Sequence record: SRR22947727_961 | Strand: one strand, 5' to 3' | DNA: 47,161 bases | Shown here: piece by piece, positions 1-47,161 of the stretch | How positions within the stretch are numbered: position 1 is the first letter of the stretch | Layout of the letters: every line of letters starts with the position of its first letter | The notes under the pieces: model-generated | Databases searched by the model: none | What the model saw: only the letters and a program-made list of their open reading frames with translations | Told to the model about the DNA's origin: nothing | Program-made: the position numbers and the translations under genes

Positions 1-27
1 TTCGGGGTTCGAGTCCCCGGCGACCCA
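1..27 (+). tRNA. 3' portion of a tRNA (T arm + acceptor strand), probably tRNA-Lys; truncated by window start
   Basis: CGGGG-TTCGAGT-CCCCG T-arm followed by acceptor strand GCGACCC and discriminator A; CCA not encoded. Anticodon lies outside the window, so Lys is only inferred from the GGGTCGC-type acceptor stem. Confidence 0.8.
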
Positions 28-111
28 CAAAGACGCGACAACCAGCAAAATCATGGGGTTGGAGACGGCTTCTCTATGAAAGAATTAGTTGTTCGTTGGA
101 AAGGAATCCCT

Positions 112-996
112 GTGACAGATCTTCTGGACGGTGTTCGCGCTGGGAACATTCGTGCCGGTGATGGCGCCATGGGCACCATGCTTCAGTCGGCGGGGCTCGA
201 TGATGGTGGAGCGCCGGAACTGTGGAATGTTGATCGCCCGAAGGAGATCGAGCGGATCCTCGCGGGGTATGCGGATGCCGGCGCTCAATTGCTCACGACA
301 AATACTTTCGGAGGTAGTCGGCCTCGGCTCCTCATGCACGGCCTCGAAGACCGCGTCTACGAATTGAATAAGGCGGCTGCGCAGATCGCGCGCAGCGTCG
401 CCGATTCTCACGAGGGTGTTTTCGTCCTGGGGGATGTGGGGCCATCGGGCGAATTGCTGGAACCCATGGGAACGCTAACCGCGGAAGCGGTCCAAGAGTT
501 GTTCGCCGAGCAGATCGAGGGACTCATCGACGGTGGTGTGGACGGCATCATTATCGAAACGATGAGCGATCTGACGGAAGTGCGGGCCGCGGTCGACGCC
601 AGTCGTCAGGTGGCTCCGGAGATTCCGGTTTTCGCGACATTGAGTTTCGATACCAACTTGCACACGATGATGGGTGTGTCACCGGAGCAGGCCGTTGTCG
701 AACTGTCGGCGATGGGTGCGGATGTGGTGGGTGCGAACTGCGGCCGCGGTTTCGAAGAGTTGGAGTCGATTGCCCGAAAGATGGTCGAAGCGCGCCCAGA
801 CGGCTCGTTGCTCCTGATGCAATCGAACGCGGGCTTGCCAGAGCTTGTCGGTGCGGACTTCGTCTACAACGGAACACCAGATGGGATGGGTGACCTGGCT
901 CGACTGTTGAAGGATCTGGGAGTGGACGTTGTCGGGTCTTGTTGTGGTTCGACTCCAGAGCACGCGGCGGTGATCCGCGGCGTGATGGTGCCGTAG
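112..996 (+). CDS. Stand-alone homocysteine S-methyltransferase family protein (MetH N-terminal, Hcy/Zn-binding domain)
   Basis: Motifs DGAMGTML, TNTFGGS, IIIETM, GANCG, SNAGLP, GSCCG (three Zn-binding Cys). GTG at 112 chosen for upstream AAGGA. Confidence 0.9.
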   Translation: MTDLLDGVRAGNIRAGDGAMGTMLQSAGLDDGGAPELWNVDRPKEIERILAGYADAGAQLLTTNTFGGSRPRLLMHGLEDRVYELNKAAAQIARSVADSHEGVFVLGDVGPSGELLEPMGTLTAEAVQELFAEQIEGLIDGGVDGIIIETMSDLTEVRAAVDASRQVAPEIPVFATLSFDTNLHTMMGVSPEQAVVELSAMGADVVGANCGRGFEELESIARKMVEARPDGSLLLMQSNAGLPELVGADFVYNGTPDGMGDLARLLKDLGVDVVGSCCGSTPEHAAVIRGVMVP

Positions 997-1004
997 TCGC
1001 GCGG

Positions 1005-1796
1005 CTACCTCGGTGGGTAGGTGTCGCGAACGATCAAGATCGAGCACTGAACGTGATGAGCCAGGTAGTCGGCCACGGAACCCAGTCTGAGTCGCTTGCT
1101 TCCCGTCAAGCCTTTCGTTCCCACGACGACGAGGTCACATCGATGGTCGGCGAGAAAACTGTCCATCTCATGTCGAACGTTCACCGTCAACGCGTTCTCA
1201 TCGTGCGGTACGACCCGGCGATCGACTGCCAGCGCATGGGACTCCATCAGTGCTGCAGCGCTCTCGACGGCCGCAGGCGCCCGCCCGTCACCCTCGTCCA
1301 CACCCAACAAGGTGATGCGGGTAGCCCCAACCCACGGTAGGGCGGCGACGATCCTCATGGCCTGCTCGGAGTATCCCGATCCATCGACTGCAATGGTGAT
1401 GTGTTCGACAGTGTGGTTGCCGTGAGCGACCAGCAACGGAGCCGATGGATTGTCCAGGAGCGCTTCGGCGACGCTGCCGACGTGCAGCCGTTTGAGTAGC
1501 CCGGAGCCGCGTGGCCCGATGACTAGCAAGTCTGCCGGGGTAGTGGACAGGACCTCTCGCGGATCACCGTCGGCGACCGTATGGGTCAGCGATGTCACCT
1601 CCGCCGCGGCGGGAAGCTTTCTCGGTGATGCGGGAGACCACGGCTGCGGTGGCTGGGGATCGCGGTGGTCGATTCCCTGACGCTGAACGGTGAGTACGCG
1701 CACCTGCCATCCAGGCCACGACTGCGCGCTAATCCACTCCCATGCGTGGGTGGAGCCATCGGAGCTGTCGTCGGCGAACAAAAGAAGTCGATCCAT
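1005..1796 (-). CDS. Tandem universal stress protein
   Basis: Two USP repeats: ADDSS...DLLVIGPRGSG..LHVGSVAE and AVDGS...DLVVVGTKG...LRLGSVAD; ATG at 1796 with GGAG upstream. Confidence 0.88.
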   Translation of the reverse strand: MDRLLLFADDSSDGSTHAWEWISAQSWPGWQVRVLTVQRQGIDHRDPQPPQPWSPASPRKLPAAAEVTSLTHTVADGDPREVLSTTPADLLVIGPRGSGLLKRLHVGSVAEALLDNPSAPLLVAHGNHTVEHITIAVDGSGYSEQAMRIVAALPWVGATRITLLGVDEGDGRAPAAVESAAALMESHALAVDRRVVPHDENALTVNVRHEMDSFLADHRCDLVVVGTKGLTGSKRLRLGSVADYLAHHVQCSILIVRDTYPPR

Positions 1797-1868
1797 GTCT
1801 CCACTAGAACACGGAAGCGCACCATTTCCAAGTCTGGGTGCCAAGACTCACGACACCTGAGCCATGTC

Positions 1869-3023
1869 TTACAGGTTTGGGTTGATGACCACCTTCAAGC
1901 TCTCCGTATCCATCGACATGCGCATGGCCTCGTCTGCATCTGCGAGCGCGTACTCGTGACTGACAAAGTCGTCGAAGGGGTATCGATCGGCGTATCGCTC
2001 GAGTAGATCCATGGCGGGGCCGTAGCCCGTGGAGGGATGGTTGGTGAGACCGATGAGTCGAATGTTCTTGCTGCAGATGTGCCGGTGAATGTTCATGTTG
2101 ATATCCCCGGTATCAGCGAAATTTCCCATCTCCAGCATCATGCCGCCGCGCTTGAGCATCTCGATGCCCTCGATAAAGGAGGCCGGGGTATTTGCCATAT
2201 GCAGAACAACGTCTGCACCTCGCCCACGAGTCATCTCCATGACCTGGTGGATGCGTTCCTCGGCGGATGATTGCGAGGCATTCAGTGTCGCGTTTGCGCC
2301 GCACCGTTTGGCGAAGGACAACCGGTGCTCGCTGAGGTCGGTGGCGATAATCCGACCTGCCCCCATCATGTCTGCCTTGACGATGTGCAGAAGTCCGAGC
2401 GGCCCGGAACCGATCACGACCACGGTGTCTCCGGAGTTGAAACCCTCGATCGCGTAGGACGAGAATTCCTTTAGTTTGTCGAGCGACGCCGTGCAGGCCA
2501 TGAGTTCCGCGAGAACAGCGACGCGTGGACTCAGGCCCGAAGGAACTTTGTAGACGAACGTGTCAGGACGGATGTACATCTGTTCGGCCCAGCCACCCAT
2601 CAGATGCGGTGGATCGGCGGACGAATAGGAGTTTCCGTAGCAATCGCTGTTTTCGCACCACACGTATCCCATGACGTGTTTGCATTCGTAGCACTGACCA
2701 CAGACCACGTCCGGGCACATGGTTATGCGATCACCGACCTTGAGTTTGCGGCCATAGAACTCGAGAGACTCAGCGGCCTTCGGAGTGATCTCCGAAACCA
2801 CGCCAACGTTCTCGTGGCCCTGGATAATTGGGAATGGAGTGTCAGTCTCGGCGGCTGTGCCGGCGTATTGCTTCACCTCACCGAGGTAGGTGTGTTTGTC
2901 GGTGCCGCAGATGCCAGACATCTCGATCTGCATGAGCAGCGCGCCGTCTTGCAGCTGTGGATAGGCGAATTCTTGAACTTCGTACTTGCCCGGTGCCGTT
3001 AGGACTGCGGCGCGAACGTCCAT
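1869..3023 (-). CDS. Zinc-dependent medium-chain alcohol dehydrogenase
   Basis: GICGTD, GHE, structural Zn motif CGQCYEC...C, Rossmann GSGPLG; SD AGGAGG. Confidence 0.9.
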   Translation of the reverse strand: MDVRAAVLTAPGKYEVQEFAYPQLQDGALLMQIEMSGICGTDKHTYLGEVKQYAGTAAETDTPFPIIQGHENVGVVSEITPKAAESLEFYGRKLKVGDRITMCPDVVCGQCYECKHVMGYVWCENSDCYGNSYSSADPPHLMGGWAEQMYIRPDTFVYKVPSGLSPRVAVLAELMACTASLDKLKEFSSYAIEGFNSGDTVVVIGSGPLGLLHIVKADMMGAGRIIATDLSEHRLSFAKRCGANATLNASQSSAEERIHQVMEMTRGRGADVVLHMANTPASFIEGIEMLKRGGMMLEMGNFADTGDINMNIHRHICSKNIRLIGLTNHPSTGYGPAMDLLERYADRYPFDDFVSHEYALADADEAMRMSMDTESLKVVINPNL

Positions 3024-3063
3024 GACGACCTCCTGGGTTTGGCCCTGCAGTTAGAACCATAGA

Positions 3064-3095
3064 TGGCGGGCCCCATGGAACCATGGGACCCGCCA
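3064..3095. terminator. Strong stem-loop, likely terminator of the upstream minus-strand genes
   Basis: TGGCGGG-C-CCCATGG AA CCATGGG-A-CCCGCCA inverted repeat just past the stop at 3109. Confidence 0.6.
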
Positions 3096-3108
3096 AAAGT
3101 GATGGCAA

Positions 3109-3903
3109 TTAAGACGTCAAGTCGAAGCTGTATTGCCGAATGAGCGGCTTCACGTTCTTTCCGCCGCTAGACGTAATGGTGACGGTGCACGTACCTTCAT
3201 TCGAAAGTGCGGTTATCGACGAGTCATCGACCGAGCAGGTCGTACTGCTGACGGTTGGGGTAAGTCCTGACCCGAGACTGACCTTGAATGGTGTATCGAC
3301 GCCCTCGACTAGGGCTGGAGCAGAGCCCTTGGTCACTCGCTTGCCATCCACCATGACCTTGATGGTGTCGTCGCGACGGTCCTTCGTCAACGCGCTGAAT
3401 TGCGTGGGGAATACCCGCAAGTAAGCCGGGTTGCTTGACTCGCGGCCAGCTCCCAATATGTAGACGGCGCAGCTGGTGGAGCGTGGATTACCAGTGTCAA
3501 CCCGGCAGTCCACAAGTTCAGGTGTATCGGGTGTGCCCTGCGGATTCGGGTTTACCCCGTAAAACTCTGCGTTTATTTTTAAGGGGAATTGGGCAGAACC
3601 ACCTCGAACAGAGCCGGCTGGAAGATAAACCAGGGTTCCCGTGCCTCCATCACACTGCGTTGGCGCGGAGCGCGGGTTATCTGGCACCGCGCAGTGCAGC
3701 ACGTACATCCCTACAGTCTCCGGGAGGCCGGAGACGGCAACATCCAAATTGACACTCGATGGCAGCGCTGCAAGAACGGTGTTGGCTGGTTGTTCAGCAA
3801 TAGTGACATCGAATCCCCCAGGGGCAGCCTGCGAAGTTGTCGCGACGGACCCCACGAGAGCACCTGCAGCTAGCAGCGTCAAGCCAATGCGAAGTGAGAA
3901 CAT
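3109..3903 (-). CDS. Secreted protein with Cys-paired (neocarzinostatin-like) domain and C-terminal Ig-like domain
   Basis: Signal peptide ending SQA-A; GMYVLHC..C and VDC...SCAVY pattern; GGAGG SD before ATG at 3903. Confidence 0.65.
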   Translation of the reverse strand: MFSLRIGLTLLAAGALVGSVATTSQAAPGGFDVTIAEQPANTVLAALPSSVNLDVAVSGLPETVGMYVLHCAVPDNPRSAPTQCDGGTGTLVYLPAGSVRGGSAQFPLKINAEFYGVNPNPQGTPDTPELVDCRVDTGNPRSTSCAVYILGAGRESSNPAYLRVFPTQFSALTKDRRDDTIKVMVDGKRVTKGSAPALVEGVDTPFKVSLGSGLTPTVSSTTCSVDDSSITALSNEGTCTVTITSSGGKNVKPLIRQYSFDLTS

Positions 3904-3945
3904 TCTTCCCTCCATAGTAAGTGCCCGGTGCCGCCGAGCAACGGC

Positions 3946-4461
3946 CTAGCGAAAATCGACAGGGATGATGACGTCGTGTGATCGGTCTCGAGAGCGGGTA
4001 TGGTCCGCGCGAACCGCGATGGCGCATTGAACGCGGCGGCAGTCCACGTCGCCGATCCTCGACGAGAGATACAAAGTCACTTTGAATCGACCTTTCTTCT
4101 TGAAAGGGGTAGCAAGGTTTCGGGCGTACGGAGGTGGATTAGACGACACCCAGGCCGACGATTGTGAAGAGGCATCCGAGTCGATACCGCCGCCGCAGGG
4201 GCTCGGGGCTCCACCCTTGTTTGGCCTTACACATAGCGCGACGTAAACACCTACGCGTGGATTGAATTGGCGACCGCGCACCACGATGTCCTGCCCCGAA
4301 GGATCCAGTTTTTCGGTTTCAGAGACGATGACACGCTGTCCGTAGTCTCCTTTGGCCACAGCACGTGAAGAATCAGCGGCCGCGCTTGGGAGGGCTAGCA
4401 GCGATGAAGACAGGCCGATGACGGTGGCGAACGTAAGGCGAAAAACTGTCTTCAAGTGCAC
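3946..4461 (-). CDS. Secreted Cys-paired (neocarzinostatin-like) protein
   Basis: Signal peptide ending AAA-D; GVYVALC..PSPCGGG, WVSSNPPPY, DCRRVQCAIAVRADH. Confidence 0.65.
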   Translation of the reverse strand: MHLKTVFRLTFATVIGLSSSLLALPSAAADSSRAVAKGDYGQRVIVSETEKLDPSGQDIVVRGRQFNPRVGVYVALCVRPNKGGAPSPCGGGIDSDASSQSSAWVSSNPPPYARNLATPFKKKGRFKVTLYLSSRIGDVDCRRVQCAIAVRADHTRSRDRSHDVIIPVDFR

Positions 4462-4603
4462 GTCCTAGATGCGGAGGTAAATAGACCTTGTTAAAAGCGT
4501 ACGTGCAGTTTTTCGATCTTGCATTTCCAAGACCAGACTCATTGCACGAGAATCCTGAATTTCCAGACGCGAGACATTAGCCACAGTGCGACATACTTTG
4601 TGC

Positions 4604-5605
4604 GTGAGAATTTGGTTTTCCTGTATCGGTTTGGCAGCCACGATCGCGACGGTCAGTGCGTGCGAATTGTCCAGCATGAACTCGCCGAGGTCTGAGCCGA
4701 CTGCCACGTCTTCAGCAAGCCCCAGTTCTGGACCCTCTCGGCTGCCACTGAATTCCGGGGAGAGAACTTCCTGGCCGGTAACGATTGGGGTGCAGCAGTT
4801 GGCGCCGATTGACTTCGTAAGCGATCCAATTAATGGTGACCAAAGGATTCTTGCGTTGGCTGCTGGGTCCGCGGAGCTTGTAGACATGCTCGGGGCTGGG
4901 GGACAACTCGTGGGGCAAGATGAGACGAGTGAGCGCCGCACCGGGGTCCCGGTAGTGACGCTGGGCCATCAGATTGACATAGAAAAGGCTCTTGAGGTCG
5001 ATCCAACGCTTGTTCTCGTGGATGAATTGATTGGGCCGCCGGAGGCAATCGATGCACTGAAGCAATCTGGCGCTGACGTCGTCTCGGTGCCTCCGGTGTG
5101 GAACCTCGCCGACGTTCCACAGCGCGTGGCAGCGCTCGCCGACTCGGTGGGTGCTTCGGATGCCGTTGCCGCACAGTTGGGCTCGGCACTTGCTGTTTCC
5201 GATCCCGCACCTGCAAGCACGTCTCCAAGGGTCGCCTTTTTGTATCTGCGGGGCCCAAGTGCCGTCTATCTACTCGGTGGGTCGGATACGGGGGCCGATG
5301 CGCTTATCAAGGCTGCGGGAGGCATTGACGTGGGTAGTGACATTGGATTGAAGGGTTTTGTCCCCCTCACCGCTGAGGCCTTGATCGAAGCGGACCCAGA
5401 CATCGTCTTGGTCATGACCGAAGGTTTAGCCTCGGTTGGTGGCGTGGACGGGCTCGTCAAGTTGCCGGGCGTCGCCCAAACGGATGCTGGAGCGCAGGGG
5501 CGTGTGATTGCCGTCGATGATCGGGTGCTGCTTTCTTTCGGAGCCCGCACGCCATCTTTAGTCGCTTCGCTCCGTGAGATCTTCGGTTCCGTTGAGAGAG
5601 AGTGA
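4604..5605 (+). CDS. hmuT: Heme ABC transporter substrate-binding lipoprotein
   Basis: Lipobox VSAC; GHQIDIE and FLYLRG match the His/Tyr heme-ligand segments of actinobacterial HmuT; CATACT-N6-GTG leaderless start. Confidence 0.8.
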   Translation: MRIWFSCIGLAATIATVSACELSSMNSPRSEPTATSSASPSSGPSRLPLNSGERTSWPVTIGVQQLAPIDFVSDPINGDQRILALAAGSAELVDMLGAGGQLVGQDETSERRTGVPVVTLGHQIDIEKALEVDPTLVLVDELIGPPEAIDALKQSGADVVSVPPVWNLADVPQRVAALADSVGASDAVAAQLGSALAVSDPAPASTSPRVAFLYLRGPSAVYLLGGSDTGADALIKAAGGIDVGSDIGLKGFVPLTAEALIEADPDIVLVMTEGLASVGGVDGLVKLPGVAQTDAGAQGRVIAVDDRVLLSFGARTPSLVASLREIFGSVERE

Positions 5606-6570
5606 ATGTGTCTTCAGGGGGTCGCTTCGCGCTCATCATGATGATCGGCGTCGTGGCAGTGGGCGTTGTTTTCGCCGCGTCTTTGGTGACAGGGTTTGCT
5701 GACATCAGCCCGCAGATCGTGTGGAGTATCCGGGCACCGCGGGTCGTACTCACCCTTGTCGTCGGGGCGGGTTTAGCTGTTGCCGGTGGACTGCTGCAGG
5801 GAGTTTTTGGGAACCCTCTGGCGGCCCCTTCAATCATTGGGGTTTCGGCTTCGGGTGCGGCTGGTGCGAGTATCGGAGCAGCGCTGGGCATTCCCTTCAA
5901 TTCGATACCGCTTGCGTTCATGGGGGTGATTATTGCCGGAGTTGGACTGATCGTTGTGCGTTCAATCGCTAGTCGTGATGGGAAGGTGAATTCAACAGCC
6001 CTGCTACTCGGCGGAGTGGCCATCAGCTTCTTCTCTCTGGCGCTGGTGTTGCTGGCTACTCCTTTCGTCAACAGGGAAGCTGGGCGGTCTTTCTCTTTTT
6101 GGGCTAACGGATCCTTCGCATTGGCGACTTGGTCCGGAGTCATTGCAGTTGCACCTTTGGTTGTCGTGGGTCTCGTCATCGCTTTTGGGATCGCCAGCCG
6201 AGTAGACCCGCTGTCTCTCGGCTCTATCGCTGCACGAGCCCTGGGGGTCGATGCCGACCGAGTGACGCAGTACGCGCTAGTCGCTGTGGTGCTGTTGGTT
6301 GCACCCGGTGTCACGGTCGTTGGCATTATCGCCTTCGTGGGACTCGTGGTTCCCCATGCCCTTCGGTTGTTTCTTGGACCGCGCAACACATTCCTGCTAC
6401 CAGCTTCAGCCGTCTTCGGTGCGCTGTTGGTGGCGAGTGCGGATTTCATTTCCCGCAACATGCTTGCCCCTGCAGAAATACCCGTGGGTGCAGTCACAGC
6501 ACTAGTTGGAGCACCTGTGTTCCTGGTGCTTTTGCGCCAGATGGTGCGTCGCGGGGTTATGAGCACCTGA
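5602..6570 (+). CDS. hmuU: FecCD-family ABC permease (heme)
   Basis: IRAPR, LQGVFGNPLA, GIIAFVGLVVPH, EIPVGAVTALVGAP; GTGA overlap with hmuT. Confidence 0.88.
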   Translation: MNVSSGGRFALIMMIGVVAVGVVFAASLVTGFADISPQIVWSIRAPRVVLTLVVGAGLAVAGGLLQGVFGNPLAAPSIIGVSASGAAGASIGAALGIPFNSIPLAFMGVIIAGVGLIVVRSIASRDGKVNSTALLLGGVAISFFSLALVLLATPFVNREAGRSFSFWANGSFALATWSGVIAVAPLVVVGLVIAFGIASRVDPLSLGSIAARALGVDADRVTQYALVAVVLLVAPGVTVVGIIAFVGLVVPHALRLFLGPRNTFLLPASAVFGALLVASADFISRNMLAPAEIPVGAVTALVGAPVFLVLLRQMVRRGVMST

Positions 6571-7220
6571 TGGCGTTGTTGGAACTGAAAGGGGTATCGC
6601 TACTCACAAGTGGTGTTGAGCGAGTCGCGTCAGTGACTGCATCGGTCGACGCGGGTCAGCTTGTAGCGATCGTCGGTCCCAATGGCTCAGGTAAGTCATC
6701 TCTGCTGGGTTTGATGGCTGGCCTGTTGACGCCCACGCGCGGATCCGTTCTGCTGGATGGTCGACTGGTGTCGAGTATGGGGCTGCGAGAACTTGCTACC
6801 CAGCGTGCGTGGCTGGGTCAATCAACGCCGGGCGCCGACAATTTCACTGTGGCAGAGGTTCTCAACTGGGGGAGGAGCTTCGCAGCCGGAGAAACCAGTG
6901 ATGCACAGAGCGCACTTGACGAGGTGGTGGAGGTGTTCGAGGTGCAGGATCTCATGACTGCACGGTTGCACCGGCTGTCCGGTGGCCAAAGGCAGCGAGT
7001 CCACCTTGCTCGCATCTGGCTACAGGGAGCACCGATCACGTTGTTGGATGAACCCGATTCGAGTCTTGATGAAACCGGTCGGTCTATGTTGCGCGGTGCC
7101 GTGCAGGAATGTGTGCGAGCGGGTCGGACAGTAGTTTTGGTGACGCACGATCGTGGCTGGGCAATGAGCGAAGCGGACCTCGTGTGGGAGGTTTTCGCGG
7201 GCCGAATCGTTGTCGGCTAG
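6570..7220 (+). CDS. hmuV: ABC ATP-binding protein (heme)
   Basis: Walker A GPNGSGKS, LSGGQRQR signature, LLDEP; TGATG coupling to permease. Confidence 0.85.
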   Translation: MALLELKGVSLLTSGVERVASVTASVDAGQLVAIVGPNGSGKSSLLGLMAGLLTPTRGSVLLDGRLVSSMGLRELATQRAWLGQSTPGADNFTVAEVLNWGRSFAAGETSDAQSALDEVVEVFEVQDLMTARLHRLSGGQRQRVHLARIWLQGAPITLLDEPDSSLDETGRSMLRGAVQECVRAGRTVVLVTHDRGWAMSEADLVWEVFAGRIVVG

Positions 7221-7229
7221 CGTTCAGGC

Positions 7230-7658
7230 ATGCTCAAAGGAATCGACCCGTTGCTCAGCGGCGACCTGTTGAAGATCTTGGACGATATGGGTCACGGCGA
7301 CCAACTTCTGCTCGTGGACCGCAATTACCCAGCCGCAGCGAGCGGGAAGTCGGTCATCCGCTTGGGAGAGGTCGGGGTCCTGCGTGCGGCTCGAGCGATC
7401 TTGAGTGTGTTGCCACTCGACTCGTTCATCGACCACTCGTTGGAGCGCATGGAGGTCGAGGACGATCCTGTGAAGACGACGTCCTTGCAGAACGACCTTC
7501 TGGCTCTTGCCAGTGAGAGCGAGGGGCGCAGCTTGGAGTACGGCGTCATTCCGCGCTTGGACTTCTATCAGCGGGCAGCTGCCGCCTGCGCGGTGGTGCA
7601 TACGTTGGAGGACCAGCCGTACGGCTGTTTCATTCTGCACAAGGGCGTTATCTTCTAG
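7230..7658 (+). CDS. RbsD/FucU family sugar mutarotase/pyranase
   Basis: MLKGIDPLL, MGHGDQLLLVDRNYP, RLDFY, YGCFILHKGV. Confidence 0.9.
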   Translation: MLKGIDPLLSGDLLKILDDMGHGDQLLLVDRNYPAAASGKSVIRLGEVGVLRAARAILSVLPLDSFIDHSLERMEVEDDPVKTTSLQNDLLALASESEGRSLEYGVIPRLDFYQRAAAACAVVHTLEDQPYGCFILHKGVIF

Positions 7659-7702
7659 CCAGTAGCGTGACCAAAGCCGACGATGAGGGAGATGGAGAAG
7701 AC

Positions 7703-7963
7703 ATGCCGGACGACGACATTGAGATCGGTGAAGACATCGAGGTAGAGGTTGTCCTCGACGAGAACGACAACGTGATCGGCACCGTTACCGACGATCTCGT
7801 CGTCGCCTCCGCCCCCGAAGGCTCACTCGTCGACGAGACGATCGACGTGCGAGATGCCGAGGGCAATCTCATCGTGGAAGATGAGACAGTCACGGTGTAC
7901 GACGCGGACTCACATGTGGTCGCGAAGAGCGAAACGATCACGCTGCCGCTCGACTCGGAGTAG
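7703..7963 (+). CDS. Small highly acidic hypothetical protein
   Basis: GGAG SD before ATG 7703 (alternative GTG 7667); GC-rich third positions; fills the gap between two real genes. Confidence 0.7.
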   Translation: MPDDDIEIGEDIEVEVVLDENDNVIGTVTDDLVVASAPEGSLVDETIDVRDAEGNLIVEDETVTVYDADSHVVAKSETITLPLDSE

Positions 7964-7967
7964 TCCC

Positions 7968-9170
7968 TTACCGGAAGCGAATATGTTCGGGTGAGAGATC
8001 CGCGAGCGTTCGAACGCCCAGGAGCGCCATCTGAGTCGTGACCTGTTCACGGAACAGCTCCACGACCTTTCGCACGCCCGATTGTCCTCCGGCCATCAGG
8101 CCGTAGAGGTGCGCGCGACCGACGAAGACACCGCGCGCTCCCAGTGCGACAGCCGCCAGCGCATCCGCGCCGTCGGTAATGCCACCGTCGAGGTACACCT
8201 CGCAGTCCTCGGGAACCGCTGCAACCACATCGGGGAGCACCTCCATCGGAACCGGCGCACGATCCAGTTGGCGTCCGCCGTGGTTGGACAAGACGATCGC
8301 GTCGACGCCGGCGGCCGACAATTCCTTGGATGTGGTGACGGACTGGACCCCCTTGACGACGAGTTTCCCGGGCCACCGGTCTCGAAGCCATGAGACGTCA
8401 TCGATCGTCAATGATGCATCGAAAACGCGGCTGAGCAGTTCCCCGACGGTGCCCTCCGAGTTCTTCAAGGACGCGAATTCCAACGGCTCATGCGTCAAGG
8501 CGTTCCACACCCACGAGGGATGCAGCGCCATGTCGAGGGCTGTGGACACGGTGAGTTTCGGAGGAACGGTCAGACCGTTGCGAATATCTCGACGACGAAT
8601 ACCACCGACGGGGGTGTCGATCGTGAGTTCGATCGTGCCGTAGCCGGCCGACTCGACCCTGTCGAGCAAGTCGTGGGTGATGGAACGGTCTTTGGATATG
8701 TACAACTGAAACCAATTGTTCCCCCCGGCAGCAACCCTTTGCAGGTCTTCCGGGCTGGTGGTGCCGAGTGTGGAGAGAACAAACGCGAGGTTGTTATCGC
8801 GTGCGACGGACGCGGTGGCTTCTTCCCCAGCGTGGTGCATCATGCGCGTGAATCCGGTGGGACCGAAACCGATCGGGAGATCCACCGGTGTACCCAGGAA
8901 CGTCGTCGAAGGGTCGACGTTCGAAACGTCGACCAGAGCATTGGGGCGGAATTCGACGGAACGGAAAAGTTGGCGCTGACGCAACAGAGCGAGTTCTTCG
9001 CCGGCGGAGCCGTCGGTGTAGTCGAACACCGCCCGTGGAGTGAACCTTTTCGCGATAGCGCGGATGTCGCTCAGGCTCGCCGCTCTCGCGAGTGCCCGTT
9101 CTCGCGAGTGCAGCTTAGGGGTTTCGAACTGCGCGAGTTCTCGGATTTCCGACCATCGGGGAATGCGCAC
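7968..9170 (-). CDS. FMN-dependent alpha-hydroxy-acid oxidase/dehydrogenase (LldD/glycolate oxidase family)
   Basis: FDYTDG, WFQLY, KLVVKG, SNHGGRQLD, LDGGI. Confidence 0.92.
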   Translation of the reverse strand: MRIPRWSEIRELAQFETPKLHSRERALARAASLSDIRAIAKRFTPRAVFDYTDGSAGEELALLRQRQLFRSVEFRPNALVDVSNVDPSTTFLGTPVDLPIGFGPTGFTRMMHHAGEEATASVARDNNLAFVLSTLGTTSPEDLQRVAAGGNNWFQLYISKDRSITHDLLDRVESAGYGTIELTIDTPVGGIRRRDIRNGLTVPPKLTVSTALDMALHPSWVWNALTHEPLEFASLKNSEGTVGELLSRVFDASLTIDDVSWLRDRWPGKLVVKGVQSVTTSKELSAAGVDAIVLSNHGGRQLDRAPVPMEVLPDVVAAVPEDCEVYLDGGITDGADALAAVALGARGVFVGRAHLYGLMAGGQSGVRKVVELFREQVTTQMALLGVRTLADLSPEHIRFR

Positions 9171-9209
9171 AGCCCTCAGGATAGCGGCTGACGGTTCACT
9201 GCCCGAGCG

Positions 9210-9965
9210 TCACCGCGTGCGCAGTAGCACGAACTGAAAGCGTCCTTCAACGAAGTATGTCTGGCTGTAGGCGACGGGGGTTCCGTCGCGGTCGAAGTGC
9301 ACTTGGTCAAGGAGGAGGTAGAGACCGTTGTCGGGTCGGTCGTCGCCCCAGCCGATGTCGGCCGAGTGGACGGCGTGCAACTCCGCGAGAGCCCTGACCG
9401 AGACCAAGCCGATCCGATCCATGGACGCGAACATGGAGCCGTCACCGAAACTGTTCTCGACTTCGGCCGTCATGTCACCCGCGGGCAGAACGTCGTACGA
9501 GTACGCCACGACTTCACCGTCGGCGGTGATGGCGCGCTGGAGTTCGAGAACGTCTGCACCACTGTCGAGGTGAAGTCGGGTTGATTCGTGGCGTGATCCG
9601 GGGCGGCGTGAGATCGAGTGATACTCCACACCTGGCTCGAGGCCCATTTCGGCAATCGTTTCGGTGATCGATCGAAGTTCCTGAACCCCGGACCGGATCT
9701 GGCCGCCAAAGTCGACGACAAACATGCCTGATCCGTGACGAATGTCGACCATGCCTTGGGATTCGAGGGCCTTGGCGGCAGTACGAATGGTCACGCGGGA
9801 AACACGGTAGGAGGCGGCTAGATCGGTCTCGCTGGGAAGCCGCGCTCCGGGAGGGAACTCGCCCCCGACGATTCTCCGGCGTAGGTCTTCGGCGATTCCT
9901 CGACCGAGAGGTATCCGCGAGGTTCCTCGCGTTGTATCCGTTCCTGTCACGTCGGTTCCACTCAC
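9210..9965 (-). CDS. GntR family regulator, HutC/UTRA subfamily
   Basis: RLPSETDLAASYRVSRVTIR wHTH, GSGMFV, C-terminal UTRA-like domain; divergent from mtnA. Confidence 0.9.
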   Translation of the reverse strand: MSGTDVTGTDTTRGTSRIPLGRGIAEDLRRRIVGGEFPPGARLPSETDLAASYRVSRVTIRTAAKALESQGMVDIRHGSGMFVVDFGGQIRSGVQELRSITETIAEMGLEPGVEYHSISRRPGSRHESTRLHLDSGADVLELQRAITADGEVVAYSYDVLPAGDMTAEVENSFGDGSMFASMDRIGLVSVRALAELHAVHSADIGWGDDRPDNGLYLLLDQVHFDRDGTPVAYSQTYFVEGRFQFVLLRTR

Positions 9966-9997
9966 AATTACCCCCTCGGTGCGCTACCCTAACCGCC

Positions 9998-10012
9998 ACT
10001 TGTAGGACAACT
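9998..10012 (+). promoter_or_regulatory. Putative GntR operator ACTTGTAGGACAACT
   Basis: Imperfect palindrome TTGT-N3-ACAA in the 64-bp gntR/mtnA spacer, just downstream of a TACCCT -10 candidate; near-identical copy at 16183-16197. Confidence 0.75.
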
Positions 10013-10029
10013 GCTCAGTTGGAGATCTT

Positions 10030-11067
10030 GTGGGTGACATTCGTGCGGTCCAGTGGTCGAACCGAGCCTTGGTCCTGATCGATCAGACCGAGCTGCCGAC
10101 GACGGAAACGTACGTCACGTGCAGCCGAGTGGACGATGTGGTCGACGCCATCATCCGGCTCGTCGTGCGTGGCGCCCCGGCGTTGGGTGCCGTGGGTGGG
10201 TACGGAGTGGCCGTCGCGATGTTGCAGGGTGAACGCGAGAACTGGGATGCCGCCCGTCTCGAATCGGAGATCATTCGGATCCGCGATGCACGACCGACAG
10301 CGGTCAACCTCGCCTGGGGTGTGGACCGTGTGCGCCCGATGGTCGCTGGTGGCGTCGAGGAAGTCCTGGCCGAAGCGGATCGGATCGCCGAAGAAGACGA
10401 AGCGGCCAATCGAGAACTGTCGCGACGTGGAGCGGATTGGATTCTGGCCAACACCACGACTCGACCGCTGCGCATCCTCACGCACTGCAATACGGGTTCT
10501 TTGGCGACGACCGCATGGGGGACAGCCTTGGGGATTATTCGAGAGTTGCACCTCCGAGGCGACGTCGAGCAGGTCTACGCCGATGAAACTCGTCCCCTGC
10601 TGCAGGGTTCGCGGCTGACGTCGTGGGAGTTGACTCAGGATCAGATCCCGCACGTCATCCAATCTGACGGCGCCGCCGCCTCGACGATTCTGCGGTCACT
10701 GGTGGACGTGGCGATCATCGGAGCGGATCGCATCGCACGGAACGGAGACACGGCGAACAAGATCGGATCGGTCTCCGTCGCCCTTGCCTGCCACGCGGCC
10801 GGCATCCCCTTCGTTGTTGCTGCTCCGTCGTCGACCGTCGACCTATCAACTGCTTCCGGTGACGAGATCGAAATCGAACTTCGTGATGGATCGGAAGTCA
10901 CGTCCATCGGGGGTGTCCAGGTCGCACCTGCCGGTGCTCAAGGATTCAACCCCGCCTTCGACGTCACCCCCGCTCGATTCATCTCCGCCATCGTTACCGA
11001 ACATGCTGTAGTGCAGCCGAGTGCTGAATCGGCGGTCGACGCTCTGGTGCATCGGGAGGCACAGTGA
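10030..11067 (+). CDS. mtnA: S-methyl-5-thioribose-1-phosphate isomerase
   Basis: IDQTELP, VRGAPA, RPTAVNL, LTHCNTGSLAT, ETRPLLQGSRLT, GADRIARNGDTANKIG, NPAFDVTP. Confidence 0.95.
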   Translation: MGDIRAVQWSNRALVLIDQTELPTTETYVTCSRVDDVVDAIIRLVVRGAPALGAVGGYGVAVAMLQGERENWDAARLESEIIRIRDARPTAVNLAWGVDRVRPMVAGGVEEVLAEADRIAEEDEAANRELSRRGADWILANTTTRPLRILTHCNTGSLATTAWGTALGIIRELHLRGDVEQVYADETRPLLQGSRLTSWELTQDQIPHVIQSDGAAASTILRSLVDVAIIGADRIARNGDTANKIGSVSVALACHAAGIPFVVAAPSSTVDLSTASGDEIEIELRDGSEVTSIGGVQVAPAGAQGFNPAFDVTPARFISAIVTEHAVVQPSAESAVDALVHREAQ

Positions 11068-13052
11068 ACGACCAACTGACCCCGCTTCGACAGCTCGTCG
11101 ACCGCTCGAATCGCATCGGTGATGACCCGTCACTCGTCGTGTACGGAGGGGGCAACACGTCGGCCAAGGGAAGGGTCGTGGATCATCTAGGGCGAGACCA
11201 GCAGGTGATGTGGGTCAAGGGCTCCGGTGCCGACATGCGCGGGTCGATCGAAACGGACTACCCGGCCCTACGTCTTGCGGAACTGACAGCACTGCGTGAT
11301 CGCGGCGAGATGACCGACGAAGAGATGACCGATCTTGTGACCCGGGCTCTGATGGATCCCGGCGCGCGGCGCCCCTCTATTGAGACCCTCCTGCACGCCT
11401 TCCTGCCGTTCACCCACATCGATCACGTGCACGCGGATGCCATCTGCGCGCTGACTAACCATGCTGAAGGGGCGCGCGTCACACGCGAGGCCCTGGGAGA
11501 CGGGTTCGCCTACGTGGACTGGATTCGTCCGGGCTTCGAGCTGAGCAAGATCGTCGGCGACTTGGCTCATTACGAGGGGGTCGTGCTCGCCCACCATGGC
11601 CTGGTGACGTGGGCCGAGGACTCGAACGAGTGCTTTCAGCGGACGATCGATGTGGTCGAGGCCGCACGTGCTTTCGTTGCGGAGCACTCCATCAACCCTG
11701 GGCCGCCACCTCGGCACGACGATATGCCGGTTGAGGAATTGGAAACTCTCCTGCTGCACTTGCGCGGAGTGCTCTCTCACACCGGTCACCGAGTGCTGCG
11801 TGTCGATGATCGACTGCGAGAAGTTGCCGACCATCCGCAACTCGACTCCATCGTCGCCGGCGGCGTCTCAAGCGCAGACCACATGTTGCGCATCAAGCCG
11901 CTGTCTGTTGCCCTGTCCGATACGGGCCCTGAGGAAGTAGCGCGGGCCGTCGAGGAATACACGAGCGCGTACGAGTCGTACGTGCAGCGCAACGCCGATT
12001 CGATGCCCGAGGGGTATTCGGGACATGACCCGATGCCTCGGGTTGCTCTCGTCCCCGGAGTCGGCGCGATCACTACCGGTCAGAACGCCTCCGATGCGAA
12101 AGTTGCGGCCGACATCGCGGTCCACACCCACGGTGTCGCGCGAACGGTTCTCGACTCCTTCGGTGAGCCGGAGCCGTTGAGTGACGTCGAGACGTTCCGC
12201 TTCGACTACTGGCCGATGGAGCTGTACAAACTGAGCCTGAAACCTGCACCGGCCGAGTTCGCGGGACGCGTCGCGATCGTTACCGGAGCAGCCGCGGGAA
12301 TAGGTCGGGGTATTGCGCTGTCTCTCGCGCGGTCGGGCTGCTCGCTGGTCCTGGCTGACCTCGATGCCTCGGGGCTCGACGAGGTCGCCTCGACGATCAT
12401 CGACGCCGGAGGACCCGAACCTGTCACCCTCACCGGAGATCAGTCAGATTCCAGCGTGGTGCGCTCTACTGTCGCAACGGCTATCCGACACTTCGGTGGA
12501 CTCGACGGCGTGGTCATGAACGCCGGGATCGGTGTGACCGGCTCGCTGGCTGAACTCACGGACGAGAAGTGGCGTGCGGCCCTCGACATCAACCTGACCA
12601 GCGCCTTCGCGTTGACCCGCGAGTCCATGCGCGCGCTCCAGGTGCAAGGAATCGGTGGTTCCTTGGTGTTCGTGGCAAGCAAGAACTCCTTCAGTCCGGG
12701 AGCAAACTTCGGTGCCTACTCGGTGAGCAAAGCGGGAATGGTCCAGTTGATGCGTATCGCTGCGCTGGAAGGCGGGAAGTCGGGCATCCGGTCGAACGCG
12801 GTAAATCCTGATGCAGTCTTCGACAATTCACGCTTGTGGGATAGCGGTCTGCGAGAAGAGCGTGCGGCTGCCCATGGGATCGCCCCGGACCAACTGGAAG
12901 ATTTCTACGCGTCGAGGAACATTCTGAAACGTCGGGTGACGACCGCCGATGTCGCGGCATCGGTGGAGTTTCTTCTCTCGGACCGTTCATCTCGAACAAC
13001 AGGATCGGTGATGACCGTCGACGGTGGAGTGGCCGGAGCGTTCCCGCGCTAG
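11064..13052 (+). CDS. Bifunctional class II aldolase / short-chain dehydrogenase (RhaEW/YuxG-like)
   Basis: GGGNTSAK, VKGSG, PSIETLLH...HVH metal site; C-terminal SDR TGAAAGIG, NAG, YSVSK; GTGA overlap with mtnA. Confidence 0.9.
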   Translation: MNDQLTPLRQLVDRSNRIGDDPSLVVYGGGNTSAKGRVVDHLGRDQQVMWVKGSGADMRGSIETDYPALRLAELTALRDRGEMTDEEMTDLVTRALMDPGARRPSIETLLHAFLPFTHIDHVHADAICALTNHAEGARVTREALGDGFAYVDWIRPGFELSKIVGDLAHYEGVVLAHHGLVTWAEDSNECFQRTIDVVEAARAFVAEHSINPGPPPRHDDMPVEELETLLLHLRGVLSHTGHRVLRVDDRLREVADHPQLDSIVAGGVSSADHMLRIKPLSVALSDTGPEEVARAVEEYTSAYESYVQRNADSMPEGYSGHDPMPRVALVPGVGAITTGQNASDAKVAADIAVHTHGVARTVLDSFGEPEPLSDVETFRFDYWPMELYKLSLKPAPAEFAGRVAIVTGAAAGIGRGIALSLARSGCSLVLADLDASGLDEVASTIIDAGGPEPVTLTGDQSDSSVVRSTVATAIRHFGGLDGVVMNAGIGVTGSLAELTDEKWRAALDINLTSAFALTRESMRALQVQGIGGSLVFVASKNSFSPGANFGAYSVSKAGMVQLMRIAALEGGKSGIRSNAVNPDAVFDNSRLWDSGLREERAAAHGIAPDQLEDFYASRNILKRRVTTADVAASVEFLLSDRSSRTTGSVMTVDGGVAGAFPR

Positions 13053-13084
13053 ATCAACGAGGCCGACAAGTTTGGCTAAACCGG

Positions 13085-14185
13085 CTAAACCTTCTGAACC
13101 GACTGTACGAGTCGGCGAGCGTTCTCGGCCAGGTCGCCTCGATGAAGCGCTCCACCGACCAGGAGTGCGACGTCGATGCCGTAGAAGTCGGTGAGTTCGT
13201 CGATTCGATCCAGCGTCATGCCGCCACCGGGACTCAGCCAGGCAGACGCAAGCGAGCCAAGTGGAGCCAGGCACGCCGCCTGAATCGCCGACAATTCCTC
13301 CGGCGAGAAACTGAAACGCCCCCCATGGTTGGGGAAGATCGAGATATCGGCCCCCGCCAATCGCATCAGTGTCCCGAACATGATCCCGGGGTCGATTCCC
13401 TGGTCTGGATTCACCACATTGGATCCCAGGAACGAAGGGTGAGCCATGATGGGAAGAGCGAGGTCGTCGTCATCGGCAAGAGAGCGCATCGCGTCGAAAC
13501 CGCAGATACCGGGCAGTACCAGCAAGGCTCCGGCCCCTGCTTCCTTCGCAAAAAGGGCCGCGTCCCGCAGAGAGTCTGCTGGGACATTCAGGCTCGGCAT
13601 GTATGCAGACGGGTGGCCGGTCTCAGACGCTGCCTCGTTCACCGCCTGGGCGATGGCCGTGACGCGATCGCGCCACGTGGCCCAGGGTTGATCGGCAAGT
13701 CCGTGATCGTCCTTGATGATGTCGAATCCGGCGGTTGCGATGGTCCGAGCCATGGTCGCCAGCATCTGCGGGCTGGACCCCATCGGCTTCACCGCGGTAC
13801 ACACCAGGGGGCGATCGGAAGCGCCGAAGAGAGATCGAAGTCCCGGAATCCCGAAACGGGGTCCACGGAAATCATTGAGGATCGAGTCGGGTAAGCGCAG
13901 GTCGCGGACCCGGACCCCGGGGAACAGCGAGACGTTGCCCCACAACAAGTTGAGCACTTGCACTAGGCCACCGCCGGCCACGCCGGGGTCGTATCCGATG
14001 GTTATGTCGCCACCGTCATCGTTGAGTACGTGACCGACCACGCCCTGTTGAATCCACTCCGGTGCGAGCTCGAAGGGGAACTCGATGGTCTGCTCGACGC
14101 GGATAGCCTCGGCGATTGCGCGGGGGTCCTCGGCGGTGATCCGGTAGTCGATTTCGATGAGGTCGCCGGATGCGGCTGCGGTCAC
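13085..14185 (-). CDS. RuBisCO-like protein (form IV), R. rubrum methylthioribulose-1-phosphate 1,3-isomerase type
   Basis: VEQTIEFP, GNVSL, GPRFGIPGLR, CTAVKPMG, IKDDHGLADQ, AHPS, GADISIFPNHGGRF, PGGGM. KDDH (not KDDE) and loss of the second Lys of KPK argue against a carboxylase. Confidence 0.88.
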   Translation of the reverse strand: MTAAASGDLIEIDYRITAEDPRAIAEAIRVEQTIEFPFELAPEWIQQGVVGHVLNDDGGDITIGYDPGVAGGGLVQVLNLLWGNVSLFPGVRVRDLRLPDSILNDFRGPRFGIPGLRSLFGASDRPLVCTAVKPMGSSPQMLATMARTIATAGFDIIKDDHGLADQPWATWRDRVTAIAQAVNEAASETGHPSAYMPSLNVPADSLRDAALFAKEAGAGALLVLPGICGFDAMRSLADDDDLALPIMAHPSFLGSNVVNPDQGIDPGIMFGTLMRLAGADISIFPNHGGRFSFSPEELSAIQAACLAPLGSLASAWLSPGGGMTLDRIDELTDFYGIDVALLVGGALHRGDLAENARRLVQSVQKV

Positions 14186-15228
14186 AGCGCTTCGACCTTC
14201 GCGTTGCTGTGCGTGGCGGCGACGCGCACCTTGGTGAGATCCGAAGCAGAGACCCCGAGAGGTCGATCGAGCACGTTCTCGGCCAGTCGCACCAGCGACA
14301 GGGCATCGAGGTGGTACTCGGCGAGCAGATAAGGCTGAGACGCTCCATGCGCGTACGTATCTCTCAGGCCCATTCGGTGCAAAGGCGTGGCGATCGAGTT
14401 CTCCGCCATGACCTCCGCCACGGCCGACCCGAGGCCGCCGGTGGTCAAGTGGTTCTCCATGGTGATGACCCCTGCAGTCGCCGATCGCAGCGCAGTGACG
14501 ATGGTCGGATCGGTGAAGGGCTTCAGGGTGGACACATGAAGATGGGACACCGACACGCCTGCTGAGCGGAGCGCGGGAATGGCGCGCAGGGCTTCCTCGG
14601 TCAGGATTCCGGAGGTGAGTACGACGAGTTCGGCCGGCGCGGCGAGAGCGTCTCCGCCGAGACTGAGGACCCGCGCCCGGTTGAACTGCATCGGTTCGTC
14701 TGCCGGGAACAATCGCGGAACCTCACCGCGGAGCATGCGAACGTATACGGGCCCGTCCACGGCGTGGGCGACGTCCACGACGGATTCGACTTCGGTCGCA
14801 TCGCCGGTTTCCACGATCGTCATGTTGGGAATCGTGCGCATGACCGCCACATCGTCGATGGCTTGGTGGGTGACGCCCCCGGGAGTGGTGATGCCGGGAA
14901 GGAAGCCCACAAGTCGAACCTTGAGGTTGGGGTAGGCCACGGACATCTGCAGTTGATCCAGCGGGCGGCGGTAGAGGAAGACCGCGAACGTGTGAAGCCA
15001 GGGCTCGAAGCCTTCCCGCGCCAGACCCGCGGCGAAACTGAGCATGTTCTGCTCCGCCATTCCCATGGAGAAGAATCGGTCGGGGTAGGTGTCTCGCCAC
15101 TTGCCCACCTCGCAGGAGTTGGTCAAGTCTGCGCTGAGAACGAGAACCTCGGGTTTATCGGCGGACCAGTTGATGAAGTTGTCCACGTGGGGACGGGTCA
15201 CGATCTCGATGTTCGAACGTGTGCTCAT
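14182..15228 (-). CDS. Split transketolase-like enzyme, C-terminal (pyrimidine-binding) subunit
   Basis: SADL, MGMAEQNM, THQAIDD, GPVYVRM, TMENH, GGLGSAVAE; GTGA overlap with RLP. Confidence 0.9.
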   Translation of the reverse strand: MSTRSNIEIVTRPHVDNFINWSADKPEVLVLSADLTNSCEVGKWRDTYPDRFFSMGMAEQNMLSFAAGLAREGFEPWLHTFAVFLYRRPLDQLQMSVAYPNLKVRLVGFLPGITTPGGVTHQAIDDVAVMRTIPNMTIVETGDATEVESVVDVAHAVDGPVYVRMLRGEVPRLFPADEPMQFNRARVLSLGGDALAAPAELVVLTSGILTEEALRAIPALRSAGVSVSHLHVSTLKPFTDPTIVTALRSATAGVITMENHLTTGGLGSAVAEVMAENSIATPLHRMGLRDTYAHGASQPYLLAEYHLDALSLVRLAENVLDRPLGVSASDLTKVRVAATHSNAKVEAL

Positions 15229-16160
15229 GCCTGACCCCCCGACGACGAGACCGATTCGGTGGAGACGAGAGCTTCGTAGAACTCCTCATACTTCGCACGC
15301 TCGTCGTGACCGGTGAAACGCAGGTAGTGCAGCACCGGTCGGCGCTCGTTCATCAGCGGCACGCCGCGAACGGGGTCGGTGTAGGCCAGAACAAAGTGCG
15401 GGCGCCCGGTGGGCCGTTCCAAGGCGTGGGTGAGGGCGGCGATGTTGTGTCCGTCGACCGAATCGGCGCTCGCGCCGAACGCCTTGATCTTCGTGGCCAA
15501 AGGTTCGATGTTCATGACCGAGTCCATGGGGCCGTCGCACTGGGCTCTGTTGACGTCGACGACGACGCGAACCGTATCCAATCCGTAGAACGCGAGTGCC
15601 TGGATCGCCTCCCACGTCTGGCCTTCTTGGAACTCACCGTCGCTCATGAAAACAAAGGTGCGCCCCGTCTCACCCTTCAACCTCCGGCCGAGGGCGATTC
15701 CCCCCGCGGTGGACAGTGCTTGCGCGAGGGAACCGGTCGTTGTTTCGAAACCGGGCGAGTGCTCGGCTCCGATCATTTCGACGGTCGATCCGTCCTTGTT
15801 GAATTGATCGAGAGCGGCCTCGTCCAGGCGACGGGCCTCGATGAGTGCTGCGTAGACCACCAGGGCGTAGTGCGCAGGGGAGATGATGAGTCGGTCGAGG
15901 TCGGGACCGGGCTCCCCGTGAAAGATGCCGCCGGAGATCCGCGGCGCCTCGGGTCCTGGTACGGCGTCGAAGTCCGCCGGGTGCAAGGGCCCGTCGGTGG
16001 AAGCCAAGTTCAGGACGTTCCCGTAGAGCGAGGCGAGTAGTTCTGCCGACGAGCACGCCTGGCTGAGATAGCCGCCGTTGTTGGCGAGTACGTGTGCGAG
16101 GACCCGCTGGCGGATCCCTTGGGCGATCTGTTCGGCTGTTGGGGACGCGGAGAAAGCCAT
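15225..16160 (-). CDS. Split transketolase-like enzyme, N-terminal (ThDP-binding) subunit
   Basis: DRLIISPAH, TTGSLAQ, SDGEFQEGQTWEA...N ThDP motif, VDGHN; ATGA overlap with C-terminal subunit; TAGCCT-N6-ATG leaderless start. Confidence 0.9.
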   Translation of the reverse strand: MAFSASPTAEQIAQGIRQRVLAHVLANNGGYLSQACSSAELLASLYGNVLNLASTDGPLHPADFDAVPGPEAPRISGGIFHGEPGPDLDRLIISPAHYALVVYAALIEARRLDEAALDQFNKDGSTVEMIGAEHSPGFETTTGSLAQALSTAGGIALGRRLKGETGRTFVFMSDGEFQEGQTWEAIQALAFYGLDTVRVVVDVNRAQCDGPMDSVMNIEPLATKIKAFGASADSVDGHNIAALTHALERPTGRPHFVLAYTDPVRGVPLMNERRPVLHYLRFTGHDERAKYEEFYEALVSTESVSSSGGQA

Positions 16161-16182
16161 AGCGCAAGGCTACAAAGTCATA

Positions 16183-16197
16183 AGTCGTCCTACAAGT
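16183..16197 (-). promoter_or_regulatory. Second putative GntR operator ACTTGTAGGACGACT
   Basis: Plus strand AGTCGTCCTACAAGT; 14/15 identical to 9998-10012; lies just upstream of the TAGCCT -10 of the transketolase-RLP operon. Confidence 0.75.
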
Positions 16198-16258
16198 TTT
16201 CCCCTAGAACTCCTCAGGACCGTGCCCAGTGACGAGCGATCTGTGGCACGGTTCCCAC

Positions 16259-17692
16259 GTGACTGATCAATCCCTCGTAGCCGGTGTAGACACCTCAACC
16301 CAATCGGTGAAGGTGGTGGTCCGGGAGGCCGACACCGGAGCGTGGGTTCGCGAGGGGCGTGCATCGCATCCGGACGGCACCGAAGTCGCCCCTGAGGAAT
16401 GGTGGACGGCTTTCGGTGCGGCCTGTTCGGGTGGACTGCTCGACGGTGTTTCGGCCATCTCGATCGCCGGGCAGCAGCACGGAATGGTCGCCTTGGACGA
16501 GAGTGGTGATGTTGTTCGGCCCGCCTTGTTGTGGAACGACACTCGGTCGGCTCCCGACGCGAGCGACCTGGTGACCGAACTGGGTGGCCCGGCCATGTGG
16601 GCCGAGGCGGTAGGCAGCGTCCCTGTTGCGGCCTTCACGGTGAGCAAAGTGCGATGGATGGCTCGAAACGAGCCGGACAACGCCGAACGAACGTCGACCA
16701 TCATGCTCCCGCACGACTACCTGACATGGATGCTCGCCGATCAGCCCCATGCGGCAACCACCGACCGGGGTGATGCCAGTGGCACGGGTTACTGGTCCCC
16801 AATCGAGGGCGAGTACCGGCGCGATCTGATGCAGCTGGCTCTCGGAAAAGACGTGCAACTCCCGCGCGTTGCCGGGCCGGATGAGACCGTTGGGGAGGTG
16901 GGTGGTCGCGCCCGGTCTTTCCTCGGAATCAACGGATCGTCACCGATCGCCATCGGTCCAGGAACGGGCGACAACATGGGCGCAGCGTTCGCTCTGGAAA
17001 TCGCTCCCGGCGACGTCGTGGTGTCCCTAGGAACATCAGGTACCGCGTTCGCGGGATCGAGTCAACCGACCAAAGACCCCACCGGGCTGGTCGCGGGCTT
17101 TGCTGATGCCTCCGGTGTCTTCCTACCTCTGGTGTGCACACTGAACGCCGCGCGCATCCTCACCAGCACCGCTGAACTCCTCGGCGTCGACATGGATTCC
17201 TTCGCTGCGTTGGCGCTCGCCGCTGAACCCGGAGCCAGCGGACTCGTCATGCTCCCGTACTTCGATGGGGAACGAACCCCCAATCTGCCCGGTGCTCGCG
17301 GATCTCTTCACGGCATCAGTCGGGAGAATCTGACACCGCAGAATCTCGCGCGGGCGGCTATCGAGGGAATGCTCGGCGGACTTGCCGACGCGGTCGACGC
17401 GCTCGTCGATGTGGGTGTTCAGCCGAGCCGGGTACTCGTAGTTGGAGGTGCTGCGTCGAATCCGGCGGTGGCAGATATCGCAGCCACGCTCGTGGGCGTC
17501 CCGGTGCAGATACCTCCTGCTGGTGAGTACGTTGCCGACGGCGCGGCCCGGCAGGCGGCATGGATTCTGCGCGGCGGGGAACAACCCGCATGGAGCGACG
17601 TACGGCCCGGCGAGACGGTCTCTCGTGATCCACAACCGGCCGCCCAGGTGCGCGAGCAGTATCGGCAGGCGCGGGAGGCCCTCTACGCGTGA
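16259..17692 (+). CDS. xylB: FGGY carbohydrate kinase, xylulokinase-like
   Basis: GVDTSTQSVK, GQQHG, LLWNDTR, DRGDASGT, GTGDN, SLGTSG, GERTP. Confidence 0.85.
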   Translation: MTDQSLVAGVDTSTQSVKVVVREADTGAWVREGRASHPDGTEVAPEEWWTAFGAACSGGLLDGVSAISIAGQQHGMVALDESGDVVRPALLWNDTRSAPDASDLVTELGGPAMWAEAVGSVPVAAFTVSKVRWMARNEPDNAERTSTIMLPHDYLTWMLADQPHAATTDRGDASGTGYWSPIEGEYRRDLMQLALGKDVQLPRVAGPDETVGEVGGRARSFLGINGSSPIAIGPGTGDNMGAAFALEIAPGDVVVSLGTSGTAFAGSSQPTKDPTGLVAGFADASGVFLPLVCTLNAARILTSTAELLGVDMDSFAALALAAEPGASGLVMLPYFDGERTPNLPGARGSLHGISRENLTPQNLARAAIEGMLGGLADAVDALVDVGVQPSRVLVVGGAASNPAVADIAATLVGVPVQIPPAGEYVADGAARQAAWILRGGEQPAWSDVRPGETVSRDPQPAAQVREQYRQAREALYA

Positions 17693-17810
17693 TGCGGGCG
17701 CCAGGCCGGCACGCGTGATGTCGTCGAAGCGCTTGGTTTCGAAGCGCCCGCAATCAGGGCCCAGGTTGGGAATTTGGGTGAAATGACACCCTCGACGGTT
17801 GAAAGTTCAG

Positions 17811-17910
17811 CAGAATGATCCCGCCGCCTCCCCCGGCGGCGATCGGTATGCACGGCATACCCCAGGAACCCGCGCGTCAACCCCCCCAGCCGCGCGGGTT
17901 CCGTCTGTTG
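17811..17910 (+). ncRNA. Probable 6C RNA
   Basis: Intergenic; two GC-rich hairpins with C-run loops (CCGCCG-CCTCCCC-CGGCGG at 17821-17839; GGAACCCGCGCG-..CCCCCCC..-CGCGCGGGTTCC at 17865-17902), the defining architecture of the actinobacterial 6C motif. Confidence 0.7.
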
Positions 17911-17916
17911 TGTGGG

Positions 17917-19464
17917 TCAGGCGCGGGACTCGAACATTCCCAGCAGAGCGGCGACGCCCAGCACCGATCGAGGTGCGTAGGCGGCCCGCCACAGTCCGCC
18001 GTGGTTCGCTCCCTCGGTGAAGAGATTCATCGGGTTGGACAACGGGGTTGCGGGATGGGCGCTCGACGTCGGGTTGCGAAGGTCATGCACCAACATTGCG
18101 GCCATCAGCGTCGTCGACGTGGACGGATCGAATACCTCGACCCCGAAGCGATCGGCCCCGGCGTACGCCGCCGCGAGCGCTCGGTTGCGAACAACGGAGC
18201 GGGTTCGGGTCGCGGGCGCGAGATTCAAGGAGACAGGGACGCCGTCGGCGCGAGCGGCGAGAGCTCGCCACCGTTGAATCCGCTTCGCGAGTATGTAGTT
18301 AGGGCCTTGCTGGGGGATGATCGAATCGTTCAGGCCGACCTGTTCACCGCTCGGTGTCGAATAGATCTTCGGGTAGTTCGGCTCGAACTGCCTCGCAATG
18401 CGAAGAGGCGCCTGGAGGAGACCGCCGAGCCCGCGGCCTTGCCAGCGTCGACGGCTCTCTTCAACGCACTCGGCAGGAACGACGAACACATCAGTGGGGG
18501 TCGCCAAATAGGCCAGCGTGATGTCGTCTCGGTGTTGCAGCAGGGTGGTGACGATCGCATCGCTCGCCCCGGAGATCTGTACGTGTTGGGCGCCGTCCGC
18601 GTAGGCGTAGGTGCCAAGCACGAACGGCTGATTAATCTCTGCCAGCCATGTCCGCACCTCTGGCACAGCGGTGACGAGATCGACGCCTGCTGCGCTGCAG
18701 ATCGTCGCATCGTCGTCTGGGTGCACGTCACCCTCGACGACGAAAGGTGGCTGGCCCTGGGCGTCGAGCGGGATGGGTACGCGGAGGCTGCCGGCTGTGC
18801 TCCGTGTAATGGCTGTCAGTCGTTCCCAGATCCCAGGGCGGGGAAGATCGATGGCGTGAACCCGGGCGCCCCAGCGCAACAAGGAGCGAGTCGGTGCCAT
18901 TTCTGCACCGGCGCCGAGCAGGGCGATGTCGACGTCTCGTAAGTCCATCCAGTCTGGGTTGTCCAGAACGAGGTGTATCGCATCGGCAAACGATGGTTCG
19001 GCTATTCCGTTGGCGACCCATGAGTCGACCTGTCGGCGGAGTTCACTTCCGAAAAGCCGGCCGCCCTTGTAGGGGACAGAAATCTCTTCCTCGGGGGTTG
19101 CTCGCCCGCGCACCGTGACCGAAGCCAAGCCTCGTTCGCTGAATCTCTCCATTGCCTCGGGTAGGGACATTTCTTCCTTGTCGCGCCGAAAGGTGAAGCG
19201 CTGCTGTGCCGATTCGAGGCCATGCCGGGAAATGGAGACCGCGTTATCCGGCGACTGCGCAGCGGCGAGAACTATGTCTCGCAAGGGAGCGATGTACCCC
19301 TTGCGCCAGTCGCGGGTGTGTTCGATGCGAGCCGCGATTGCCGGATCGACGGCGCGGATGGAGTCGGCGAAAACCGCTCGACCGGTGGCGGATGTGCTGC
19401 GTCGGCCGTCCCCCCCGAGGGGAAAACACACTCCCTCTGCATCAGGGGAACGTGGATTCGGCAC
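17917..19464 (-). CDS. Hypothetical protein with Rossmann-like motif
   Basis: 515-aa ORF with GC-rich third positions; LLGAGAEMAP, QGPNYILAKR, NHGGLWR; TATTCT-N6-GTG start. Confidence 0.75.
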   Translation of the reverse strand: MPNPRSPDAEGVCFPLGGDGRRSTSATGRAVFADSIRAVDPAIAARIEHTRDWRKGYIAPLRDIVLAAAQSPDNAVSISRHGLESAQQRFTFRRDKEEMSLPEAMERFSERGLASVTVRGRATPEEEISVPYKGGRLFGSELRRQVDSWVANGIAEPSFADAIHLVLDNPDWMDLRDVDIALLGAGAEMAPTRSLLRWGARVHAIDLPRPGIWERLTAITRSTAGSLRVPIPLDAQGQPPFVVEGDVHPDDDATICSAAGVDLVTAVPEVRTWLAEINQPFVLGTYAYADGAQHVQISGASDAIVTTLLQHRDDITLAYLATPTDVFVVPAECVEESRRRWQGRGLGGLLQAPLRIARQFEPNYPKIYSTPSGEQVGLNDSIIPQQGPNYILAKRIQRWRALAARADGVPVSLNLAPATRTRSVVRNRALAAAYAGADRFGVEVFDPSTSTTLMAAMLVHDLRNPTSSAHPATPLSNPMNLFTEGANHGGLWRAAYAPRSVLGVAALLGMFESRA

Positions 19465-19477
19465 GAGGTCAGAATAC

Positions 19478-20449
19478 TCAGCGCTGCTGCCGAGAACGTT
19501 CCGCTAAGACCACCCCGGTCAGGATGAGTGCACCACCGATGAGTTGAACGATGCCCAAGGACTCCGAGAGAACGAGCCACGCGATAAGAATCGCTAGCAG
19601 CGGTTCGGTCAATCCGATGACGGACGCTTGGGAAGCGCGGAGATGGCGCATCGATGCCACGACCAGCCAGAACGGAACCACCGTTCCCATCACGATCATC
19701 CATAAGGACAGGCCCCACAGCGGCTGATCGCCGAGAGGTGCTCCGAGATCTTCCAAACTGGTACCGGACAAGTCGGACCAGGGAAAGTTCCACCACGGTT
19801 GAACGACGACCCAGAACAACGATGCGAAGCCGAAACCCCACATGGTCAATGACACGGGGTCGCGCGGTTCCGGTAGTCGCATCTGTCGATCGGTAATCAA
19901 GTAGTGGGCGCTGAGCGCGAGTGCCGCTCCGAGAGCGGCCAACAGGCCGATCACCTCGAAAGAGAAGCCGCGCCACACCTCCGCCACGAGTGCGAGTCCT
20001 ACAAGCGCGACGGTCAAAGCCAGCCACACGGTCCGTCGCGTTGGCTCTCGAAGAGCGAAGCGGAACCACAGCGCCACGAAGACAGGTGCAGTGAATTCGA
20101 TCAACAGCGCGACGCCGACGGGCAAGTAACGCAGTGCAACGAAGAACAGGTACTGCGTCATTGCGACGCCGAGAATTCCGTAGGCGATCAGGAACGGCCA
20201 CTCTGAGCGATGGATCACCAGGCGCCGTGGGCGAGAGATGACGATGAAGGCGAGAAGAATCACGAAAGCCCCGGTCACGCGCAGTTGGGAAAGGCGAGCA
20301 GCGTCGATGCCGCTGAGTAGGATGGCTTTCGATACGGAGCCGTTGATGGCGAATGTCAACGCTCCGAGAAGGTAGAGGGTGTAGCCCACCCACAAAGAAC
20401 GGCGAGCTGCCAATGGAACTCCGGGGAGTGGCTCGACGAGATCGCTCAT
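19478..20449 (-). CDS. EamA/DMT family transporter
   Basis: About ten hydrophobic helices; LPVGVALLIEFTAPV, LTEPLLA, IGGALILTGV; start uncertain (ATG of MSDLVEP chosen). Confidence 0.88.
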   Translation of the reverse strand: MSDLVEPLPGVPLAARRSLWVGYTLYLLGALTFAINGSVSKAILLSGIDAARLSQLRVTGAFVILLAFIVISRPRRLVIHRSEWPFLIAYGILGVAMTQYLFFVALRYLPVGVALLIEFTAPVFVALWFRFALREPTRRTVWLALTVALVGLALVAEVWRGFSFEVIGLLAALGAALALSAHYLITDRQMRLPEPRDPVSLTMWGFGFASLFWVVVQPWWNFPWSDLSGTSLEDLGAPLGDQPLWGLSLWMIVMGTVVPFWLVVASMRHLRASQASVIGLTEPLLAILIAWLVLSESLGIVQLIGGALILTGVVLAERSRQQR

Positions 20450-20584
20450 GCTAGGCGGCAACCGCACGAGATGGCGGCGTCGACGCAGGTCGGATGGGCC
20501 CTTTGCATGGCACCGAAGCCTAGGGATCGGTCATCGACTGACACGACGGCCGTCACGTATGACGGGCTGCCTTAAAGCGTCGAA

Positions 20585-20764
20585 CTACTCGCCACCCTCG
20601 GGGGGAATACCTGTGAATGCCCCGTCGAAGAGGATTGCGTGATCTTGACCTTCTCCTGCTGCCAGGGAGGGGGATCGACGGGCGGCGCCGAGCCAGCCGC
20701 ACGAGCAGACGGATTGGAGGAAGTGTCTCTGCACGCGTTGCACCTGAACCTCATGATGCATCAT
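20585..20764 (-). CDS. Small hypothetical protein with CSCGW motif
   Basis: 59-aa ORF containing H..CSCGW..H in an otherwise empty gap. Confidence 0.5.
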   Translation of the reverse strand: MMHHEVQVQRVQRHFLQSVCSCGWLGAARRSPSLAAGEGQDHAILFDGAFTGIPPEGGE

Positions 20765-20892
20765 TGTGTCGCGAGGTAACGGTTGCTGCTGATCTTGGCG
20801 CACAGGCTTTCTGGTCCCTTCGTAGGTGTTGTGCGGGTGTGTGGCGACAACCATTTCCATGTTAGAACGAGTGTGGAACCGGAGAGCGAAAG

Positions 20893-22254
20893 GTGAGTGA
20901 ACGCCACATGAACGGCTTGCGGAAATGTGGACGCGCGGCTCACGTCTTCGCGCTGCTCGTTATCGTCTTCCTCGCATCGATCGTCAGTCCTGCACGAGAT
21001 GCCTCGGCCGTCGTGGGCGGATCCCCGACGACGATCGAGGCGCACCCGTGGCAGGCACTCGTCATTGTTGCGCCCGATAGCCGGTTGTGCGGTGGATCGA
21101 TTATTGACAGTCAGTGGATCGTGACGGCTGCTCATTGTGTTGTGGGGGCGAGTCCCAACGGTGTGGATGTGCACGTCGGAACCAGCACGTTGCGCGATCG
21201 ATCTGCGGGAAACCGAGCGATGGTGGTGGAGGTTGTCGTCCATCCGGATTGGGACGCATCTGCCTACCGCAACGACGTAGCACTCCTGCGCCTCGCCGAG
21301 CCTTTGGTGTTCGGTTCGAGTGTTGCGCCGATTCGAGTCCCGGTGAGTCAGGACCCGAACGCGTGGCCGCCGGTGGGAACGGCGGCGACAATCTCTGGCT
21401 GGGGCTCGACCGAGTTCGAAGGCGACCCTTCTAATCAATTGCGTGCAGCCCAGATTCAGATTCTCGGGAGCCCGGATCGGGGTGACTGCGGCAGTTACGG
21501 ATCGAGCTTCGACGGAGTTGTGGAGATCTGCGCAGGGGTACCGACCGGGGGAATCGACGCGTGCCAGGGGGATAGCGGAAGCCCACTCGTCGTCGACGTG
21601 GAGGGAACGCCTGTGCTCGCGGGTGTCACGAGCGTTGGATTCGAATGCGGTCGGGTGGACTACCCGGGGATATTCACCCGATTGACGACGTTCGTCTCGT
21701 GGATGGGCGGTTACGTTTCTTCGCTCAGTGGGCCCGTCGACGCCCCGCAGCAGGTTCAGGTCGCGGCGATCGCGGGCGAACGTCTTCGCGTTGACTGGAA
21801 AGCCCCGGTGGCGGCACCGCTGCCGGTGGGTTATCGCGTGGTGACGACTCCGGGAAGTCGTTCGTGTGTTGTCGATGGGTCCGCGCGCGCGTGTGTCATC
21901 GAGGATGTCGATGCAGGCCGCTTGTATGAGGTTGTCGTAACAGCGATCTACTCATCGGGTAGCGAAGCCTCCGCCAACCCTCTCGCCGTGGTCAGCGTCG
22001 ATGGAGTGACGTCGGTCGGCACGCGACTCAGGCCCAAACGTCTAGCGCGGTGGGCTGGCCTGAAGGTGACCGCGAAGGACGATGTGTGGCTGGAGGTGCG
22101 CCCTGCGTCGACGGAGGTGTGCTTGCGGAGGGGATCGAAGATGGAGCCACGATTTGTTCGGGGTCGCACATCCGGCCTCTGTGCTGTCCGGGTGACCGTT
22201 GTCCGACCTTCGGGTTCGAAGAGGAAGTCGGTTGCTTACGTAGCGGTGGGCTGA
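20893..22254 (+). CDS. Secreted trypsin-like (S1) serine protease with fibronectin type III domain
   Basis: Signal peptide, mature VVGG, CGGS, TAAHC, NDVALL, DACQGDSGSP; FN3-like W..P...YRV...YEVVV. Confidence 0.92.
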   Translation: MSERHMNGLRKCGRAAHVFALLVIVFLASIVSPARDASAVVGGSPTTIEAHPWQALVIVAPDSRLCGGSIIDSQWIVTAAHCVVGASPNGVDVHVGTSTLRDRSAGNRAMVVEVVVHPDWDASAYRNDVALLRLAEPLVFGSSVAPIRVPVSQDPNAWPPVGTAATISGWGSTEFEGDPSNQLRAAQIQILGSPDRGDCGSYGSSFDGVVEICAGVPTGGIDACQGDSGSPLVVDVEGTPVLAGVTSVGFECGRVDYPGIFTRLTTFVSWMGGYVSSLSGPVDAPQQVQVAAIAGERLRVDWKAPVAAPLPVGYRVVTTPGSRSCVVDGSARACVIEDVDAGRLYEVVVTAIYSSGSEASANPLAVVSVDGVTSVGTRLRPKRLARWAGLKVTAKDDVWLEVRPASTEVCLRRGSKMEPRFVRGRTSGLCAVRVTVVRPSGSKRKSVAYVAVG

Positions 22255-23193
22255 TTACCGGGCTAGTTGATGCTGCTCCACCGCGAGCGCCCGGGGGCCT
22301 GCGTCCGTCCGCTCTCGATGGACAACGATCATGGCGCCGGGCGTGAGCCGGGAGTCCCAGCTCGGATCATCGTGAATCGCGGTTTCCGTGAGTCCGAGAG
22401 AACGTGCCAGGGAAGCAATCACGGTGGGTAGCACGGGTCGGTGCGTGCAGAGCACGGTGGGCGCCGGGGAATCAAGCAGTTCACGCACGCGCGCCGCCGT
22501 CGCCTCGGGATCGGACTCATGACCGGATTCACTGAGCGCGGATTCGAGGTGAATTTTCGTATCGAGCGTCTTCGCGAATCGTGAAACAGTCGAGATGCAC
22601 CGCTTGAACGGCGACGAATGAACGCGCTCGATTCCATAAGCATCCAGAATGTCCACGAGCGTCTTCGCTTCTCCCCGACCACGACCGGACAGCGGACGAT
22701 CCGCGTCGTCGCCCCCGTCGAAATCGCCGCGTTTTATGGCTTTTGCGTGACGCAGGATGATGAGGGGAGTGGTGGAGGGCGTTCCAGCGGCGAGGCGCAC
22801 GATTGCCGCATCGCCGGAGTAGGTCAAGAACGCCGATGCTTCAGAAACGGGCACCCAACGGATTTCGTCGACCTCTTCGTTCGGGGCAAACCCTTCGTCT
22901 GCTCGAACGTGGCCGACCCAGTAGTCCACGGACTTGTGTGCATCGCCGGAGACGTAGTGCGTGGAGGGAAGACGGGCACCGAGAGCGACGCGATACCCCG
23001 TTTCCTCGTCGCACTCTCGAACGGCGGTGCACGGGGTTGTTTCCCTTGGATCAACCTTGCCCTTCGGAAGTGACCAGTCGTGACGGTGCGGTCGATGGAC
23101 AGCGAGGAAGCGACGCTCCGTCGCCTCCGCCGGAGAATCGAAGACCACAACCCCGGCGGCGCGGATGGAGGCTTCCTGCCCGGTTCCGGTCAT
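22255..23193 (-). CDS. mutT1: NUDIX hydrolase + histidine phosphatase (MutT1)
   Basis: DWSLPKGK, AVRECDEETG Nudix box, ILRHAKA, RPLSGRG; ATGA overlap with the CHAD gene. Confidence 0.88.
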   Translation of the reverse strand: MTGTGQEASIRAAGVVVFDSPAEATERRFLAVHRPHRHDWSLPKGKVDPRETTPCTAVRECDEETGYRVALGARLPSTHYVSGDAHKSVDYWVGHVRADEGFAPNEEVDEIRWVPVSEASAFLTYSGDAAIVRLAAGTPSTTPLIILRHAKAIKRGDFDGGDDADRPLSGRGRGEAKTLVDILDAYGIERVHSSPFKRCISTVSRFAKTLDTKIHLESALSESGHESDPEATAARVRELLDSPAPTVLCTHRPVLPTVIASLARSLGLTETAIHDDPSWDSRLTPGAMIVVHRERTDAGPRALAVEQHQLAR

Positions 23194-24719
23194 CGCCGCA
23201 CCAGTTTCAGCGAGCGAGCATGACGATCCATAGACGGCCATTCCTCGGTGAAGGCACTCCGGGGTGCCGCATCACCCCGAGAGATCTCCGATGCCAGCGC
23301 ACCCAGGCAGAACCCGATAGCGCCCGGCGCGGATGCCGACATGTCGCGCAGCCATTCCACCGAGATCGCTGAATCCTGCTCGTCACGTAATGAATCGGAC
23401 GCCGCGCGAAGGCTGGCTGCCAGCTCGGAGTACTCGGGACCGAGAATCGGGGCCACCGAGTCCATGGCGAAGGCAGTCCGCTCGGCTCGCCGTTGAATCT
23501 TGTGCCACAGGGCATCATCGCCACGTGCGTGTGCGGCGCCGACGGCGGACGACAACTTTCGCCAAGAGCGTTCAAAACAGTGTCGAAGGATCTTCTTCGC
23601 GGGCGCGAATCCGTCGGCGGTCACCGGCGGTTCGGCGACCATGATGATCAAATCCTCCAGAAGAAATGCGTGCCGATCGCTACGCAGGGCGGCCAGCGCC
23701 CCGGATCTCGTCGCCTTCGCGCGAGCGTCCAGAGACTGTGCAATGAAATCCCTCGCAGCGGAATCTTCCGTCATTGCCGGTAATCGGGTCGACTGAAACT
23801 CGGCGTTGCGAACTTCACCGAGTTCTGCCGACACCCAGGAAAGTTCTTCGCGCAGAAAAGCCACGGTGTCTGGATCGAGGATCGGCGCGAAAGTCTGGAG
23901 AATGCTGAACAGTCGTCGACATTCGACGTGCAATCGGTGTGCTGAGTCGGGGAGTTCTCGCCGAACAGCAACGTCTGCTTCGAGCAGGCTGTTGACGTGC
24001 CGAGCAAAGATGTATTGAAGGGCATCGACCGCCGGCCTGTCGGTCGCAGGAGGCGAGATGATCGGTACGTCTGGTGGGTCTCCGGCCCGTCTCCCCAGGG
24101 CGGACGCGGCTTTGCTCACCGTGGTCGGTTGTGCACCCGCATCACGAAGGGCTGCCGCGATACTTCGCGCTACCTGCTGGGCCTGTTTCGAGTCCGCGAG
24201 CAACTCCACTTCGATTTCGTGAAAGCGGGTCGCCTGCGGTCTGTCGACGTCCAAGCCCTCCAGGGCTACCCAATCGTCGACCACCTCGACCAGGATCTCG
24301 CCCTGATCATCACGGACGAGGTAGGGAGATCGTTCGGTCACCACGCGGGCTACCGGCACCAGTTCCTGGCGTCGAATCAGGGGCGAAGCGATAGACACGA
24401 GTGGGGACGGGATCAACGAGGCGGTGCCGTCGACGTGGATCTCGTCCATTCCGCGTGCAGGTGCGCCCGCATCGGAATAACGAAGCGGCAATTTCATGTG
24501 CCAGCCGTCGTCCCCTCCGCCCGAGCGGCGACGAAGGGTCACCCCCCATCGAATAAGCGAAAGCGATGCGGTGTCGTAATAGGTCGCGTCCATCGACCGG
24601 TGGTCCAGCGGCTCACCAGTGTGATGAGTCGACGCCAAAATGCCGTCGATGTCGATGATCAGATCTGCAGGGATCCGGAACTTGAACTCGATCTCTCGGT
24701 GTTCGGTGGCGCCTCTCAC
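23190..24719 (-). CDS. CYTH + CHAD domain polyphosphate-associated protein
   Basis: [47 protein letters not shown] overlap with ppk1. Confidence 0.85.
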
Positions 24720-26869
24720 GCGCTCCCCAGGGCGGTGGTGCGCTTGGTCTTCTCGCGAATGAGGTACTCCTGGAGGTCCTGGAGCGCAGACCCTGACTCG
24801 TCGGTGAGTCGGCGATTCCATAAACCGTGAACATCGAGATCCCATGCGGCGGCCGTGGGAGAGAAGGCGAGGTCGAAGAGGTTGTAGACCTCCGCGACGT
24901 GCTCGGGGTCTGCGAGGCTCACGAGTGCTTCGACCCGTCGATCCAAGTTTCGATGCATCAGATCTGCCGACCCGATCCACACCGAGTGGTTGCCACCGTT
25001 CGTGAAGCAGTAGGCCCGCGAATGCTCGAGGAAACGTCCGACGATGCTGCGCACGCGGATGGTCTCACTCACACCGGGCATCCCGGGGCGAAGAGCGCAC
25101 GTCCCCCGCACCCAAATGTCGATCGGCACCCCGACTGCCGACGCTCGGTACAGCGCATCGATGGTTTCCTCGTCTACCACTGCGTTGCACTTGATGCGGA
25201 TGCCGGACGGCCGCCCTGCCATGTGGTGGTCGATTTCCCAATTGATGCGCTCGATAAGCCCAGACCGCACGGAATGTGGGGCGATGATCAATCGTTGGTA
25301 CTCGGTATTGCGGGAATATCCGGAGAGAACGTTGAACAGGTTCGAGATGTCTTCGCCGATGTCTGGCTTGGATGTCAGCAAGCCGAAGTCTTCGTACAAG
25401 CGAGCCGTCTTGGGGTGGTAGTTTCCGGTGCCAATGTGACAGTAGCGACGGAGCTGACCACCCTCGTCACGAACGACCATCGACAATTTGCTGTGGGTCT
25501 TCAACCCAACGAGGCCGTACACGACGTGCACGCCAGCTTGCTCGAGCTTTCGTGCCCACTCGATGTTGTTCTGCTCGTCGAAGCGGGCTTTGATCTCAAC
25601 GATCGCCAGGACCTGCTTGCCCTCTTCGGCGGCACGGATCAGGGCATCCACGATGGGTGAATCGCCGGACGTGCGGTAAAGAGTCTGCTTGATCGCCAGA
25701 ACGTGTGGATCTATCGCCGCTTGCTCGAGAAAGAGTTGAACGCTTGTGGAGAACGAGTCGTACGGGTGATGTAGAAGCACATCTCTTTCGCGAACAACGG
25801 AGAGCACATCGGGGGCTTTAGCGCTCTCTACCTCGCTTAGTTGACGCGATGTTTTCGGGACGAACTTCCGCTGTTTGAGATCGTCGCGGTCGAGGCTGAC
25901 GATCGTCCAGAGTCCCGTCATATCGAGAGGGCCGGGAAGACGGAAGACCTCCGCCTCGCTGATGTCCAGTTCGCTCACCAGCAAATCCAGGACGTGCGCA
26001 TCGATTGTTTCTTCGACTTCGAGACGAACAGGCGGCCCGAAGCGGCGGCGTACCAATTCGCGCTCGAGGGCCTTCAGAAGATTCTCGGCGTCATCTTCTT
26101 CGACTTCGAAGTCCTCATTACGGGTGACGCGGAACGCGTGATGTTGGCAGATCTCCATTCCAGGGAAGAGCTCGTCGAGGTGAGCGGCGATGATGTCTTC
26201 CAGAGGAACGTAGCGTTGATCGCCGACTTTGACGAAGCGCGGAAGAAGCGGTGGAACTTTGACTCGCGCGAAGAGTTCGGTGCCCGTCGCGGGATTCCGC
26301 ACCACGACGGCGAGATTCAGCGACAAACCACTGATGTAGGGGAAAGGGTGTGACGGATCGACAGCGAGGGGAGTCAAGATGGGGAAAACCTTGTTGTCGA
26401 AGAACCGATCCATCTCCGTCTTCTCGGCTGGCGTGAGTTCCTCCCAGCGCAAGATATTGATTCCCGCTGCCTCCAGGTCGGGTCGAACGTCGACCCGAAA
26501 GATGTCCGCCTGGCGGAGCTGAAGCTCGTACGCGCGAGCCCAGATAGATTCCAGGACTTCTCGCGGCGTGAAACCACTGGCGGCTCGTACGGCGATGCCG
26601 GTGGCGATCCGCCGTTTGAGTCCGGCCACCCGAACCATGAAGAACTCGTCTAGGTTGCTTGCGAAGATCGCCAGGAATTTGGTCCGTTCCAGCAAAGGGA
26701 GTTCTGGGTCTTGGCTGAGTTCGAGAACCCGTTGGTTGAAGGCGAGCCAGGACAGTTCTCGATCGAGGAAGCGGTCATCGGGAAGATCAGACTCGGGGCT
26801 TTGAGGCAAGGGTCGATCCTCAGATATCGGCGCGAGCGCGCTGGTATCGGAGAAATCGTGGGTGGTCAC
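24716..26869 (-). CDS. ppk1: Polyphosphate kinase 1
   Basis: [59 protein letters not shown]. Confidence 0.97.
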
Positions 26870-26916
26870 GCTCCGATGGTGCCATAGGCAGGTAAACGAC
26901 CGATGACTACTTGAGG

Positions 26917-27933
26917 TCAGCTGTGAGGCGTTCGGTACATCGTGTCGGTGTCCCATCGAGCGAATCCCAACCCTTCATACAGGCGAATAGCCGGAAGGTT
27001 GGAAGCATCCACATACAACATGACCTGGTCGAGCCCCCGTCGCCGAAGGTGGTGAAGACCGGCGAGCGTGAGTGCTCGACCCAGACCGGATCCGCGCCAC
27101 GGGGGAGCCACAGCCAAGACGTAGACCTCTCCGATCGCGCGGTGCCCATGCTGGCCGGAGTCAGGGCGACGCGCAGTCGACCGGGCGTCGTCAACTGAAT
27201 CATGGAGACCGGTAGATCCGTGAACCTTCGTCCAGTGGAATCCGGCGAGCTTCCGCGCACCGTTCGAGGGACGGGATGGCTCGTCGAGCCACGCCATCAG
27301 GAGGCCACTGGGATCGAACCAGTTTTCGCCTTGTCGTCGCTGGAGATCGTCCATCGTCCATGTCCCTTGATCGGGAAGATTAGTGAAGGAACGCGAGTTG
27401 ACGTCGAGCATGGCCTGCTCGTCGTGACCGACGGCGAAGGACTCCAGTCGTATCCCGTCCGGAAAGACAGGGCCGGGAATGGATGAATAGAGCGAGCGAC
27501 GCATCTGCCAGAGCACACGGTGGCGCTGCAGTCCCATCGACTGTGCAAGTCCGTTAGCCGCGGAGTTCTCGCCGTGCGCCCATAGTCGAAGGGTGCTGTG
27601 GGAGACCTTCACAAGTTCTCGGACAACTGCATGACCGATGCCCTGTTGGCGAAACTCAGGATGCACAACGATTTCGGCACTCGGTCCATCGACCATGTCC
27701 GTTCTATCGAGGTGTGCGTAGCCGATGATTGATTGATCGCCGTTGCGGACCAGAAGGTGCTCGGCGTGATCGTCCCCGCCGCGCATGAGGTGCAGCCAGA
27801 CGTGTTCGCTCAACGGTCGAACACCATCGTTGTCCGTGGCGGCTGCGAGCAGGCTCTGAAGTTCAGAAACTTCCTGCTGCGAAAGATCGTTCGTGTGGTC
27901 CAGGCTGAACGCACCGAGCGAAGAGTCGCTCAT
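26917..27933 (-). CDS. mshD: Mycothiol synthase
   Basis: Tandem [39 protein letters not shown]. Confidence 0.93.
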
Positions 27934-27937
27934 CTCG

Positions 27938-28690
27938 TTAGGAGCGATCGTCGATGGGGGTGCGTATCTCGTCGACGGGAATCTCGTCTAGCGTGGCCAT
28001 CGTCTGTGGGTCAGCACGCTCGGGAACGAAGCGGTAGCCCACATTTCGGACCGTGCCGATCAGAGCCTCGTATTCCGGCCCCAACTTCGCCCGCAGTCGT
28101 CGAACATGCACATCGACCGTCCGGGTTCCACCGAAGTAGTCGTACCCCCAGACCTCTTGCAGGAGAACAGCCCGCGTGAAGACGCGTCCTGGATGTTGGG
28201 CGAGAAATTTCAAGAGCTCGAATTCCTTGAACGTTAGGTCCAGGGTGCGCCCGCGCAACTTCGCCGCGTAACTGGCCTCATCGATGTGGAGGTCCCCTGC
28301 GTGGATCTCTTCTGGGTCGCTGGCCGGACCGGCAGCTTCTGGCGCGGCGCGCGAGACGGCCAAGCGCAGGCGAGCCTCGACCTCTGCGGGCGAGGTGGTG
28401 TCGACGAGAATCTCGTCCATGCCCCAGTCCCATTGGATCGCCGGTAGGCCGCCTTCGGTCGTCACCAGCACAATCGGTATGTCCACACCGGTCTGCCGCA
28501 TCAGGCGGGTCAGGCCGCGCACAGCGGGAAGGTCGCGGCGGCCGTCAATGAGGAGAGCGTCGGCATCCGGGGCGGAGAGCAGAGCGGTTGGCTCGGCGGA
28601 GAGCACCCGTACGTGATGGCCGAGCAGACCCAACGAGGGGAGCACCTCCGCGGATGACTCCATGGCGCGGGTCAGGAGGATCAGGCGCAT
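27938..28690 (-). CDS. glnR: Nitrogen regulator GlnR (orphan OmpR-type)
   Basis: [57 protein letters not shown]; adjacent to mshD; SD AAGGAGG. Confidence 0.9.
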
Positions 28691-28810
28691 AGATTCCCGC
28701 CTCCTTGTGCTCGGGGCGTTGCGGGAAGAGGCTATGGGCCTTCCGGGTGCCGCCCGTTGATGTGATGGGGAGTAAGGATACGCAGTCCGGCCATGGCGCA
28801 GAATGGGCGC

Positions 28811-29662
28811 ATGGCTCTGACCCATCGCAGCAGCGACTTCGCGCTGGATTCGCCGCCGGGGGATTTCCTCCCACAGGAGATCGAGCTCCGCACCGTCGAT
28901 GGGGTCTGGATCAGCGCAGGATGGGTGCCGAGCCGTTCGGCGGAGGAGTCCAGGGCGACGTTTGTTCTCGCGCACGGGTTCACTGGCAGTTGGCGTGAGC
29001 CTCGAGTTCAGGCGGTCATGGCGCACCTGGCCAGATTCGGAAACGTTCTGGCGATCGATCAGCGAGGACACGGTCGTTCCACGGGACTGTGCACGGTCGG
29101 CATGGACGAGGTGCTCGATGTCGACGCAGCGGTCGGGCACGTGCGCAGAACAAGTCGTGGCGGAGCTGTAGTCACCGTCGGCTTTTCCATGGGAGGCTCG
29201 GTTACGTTGCGGCATGCGGCGCTGGCCCCCGGGAGTGTTCATACCCCCGAGCACCGTCCGGATGCTGTCGTAAGCGTGAGTGCTCCGGGATTCTGGTTCT
29301 ACCGAGGGACCAAAGTGATGCGGTTCGTCCACCGATTGATCGAGAACCCGCTGGGGCGAGCGCTACTGAAGAGGCGCGGTGTGCGGTTGACCTCGAAACC
29401 GTGGCCCGAACCACCGCCGTGGTCGCCGGCGGACAGTGTGCGAAAGATAGGTGACTTTCCATTGCTCGTGGTGCACGGCGACATCGATCACTACTTTCCG
29501 GTGGAGCATGTTCGCGTCCTGGAAGCCGCCGCTGAGAGCGTAGGAAATTCCCAAGCGACGGTCATCGTCGTACCTGGTTTCGCGCACGCTGAGTCGACAG
29601 TGGACCCCGCCACGATGGATTGCGTAGGGAAGTGGGCTCTAGAACATGCCCGCATCTCGTAG
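28811..29662 (+). CDS. Alpha/beta hydrolase
   Basis: AHGFTG, RGHGRS, nucleophile elbow GFSMG, VHGDID, AHAE. Confidence 0.88.
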
Positions 29663-29972
29663 TACCCCGGCATTGCCGGAGGGAACCGTTCTTGGATCGT
29701 CCGCGACGGTCGTGCAATTCTCCAGCGCCTTTTGTCAACCGTGTCGGGCTACTCGGCGGACCGTGCGCGCGGTCGTCGACGACATGGCCACCACTGGCGT
29801 GGCCATCATTGATGTCGATGCCGACGAGAATCTAAATGTTGCGCGAGCCTGGAACATCACTGCGACGCCGACGCTGGTCTTTCTCGATTCCGACGGGTGC
29901 GAGGTGCAGCGCGGTTCTGGGCAGCCGCGGCGGGTAGACGTGATCGCGAGCCTCGGTCGCGCAATCGGGTGA
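29646..29972 (+). CDS. Thioredoxin-like protein (ThiX-like)
   Basis: QFSSAFCQPC, TPTLVFLD. Confidence 0.8.
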   Translation: MPASRSTPALPEGTVLGSSATVVQFSSAFCQPCRATRRTVRAVVDDMATTGVAIIDVDADENLNVARAWNITATPTLVFLDSDGCEVQRGSGQPRRVDVIASLGRAIG

Positions 29973-30036
29973 CGAGATAGCCCGTGGGTGGCGATCCGCC
30001 GGGCACAAGAGCGCTCGGCGGCGCTAGATTCGTCCC

Positions 30037-30138
30037 ATGCTCGAGATCGTCTATACAGGGTTGCTGGTGCTAGCGATCGCCGCGGCGGGATGGTTCTCCT
30101 TCTACGTCGTCTACAAGCTGTTCAAAGGTCAGGGCTGA
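30037..30138 (+). CDS. 33-aa single-TM small protein (below ORF-track cutoff)
   Basis: MLEIVYTGLLVLAIAAAGWFSFYVVYKLFKGQG; TAGATT-N6-ATG leaderless start; ends 8 nt before the next gene. Confidence 0.7.
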   Translation: MLEIVYTGLLVLAIAAAGWFSFYVVYKLFKGQG

Positions 30139-30146
30139 AGACAGCC

Positions 30147-30713
30147 ATGGCGGAGGAGACGACGGCAGCGGAGGAGACGCCGATAATCGCGGGCCTCCCG
30201 AACGAACTCGCCCATCTCGCCTGGCTAATCGGCCGGTGGGTTGGAGTCGGGACGGGGCACTACCCGACGATCGAAGACTTCCGTTTCGGACAAGAGGTGT
30301 CCTTCTCCACCGATGGTCGTCCGTTCTTGACGTACTGGTCACGCAGTTGGTTGCTGGACGAGTCGGGAAACCGAGTTCGCCCCCTGGCAACCGAGGCGGG
30401 TTTCTGGCGAGCTCGTCCCGACAATGGCGTTGAGGTGACCCTCGACCACCCCACTGGTTTCGCCGAGTTGTGGTTCGGGACCGTCGAGGTGACGGGTATC
30501 GAGAACGCCGTCATCACCGGCGCCCGCACATCGCTGAAGACGGATGCCGTCATGCGGACTCCGAGCGCCAAGGAATACACGGCTGGCGAACGGATGTATG
30601 GATTAGTGGACGGCAAGCTGCTGTGGACGTTCGACATGTCCGCGATGGGGCAACCCATGCAAAATCACCTCGCAGCGTCACTGACCTCCGATGTGTCGGT
30701 CGACGGTCAGTAG
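30147..30713 (+). CDS. FABP-like / nitrobindin (DUF1794) protein
   Basis: LAWLIGRWVG.G...YPTI, DGRPFL.Y, E.GFWR, MQNHL. Confidence 0.85.
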   Translation: MAEETTAAEETPIIAGLPNELAHLAWLIGRWVGVGTGHYPTIEDFRFGQEVSFSTDGRPFLTYWSRSWLLDESGNRVRPLATEAGFWRARPDNGVEVTLDHPTGFAELWFGTVEVTGIENAVITGARTSLKTDAVMRTPSAKEYTAGERMYGLVDGKLLWTFDMSAMGQPMQNHLAASLTSDVSVDGQ

Positions 30714-30748
30714 CGATGTCGGGAATGACGGGCGAGCGGGCGGACACG

Positions 30749-31204
30749 ATGACTGACAAGACGACCGAGAACTGGGAGCAGCGGCTTCGAGATAACGGTT
30801 TTCGAATCACGCCTCAGCGCCAGCTGGTCCTCCAGGCGGTCGAGGATCTGCGACATGGAACCCCCGAAGAGATTCTCGCGGAGGTCCAGCACACCGCGTC
30901 CGGGGTGAACCTCTCGACGATCTACCGAACGTTGGAAGTCCTTGAATCCGTGGGTCTGGTGACGCACGCCCACATAGGTCACGGCGCTCCCACGTATCAC
31001 GCGTTAGACGAACACGTGCATATTCACCTGGTGTGCGATCAGTGCAAGAGTGTCGAGTCGGTCCCGGCTGCTGTCGCAGACGCCTTCTGTTCAGATTTGC
31101 GGGACACGTATCGATTCGAGACGGACATTTCGCACGTGTCCATTCACGGACGTTGCTCGGCGTGCGCGGGTACGCCACCGACAGTTTCTGACGTGGAGGA
31201 TTAA
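30749..31204 (+). CDS. nur: Fur-family regulator, Nur (nickel uptake regulator) type
   Basis: RITPQRQLVL, STIYRTLE, THAHIGHGAPTYH, HIHLVC..C; position between the FABP gene and ygfZ as for Streptomyces nur; start may be 30716. Confidence 0.8.
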   Translation: MTDKTTENWEQRLRDNGFRITPQRQLVLQAVEDLRHGTPEEILAEVQHTASGVNLSTIYRTLEVLESVGLVTHAHIGHGAPTYHALDEHVHIHLVCDQCKSVESVPAAVADAFCSDLRDTYRFETDISHVSIHGRCSACAGTPPTVSDVED

Positions 31205-31207
31205 TTC

Positions 31208-32254
31208 ATGGTGGCGGTTGCGGCCCCCGAGGGGGATCTGGACGAGGGTGTTCCGTGGCACTACGGAGACCCGATGGTGGAGCAGCGGGAACTCGCCACC
31301 GGGCGGGCGGCTGTGGATCTGTCGCATTTGGGTGTTGTGCGGGTGAGCGGGCCGGATCGATTGACGTGGCTGCACAGTTTGACGTCTCAACATCTCGAAG
31401 GGCTTCAGCCAGGACGTTCGAGCCTTGCCCTCATCTTGAGTCCACATGGTCACGTCGAATTCGAACTCGCACTCATCGACGAGGATCCCTCAACGTGGAT
31501 CATCTGCAGCCCGAGATCATCACGTGATCTTGCTGGGTACTTGGAGTCGATGAAATTCATGACTCGCGTGGACGTTGAGGATGTGAGTGAGGAGTACGCA
31601 GTCATCTGGGAGCCGGTGTACGACGTCGACCCTTCGTATCCAACGTGGCTGGTGCCCATTGATTTTGCCGGGTCCGGATCGAGCGATGCGGGATTCGATA
31701 AGGGTGGTGACGCCTCCAAGTACGTCTCGCAACGACCGGCCACTCTGATCGGGCGTGAGGTCATCGTCCCCCGAGGCGAACGTGACGCTCGACTAGGCGA
31801 GTGGCCCTCTCGGGCGGGCACGTGGGCGTGGAATGCACTCCGCGTAGCGGCAGCCGTTCCGCGTGTTGGTTTCGAGACGGATCATCGGACGTTGCCGCAT
31901 GAAGTCGGCTGGATCGGATCGGCCGTCCACCTGTCCAAGGGTTGTTACCGGGGTCAGGAAGCGGTCGCGCGTGTGCATAACCTGGGGCACCCGCCCCGGC
32001 GTCTTGCGCTGGTGCACCTCGATGGATCCGTTGACGAGTTGCCGGCGCACGGCGCCAGCGTCACAGCCGATGGACGTGAGATCGGATGGGTCGCATCGAG
32101 CGCCCATCATTTCGAGGAGGGTCCCATCGCGACCGTCGTCGTGAAGCGGTCGACACCCACCGACGCCATCCTGCACATCGCGCTATCAGCCAACCCCGAT
32201 GACGAGTCACCCGTGTCTGTGCTGGGTAGCCAAACGCCCGTTGTTTCGGCGTAG
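31208..32254 (+). CDS. ygfZ: Folate-binding YgfZ/GcvT-like protein
   Basis: WHYGDP..EQR, KGCYRGQE motif. Confidence 0.9.
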   Translation: MVAVAAPEGDLDEGVPWHYGDPMVEQRELATGRAAVDLSHLGVVRVSGPDRLTWLHSLTSQHLEGLQPGRSSLALILSPHGHVEFELALIDEDPSTWIICSPRSSRDLAGYLESMKFMTRVDVEDVSEEYAVIWEPVYDVDPSYPTWLVPIDFAGSGSSDAGFDKGGDASKYVSQRPATLIGREVIVPRGERDARLGEWPSRAGTWAWNALRVAAAVPRVGFETDHRTLPHEVGWIGSAVHLSKGCYRGQEAVARVHNLGHPPRRLALVHLDGSVDELPAHGASVTADGREIGWVASSAHHFEEGPIATVVVKRSTPTDAILHIALSANPDDESPVSVLGSQTPVVSA

Positions 32255-32299
32255 TCGCATCTGTCGGCCCGGCGCCGCAGCTAGCCCGGCGATGGAGCT

Positions 32300-32770
32300 C
32301 TAAATCTCCAGGCTGATGGTGACCGGCCCGTCGTTGGTGAAGGTGACCTGCATGTCTGCTCCGAAGCGACCGGTCGAGACCGGGGCGCCGAGGCTGGTGA
32401 ACGCTGCCGCCACCGCATCGATAATCGGTTCCGCGACAGATCCGGGTGCCGCTTGGTCCCACGTCGGCCGTCGGCCCTTGCTTGTTTCCGCGTATAACGT
32501 GAACTGGCTGACGATGAGTACGGGCAGTTCGAGGTCTCGGGCGGAAACTTCACGCGGAGCCGACGGTGCCAAGCAGGTGGCGTCGGAGGCGTGTCGATGC
32601 TCGAAGATCCTTAATCCGTAAACCTTGTCTGCGAGTCTTGCAACTGTGGCAGCGTCATCGCCGTGGGTGACGCCGACGAGAAGAACAATGCCCGGTCCAT
32701 CGAAAGACCCCACGACCTCTCCGCCGACGGTCACGCGTGCGTCCGCGGCGCGTTGGAGAATTGCCCGCAT
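32300..32770 (-). CDS. dtd: D-aminoacyl-tRNA deacylase
   Basis: MRAILQR, LRIF, SQFTL, GRRP, FGADM, NDGPVT. Confidence 0.95.
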   Translation of the reverse strand: MRAILQRAADARVTVGGEVVGSFDGPGIVLLVGVTHGDDAATVARLADKVYGLRIFEHRHASDATCLAPSAPREVSARDLELPVLIVSQFTLYAETSKGRRPTWDQAAPGSVAEPIIDAVAAAFTSLGAPVSTGRFGADMQVTFTNDGPVTISLEI

Positions 32771-32824
32771 AGTTACAGCGTGCCACGCAGGCCTGCCCTC
32801 ACTGGTGCGGCCTAGTTTCTGACC

Positions 32825-34039
32825 GTGGGCCAATCTCCCTTCGAGCAGAACCCGTCGGATCCGCCGAGCCGCCTGCAGCGATCGCTCGGACTCGGATCGG
32901 CCGTCGTGGTGGGTGTCAGCGCCATGGTCGGCACCGGTGTGTTCGCGGTCTGGCAGGGCGCACTCGAGCGTTCCGGCCGTTGGCTCGTGGCCGCTGTCGT
33001 GCTGGCGGCCGTGGTTGCCGCACTGAACGCGACGTCGACGGCTCGATTGGCTGCCCGGCATCCGGAAGCCGGCGGCGTTTACGCGTACGGACGCATCTAC
33101 CTCGGACGCCCCGTTGGTGTTGTGGCGGGTCTGGTCTTCATCGTCGGCAAGACAGCATCGGCCTCGGCGGCGGCCTTGACCATTGGTCTGTACGTCTGGC
33201 CGCAGCGCACAACACAGGTTGCACTCGGCGCCATCGTGATCGCCCTTGTCATGAATATTCGAGGACTTGTTCGTTCGACGCGGGTAGCGGCGGTCATGGT
33301 GATTTTCGTGGGCATTGCACTCGGCGCTTTCGTCATCAGTTCGGGACTGACGCTGGCGACACGTTCGGTGGAGTCCAGTCCATCCATACCTGGGGCCGAG
33401 CCAATGGGCATCCTCGCGGCAGCGGGTTTGGTCTTTGTGGCCTTCGCGGGGTATGCGCGCATCACGGTGCTCGGCGAAGAGGTGAAGAATCCACGGCGCA
33501 CGATTCCACGGGCGATTGCCGTGTCCTTCGCGATGGTCTTGTTTGCCTATGTCCTTGTGGCCTTTGTTGTCCTATCCGCCGATCGCGCCGGAGTGACGAT
33601 CGGCCCGGCAGCCCTCGACGACATTGCCCGTGCGCTCGCTCCATCGTGGGTGGTCACGATGGTGGTGGTGGGTTCGGTGCTGGGCGCCGGTGCCGTTTTG
33701 TGGAGTCTTATCGCGGGTGTGGGCAGGACCGTTTTCGCCATGGCGTCCCGCGGTGACGCGCCGCGATTCTTTGCCGCCGCCGGCCGGCGCAGCCGGATTC
33801 CGATTCGAGCTGAAGTGGCAGCAGCACTCGCCACCAGCGTGCTGGTGATTGCCGGAGGTTTGACGCTGGCACTCGTGGTATCCGCAGCGATGATCTTGAC
33901 CTACTACTCAATCGCGCACGTATCCGCGCTGCGTCTTGCCGGAGAAGGGGGATCGGCTTCCCGGGCCGGTCGGGTAGCCGCGGTGCTCGGTCTTGTCGGG
34001 TGCGTGGGACTCGTAGCGGGGCTGCTGGTGTGGGCGTGA
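32825..34039 (+). CDS. APC-family amino acid permease
   Basis: MVGTGVF, PEAGGVYAY, FVAFAGYARITVLGEEVKNP. Confidence 0.88.
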   Translation: MGQSPFEQNPSDPPSRLQRSLGLGSAVVVGVSAMVGTGVFAVWQGALERSGRWLVAAVVLAAVVAALNATSTARLAARHPEAGGVYAYGRIYLGRPVGVVAGLVFIVGKTASASAAALTIGLYVWPQRTTQVALGAIVIALVMNIRGLVRSTRVAAVMVIFVGIALGAFVISSGLTLATRSVESSPSIPGAEPMGILAAAGLVFVAFAGYARITVLGEEVKNPRRTIPRAIAVSFAMVLFAYVLVAFVVLSADRAGVTIGPAALDDIARALAPSWVVTMVVVGSVLGAGAVLWSLIAGVGRTVFAMASRGDAPRFFAAAGRRSRIPIRAEVAAALATSVLVIAGGLTLALVVSAAMILTYYSIAHVSALRLAGEGGSASRAGRVAAVLGLVGCVGLVAGLLVWA

Positions 34040-34049
34040 CGAAGGTCAC

Positions 34050-34087
34050 GCTCGCTGCTGCAAGCACCCGCGCTTGCATTTGCAAGC
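34050..34087. promoter_or_regulatory. Tandem palindromic operators GCTTGCA-N2-TGCAAGC upstream of the XRE gene
   Basis: Perfect half-sites at 34072-34087 and a degenerate copy 22 bp upstream (34050-34065), covering the -35 region of a CATACT-N6-ATG promoter. Confidence 0.6.
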
Positions 34088-34108
34088 AATCTGTTTCATA
34101 CTAAGAAT

Positions 34109-34519
34109 ATGGCCAAAATCGAGGTATCTGGACTCGGGGGATTCATCCGCGAGCAACGGGACCAAGCCCAGATGTCACTGCGCCAGTTGGCCAAGGCGGC
34201 TGAGGTGTCGAACCCCTATCTGAGTCAGGTGGAGCGCGGCCTTCGGAAGCCGAGTGCGGAGATCCTCGGGCGGATCGCCCAAGGCTTGCGGATCTCAGCA
34301 GAGAGCCTGTACGTGCAAGCCGGCATTCTCGACGAGAGAGAAGGGGACGAGGCGGTTACCACCGCTATCGCGGCGGACCCCACCCTCACGGAGCGGCAGC
34401 GCACCACGTTGCTGCAGATCTACGCCGCATTCCAAGCGGAGAACTCCTCCGCTGGGAAATCACACAACAACGAACAGGCTGAAGAACCGGCCGTTCCCGA
34501 GAACAAGGACGCATCATGA
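34109..34519 (+). CDS. XRE-family HTH regulator (Rv0474-like)
   Basis: LGGFIREQR, SLRQLA, VSNPYLSQVERGLRKPSAEIL. Confidence 0.9.
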   Translation: MAKIEVSGLGGFIREQRDQAQMSLRQLAKAAEVSNPYLSQVERGLRKPSAEILGRIAQGLRISAESLYVQAGILDEREGDEAVTTAIAADPTLTERQRTTLLQIYAAFQAENSSAGKSHNNEQAEEPAVPENKDAS

Positions 34520-34983
34520 CCGAAAACACCACACCGAAGAAGGCAACCACCAGCACCACGACCCCGAAGAAGAAGGTCGCTAAGAAGACAACGAGCAAGG
34601 CCAGCCAGAAGACGACGTCCGCCCCGACCACGATGGCCGCCAGCGCAAAGTCCACGGCATCGAAGGTTGCCTCCTCCGCAGCGAATGCTGCTTCGTCCAC
34701 CGTGTCGGCGTTGCCGTTCGACGTGCCGAAGGTCGAGATCCCGAAGGTCGAGATCCCGAAGGTCGAGCTGCCCAAGCTCCCGACGTTCACGCTGCCGTCC
34801 ATGCCGTCGCTGCCGTCGATCGATTTCGGATCGCTCGAGGTGCCTTCGAGTGTTACTGCAGCATCCGAACGCAGCCGTGCATTCGTCGAAGATTCGATGA
34901 AGGCCGCCTCCCAGCAAGCCGAGTCCTTGAGCAAGAACGTCAAGGAGACCGTCGTACTCGTCCGCGAGGCTGTTGGAGTCTAA
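34516..34983 (+). CDS. Lys/Thr/Ser/Ala-rich protein in the hbhA slot
   Basis: ATGA-coupled to the XRE gene and upstream of DUF2516; N-terminal KK-rich tract, PKVEI repeats, C-terminal helix. Confidence 0.75.
   Translation: MTENTTPKKATTSTTTPKKKVAKKTTSKASQKTTSAPTTMAASAKSTASKVASSAANAASSTVSALPFDVPKVEIPKVEIPKVELPKLPTFTLPSMPSLPSIDFGSLEVPSSVTAASERSRAFVEDSMKAASQQAESLSKNVKETVVLVREAVGV
34726..34770 (+). repeat. 15-bp in-frame tandem repeat x3 (PKVEI/PKVEL)
   Basis: CCGAAGGTCGAGATC twice, then CCGAAGGTCGAGCTG. Confidence 0.9.
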
Positions 34984-35020
34984 GTTCGACAAGTGCATCA
35001 TTCGCACTTCACGCGACTGT

Positions 35021-35058
35021 CAGCGTGGGCGTCACGATCGTCGATGGCGCCCACGTTG
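35021..35058 (+). terminator. Stem-loop after the hbhA-slot gene
   Basis: CAGCGTGGGCGTCA ... TGGCGCCCACGTTG with G-U pairs, followed by TGTGTTCT. Confidence 0.6.
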
Positions 35059-35089
35059 TGTGTTCTGATCGAGCAGGTACCGTAGCCGC

Positions 35090-35371
35090 ATGTTCGGTGC
35101 CGTCCAAAACGTTGTTGTCCTCGCCCTCTGGGTTGTGCTCCTCGCGCTCAAAGGCTTCGCGTTCGTCGATTGCCTAAGAGCCCCGGGCGCGGTCTTTCCC
35201 TCCATCGGGCGACAGACCAAGATTTTGTGGCTGGTTCTCACCGGTTTGGCTTTGCTGACCGGTCTCGTCCCGAATCTGACACTCAGTTTGTTCGGTATTG
35301 CCGGAGCCGTCATCGCACTTATCTATCTCTTCGATATCCGGCCGCGCATCAAATCCATCAACGGCCCGTGA
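35090..35371 (+). CDS. DUF2516 family membrane protein
   Basis: AFVDC...F..IGRQTK..W, YLFDIRP; synteny. Confidence 0.82.
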   Translation: MFGAVQNVVVLALWVVLLALKGFAFVDCLRAPGAVFPSIGRQTKILWLVLTGLALLTGLVPNLTLSLFGIAGAVIALIYLFDIRPRIKSINGP

Positions 35372-35384
35372 GTTACCCATTGAC

Positions 35385-35906
35385 GTGATCGACGTCGTCT
35401 GTGGTGACATCACAGAAATGGCCGCGGATGCGATCGTCAACGCGGCCCAGTCCTCGCTTCTGGGTGGGGGTGGTGTCGATGGGGCGATCCATGCGGCCGC
35501 GGGCCCGAGCCTTCTGGCTGAATGTCACGAGGTGAGGCGGCGGGATCTCCCCGACGGCTTGCCACCGGGTGAGGCCATGGTGACCGGGGCGGGGGACCTA
35601 CCCGCACGATTTGTCATCCACACGGTCGGCCCGAAGTTCTGGGAGTACCCCGATGGGGGCGTGCACGTGCTTGCCCGCTCCCATGCGGCGTCGATGGCTG
35701 CGGCTCACGCAGTCGGAGCGAGAGACATTGCTTTTCCCGCCATTTCCTGCGGGGTGTATGGCTGGGATCCAGTCAATGCTGCACCGATCGCGGTGCGGGC
35801 CGTCCGAGAATCTCTGCTACAAGCACCGTGCGTGCGCGCTGTGACGTTCGTGTTGTTCAACGACGACGCCTTCGACGCCTTTCGACAAGCCCTAGACGGG
35901 GGATGA
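35385..35906 (+). CDS. Macro-domain O-acetyl-ADP-ribose deacetylase
   Basis: GDIT, IVNAA.SSLLGGGGVDGAIH, VIHTVGP, AFPAISCGVYG; start uncertain. Confidence 0.9.
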   Translation: MIDVVCGDITEMAADAIVNAAQSSLLGGGGVDGAIHAAAGPSLLAECHEVRRRDLPDGLPPGEAMVTGAGDLPARFVIHTVGPKFWEYPDGGVHVLARSHAASMAAAHAVGARDIAFPAISCGVYGWDPVNAAPIAVRAVRESLLQAPCVRAVTFVLFNDDAFDAFRQALDGG

Positions 35907-36647
35907 CCCCGTCGCATCCTCGAGAGCAACGCGAATGCGACGAAAGCCCTTGCCCTTGTTCTCCACCTTGAGGACGCGAATCGCCCCAATCTGTTGAGTT
36001 GACGCGACGTGGGTACCACCGTCGGCCTGAACGTCGAGGCCCTTGATGTCGACGATTCGCACGATCTCGATCTCGGCTGGCAACAGATTGGTGGCCGTGC
36101 GGATGACGTCCGGAATCTCGAAGGCCTCGGCGCGGGAGAGCTCGTAGGCCTCGATTGCACGGTCGGCGGTGACCTCGACGTTGCAGGCATCTTCGACTGC
36201 CTCTTTGAAGCCAGGTGGAACCTCCTCGAGGTTGAAATCCAAGCGACCGGTGAGAGGGTCCATGTTGGAACCGGTCACAAGAGCGCCGAAGTCTCGAAAC
36301 ACAACTCCCGACAACAGGTGCAGCCCGGAGTGGGTGCGCATAAGCGCGGTGCGTCGCTCGTCCTCCAACGCTCCACGAACGGGTGTGCCCGAGTGAGGAA
36401 TCGGATCGCCGTCGGCGGGAATCAAGCGAATGTCGTCCCCGCGTCGAGCACCAACGATGGTGGTCTGCACCCCTGACCACAGCAGAACTCCGTGATCAGG
36501 AGGTTGCCCACCGCCGCCGGGATAGAAGGCGGACCTGTCCAGCACGATGCCGCTGTCGTCGACGTCGAGAACTGTGGCCTGCCACTCGCGAAGAGTCGAA
36601 TCGAGGAGATCGAGTCGCTCGGTGTGCTGATGCGCGGGTTGGTTCAC
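35892..36647 (-). CDS. AlaX alanyl-tRNA editing protein
   Basis: [27 protein letters not shown]. Confidence 0.9.
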
Positions 36648-37405
36648 GCTTTGCCCTGGGCGGCAACGGCTGCAGCGGCGGTGGCTGCTGCGTCGGGATC
36701 GAGGTATTCACCGCCGGGTACAACGGGTCGAAGATTCCCGTCGAGGCGATACACCAGCGGTATGCCGGTGGGGATGTTGACGCCCGCGATGTCCGTATCG
36801 GAGATGTCGTCCAGGTGCTTGACCATCGCGCGCAGGGAGTTTCCGTGGGCGGCGACGAGGACGGTGCGACCTGCACGCAGGTCATCGGCGACAAGCACGT
36901 CCTCCCAATACGGGATAAGGCGACGGACGACATCCGCGAGACATTCGGTTGCGGGGCGGGCCTCAGGGGGTAGCGCGGCGTACCGGGGATCGTTGGTTTG
37001 TGCGAACGGATCGTCCGGCTCGATAGGCGGAGGGGGAACGTCGTAGCTACGCCGCCAGAGCATGAATTGTTCCTCGCCGTATTCAGCGAGTGTTTCCTTC
37101 TTGTCTTTGCCTTGAAGTGCCCCGTAATGGCGCTCGTTCAATCGCCACGTGCGTCGGACGGGAATCCACTGTCGGTTCGCAGCTTCGAGCGCCAACTGAC
37201 TGGTGCGAATAGCACGGGTGAGCAGCGATGTGTGGACGACGTCGGGGAGCAGACCTGAACTTGCCAAGAGTTCACCGCCCCGGGTTGCTTCCTGCCTTCC
37301 GGTGTCGGTCAGATCGACATCCACCCAGCCGGTGAACAGGTTCTTGGCGTTCCATTCGCTTTCGCCGTGACGCAGCAAGATCAGCGTGGAAGTGTTCGTC
37401 GTCAT
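36644..37405 (-). CDS. gpmA: 2,3-BPG-dependent phosphoglycerate mutase
   Basis: [29 protein letters not shown]. Confidence 0.96.
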
Positions 37406-37463
37406 GGCGCAATTCTGCCCGATGGTCCGGGAACGCCTGCTCCACCTCGTCCGGCTAGGCGCG

Positions 37464-37994
37464 CTATTGGCCCTGGTCTGGCCTCTTCGACTGGTCTGAC
37501 TGGTCCGGGTCGGCCAGGTGGGCGAAGGCTGCGAGGTTGTCCGTTGGGAGGCCGGCCTTGGTTCTCCACTGCCACTCCCGGCGTATGGCCGTTACGAAAC
37601 CGACCTCGAGCAGTGAGTTGAAGGCTCCGTCGGCGTACTCGCTGATGGCTCCGAAGATGCGGTCCAGCTCCGCGTCGGTGATGGCGTCCAGGGGGAATCG
37701 TCCGGTCAAATAGATATCGCCGTGGTGATCAATGCTGTAGGCCAAGCCGTACATTCGGCGATTGCGCTCCAAGAGCCATCGGTAGACCGCGAGATCGTTC
37801 TCGTCGGGGTGTCGGATGACAAAGGCATTGACGGTGACAGTCGTGTCACCGAAGGCGAAAGACGCCGTCGTGGTGAGTTTCTTCTCCCCAGGAACGACGA
37901 CCGCGATGGTGGTCTCGTTGACCTCTTCGAAGTCGAGTGCGTGGGCATGCAGAAACTTCTCGAGATGCGCGCGACCGGAGTGACGATCAGTCAT
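37464..37994 (-). CDS. YbjN-domain protein
   Basis: [31 protein letters not shown]; usual mshA-gpmA context. Confidence 0.82.
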
Positions 37995-39336
37995 GGGATC
38001 GGTGGGTCGCGGCGAGATCAATCCCCGTGAAGTGCTCGCGCGCCGCCCGGTAAGTGTCGAGAAGACCTGCGGTGGTGTGTTGCCATCCGAACGTGCTGGC
38101 GTGGGCCACCGCGCCATGCGAAAGCTCGCGCAACCGAATTCGATTGTCTGCCAGCTGAGCTATTACCCGGGCGTAGTCGTCTGGGTTGTGACCCTCCACC
38201 AGAACGCCACTGACCTGGTCGGCGACCGCGGTGCGCAACCCACCGACGTTGGCAGCCACGACGGGAGTTCCACATGCCTGGGATTCCGCCGCAACGAGCC
38301 CGAAAGATTCCGAGTACGAGGGCACAACCGTGAGGTCGGCGGCACGGAAGAGATCCGCTAGGTGCTCCCGAGACGTCGGCGTGAGGAAAGTGACTTTGTC
38401 GAGAACTCCGAGATCTCGTGCTAGGTCCTCCAGCGCCGTCGGCCGGTCCAGGCCCGAGCCAGACGGACCTCCGCACACGACGGCGCGTACGGGTAGGTCT
38501 GGACGGTCGGTCCGTAATGACGCCAATGCGCGAATCAGCAGATCCGGAGCCTTCAGGGGTTGGATACGGCCGACGAACAGCAGCACGAACTCCTCGTGGC
38601 CAATCCCCGCCTCGACCCGGACCGAACCACGGTCACGTGCTGTGGGGTGCGGTGAGAAGACGTCGAGGTCCACTCCCGGATGGACGACGTCGACCCGTGC
38701 CGGATCGGCCCCGTAGAGCTCGATGAGCTGGCGGGCCTCGTCATCGGTGTTCGCGGTCAGCCGACTCGCGGCGTCCACGACCTGCTGCTCTCCGATAGTC
38801 CGGATGTTCGGTTCGGGTGTGTCTCCCTCGGCGAGTTCGAGGTTCTTTACCTTGGCCATCGTGTGCATGGAGTGCACGAGAGGGATGCGCCAGCGCTCGG
38901 ACGCGAGCCATCCCACCTGACCACTGAGCCAGTAGTGCGAGTGGATGAGGTCGTACCAGCCTTCGGGTCGGCTCGCCTCGACCCGCATAACGCCGGAAGT
39001 CATGGCACACAGCTGGCCCGGGAGGTCTTGCTTGGCCAATCCCTCGAAGGGACCTGCCGTGATGTGTCGGACCAGAACCCCGGGGGCCAGCTCGACAGTT
39101 GACGGAAGAGCCGACGACGTTCCTCGGGTGAAGATCTCGACTTCCGTACCTGCCTCGGCGAGACGCCGTGCTGTCTCTACGACGTAGACGTTCATGCCAC
39201 CGGCATCACCGGTGCCGGGCTGGTCGAGTGGGGAGGTGTGCGCGGAGAGCATCGCCACGCGTCGGGGGTTGGGTGTATCGCCGTGCCCGCTTGTCACCGC
39301 ACGGTCGGATGACCGCAGCGGGTGGACGGAAGCCAT
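37987..39336 (-). CDS. mshA: D-inositol-3-phosphate glycosyltransferase
   Basis: [45 protein letters not shown]. Confidence 0.96.
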
Positions 39337-39380
39337 GCCCGAAGTCTCCCGCACCCGTGCGCGGAAGGCTACGTGTGGCC

Positions 39381-40055
39381 CTACGCCTCGGCCTGATCCT
39401 CCAGGGAGACCGCCACGTACGGCTCACCTGTGACAATCGTGACGACCCGCTTGGATACCGACACGGCGTGATCTGCGTAACGCTCGTAGTAGCGGGAGAG
39501 CAAGGTGACGTCAATCGCTTCCTCTACGCCGTTTTTCCACGTCTGCGAGAGAACGATGGTGAACAGTTCCCGGTGCAGACGGTCCATTCGCTCGTCGTGC
39601 ACAGCGATGTCGGCGCACAGGGCGACATCCTTCGTCGCGATAACCGAACCGGTCTTGGCGACGATGACCTCTGCCAGAGAGCCCATTTCCGCGAAAGTCG
39701 CGCGGAGTTCTTGCGGCACAGCCACCTTGGGAAAGCGCATGCGAGCCTGCTTGGCCACGTGCTCGGCGAGGTCACCCATCCGCTCCAGCGAGCTGGCGAT
39801 GCGAAGCGCTCCGATAACAACACGCAGGTCGGTCGCTACCGGCTGCTGCAGCGCGACCAGCTCAAAGCAGCGCTCCTCGACGTCACTGGCCAGCATGTCC
39901 ACCTTGGCGTCGAAATCGATCACCGCTTCAGCGAGAGAAAGATCCGCATCGAGGAGCGCTTGGGTCGCTCGGTTCATCGCCGAACCCACGAGCCGCGTCA
40001 TCTCGACGAGGTCGTCATTGATTTGGTCAAGTTGCTCGTAATAGGCGGCGCGCAT
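39381..40055 (-). CDS. phoU: Phosphate signalling protein PhoU
   Basis: [30 protein letters not shown]. Confidence 0.95.
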
Positions 40056-40134
40056 AGAGGGTCCTGGTTCGTCGTCGGTGACACGTTGTTTCTCCTAGCG
40101 TACGCCCCGTCGCTGCCCTTACTCGTCCTCAACG

Positions 40135-40181
40135 TGAACAAGTCGTGGAATGAAGATGAACGTTCGGATCGCTAGGTGAAC
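40135..40181 (-). promoter_or_regulatory. PHO-box-like GTTCA direct repeats
   Basis: TGAAC at 40135, 40157 and 40177 (GTTCAC/GTTCAT on minus strand) in the phoU/senX3 divergent spacer. Confidence 0.6.
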
Positions 40182-40253
40182 GGTGCATCAGATTCGCGCC
40201 CCGTAGCGGCAATCGGCGCGCCCGGAGGGCAGCGTCCGCTCTATTCTGCAGTC

Positions 40254-41387
40254 GTGGCCCTGCGACGACGCCCCAGCGAAGACGCGAACGACCCCGTCGA
40301 TCTGCCACCTGCTGTCCCGGACGAGGTAATTCGGGTGCTGTCGGTACTTCCCTCCGCTTCGATTGTCACCGCGCCGAACGGGGATGTTCTGAGAGCAAGC
40401 GCCCGCGCTTTGTCACTTGGCCTGGTAAACAGAAACTCGCTGGCTGTCCCGGACGTTTCGCGCTTAGTTGCAAGAGTCGCGGATGACAACGAGGCACGTG
40501 AACAGGAGATGCGGGTTCGGCGTCCGCCGCTTGGTCGAGAACTTCTCGAGTTGCGGGTTCGCGTGGCACCGCTGGGAACGGGTGTGCTGCTTATCCTCGT
40601 CGACGATTTGGCGGAAGAACGTCGAGTAGATGCCGTGCGCCGCGATTTCGTTGCCAACGTCAGCCATGAACTGAAGACGCCCGTTGGTGCGCTGTCACTG
40701 TTGGCGGAAACAGTTCTCTCGGCCGCAGATGACCCGGAGCAAGTGCGTCATTTTGCTGAAAGGATGCAAACAGAAGCATCCCGGTTGGCGTCTCTCATTC
40801 AGGACGTCATCGACCTCTCTCGCTTACAGGGCGATGACCCGATGATCCGTGCTGCAGCCGTTGATCTGGATGAACTCATCACCAGCGCATTTGATGAAGT
40901 TCGCACCCTGGCAGCGAGCCGAGATATCGAGCTCGTGCGCAGTGGAGAGGCAGATTCAGAGTTGTACGGTGATCGCGGGCAGCTGCTTACTGCTGTGCGG
41001 AATCTGCTGTCGAATGCTGTCGCCTACTCACCCCCCGGCACGAGAGTCTCAGTGTCCTGTTCCTCTCACCAGGGTGTGGCAGAGATTGCCGTCAAGGATC
41101 AAGGGATCGGGATTCCTGGCCACGATCTGGACCGGATCTTCGAGCGCTTCTATCGAGTCGACCAAGCCCGATCGCGCAGTACGGGGGGCACGGGGTTGGG
41201 TCTGTCCATCGTCAAGCACGTATGTCAGAACCACGGAGGCGAATGCACCGTCTGGTCCGAGGCGGGAACTGGATCGACGTTTACTCTTCGACTCCCCGTC
41301 TACGACCCTCACACGGATATGCAGCGGCAGGCCCATGAGTTAGACATCGATGTTGTGACGACCCCGGAACAGGGAGGATCTTCGTGA
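40254..41387 (+). CDS. senX3: Sensor histidine kinase SenX3/PhoR
   Basis: RRDFVANVSHELKTP, NLLSNA, DQGIG, FERFYRVD, GGTGLGLSIVKH; start from TATTCT-N6-GTG (alternative 40176). Confidence 0.9.
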   Translation: MALRRRPSEDANDPVDLPPAVPDEVIRVLSVLPSASIVTAPNGDVLRASARALSLGLVNRNSLAVPDVSRLVARVADDNEAREQEMRVRRPPLGRELLELRVRVAPLGTGVLLILVDDLAEERRVDAVRRDFVANVSHELKTPVGALSLLAETVLSAADDPEQVRHFAERMQTEASRLASLIQDVIDLSRLQGDDPMIRAAAVDLDELITSAFDEVRTLAASRDIELVRSGEADSELYGDRGQLLTAVRNLLSNAVAYSPPGTRVSVSCSSHQGVAEIAVKDQGIGIPGHDLDRIFERFYRVDQARSRSTGGTGLGLSIVKHVCQNHGGECTVWSEAGTGSTFTLRLPVYDPHTDMQRQAHELDIDVVTTPEQGGSS

Positions 41388-42064
41388 CACGAGTGCTGGT
41401 TGTCGAAGACGAAGAGTCGTTCTCCGATGCCTTGACCTTCATGCTGGAACGTGAGGGCTACGAGGTGGCGGTCGCGGCAGACGGCAATGCGGCAATAGAG
41501 GAATTCGAGAAATCAGGGGCCGACATCCTCCTGCTCGATTTGATGTTGCCCGGTCTGCCTGGCACCGAAGTGTGTCGACAGATACGAACGCGGTCACAGG
41601 TGCCGATCATCATGCTCACCGCGAAGGATGGCGAGGTTGACAAAGTGGTTGGACTCGAATTGGGTGCCGACGACTACGTCACCAAGCCCTTCTCATCACG
41701 AGAGTTACTCGCGCGAATTCGAGCGGTGCTGCGACGCAACGGAGAGTTGGAAGAGTTGTTGCCAGCAGCCATCGAAGCCGGACCGGTGCGGATGGACGTC
41801 GACAGGCACGTGGTCACGGTGCGTGGTGAGCATGTACCCATGCCCTTGAAAGAGTTCGACCTACTGGAAATCCTGGTGCGCAATTCCGGGCGAGTGCTCA
41901 CTCGCGCGCAACTCATCGACCGAGTGTGGGGATCGGACTACGTCGGGGACACCAAGACGCTGGACGTTCACATCAAGCGCCTGCGTGCCAAAGTGGAAAC
42001 CGATCCTGCGCACCCCGTCCACCTAGTCACCGTGCGTGGGCTCGGCTACAAGTACGACGCGTGA
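41384..42064 (+). CDS. regX3: Response regulator RegX3/PhoP
   Basis: VEDE, DLMLPG, MPLKEFDLL, DYVGDTKTLDVHIKRLR. Confidence 0.93.
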   Translation: MTRVLVVEDEESFSDALTFMLEREGYEVAVAADGNAAIEEFEKSGADILLLDLMLPGLPGTEVCRQIRTRSQVPIIMLTAKDGEVDKVVGLELGADDYVTKPFSSRELLARIRAVLRRNGELEELLPAAIEAGPVRMDVDRHVVTVRGEHVPMPLKEFDLLEILVRNSGRVLTRAQLIDRVWGSDYVGDTKTLDVHIKRLRAKVETDPAHPVHLVTVRGLGYKYDA

Positions 42065-42077
42065 GGTCGTTTCGTGG

Positions 42078-42584
42078 CTACATCGCCGGTGGAACTGGCT
42101 CAATTCCCTCGTAGTAGCCGGTCGGGGGAACGACGAGCACGTTCGCCTCAACAATCCCGGAGCGCTCGAATTGAAGAGCGACGGGGACGTACGTACTGGG
42201 AGAGGCGTCGAACTCATACGAGTTGATCCACCGGTCGGATTCATACCCGAAGCCCACGGATTGGTTGGGGAGTAGTTCCACCACATCGCCGGTGATGAAG
42301 GCGGGGACACCGTCAATCAGAGCAGCCAAGAGATTGTCTGCTTCCAGATCTTGATTGGTCACCCGCATGATCAAGGTTGCGCTGGCCGAGCCGTCGGGCC
42401 CCGCGACAAGTGTCAGGTTCTCAGCGCGAATGTCGCCGGCCTGAACCTGGACGCCGTTCCCCGTCAATTGCACCGATTGCATGTTGGTGGAGGCGTTCGG
42501 ACCGTTGTAACAACCGGTCAATGTCAACGTGAGAGCGGCAAGAGCGCTGGACACGACGAGTGCTGTGGAGTAACGCCTGTTCAC
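42078..42584 (-). CDS. Lipoprotein (LpqE-like)
   Basis: Lipobox LTGC; conserved position divergent from carD. Confidence 0.75.
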   Translation of the reverse strand: MNRRYSTALVVSSALAALTLTLTGCYNGPNASTNMQSVQLTGNGVQVQAGDIRAENLTLVAGPDGSASATLIMRVTNQDLEADNLLAALIDGVPAFITGDVVELLPNQSVGFGYESDRWINSYEFDASPSTYVPVALQFERSGIVEANVLVVPPTGYYEGIEPVPPAM

Positions 42585-42648
42585 GACCGCAGAGTATCGG
42601 TCGATTGTGCGGTGGTAGAATCAGCGTTCCGGAAAGGGGATCCTCTCA

Positions 42649-43131
42649 ATGGCTTTTAACGTCGGTGACACCGTTGTCTACCCGCACCATGGCGCAGCAC
42701 TCATCGAATCGGTGGAGATGCGCAAGATCAAGGGAGAGGACCGGGAGTACCTCGTTCTTCGCGTTGCGCAAGGGGACTTGACGGTTCGAGTGCCCGCGGA
42801 CAACGTCGACTTGGTCGGGGTTCGTGACGTTGTGAACGCAGAAGGCTTGGACAGGGTGTTCACGGTCCTGCGTCAGCCTTACACCGAGGAACCCACCAAC
42901 TGGTCACGTCGATACAAGGCCAATTTGGAGAAGCTGGCGTCCGGGGACGTCATCAAGGTCGCCGAAGTGGTTCGGGACCTGTTCCGCCGAGAGCAGGAGC
43001 GTGGCTTGTCGGCGGGAGAGAAGCGCATGCTCGCCAAGGCTCGACAGATCCTGGTCAGCGAGTTGGCGCTCGCAGAGAAGACCGACGAGGACAAGGCCGA
43101 GGCCATCCTCGACGAGGTCCTGGCTTCCTGA
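42649..43131 (+). CDS. carD: RNAP-binding transcription factor CarD
   Basis: [40 protein letters not shown] promoter upstream. Confidence 0.97.
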
Positions 43132-43141
43132 TCAGCTCGTC

Positions 43142-43849
43142 GTGAGCGACGACGTTGGCTACGGGCGCGTCGCCGCACTAGTTCCCGCCGCTGGCAGGGG
43201 TGAACGCCTCGGGCCGGGGGCCCCGAAAGCCATTCGAGAAATCGCCGGCACTCCGATGCTGGTCTATGCGGTGAAGGCACTCGCTGCGACTCCCGTCGTC
43301 GACGTTGTGGTGGTCGCTGCTCCATCGGATTATCGAGACGACGTGGGTTCGTTGCTTCAACCCCAAGAGTTCTCCGCCGAGGTTTTCGTTGTGGCGGGGG
43401 GAGAATCTCGATCGGAATCTGTCGCCCGGGCGTTGATCGCACTGCCGGACGACGTCGACGTGGTTCTCGTTCATGACGCCGCGCGTCCGCTGGTCCCACC
43501 TGAGGTAATCACCAATGTGGTGGCCGCCGTCAGGAACGGCCACGCAGCCGTTGTTCCCGTCGTACCGCTTGTCGACACGATCAGAACGGTGACTGGCGAT
43601 GCCTCGTTGGGGGCGACGGTGCCGCGAGATTCTTTGCGGGCCGTGCAGACACCGCAAGGCTTCACCCGCGACGTTCTTCAGCGTGCACACGCGGAAGTCG
43701 ACGCTCCGGTCACCGATGACGCCGGAATGGTGGAGCGGCTCGGCATTGCCGTCCATGCGGTTGATGGCCACGAAGACGCCTTCAAGGTGACGCGCCCGTT
43801 GGACGTTGTCCTAGCGGAGGCCCTGATCGAGCATCGGAGGACGCGGTGA
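43142..43849 (+). CDS. ispD: MEP cytidylyltransferase
   Basis: [30 protein letters not shown]. Confidence 0.95.
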
Positions 43850-44325
43850 CATCGCAACTGCGGGTCGGGATCGGGACGGACGTGCACGCGTTCGCCGAGG
43901 GCCGTCCCATGTGGCTCGCCGGATTGGTGTGGGAGGACCAGGAAGGCCTCGAAGGGCATTCCGATGCGGACGTCGCCTCGCACGCGATCTGCGACGCCGT
44001 CTTGTCGGCAGCAGGCCTGGGAGATCTCGGTTCGCTTGTCGGAACGAATGACCCTGAGTGGTCAGACGCCTCGGGCGTCAGCCTGGTGGCGCATGCAGCG
44101 GCCGCTGTTCGTGGCGCGGGCTTCGCGATCGTCAACGCCTCCGTGCAGGTCATCGGCAACCGGCCTCGCATAGGCGAGCGGCGTCGGGAAGCCCAGGATG
44201 TTCTGTCGGCCGCCTTGGGTGCTCGGGTGAGTGTCTCGGGAACAACTACCGATGGGTTGGGGTTGACCGGCCGGGGCGAAGGAGTCGCCGCAATTGCTGT
44301 CGCTCTCGTCGAGGAACGTCATTAG
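43846..44325 (+). CDS. ispF: MEcDP synthase
   Basis: GIGTDVH, GHSDADV, TTTDGLG.TGRGEG. Confidence 0.95.
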
Positions 44326-44343
44326 GGGTGACACACTCACTCC

Positions 44344-44742
44344 ATGGTTGCTATTCCCGAAGAAGTCTTGCCGTGGTTCGATGCCCCTGAATTCGCCGTT
44401 ATCGCGACCATCTTGCCGAGCGGACGTCCGCACCAAGCAGTCGTCTGGGTCACCCGAGACGGTAACGATCTGCTGGTTTCGACCGTCAGGGGTCGTCGCA
44501 AGCACCTGAATGTGGAAGGGGACCCTCGATGCAGCGTCACCGTGTACCCGAAGGACAACCCGTACTCCTACGTTGAAGTTCGAGGCACGGCCGAAGTCGA
44601 AGACAAGGGTGCCCGGGAGTTGATCGATCGCCTGTGTCGGGAGTACACCGGTAACGATCGGTACACCGCCGACGATGGCACGGACAATGTGCGAATCATC
44701 CTGCGTATTCAGCCGGAGAAGGTCGTCACGCTCATTCGGTAG
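44344..44742 (+). CDS. PPOX-class F420-dependent oxidoreductase
   Basis: [17 protein letters not shown]...DPR, YVEVRG. Confidence 0.85.
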
Positions 44743-44764
44743 GCCGCACCGATACTGTCTTACC

Positions 44765-46180
44765 GTGGTATTTCGCCTGCACGACACGTCCACTCGAACG
44801 GTCCGTGAGTTCGCCTCGATGGAACCCGGTCGAGTGGGCATGTACGTATGCGGCGCCACCGTCCAGGGGCCGCCGCACGTGGGGCACATTCGCAGCGGAG
44901 TGGCTTTCGACATCGTCAGGCGCTGGTTGGCCGCCCGCGGCTACGACGTTACGTACGTCCGCAACGTCACCGATATCGACGACAAGATTCTGCACAACGC
45001 CGGCCATGAGGATGTTCCTTATTGGGTAGTGGCGATGCGCAACGAGCGGGCATTCTCTGAGGCGTATGACGTTCTTGGTTGCCTACCTCCGACGTACGAG
45101 CCGCGAGCAACCGGGCACATCCCGGAGATGGTCGACTTAATGCAGCGACTTATGGACGCAGGTGTCGGGTACGCAGCGAACGGCGACGTGTATTTCGATG
45201 TCCGTGCATATGCGGACTACGGCTCGTTGAGTGGCCAAAAGGTCGACGACATGCTCGCAGCGGATGACGCCGAGGCTCGGTCCAAGAGAGATCCACGCGA
45301 TTTCGCCATGTGGAAAAGCGCCAAAGAGGGTGAACCGTCGTGGGAAACGCCGTGGGGTCCGGGGCGTCCCGGCTGGCACATCGAATGCTCGGCGATGGCG
45401 CGCAAGTACCTGGGCTCTACTTTCGATATTCACGGCGGCGGACTGGACCTCGTCTTTCCGCACCATGAGAACGAGATCGCGCAGTCTCGATGCGCGGGAG
45501 ACGGGTTTGCCAACTACTGGCTGCATAACGCGTGGGTGACGACCGCCGGGGAGAAGATGAGCAAGTCACTCGGTAACTCGCTTTTGGTCTCAGAGGTCGT
45601 TCAACGGGTGCGTCCCATCGAGCTTCGCTATTACCTGGCGGGTGCGCACTATCGCTCGATGTTGGAGTTCTCCGATGCGATGGTCACGGACGCGGGTCAA
45701 GGCTTCCAGCGAATCGAGGGCTTCCTGGTGAGAGCTGCGGAAGTAATCGGCGACAGTTTCGATGTCGATGCGGATAACAGGCATCCTGACTTCGACGACG
45801 CGATGGATGACGACATCAATACCCCGCAGGCCATCGCCGTCATCCATGGTGTGGTGCGAGAGGGAAACGCAGCTATCGCACGTGGAGATGTTGAGAAGGT
45901 CAGATCCAGGGCCCAATCTGTGGTGGCCATGCTGGATGTTCTCGGGCTGAACCCGTCGGATTGGCGGCGCGGTGACGTGGGTGGACGGTTGGAGGGCGCG
46001 GTGGATGCTCTGATTGCCGTTGCACTGGAGCAACGTCAAGCCGCGCGGGAACGCAAAGACTTCGCGAGTGCCGATGTGATTCGTGACCAGTTGAAGGCGG
46101 CCGGCATCGAGATCGAAGACACCCCGGATGGTCCTCGGTGGTCTCTGAGCGACGACGGTGGGTCCAGCGATGGCGGGTAA
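44765..46180 (+). CDS. cysS: Cysteine--tRNA ligase
   Basis: [33 protein letters not shown]. Confidence 0.96.
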
Positions 46181-47096
46181 CTCACAGCGTCGTGGAGCTA
46201 CCCGGAAAGAATCGAAGAAGGGGTCTTCGTCTGGATCGGGGGGTCAACGAAAGCAAGGCCTCGAAGGGAAAGGCCCCACACCGAAAGCCAAGGACCGTGC
46301 GCACCATCCAGCGGCGCGCCGCTCACGAAAGCACGCATCGTCCTCGACGCGGACCAGCCAGATTCATTCCGGTGATGTGGTCATCGGGCGTAACCCGGTT
46401 CTGGAGGCGCTTCGCGCGGGCGTCCCGGCGACGGGCTTGTACCTGCAGGTGCGGGCAGAGCCGGACGATCGCTGGCGTGAATCCTTAGCCCTTGCTCAAG
46501 AGTTGGCAATACCCGTTTTTGAAGGAGCGCGGGCGGACCTGGACGAGCTCTCCCATCACGGAAATCATCAGGGGCTCGTCCTGGCGATCAAGGACTACGA
46601 GTATGCGGATCTCGACCGTGTGGCTACGGGAAACCTCGTGGTGTTGCTCGATGGAATTACCGACACCCACAACGTGGGAGCAATTGCTCGATCAGCTGCA
46701 GCCTTCGGGGCCAGCGGTTTAGCCTTGCCGTCGCGGAGATCCGCAGGGATTACGGCGTCTGCGTGGAAAGCGTCGGCGGGAGCTCTCTCACGCCTCCCCG
46801 TCGCGCGCGTCACCAATCTTCGATCGACCATCGAGACACTGCATGGCGACGGATGGATGTCGATCGGGTTGGACACCCGGGCTGAGACGAGCATCAGCGA
46901 CATCGATGATGACGTGGTTGGTGACCGGGTGGCGCTCGTGTTGGGCTCCGAAGGACACGGCCTGTCACGTCTGGTTGCCGAAACGTGCGACTTCCTGATC
47001 GGCATCCCGATGGTCGACGGGCAAGAGTCGCTGAACGCGTCGGTCGCCGCGGGTATCACGCTGAACGCGATTTTCGATCGGCGTCGACCGTCGTAG
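46170..47096 (+). CDS. rlmB: 23S rRNA G2251 2'-O-methyltransferase
   Basis: [10 protein letters not shown]-terminus, [23 protein letters not shown]. Confidence 0.92.
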
Positions 47097-47103
47097 GGGT
47101 TGA

Positions 47104-47161
47104 TGGAGCCCCCGGTCAGGATTGAACTGACGACCTACCGCTTACAAGGCGGTTGCTCTAC
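47104..47161 (-). tRNA. tRNA-Thr(TGT), 5' end truncated by window
   Basis: Minus strand reads GTAGAGCAACCGC-CTTGTAA-GCGGTAGGTCGTCAGTTCAATCCTGACCGGGGGCTCCA. Confidence 0.95.

Follow-up and report, generated by a model that had tools for sequence, protein, structure and literature searches.

The RuBisCO-like protein (RLP) Rru_A1998 is described as an isomerase and Rru_A2000 as the sulfurylase of 1-methylthioxylulose-5-phosphate (MTXu-5P; PMC4958253; PMC5893883), while R. palustris provides a precedent for the branched use of 5-methylthioribulose-1-phosphate (MTRu-1-P; PMC5893883). A further point of comparison is RhaEW, an aldolase combined with an aldehyde dehydrogenase, and the characterised relative of such aldolase-dehydrogenase fusions is reported to be catabolic (PMC3870299). 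In this study, a stretch of DNA of 47,161 nucleotides (SRR22947727_961; hereafter the window) was analysed, which carries a marine actinobacterial cluster encoding MtnA, an aldolase-SDR fusion, an RLP and a split transketolase (TK)-like thiamine diphosphate (ThDP) enzyme. No description of this combination was found in the literature searched, in keeping with the original prediction, for which no characterised pathway of this kind was known.

Organisation of the locus

The GntR/HutC-type regulator gene, whose product possesses a UTRA effector domain (9210..9965, minus strand; Pfam GntR 68 bits, UTRA 58 bits), is divergent from mtnA (10030..11067, plus strand), encoding 5-methylthioribose-1-phosphate isomerase (TIGR00512 403 bits, cut-off 279). 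The latter gene overlaps that of a class II aldolase-SDR fusion, a RhaEW-like paralogue (11064..13052, plus strand; Pfam Aldolase_II at residues 20-203 and adh_short_C2 at residues 408-656). Convergent with this operon are the genes for TktN, the PP-domain subunit of the TK-like enzyme (15225..16160, minus strand; Pfam Transketolase_N), TktC, its Pyr and C-terminal-domain subunit (14182..15228, minus strand; Pfam Transket_pyr and Transketolase_C), and an RLP of the DeepYkr kind (13085..14185, minus strand; Pfam RuBisCO_large 69 bits). Overlaps of 4 bp were observed between MtnA and the aldolase-SDR fusion, between TktN and TktC, and between TktC and the RLP, and the operons meet at a 32-bp gap (13053-13084), as expected for the two coupled convergent operons that had been proposed.

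The exact 11-mer ACTTGTAGGAC was found in both divergent promoter regions, as candidate operator copy 1 in the GntR-mtnA intergenic region (9998..10008, plus strand) and as copy 2 between tktN and an FGGY kinase gene (16187..16197, minus strand), which agrees with the previous assignment of a divergent GntR/UTRA gene and a shared operator. When one mismatch was permitted, three matches were obtained against 0.31 expected, a number reached in 0 of 100 shuffles. Furthermore, a 9-mer core of this element occurs at the equivalent two positions in diverged loci with RLP identities of only 49-76%: it is kept at the place of copy 1 in L005, L006, L007, L010, L026, L050 and L057, and immediately ahead of TktN in a further 13 loci (L003-L008, L010, L026, L050, L056, L057, L061 and L063). 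GntR homologues adjoin MtnA in L004-L006, L010, L026, L039, L050, L053 and L057. Since the candidate operator is retained before both operons in diverged loci, the best reading of these sequences is that the locus constitutes one GntR-controlled regulon.

Two neighbouring genes had not been noted in the original prediction. The XylB-like FGGY kinase gene (16229..17692, plus strand; TIGR01312 400 bits, cut-off 380) is divergent from tktN across copy 2, sharing this second operator region, and is retained in L003-L008 and L010 and in 11 of the best 80 TK-centred metagenome loci; its product probably belongs to the regulon in this sublineage. An LldD-like FMN-dependent 2-hydroxyacid dehydrogenase gene (7968..9170, minus strand; Pfam FMN_dh 411 bits) lies 39 bp downstream of GntR; its retention is confined to the closest relatives (L004, L005 and L010), and its link to the pathway is uncertain. 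FucU/RbsD is also present in the window. Together with the near-RhaEW score of the fusion, these neighbours hint at other sugars.

Identity of the RLP, the aldolase-SDR fusion and MtnA

The best solved relative of the RLP is 3qfw (E 1.3e-61; 212 bits versus at most 156 for MtnW enolases), with which it shares the motif KDDH, whereas MtnW enolases have KDDE. Its best NCBIfam match was an MtnW model at 196 bits (cut-off 409), and the mtnW model gave 144 bits (cut-off 514). A C-terminal cupin is fused to the RLP in 27 of the 150 nearest 50%-identity cluster representatives, the cupin part of P0142 matching Rru_A2000 (PDB 3jzv; E 2.8e-22). TK-linked RLPs share 47 of 81 invariant positions with cupin-fused RLPs, including K133, K158, D159, D160, H249 and R290; at nine positions that differ from cupin-fused RLPs, TK-less RLPs have the residue of the TK group. 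A single clade of 30 rows (support 100) united 18 TK-linked and 11 TK-less RLPs with one other. As had been anticipated, the RLP belongs with the DeepYkr proteins of R. rubrum and R. palustris and not with MtnW or apionate-type proteins, and it is predicted to be a 5-methylthioribulose-1-P 1,3-isomerase.

The aldolase-SDR fusion scored 564.2 bits against RhaD_aldol-ADH (TIGR02632), 3.5 bits under the cut-off of 567.75, and its N-terminal (aldolase) half does not resemble MtnB (21 bits, cut-off 226). This RhaEW paralogue stands in an operon with MtnA, and it is predicted to be a 5-methylthio/5-deoxy-ribulose-1-P aldolase plus aldehyde oxidoreductase. Among the best-scoring RLP relatives, 24 loci extend for 8 kb or more on each side, and in 22 of these MtnA and the RLP are no more than 10 kb apart. 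No Rru_A2000-like cupin was detected in the window by tblastn, nor was any member of the MtnC or MtnD families among its 49 ORFs by Pfam scan, which, with the low MtnB score of the aldolase half, bears out the claim that a cupin and mtnB/C/D are missing from the window.

Linkage of the TK-like enzyme to the RLP and exclusion of the cupin

Of 72 RLP-centred loci with enough flank, 50 have TktC as the immediate upstream neighbour of the RLP, in the same orientation, and 71 of 71 TK-centred metagenome loci with enough flank have the RLP as the next gene downstream of TK; these loci derive from the 80 best-scoring, closely related loci of each search and are not independent, because many stem from few lineages. 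Among 31 related genomes, 16 contained both TK and RLP, one contained RLP only (at a contig edge), 14 contained neither and none contained TK only. The genes of the cluster are widely found together, in agreement with the original prediction. Cupin homologues were present in four RLP-centred loci only (L058, L059, L062 and L066), all without TK, and in none of the best 80 TK-centred loci. Similarly, genomes G002 and G003 possess RLP and cupin without a close TK (best match 35% identity), the cupin being located 110 bp from O-acetylhomoserine sulfhydrylase, while, of the TK-type genomes, G004 yielded just a weak cupin match and G001 and G005 yielded none. Such exclusion would be expected of a TK acting on the product of the RLP. 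In 16 Planktophila-type loci, the RLP lies behind the aldolase-SDR fusion without TK, and the RLP therefore does not need TK.

The entry enzyme is missing from the window, as originally stated; its counterpart is MtnK with an ABC transporter in many relatives, or else an MTA-phosphorylase-family gene. Fuller clusters include a ribose-type ABC transporter, the ATPase of which was identified in 29 loci among the best-scoring relatives, and MtnK (389 and 475 bits inside clusters, cut-off 275). L046 and L075 are single-strand operons running from the transporter through the RLP, a Georgenia cluster has the MTA-phosphorylase-family gene 8 kb away, and Chloroflexus sp. MS-G carries MtnK-MtnA-TktNC-RLP. 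The search for MtnK in the nearest genome (89% complete) was negative. O-acetylhomoserine sulfhydrylase exceeded its cut-off in five of five genomes and ARD (MtnD) in none of the five.

Donor pocket of the TK-like enzyme

The best solved relatives of TktC and TktN are the split TK 6yaj and 6yak, respectively, and the C-terminal subunit also matches DXS (TIGR00204 145 bits; structure 8a29). Cofactor residues and most phosphate-binding residues are conserved: Arg358, Ser385, Glu411, His473 and Arg520 in TktC, and His66, Asp155 and Asn185 in TktN. The donor-hydroxyl pocket is altered, with His26 replaced by Tyr (27 of 27 aligned) and His100 by Met (27 of 28) in TktN, and Asp469 by Gly in TktC, where His461 is likewise replaced by Phe (both in 41 of 41 aligned). 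In G001 and G002, the second split TK retains His26, His66, His100 and His261. His100 and His473 of TK are reported to bind the donor hydroxyl, and acceptance of pyruvate to need a hydrophobic replacement of His100, the position at which DXS has Phe (10.1101/719906; PMC7661550); His26 and Asp469 are among nine TK residues within 5 Å of donor C1-C2 (10.1101/719906). DXS, which binds glyceraldehyde-3-P, keeps the Asp469 equivalent, whereas the enzyme described here has Gly. The Asp469Gly and His461Phe replacements are not those that release of glyceraldehyde-3-P would predict.

Discussion

We propose, with a probability of roughly 0.6, that the locus serves the salvage of methylthioribose (MTR)/MTA, and perhaps 5-deoxyribose, through a DHAP shunt and a second, new branch from the RLP to the ThDP enzyme that would give glyceraldehyde-3-P, possibly with elimination of methanethiol. 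The input would be 5-methylthioribose-1-phosphate, from MTA or imported methylthioribose, the 5-deoxyribose analogue probably also being handled, and MtnA would form 5-methylthioribulose-1-P for two branches. In the first of these, the aldolase-SDR fusion would split this compound into DHAP and 2-(methylthio)acetaldehyde, or acetaldehyde in the case of the deoxy analogue, and the aldehyde would be oxidised or reduced on the same fused protein, so that the DHAP shunt would carry an aldehyde enzyme of its own. In the second, the RLP would yield 1-methylthio-D-xylulose-5-P, the configuration required by transketolase, which the TK-like enzyme would cut at C2-C3 to release glyceraldehyde-3-P; the ThDP-bound two-carbon fragment would most likely undergo beta-elimination of methanethiol and exit as an acetyl unit in a phosphoketolase-like manner. 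The methanethiol could proceed to methionine via O-acetylhomoserine sulfhydrylase. Here, we infer the substrates and products of the TK-like enzyme, the direction in which the SDR works and the loss of methanethiol by elimination, while the branched route as such, with RLP-to-ThDP cleavage and an aldolase with its own aldehyde oxidoreductase, finds support in comparative evidence. The branches would be redundant if each gave only triose phosphate and the same aldehyde, a redundancy which the elimination would remove.

An ordinary lyase or transferase, cutting MTXu-5P into glyceraldehyde-3-P and 2-(methylthio)acetaldehyde for the SDR or transferring a methylthio-ketol, with the sulfur retained, is possible but unlikely. 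The TK-like scaffold with all cofactor residues conserved and the aldehyde-active SDR would suit it, and acetate kinase and phosphotransacetylase were not found among the recurrent neighbour families annotated; yet it would duplicate the aldolase branch and leave no substitute for the cupin in releasing the methylthio group, and TK-RLP operons occur without an adjacent close aldolase-SDR in Chloroflexus sp. MS-G and L072-L080. It is improbable that 5-deoxyribose or 5'-deoxyadenosine is the main input, the RLP forming 1-deoxyxylulose-5-P (DXP) and TK acting as a DXP lyase, a reversal of the DXS reaction (to glyceraldehyde-3-P and acetaldehyde), or DXP passing to the MEP pathway. The hydrophobic position 100 and the matches of the C-terminal subunit to DXS models and structures are in its favour, as are the reported acceptance of both MTR and 5-deoxyribose by DrdK-type kinases (PMC6079011) and the XylB-like kinase of the regulon, which suits a xylulose-type intermediate. 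However, the cupin displaced by TK is needed for the methylthio compound only, because DXP needs no cupin; Asp469Gly leaves more space than in DXS, the cluster kinases exceed the MtnK equivalog cut-off, and 17 of 19 genomes from the genus encode Dxs, so that no special need of DXP exists there. While ispD (43001-43849) and ispF (43846-44325) are indeed in the window, they belong to a housekeeping block 27 kb away and do not support the suggested supply of the MEP pathway by the RLP, an idea which cannot be general since Dxs and Dxr gave no match in Chloroflexus sp. MS-G.

The gene order tktN-tktC-RLP, the in-principle reversibility of the three enzyme types and DXS-like features compatible with carboligation would allow a biosynthetic direction, in which the ThDP enzyme joins a two-carbon donor to a phosphorylated aldehyde before the RLP and MtnA form a 5-substituted ribose-1-P. 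This is very improbable, as the uptake ABC transporter and ATP-dependent C1 kinase of the clusters point inwards, the characterised relative of the fusion is catabolic (PMC3870299) and the cupin exclusivity suits a downstream role for TK. There is similarly little likelihood of another sugar phosphate being the substrate, whether ribose-1-P converted via ribulose-1-P to the xylulose-5-P that a dedicated transketolase would use, with glycolaldehyde passing to glycolate and, through the LldD-like enzyme, glyoxylate, or a 6-deoxy sugar yielding lactaldehyde, lactate and pyruvate. FucU/RbsD, the above-cut-off XylB-like kinase, the LldD-like enzyme encoded after GntR and the narrowly missed RhaD_aldol-ADH cut-off would fit, and Actinomycetales RhaEW regulons are reported to include lldD (PMC3870299), but these neighbours are retained in the closest relatives only, MtnK, MtnA, TK and RLP form the core that is conserved elsewhere, a normal xylulose-5-P donor would be expected to retain His100 and His26, and RhaA and RhaB are lacking. 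Although MtnA with an Aldolase_II-fold protein and an RLP resembles Bacillus MtnA-MtnB-MtnW, and MtnW is the best NCBIfam match, a variant of classical methionine salvage with an MtnB dehydratase and an MtnW enolase is scarcely credible given the sub-cut-off MtnW and MtnB scores, the KDDH motif, the lack of ARD in the five genomes and the Rru_A2000-type cupin fused to RLP relatives.

The salvage of MTR/MTA through two branches is thus the reading that we prefer. In known bacteria and in relatives of this cluster, the place beside the RLP belongs to the cupin, whereas here it is occupied by the ThDP enzyme, the two being mutually exclusive; this partnership of an RLP with a two-piece ThDP enzyme points to an undescribed recycling of a sulfur-containing waste sugar of S-adenosylmethionine metabolism.

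Gene organisation of the locus

Six genes lie within positions 9210–16197 of the window (ORF positions), and their layout bears out the original prediction of two convergent, translationally coupled operons with a divergent GntR/UTRA gene. The GntR regulator gene (9210–9965, minus strand; Pfam GntR and UTRA) is divergent from mtnA (10030–11067, plus strand), which overlaps by 4 bp with the gene of a 662-aa aldolase-SDR fusion (11064–13052, plus strand; Pfam Aldolase_II and SDR). Beyond a convergent gap of 32 bp lies the minus-strand operon tktN-tktC-RLP, of which tktN (15225–16160) is the first gene; 4-bp overlaps join it to tktC (14182–15228) and tktC to the gene of the RuBisCO-like protein (RLP; 13085–14185). 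TktN and TktC represent the PP-domain subunit and the Pyr plus C-terminal-domain subunit, respectively, of a split transketolase (TK)-like ThDP enzyme. MtnA scores above the TIGR00512 equivalog cut-off (402.8 bits versus 279), and bifunctional aldolase/SDR models are the sole matches of the fusion's N-terminal 399 aa, which reach 21 bits with MtnB (cut-off 226). This MtnB score, and the finding of no MtnD partner in the window, agree with the earlier claim that mtnB and mtnD are lacking there. The roles and reactions assigned to the cluster throughout are predictions made on a comparative basis.

An XylB-like FGGY kinase gene (16229–17692, plus strand; TIGR01312 400 bits, cut-off 380) is divergent from tktN and is retained in the related gene loci L003–L008 and L010 and in 11 of the 80 TK-centred metagenome loci. 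E. coli XylB phosphorylates 1-deoxyxylulose, and having such a kinase in the regulon would be in keeping with an intermediate of the xylulose type, for instance through re-phosphorylation of 1-methylthio- or 1-deoxy-xylulose. On the upstream side of the cluster, a FucU/RbsD mutarotase gene (7230–7658, plus strand), a 98-aa ORF of no family (7667–7963, plus strand) and the gene of an LldD-like FMN dehydrogenase (7968–9170, minus strand; 39 bp behind the GntR gene) follow one another, and these three are retained only in L004, L005 and L010.

Elsewhere in the window, ispD and ispF are present as had been stated, in a housekeeping block at 43001–44325, and a homocysteine S-methyltransferase gene (76–996, plus strand) lies 8 kb upstream of the cluster. 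At 17815–19464, two long ORFs without a Pfam family overlap on opposite strands; the minus-strand ORF of 515 aa (17917–19464) is probably a real gene, since it has tblastn matches of 77–99% identity in L003–L007 and L010. The RLPs of L002, L003 and L004 are 92–98% identical to that of the window and are labelled Actinomycetota, Micrococcales and Rubrivirga sp.; because different taxa are thus named for near-identical DNA, at least one of these bin labels must be wrong. An assignment to the Actinomycetota agrees with the genes present, namely WhiB in relatives, GlnR and MEP genes.

The RLP and its relatives

The window RLP (366 aa; relatives 359–379 aa) contains a short RuBisCO large-subunit catalytic domain (PF00016, 69 bits), and its scores lie far under all curated NCBIfam cut-offs for RLPs and RuBisCO. 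Among solved structures, its nearest relative is 3qfw, a protein of 378 aa that matches with 212 bits (E 1.3e-61) and is presumably R. palustris RLP1, with lesser scores for MtnW structures (125–156 bits), Photo RLPs (122–124) and the OiaX model (82). Alignments show the motif IKDDHGLADQ to be common to the window RLP and 3qfw; its metal-site residues KDDH replace the KDDE typical of MtnW enolases and RuBisCO, which 4nas and 2oek have, and K158, D159, D160 and H161 are invariant among the aligned relatives of the window RLP. The scores and the KDDH motif thus favour the R. rubrum type, as proposed earlier, over MtnW or an apionate RLP; the window RLP is a predicted member of this DeepYkr class, which is defined by conversion of 5-methylthioribulose-1-P (MTRu-1-P) to 1-methylthioxylulose-5-P (MTXu-5-P) plus MTRu-5-P. 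In the available part of a paper, 3qfw is described as an RLP structure.

Stronger support for this placement is provided by fusion partners. An exhaustive profile search returned 1787 RLP relatives, and the best 150 of their 50%-identity cluster representatives were surveyed for fusions. Names of cluster members are generic, for example 'RuBisCO large subunit C-terminal-like' for Thermotoga profunda. Extensions of more than 80 aa are present in 35 of the 150; seven of ten extended representatives scanned with Pfam have Cupin_2, and blastp to these seven fusions identified a C-terminal cupin in 27 of the 150. In the representative P0142, the cupin part matches PDB 3jzv ('Rru_A2000') over its whole length (E 2.8e-22). 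According to the accessible portions of PMC4958253 and PMC5893883, Rru_A1998/RPA2169 is the DeepYkr RLP that converts MTRu-1-P to MTXu-5-P, Rru_A2000/RPA2170 is the cupin whose subsequent step yields methanethiol and 1-deoxyxylulose-5-P (DXP), and R. palustris operates this MTA-isoprenoid shunt alongside an aldolase (DHAP) shunt. As relatives carry the Rru_A2000-type cupin, the window RLP belongs to a family with members that carry, on the same polypeptide, the enzyme acting next in the MTA-isoprenoid shunt. Three further representatives have N-terminal extensions instead of a cupin, namely an inositol-monophosphatase-family domain in P0162 and regions of no Pfam family in P0138 (272 aa) and P0146 (207 aa).

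A tree of 170 RLPs was built with FastTree; 84 of its 167 inner branches are unsupported, and only a 30-row clade with 100% support was used; this clade holds the window RLP and mixes 18 TK-linked with 11 TK-less RLPs. TK-linked RLPs have 81 invariant positions, of which 47 are common to the cupin-fused proteins (including K133, K158, D159, D160, H249 and R290), and at nine differing positions the TK-less RLPs carry the residue of the TK group. Given the shared clade and invariant positions, the RLP seems to do the same job in the TK and cupin settings, with the following enzyme being what changes. The RLP of one genome, G010 (C3:1142311-1143388), is read in two frames (residues 6–244 and 243–364), reflecting a frameshift or an assembly error.

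A transketolase-like enzyme in the place of the cupin

Relatives are encoded on at least 578 genome stretches and at least 513 metagenome stretches, and the sets analysed consist of the best-scoring relatives, many of them belonging to a small number of aquatic actinobacterial lineages. The RLP-centred set comprises the best 80 of the at least 578 loci from species-representative genomes, 72 of which have at least 1100 nt upstream. Within these 72, TktC is encoded directly upstream on the same strand in 50, the aldolase-SDR takes this position in 16 (Planktophila-type), an Rru_A2000-like cupin lies within about 2 kb of the RLP in four (L058, L059, L062 and L066), TK is downstream in one (L081) and neither TK nor cupin is present in one (L064). 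No cupin was found in the TK-bearing loci of this set, nor, as had been claimed, in the window, where the search for an Rru_A2000-like cupin was negative. In the TK-centred set (the best 80 of 513 metagenome loci, 67–100% identical to TktC), the RLP is downstream in all 71 loci with at least 600 nt on that side, and no cupin was found among the 80. The coupling of the RLP to a ThDP enzyme, part of the original prediction, thereby recurs well outside the window.

Two complete Planktophila-type Nanopelagicaceae genomes (G002 and G003) have no close TK (best 35% identity) and carry an Rru_A2000-like cupin (E about 1e-22), and the cupin search in TK-type genomes gave no match in G001 and G005 and only a weak one in G004. 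Among 31 relatives of G001, the nearest genome, 16 have both RLP and TktC, neither was found in 14, TK alone occurs in none, and the remaining one has an RLP at a contig edge without TktC. Class-wide co-occurrence was set aside as too sparse, with this RLP in three of 301 sampled class genomes, and the genus-level sample and the locus sets served in its place.

In G002 and G003 the cupin gene is divergent from, and 110 bp away from, an O-acetylhomoserine sulfhydrylase gene (G002:C1:482239-483962; G003:C1:515917-517640), an adjacency that fits a hand-over of methanethiol in cupin-type organisms. In the Planktophila-type locus L032 (11034–14826), the RLP gene is followed by genes of a membrane protein resembling ArAE/FUSC, a CsoR-like repressor, a rhodanese and a rhodanese-domain protein resembling CoA-disulfide reductase, a predicted reactive-sulfur context.

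Active-site residues of the ThDP enzyme

From the loci, 28 N-subunits and 43 C-subunits of the family were aligned with TktA and Dxs of E. coli. Asp155 and Asn185 (Mg/ThDP motif), His66, Glu411, His473, Arg358, Ser385 and Arg520 are retained, and the GDG of the ThDP motif reads SDG. Arg358, Ser385, His461 and Arg520 are taken to be the phosphate-binding set. His26 is replaced by Tyr in 27 of 27 aligned sequences and His100 by Met in 27 of 28, where Dxs carries Phe, and His461 and Asp469 are replaced by Phe and Gly in 41 of 41, within the invariant segment VGFLPG[IV]xTPGGVTHQ. The same substitutions appear in HMMER alignments to the split TK 6yak/6yaj. His261 is ambiguous, since the large alignment has a gap at this position and the small one shows a conserved LHY His there. 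A second split TK of G001 and G002 retains His26, His66, His100 and His261; it serves as a control for the N-subunit only, as its 461–473 segment does not align.

The two subunits score 197 and 145 bits with NF004559, the best curated transketolase model (cut-off 488), and 145 bits is reached with TIGR00204 (dxs; cut-off 466), the enzyme being split into two chains. A hydrophobic residue is present at the His100 position (Met), as in Dxs, and the equivalent of Dxs Asp427 is Gly. In the parts of 10.1101/719906 that were available, His100 and His473 hydrogen-bond the donor hydroxymethyl group, His26 and Asp469 lie no more than 5 Å from C1 and C2 of the donor, and acceptance of pyruvate needs hydrophobic replacements of His100; a portion of PMC7661550 gives the DXS residue at that position as always Phe. 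In view of the residue changes and these cited roles, the predicted pocket suits an apolar C1 substituent bulkier than OH: a donor C1 group such as CH2-S-CH3 would be suitable, and the phosphate-binding set appears partly retained. Asp469Gly and His461Phe do not match what would simply be expected for glyceraldehyde-3-P binding.

A role of the TK-like enzyme as the source of DXP was considered and rejected, since Dxs is encoded by 17 of the 19 genomes from the genus and by 29 of 31 relatives. In G001 (89% complete) no Dxs scored over the cut-off, and its Dxr match (C12:3199-4392) contains one in-frame TGA.

Substrate supply and accessory genes

Clustering of the neighbouring genes revealed a recurrent ABC transporter of the ribose type, whose ATPase occurs in 29 loci, the permease in 16 and the binding protein in 15, as well as GntR or SorC regulators, and a kinase in 17 loci, two of which were scored and exceed the MtnK cut-off of 275 (389 and 475 bits). 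In locus L046 a single strand encodes, in this order, MtnA, aldolase-SDR, binding protein, ATPase, permease, MtnK, a SnoaL-like protein, TktN, TktC and RLP. Chloroflexus sp. MS-G (L075) has binding protein, ATPase, permease, MtnK, MtnA, TktN, TktC and RLP, and no aldolase; its genome gave no match to Dxs or Dxr, the enzymes that open the MEP pathway. In Georgenia sp. H159, an MTA-phosphorylase-family gene, the TK-RLP operon, MtnA and MtnK lie within 19 kb. Cultured organisms with the cluster include these two and Ornithinimicrobium cavernae. Across the 24 loci flanked by 8 kb or more on each side, MtnA is encoded in 22, TktC in 21 and the aldolase-SDR in 13. From this gene content, the core of the pathway would run from uptake or phosphorolysis through MtnA and RLP to TK, with the aldolase-SDR as a frequent second branch. 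Acireductone dioxygenase (ARD, MtnD) was found in none of five genomes and O-acetylhomoserine sulfhydrylase in all five.

A further recurrent neighbour family, a SnoaL-like (NTF2-fold) protein of 124 aa (range 119–137 aa), adjoins MtnK in eight loci (L046, L020, L045, L048, L050, L056, L057 and L061), its gene lying between MtnK and TktN in L046 (7705–8079) and between RLP and MtnK in L050; it is also present in seven of the 80 TK-centred metagenome loci. An accessory isomerase or epimerase function is conceivable, acting for instance on the 1-methylthioribulose-5-P side product. A DeoC/LacD-family (class I) aldolase of about 363–390 aa adjoins TK or the aldolase-SDR in L011, L043, L051, L055, L063, L072, L074 and L078, and may be an alternative aldolase for the shunt.

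Operator and regulator

The GntR protein combines a winged helix with a UTRA effector domain (Pfam), as in HutC/GntR regulators, and the palindrome TTGT-AGG-ACAA lies at its own divergent promoter (10000–10010). A shared operator had been claimed, and the exact 11-mer ACTTGTAGGAC indeed occurs in both spacers, at 9998–10008 (plus strand) between the GntR gene and mtnA and, inverted, at 16187–16197 (minus strand) between tktN and the kinase gene. With one mismatch allowed, three matches were obtained versus 0.31 expected. The 9-mer core of this putative operator is present in 21 of 85 loci, being positioned just upstream of TktN in L003–L008, L010, L026, L050, L056, L057, L061 and L063, and either within the MtnA-GntR spacer or immediately before MtnA in L004–L007, L010, L026, L039, L050, L053, L057, L069 and L077. 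Several of the loci that bear it have merely 49–76% RLP identity to the window. Since the 9-mer recurs before both operons in such diverged loci, the mtnA and tktN operons look like one regulon under the predicted operator.

The third copy in the window, which has one mismatch (19996–20006, minus strand), is located inside an EamA-transporter gene (19478–20467), and L004 has a 9-mer copy in a similar place (4180–4188); this copy may be due to chance or represent an internal site. Four RNA-library runs, belonging to four studies, have assembled contigs that cover positions 7000–18000 of the window, one of them as a single 14-kb contig; these were not counted as evidence of transcription because DNA carry-over is possible. 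In one metatranscriptome assembly, contigs break at 9966/9995 and 13036/13206, near the operon boundaries, which is a weak hint of transcription units.

Proposed reaction and alternative explanations

We propose, with a probability of roughly 0.35, that the split TK-like protein acts as a 'thio-phosphoketolase' of MTXu-5-P, releasing glyceraldehyde-3-P (G3P), methanethiol and an acetyl unit (acetate or acetyl phosphate). The RLP would turn a D-erythro ketose-1-P, unusable by TK, into a D-threo 2-ketose-5-P that suits TK. Attack by ThDP and C2-C3 cleavage would then release G3P and leave a 1-hydroxy-2-(methylthio)ethyl-ThDP carbanion with a good leaving group beta to the carbanion, and loss of methanethiolate would give acetyl-ThDP. 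Analogous losses are those of water in phosphoketolase and of sulfite in sulfoacetaldehyde acetyltransferase. Such an elimination would do the job of the cupin, freeing the methylthio group without glutathione, and for this reason the branch would not be redundant with the aldolase.

Three explanations compete with this proposal: the TK-like enzyme could catalyse an ordinary lyase or transfer reaction without release of sulfur; 5-deoxyribose could be the main substrate, with DXP being cleaved or fed to the MEP pathway; or the route could run in the synthetic direction, with TK acting before the RLP. Two further explanations were considered improbable. Another sugar, for example of the rhamnose or fucose type, would be in keeping with the XylB-like, LldD-like and FucU/RbsD neighbours, but these are retained only in the closest relatives. 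A variant of the classical salvage pathway is contradicted by the MtnW scores under the cut-offs, the KDDH motif, the MtnB score of 21 bits and the lack of any ARD hit in the five genomes.

If the thio-phosphoketolase proposal is correct, sulfur and all five carbons of methylthioribose would be recovered without a thiol cofactor and without oxygen, and the glutathione-dependent cupin step would be replaced in widespread marine and freshwater Actinomycetota and Chloroflexota. S-adenosylmethionine chemistry inevitably produces MTA and 5'-deoxyadenosine, whose sugars many cells excrete. The final enzyme of the known RLP route is, in the part available of PMC5893883, a glutathione-requiring cupin that makes DXP, and the sections available of PMC6302742 give mycothiol in place of glutathione for Actinobacteria. 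A ThDP enzyme obligately tied to the RLP would give this chemistry a new outlet, place the RuBisCO superfamily in an additional functional setting and perhaps represent a ThDP reaction of a new type. Positions 7000–18000 of the window also occur in marine, estuary and sponge metagenome runs of 11 studies; as the cluster is common and aquatic, it may matter for the scavenging of reduced sulfur and carbon by planktonic bacteria.

The original prediction knew of no characterised pathway with this combination, and none emerged from a full-text literature search (covering few subscription journals and no supplements), which returned no link between an RLP and a transketolase in MTA, MTR or 5-deoxyribose metabolism; an earlier mention of such a link is possible. 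The word 'transketolase' is absent from PMC5893883, PMC6079011, PMC6302742 and PMC13454268, and PMC6389311 mentions transketolase for the Calvin cycle.

Comparison with known systems

One of the closest known systems is the MTA-isoprenoid shunt of R. rubrum and R. palustris (MtnP, MtnA, Rru_A1998/RPA2169 and Rru_A2000/RPA2170), which shares MtnA and a KDDH RLP with the cluster, and the O-acetylhomoserine sulfhydrylase of the carrier genomes is a further resemblance. The shunt has a cupin, whereas the window cluster has instead an obligately linked split TK-like enzyme, and because this enzyme replaces the cupin the product of the RLP route cannot be assumed to be DXP. MtnW/YkrW, the 2,3-diketo-5-methylthiopentyl-1-P enolase of Bacillus salvage, is alike in its RuBisCO-like fold and its MtnA/MtnK context, but the window RLP reaches only 144 bits with TIGR03332 (cut-off 513.6), has KDDH rather than KDDE, and no MtnB, MtnX or MtnD partners of it were found.

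With the DHAP shunt and 5-deoxyribose disposal (MtnK or MtnP, MtnA and Ald2; DrdK-DrdI-DrdA), the cluster has in common that a kinase or phosphorylase, an isomerase and also a class II aldolase handle 5-substituted ribulose-1-P, and MtnK inside the clusters of relatives adds to this likeness. It differs in its RhaE-type aldolase, which is joined to an SDR in one protein, and in the additional RLP-TK branch; the portion available of the PMC6079011 account of 5-deoxyribose disposal mentions neither the fusion nor TK. The aldolase-SDR fusion is a paralogue of RhaEW (Chloroflexus aurantiacus, Bacillus subtilis), with which it shares the two-domain architecture and whose model TIGR02632 (RhaD_aldol-ADH) it misses by 3.5 bits (564.2 bits, cut-off 567.75). 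RhaEW, as described in the accessible part of PMC3870299, cleaves rhamnulose-1-P to DHAP and oxidises the lactaldehyde with NAD+. Unlike RhaEW, the window fusion neighbours MtnA, RLP and TK, not rhaA/rhaB, and, because its gene is translationally coupled to mtnA, its expected substrate is the pentulose-1-P made by MtnA.

The PP and Pyr+C architecture of the window enzyme is that of the split TK of Carboxydothermus hydrogenoformans (6yak/6yaj). It differs from TK and DXS by His26Tyr, His100Met, His461Phe and Asp469Gly and by scores far below the respective NCBIfam cut-offs, and we infer that it may carry out a phosphoketolase-like elimination.

Follow-up and report, generated by a model that had tools for sequence, protein, structure and literature searches.

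The MTA-isoprenoid shunt, which Rhodospirillum rubrum and Rhodopseudomonas palustris use, is the closest described pathway; it runs through MtnP, MtnA, a DeepYkr-type RuBisCO-like protein (RLP), and a cupin methylsulfurylase. According to the published account of the shunt, R. palustris DeepYkr RLP1 converts 5-methylthioribulose-1-P to 1-methylthioxylulose-5-P and 1-methylthioribulose-5-P at a ratio of 3:1, and the cupin, using glutathione, produces 1-deoxyxylulose-5-P for isoprenoids (PMC5893883). The closest enzyme of solved structure is the split transketolase of Carboxydothermus hydrogenoformans (6YAK/6YAJ), in which the PP domain lies on one polypeptide, the Pyr and TKC domains on the other. 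For transketolases, H66, H100, G114, and H473 are described as donor-binding residues; the His100 position is reported to be consistently Phe in DXP synthases, and the transketolase variants H100F and H100L reach pyruvate activity of up to one third of that of DXPS (PMC7661550). Likewise, the donor hydroxymethyl group is reported to be hydrogen-bonded by His100, the H100L/F/Y variants permit the non-hydroxylated donor pyruvate, and acceptor specificity is governed by Asp469 (bioRxiv 10.1101/719906). The roles that the initial annotation of the present locus had assigned to His100 (donor contact, hydrophobic in DXP synthase) and Asp469 (reading of the acceptor) agree with these descriptions.

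Here, we analyzed a 47,161-nt stretch of DNA (sequence record SRR22947727_961; hereafter, the window). The ORFs and their translations showed that positions 14182–16160 on the minus strand hold two genes, not one, which together encode a remodelled split transketolase-like enzyme, TK-N/TK-C. The features of the locus are as follows.

9210..9965, minus strand: GntR/UTRA-type regulator, divergent from mtnA (Pfam GntR 68.3 bits, UTRA 58.0 bits)
9999..10012, plus strand: first copy of a shared 14-nt motif, CTTGTAGGACAACT, a candidate operator that lies upstream of mtnA
10030..11067, plus strand: MtnA, S-methyl-5-thioribose-1-phosphate isomerase (TIGR00512 402.8 bits, cut-off 279)
11064..13052, plus strand: fused class II aldolase/short-chain dehydrogenase, convergent with the RLP gene (Pfam Aldolase_II and adh_short; TIGR02632 564.2 bits, cut-off 567.75)
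13085..14185, minus strand: form IV RLP, last gene of the TK-N/TK-C/RLP operon (Pfam RuBisCO_large 69.1 bits)
14182..15228, minus strand: TK-C, C-terminal subunit with the pyrimidine-binding and TKC domains, 348 aa (Pfam Transket_pyr 90.3 bits, Transketolase_C 57.6 bits; HMMER to 6YAJ 189.7 bits); carries Arg12, His14, Glu59, His79, Phe109-Leu110, Pro116-Gly117, His121, and Arg167
15225..16160, minus strand: TK-N, diphosphate-binding N-terminal subunit, 311 aa (Pfam Transketolase_N 54.8 bits; HMMER to 6YAK 128.4 bits); carries Tyr31, His97, Met129, Ser173-Asp174-Gly175, Asn204, Cys208, and His278
16183..16196, minus strand: second copy of the motif, CTTGTAGGACGACT, within the 68 bp that separate TK-N from xylB, upstream of TK-N
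16229..17692, plus strand: FGGY kinase scoring as xylulokinase (xylB), divergent from TK-N (TIGR01312 400.4 bits, cut-off 380.25)

TK-N and TK-C are translationally coupled, with coding sequences that share ATGA, and the RLP gene overlaps TK-C by GTGA. The domain division is that of the C. hydrogenoformans enzyme, whose chains are the best solved-structure matches to the two subunits. Residues were mapped using HMMER alignments to 6YAK/6YAJ, human transketolase, and a DXP synthase, a MAFFT alignment of 151 representatives, and a MAFFT alignment to which the TktA and Dxs sequences of the E. coli K-12 record were added; in this last alignment, the identities of E. coli residues 26, 66, 100, 155, 185, 261, 358, 385, 411, 461, 469, 473, and 520 were verified. 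The motif changes listed in the initial annotation were all borne out: GH(P)G is GGYLSQ, with Tyr31 for His26; SKGH is SPAH, with the His66 equivalent retained as His97; LQGHP is VEM-IG, with Met129 for His100 and a one-residue deletion; GDG is SDG, with Ser173; and GEDGPTHQ is T-PGGVTHQ, with Pro116/Gly117 for Glu468/Asp469, in a loop that is one residue shorter and keeps His473 as His121. Two further changes had been overlooked. The equivalent of the phosphate-binding His461 is the hydrophobic pair Phe109/Leu110 in the alignments to 6YAJ and human transketolase, and the equivalent of Ile189, beside the thiazolium, is the conserved Cys208, which corresponds to Ile182 of ChTK-N, a residue described as contacting the thiazolium (PMC7661550). 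The alignments therefore confirm the active-site remodelling: unlike both the C. hydrogenoformans and human enzymes, the equivalents of His26, His100, Asp469, and His461 are Tyr, Met/Leu, Gly, and Phe/Leu, SDG stands for GDG, and the Asp469 loop is shortened. New invariant residues also occur in the family, namely His14 and His79 in the C subunit and Glu128, Glu133, and His134 in the N subunit.

The 80 loci of the family were retrieved with the family-derived peptide patterns EMIGAEHS and QEGQTWEA. In the N subunit (window plus 79 loci), Tyr31 was found in 80/80 and Ser173 in 79/80, Cys208 occurred in 72/80, and the His66 position was His97 in 69/80 with Gln in the remaining 11. Ile130 was also found in 80/80, and the His100 position was Met129 in 69 and Leu in the other 11, although conservation across Glu128–His134 is partly by construction because this segment belongs to the first search pattern. 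Neither pattern covers Tyr31 or Ser173, or any part of the C subunit. In the C subunit (window plus 73 loci), Pro116, Gly117, and His121 were each present in 73/74, the sole miss being a gapped row, and the His461 equivalent was Phe109/Leu110 in 73/74. The family spans Actinomycetota, Chloroflexota, Spirochaetota, Gammaproteobacteria, and one Promethearchaeota metagenome-assembled genome. Near-invariant in 74–80 homologues from many phyla, the substitution pattern is, as judged from the alignments, not the product of chance.

The cofactor and metal ligands, namely Glu59 (Glu411), Asp174 (Asp155), Asn204 (Asn185), Gly143/Leu145, and Phe81/Phe84, are identical to those of 6YAK/6YAJ and near-invariant in the family; TK-N/TK-C is therefore an enzyme rather than a relic. 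The His66, His473, and Arg520 equivalents are kept, and His278 is His261-like. The phosphate site is mostly kept as well (Arg167 in 73/74, Ser38 in 71/74, and Arg/Lys12 in 73/74 loci), as would suit a pentose-length substrate bearing a phosphate. An AF2 model of a fused homologue (P0130) gave a TMq of 0.75–0.76 to human transketolase versus 0.42 to DXP synthase, whose domain arrangement differs; its pLDDT is below 50 exactly in both variant loops (residues 132–151 and 434–444), and the pocket argument is therefore without geometric support. The best reading is that TK-N/TK-C is an α2β2 transketolase-fold ThDP enzyme that is predicted to be catalytically competent but not to serve as a pentose-phosphate transketolase. 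That it is an ordinary pentose-phosphate transketolase, odd only through splitting and divergence, is very improbable, even though Pfam and NCBIfam offer no other name: the subunits reach 144.6 and 196.8 bits where the cut-off is 488, five substrate-contact positions have been replaced and then fixed across many phyla, and in the nearest genome (G001, 89% complete) a full-length transketolase that passes the curated cut-off (711.8 bits) is accompanied by a second, canonical-looking split one.

The genomic association with the RLP also sets this family apart from canonical split transketolases. The RLP gene directly follows TK-C in 62/80 loci and is close by in three more, giving 65 among the 71 loci that offer room for it, and three representative metagenome proteins (P0129, P0131, and P0134) are RLP-TKN-TKC fusions. 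An unbiased sample comprised 401 Actinomycetota genomes, five of which carry the remodelled family; in it, the transketolase adjoined an RLP gene in 2/5 family members versus 0/25 outside the family, and the canonical split transketolases of this sample did so in 0/17. The RLP has Lys133 and a Lys158-Asp-Asp-His161 motif (KDDH in 63/63). Its best solved relative is R. palustris RLP 3QFW (212.1 bits), and its AF2 model (pLDDT 88.4) matches 3QFW with a TMq of 0.88 and an rmsd of 1.9; by exclusion, 3QFW is probably DeepYkr RLP1, since 2QYG is titled rlp2. The expectation that the substitutions track with RLP adjacency thus held in one direction, in that only the remodelled family adjoins RLP; however, RLP is absent from 6/71 loci with room (L042, L049, L061, L072, L077, and L079) and from 2/5 genomes (G060 and G052, with no RLP match at E ≤ 1e−20), and in a further genome (G317) it lies 14 kb from the family transketolase. 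No family transketolase was found within 9–12 kb of the KDDH-type RLPs in two genomes (G102 and G217).

The motif CTTGTAGGACRACT matched the window exactly twice, plus once with two mismatches; at ≤2 mismatches, 0.29 matches were expected, and three were reached in 0/100 shuffles. MtnA, the aldolase/dehydrogenase fusion, and the TK/RLP genes thus form one putative regulon. MtnA and an R. palustris-type RLP are shared with the MTA-isoprenoid shunt, as are an MTA-phosphorylase-like gene (240 bits, under the cut-off of 274.85) and an O-acetylhomoserine sulfhydrylase (611 bits, above the cut-off) in the nearest genome, where no ARD was matched and the best MtnB match reached only 27.6 bits at 89% completeness. 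Unlike the shunt, this cluster has no cupin gene and no room for one, and a ThDP enzyme occupies the place of the next step.

On balance, we lean towards TK-N/TK-C cleaving a 1-methylthio- or 1-deoxy-ketopentose 5-phosphate made by the RLP isomerase, and we infer the substrate, the reaction direction, and every chemical step of the pathway as follows. Methylthioadenosine (or 5′-deoxyadenosine) would give 5-methylthio- (or 5-deoxy-) ribose 1-phosphate, MtnA would convert this to the corresponding ribulose 1-phosphate, and the co-transcribed RLP would shift the carbonyl to produce 1-methylthio- (or 1-deoxy-) xylulose/ribulose 5-phosphate. In TK-N/TK-C, ThDP would attack C2 of the ketose and the C2–C3 bond would break, releasing glyceraldehyde 3-phosphate. 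A thioether beta to the ThDP carbanion is an expected leaving group, and phosphoketolase and sulfoacetaldehyde acetyltransferase, both ThDP enzymes, arrive at acetyl-ThDP by expelling a beta substituent. By this analogy, which extends only to the proposed chemistry, methanethiolate could be lost, in line with the methanethiol elimination put forward in the initial annotation, leaving acetyl-ThDP that would go on to acetate or an activated acetyl unit; we deem such thiol elimination the likeliest outcome of cleavage, although still a tentative one. From a deoxy substrate, the two-carbon unit would be released as acetaldehyde. Within the cleavage reading, simple aldehyde release is rather unlikely, and transfer to an acceptor is more doubtful still. 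No phosphoketolase family occurs among the Pfam matches here, and no recurrent phosphate- or CoA-handling partner was found near the TK genes in the 45 largest neighbour clusters.

This last result speaks for a plain lyase, in which the RLP product would yield glyceraldehyde 3-phosphate and free 2-methylthioacetaldehyde or acetaldehyde, the thiol being retained and a dehydrogenase taking the aldehyde. The fusion of aldolase and dehydrogenase, which shares the putative regulon here and is present in 19/80 loci, would suit such a route. So would a deoxy substrate: it has no group to expel, and any handling of 5′-deoxyadenosine products would require that the aldehyde can be released. Nevertheless, we regard the lyase as unlikely: a dehydrogenase is absent nearby in most non-Actinomycetota loci, a beta-thioether on the ThDP carbanion would be expected to leave, and the products (triose phosphate and methylthioacetaldehyde) would equal those of an aldolase route, which would make two more enzymes redundant. 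The fusion itself might run a parallel aldolase route starting from the MtnA product, and that it could alone dispose of this product counts against the cleavage reading.

Like the pocket of DXP synthase, that of TK-N/TK-C is hydrophobic where His100 would stand (E. coli Dxs has Phe107 there). The presumed class of substrate or product, 1-deoxy-ketopentose 5-phosphates, is shared as well, and the C subunit scores 145.1 bits on TIGR00204. The natural Met/Leu at the His100 position, found in 80/80, agrees with a donor that lacks the C1 hydroxyl, as the initial annotation had proposed. However, this proposal leaves the losses of the Asp469 and His461 equivalents unexplained, because glyceraldehyde 3-phosphate retains its C2-OH and phosphate; Dxs works on the same triose phosphate and retains Asp427 (the Asp469 equivalent) and also His49 (the His26 equivalent). 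The real substrate may differ in its aldehyde half. TK-N/TK-C further differs from Dxs in scoring far under the Dxs cut-off of 465.95 and in that the proposed direction is cleavage, with no carboxyl group to lose. A true transferase, which would pass the two-carbon unit of an ordinary or modified ketose to an aldehyde acceptor like the specialised split transketolases of sulfoquinovose or apiose breakdown, with the RLP acting earlier or later on another intermediate, would suit the transketolase-type domain arrangement and the retained His473, His278, and, mostly, His66 equivalents, and a 6-deoxy-6-sulfofructose transketolase has been published (PMC11659671). We consider it improbable, given that His26 and His100, which hold the glycolaldehyde unit, and the acceptor-reading Asp469 are all replaced, that the methylthio group would merely pass to another sugar, and that no recurrent second sugar-phosphate enzyme was found in the loci.

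The proposed identity of the donor as the RLP product draws support from the similarity to 3QFW and from MtnA in the same regulon; against it stand the family members without RLP, which the best reading does not explain. Their neighbours are kinases of the FGGY or PfkB type, Zn alcohol dehydrogenases, and a small protein of the class II aldolase/epimerase family. All the variant residues are present in two of them (L042 and L061), which lie beside genes for an ABC importer, an FGGY kinase, a Zn-ADH, and a class II aldolase/epimerase, and likewise in the RLP-distant or RLP-less members in G317, G060, and G052, which lie beside PfkB or Zn-ADH genes. Such loci suggest a substrate not derived from methylthioadenosine, i.e., a 1-deoxy or otherwise modified ketopentose phosphate from the RLP or from a kinase acting on an imported deoxy-sugar or polyol, with SAM by-products as one use; one locus (L016) carries an FGGY kinase and RLP together, and an FGGY kinase adjoins TK-N in the window. 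The window's kinase, however, scores as a true xylulokinase, and matches of 76–95% identity adjoin TK only in the closest relatives (L001–L006 of the 80 loci and the nearest genome); its pathway membership is uncertain. A ROK-type regulator adjoins the xylulokinase-like gene in L002. The commonest neighbours in the 80 loci also speak against this alternative, which we judge unlikely: MtnA in 28–31 and MtnK-like APH kinases in 15, with a purine-nucleoside-phosphorylase family gene in 3 and a nucleoside transporter in 3. A ribose-type ABC importer occurs in 18–19. In Glaciecola punicea (L046), the order is phosphorylase, amidohydrolase, MtnA, TKN, TKC, RLP, and nucleoside transporter.

Taken together, the interpretation in the initial annotation is partly supported. 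A full-text literature search found no paper describing a remodelled transketolase beside an RLP, and because this one is encoded with an RLP of methylthioadenosine recycling, it is probably an undescribed step of that process. If the ThDP cleavage is true, carbon would flow to glyceraldehyde 3-phosphate and a two-carbon unit, unlike in the isoprenoid shunt, and the remodelled transketolase would help to recover both carbon and sulfur from methylthioadenosine.

Open reading frame (ORF) calling and translation showed that the interval 14182–16160, which the initial annotation had described as a transketolase, contains two minus-strand genes rather than one, TK-N and TK-C, encoding the subunits of a split transketolase-like enzyme. 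The next gene encodes a RuBisCO-like protein (RLP). TK-N and TK-C overlap by ATGA and TK-C and RLP by GTGA, and the three genes form one operon. The features of this operon and of the one convergent with it are as follows.

9999–10012, plus strand: exact copy of the 14-nt motif CTTGTAGGACRACT, before mtnA
10030–11067, convergent with the TK/RLP operon: mtnA (TIGR00512, 402.8 bits against a cut-off of 279)
11064–13052, convergent with the TK/RLP operon: class II aldolase/short-chain dehydrogenase (SDR) fusion after mtnA, with a 4-nt overlap
13085–14185, minus strand: RLP, next gene after TK-C
14182–15228, minus strand: TK-C, 348 aa, Transket_pyr and Transketolase_C
15225–16160, minus strand: TK-N, 311 aa, Transketolase_N
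16183–16196, minus strand: second exact copy of CTTGTAGGACRACT, before TK-N
Divergent from mtnA: GntR/UTRA regulator
Divergent from TK-N: kinase with a xylulokinase score

The aldolase–SDR fusion scored 564.2 with the rhamnulose-1-phosphate aldolase/dehydrogenase type, slightly below the cut-off of 567.75. The motif CTTGTAGGACRACT, which contains the small palindrome TTGT-N3-ACAA, was spotted by eye as a direct motif and tested afterwards; it has two exact copies in the window, where 0.29 matches would be expected by chance at up to two mismatches. Its presence before both operons suggests that one regulator serves the mtnA and TK-N operons, and it is a candidate for the operator to which the neighbouring GntR/UTRA regulator binds. 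A search of the two promoter gaps with a seed of 6 found no inverted repeats. The kinase was not adopted as a pathway member, given its true-XylB score and the fact that high-identity copies adjoin the transketolase genes only in the closest relatives.

The nearest protein in the database shares 97% identity and is labelled as coming from a Candidatus Nanopelagicales metagenome-assembled genome (MAG). Beyond these operons, a 515-aa ORF without a Pfam match (17917–19464, minus strand) and then an EamA-type transporter (19478–20467) are both conserved at 76–93% in the five closest loci; a plus-strand ORF overlapping the former (17815–18942) looks like an antisense artefact. Upstream, the stretch 4586–9170 holds a siderophore-type ABC importer (Peripla_BP_2, FecCD, and ATPase), together with a gene of the RbsD/FucU mutarotase family (7230–7658) and one for an FMN-dependent 2-hydroxyacid dehydrogenase (7968–9170). 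RbsD/FucU genes also turn up at 4 of the 80 related loci.

The active site was compared with canonical enzymes in three independent alignments: a HMMER alignment with the solved split transketolase of Carboxydothermus hydrogenoformans (ChTK; 6YAK/6YAJ), human transketolase, and a 1-deoxyxylulose-5-phosphate (DXP) synthase; a MAFFT alignment of 151 representatives covering the family and canonical split transketolases; and a MAFFT alignment with E. coli TktA and Dxs from the K-12 record, for which the E. coli residue numbering was first confirmed. All three agreed, and the five motif changes that the initial annotation had identified by manual alignment all hold.

Active-site residues of E. coli TktA and their equivalents in the window enzyme
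His26: replaced by Tyr31
His66: His97, kept
His100: replaced by Met129, with one residue deleted (E. coli Dxs has Phe107)
Gly154-Asp155-Gly156: Ser173-Asp-Gly
Asn185: Asn204, kept
Ile189: replaced by Cys208
Glu411: Glu59, kept
Glu468-Asp469: replaced by Pro116-Gly117, in a loop shorter by one residue
His473: His121, kept
Arg520: Arg167, kept

The ThDP and metal ligands Glu411, Asp155 of the GDG motif, and Asn185 thus correspond to Glu59, Asp174, and Asn204, with the GDG glycine changed to Ser173, and a His261-like residue, His278, is also kept. Two changes are additions to the earlier list. First, aligning with 6YAJ and human transketolase puts Phe109/Leu110 at the position of the phosphate-binding His461 (this part of TktA is misplaced by MAFFT); elsewhere in the phosphate site, Arg167 and Ser38 align with Arg520 and Ser385, and Arg12 lies one column off Arg358. 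Second, Ile189 is replaced by Cys208 (codon at 15537–15539). PMC7661550 describes Ile182 of ChTK-N, which matches E. coli Ile189, as a thiazolium contact. This position is Ile in canonical enzymes and Val or Ala in sister subfamilies, and a conserved Cys208 at what the alignments place as the thiazolium-contact position is suggestive.

The Pfam domains Transketolase_N, Transket_pyr, and Transketolase_C give the three-domain layout (PP, Pyr, TKC), and no phosphoketolase XFP family was among the Pfam matches at E ≤ 0.001. For the fold, we used an AF2 model of P0130, a natural single-chain fused homologue 54–59% identical to the window subunits, rather than of the window proteins themselves; its TMq was 0.75–0.76 against human transketolase and 0.41–0.43 against DXP synthases, and its two variant loops have pLDDT <50, so the model is uninformative on loop geometry. 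The window enzyme shares with transketolase (EC 2.2.1.1) the three-domain fold, the domain arrangement as modelled for this homologue, the ThDP and metal ligands, and the His66 and His473 equivalents, but the donor-binding His26 and His100 and also Asp469 are replaced. All that it has in common with DXP synthase is a hydrophobic residue in place of His100; Tyr31 and Gly117 stand in place of Dxs His49 and Asp427, the TMq of the homologue model is 0.42, and TIGR00204 gave 145.1 bits against a cut-off of 465.95. The N and C subunits scored 144.6 and 196.8 bits with NF004559 (cut-off 488) and 44.9 and 41 bits with TIGR00232 (cut-off 682.25); one subunit alone cannot reach these cut-offs because the models were built for single-chain enzymes, but the summed scores of both subunits also remain below them. 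Judged by its residues, TK-N/TK-C is an enzyme in which the cofactor and metal ligands are all kept, but it is not a housekeeping transketolase. For genome-wide context, the nearest genome, G001 (47% shared words, 89% complete), was used. Besides the TK/RLP operon, it carries a separate full-length transketolase that exceeds the curated cut-off (711.8 bits) and a second, canonical-looking split transketolase adjoining an FGGY kinase. The latter (L082/L083, contig C38) retains the canonical N-subunit histidines but has Leu in place of Asp469 and His in place of Gln474, and is another specialised transketolase.

Two family peptides were used as bait patterns in a scan that took one genome from each species; it yielded at least 597 confirmed relatives, of which the best 80 loci were kept. 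Conservation of the two bait stretches is partly built in because they served as search bait, whereas Tyr31, Ser173, and the whole C subunit lie outside them. Among the window and 79 loci, Tyr31 occurs in 80/80 and Ser173 in 79/80; position 129 is Met in 69 and Leu in 11; His97 is present in 69, with Gln in the other 11; Cys208 is present in 72, with 7 Val and 1 Ala; and Asp174 and Asn204 are invariant (80/80 each). Phe109, Leu110, Pro116, Gly117, His121, Arg167, and Glu59 each occur in 73 of the 74 C subunits (window included). In an all-against-all library of representatives, family members grade down to approximately 40% identity; Tyr-type sister groups follow, and after them the canonical split transketolases (SGHPGGS, SKGH, LQGHP, GDGE). 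The TKN/TKC/RLP gene trio extends to archaeal MAGs, and a single-protein fusion also occurs.

RLP lies directly after TK-C on the same strand in 62 of the 80 loci and nearby in 3 more. Nine of the 15 loci without it end within 185 bp past TK-C; the other six have 1.5–7 kb of room and still no RLP. Three representative proteins (P0129, P0131, and P0134) are RLP–TKN–TKC fusions. As a motif-independent sample, 401 Actinomycetota genomes were searched with TK-N, and the best 30 loci comprised 5 of the family (with all variant residues), 8 of the Tyr-type sisters, and 17 canonical ones. RLP was adjacent to the family locus in G001 and G152 and 14 kb away on the same contig in G317, and two further carriers (G060 and G052) had no RLP match at E ≤ 1e−20; no RLP occurred within 1.5 kb of any of the 8 sister or 17 canonical loci. 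When the same 401 genomes were searched with the RLP, 25 loci carried a different type of RLP (KDDE motif, approximately 30% identity), and at none of these did a transketolase lie within 1.5 kb; the search also found KDDH-type RLPs in G102 and G217, where the family enzyme was absent within 9–12 kb. RLP-linked transketolases are thus of this remodelled family only, and the link is not obligatory either way. The expectation that the substitutions track with RLP adjacency was borne out in that RLP stands only beside the remodelled family, but not in the converse, as there are family members without RLP and KDDH-type RLPs without the family enzyme. The 8 sister loci of that sample (L130–L137) represent subfamilies of split transketolase-like proteins, 33–41% identical; they too have Tyr at the His26 position and lack His100, and some share the Pro-Gly at 468/469. 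In NCBIfam, Tyr-type sister subfamilies matched only generic transketolase models, all below cut-off. As the sister loci share the remodelled pocket without a nearby RLP, the pocket appears to be older or wider than the RLP link.

Among solved structures, the window RLP is closest to 3QFW (title “Rubisco-like protein from Rhodopseudomonas palustris”) in sequence (212.1 bits) as well as in fold (TMq 0.88, rmsd 1.9 Å; model pLDDT 88.4), with MtnW enolases and 2QYG (titled rlp2) behind it. According to PMC5893883, the two RLPs of R. palustris belong to different clades, RLP1 to DeepYkr and RLP2 to Photo, and RLP1 converts 5-methylthioribulose-1-phosphate to 1-methylthioxylulose-5-phosphate and 1-methylthioribulose-5-phosphate in a 3:1 ratio. 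By exclusion, 3QFW is probably RLP1/DeepYkr. Lys133 and Lys-Asp-Asp-His (residues 158–161; 13703–13714) occur in 63/63 module RLPs, as in 3QFW, whereas RuBisCO and MtnW carry Lys-Asp-Asp-Glu there, with Glu as a metal ligand. Actinomycetota RLPs of another clade have KDDE and adjoin FGGY kinases instead.

In transketolase, His100 binds the donor hydroxymethyl group and Asp469 governs the acceptor, as described in 10.1101/719906; His100 is Phe in DXP synthases (PMC7661550), and H100L/F substitutions allow transketolase to use the non-hydroxylated donor pyruvate (PMC7661550; 10.1101/719906). Met or Leu at this position, together with an adjacent isomerase whose relatives make 1-methylthio-ketopentose 5-phosphates, points to cleavage of that product between C2 and C3. 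We lean slightly towards the view that the family cleaves the RLP-derived 1-methylthio-ketopentose 5-phosphate, or 1-deoxyxylulose-5-phosphate derived from 5′-deoxyadenosine, at this bond. Action before RLP, on 5-methylthioribulose-1-phosphate, seems less likely by reasoning, since a C1 phosphate calls for basic rather than hydrophobic residues at the His100 and His26 positions. With the RLP product as substrate, 1-methylthioxylulose (or -ribulose) 5-phosphate would yield a departing glyceraldehyde 3-phosphate, its phosphate held by Arg167, Ser38, and Arg/Lys12, and a ThDP-bound methylthio-hydroxyethyl carbanion. By analogy, this carbanion might expel methanethiolate to leave acetyl-ThDP, making the enzyme a thiamine-dependent carbon–sulfur lyase. 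Of the possible fates of the two-carbon unit, this is the one that we favour, but tentatively, and it is more doubtful than the cleavage itself. A thioether beta to a carbanion is a competent leaving group, and phosphoketolase and sulfoacetaldehyde acetyltransferase are precedents for expulsion of a beta group to give acetyl-ThDP. Cys208, replacing the thiazolium-touching isoleucine, might take over the acetyl group or help its release. A fused family enzyme at one RLP-less locus (L072:2660–4012, minus strand) adjoins an acetyl-CoA hydrolase/transferase gene; this one case is notable solely in view of the proposed acetyl product.

Cells that make polyamines or use radical SAM enzymes must dispose of methylthioadenosine (MTA) and 5′-deoxyadenosine. 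To our knowledge, the known endings of MTA salvage are oxygen-dependent methionine salvage, the DHAP shunts, and the RLP–cupin isoprenoid shunt. The genes near the family enzymes include the following.

Gene families in the neighbourhood of the family enzyme (loci out of 80)
MtnA: 28–31
Aldolase–SDR fusion: 19
Ribose-type ABC importer parts: 18–19
SorC-type regulator: 16
MtnK-like APH kinase: 15
FGGY kinase: 8
DeoC/LacD-family aldolase: 7
Purine-nucleoside-phosphorylase family: 3
Nucleoside transporter: 3

In Glaciecola punicea, genes for a phosphorylase, an amidohydrolase, MtnA, TKN, TKC, RLP, and a nucleoside transporter lie consecutively, and a Promethearchaeota MAG has an MtnK-like gene, MtnA, TKN, TKC, and RLP. 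In G001, an MTA-phosphorylase-like gene scored 240 bits, below the cut-off of 274.85; no match to MtnK or ARD was found, MtnB reached only 27.6 bits, and O-acetylhomoserine sulfhydrylase was above cut-off. By these profiles, the usual continuation of methionine salvage was not found there, whereas a methanethiol-using enzyme was. The window shares MtnA with the MTA-isoprenoid shunt; the solved structure nearest to its RLP comes from R. palustris, whose RLP1 is assigned to DeepYkr (PMC5893883). However, the cupin 1-methylthioxylulose-5-phosphate methylsulfurylase of that shunt is absent from 9210–17692, which is filled by seven genes, and no cupin family occurred among the neighbour clusters of related loci scanned. 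Compared with the DHAP shunt (MtnK or MtnP, MtnA, and a class II aldolase), the window has an aldolase domain after mtnA, fused to an SDR, and this fusion, in the same putative regulon, could alone clear the MtnA product.

Some observations do not fit the proposed cleavage of the RLP product. A change at C1 does not require loss of Asp469 and the His461 equivalent, and Dxs keeps Asp427; this unexplained loss suggests that the aldehyde half may not be ordinary glyceraldehyde 3-phosphate, or that the minor ribulo isomer may be the target. Furthermore, in operons of family members that lack RLP, the accompanying genes encode an importer, a kinase (FGGY or PfkB), a Zn alcohol dehydrogenase, and a small protein of the class II aldolase/epimerase family. 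The substrate is therefore evidently also reachable by phosphorylation of a free sugar, and the family may concern deoxy-ketopentose phosphates in general.

Full-text literature searches, with two key older papers and supplements outside their scope, found no description of an RLP-linked transketolase-like enzyme, and the gene trio is widespread, with at least 597 confirmed matches in one-genome-per-species contigs. If the proposal is correct, the missing partner of a large RLP clade would be named, and the transketolase family would gain a new reaction type and a natural counterpart of the donor-switching H100L/F mutations, which engineers reached by design. Acting as a carbon–sulfur lyase, a single enzyme would restore all five carbons to central metabolism and release the sulfur as methanethiol, available for methionine synthesis, with neither oxygen nor glutathione needed for this recovery, and would thus provide a third, widespread way of finishing MTA salvage.
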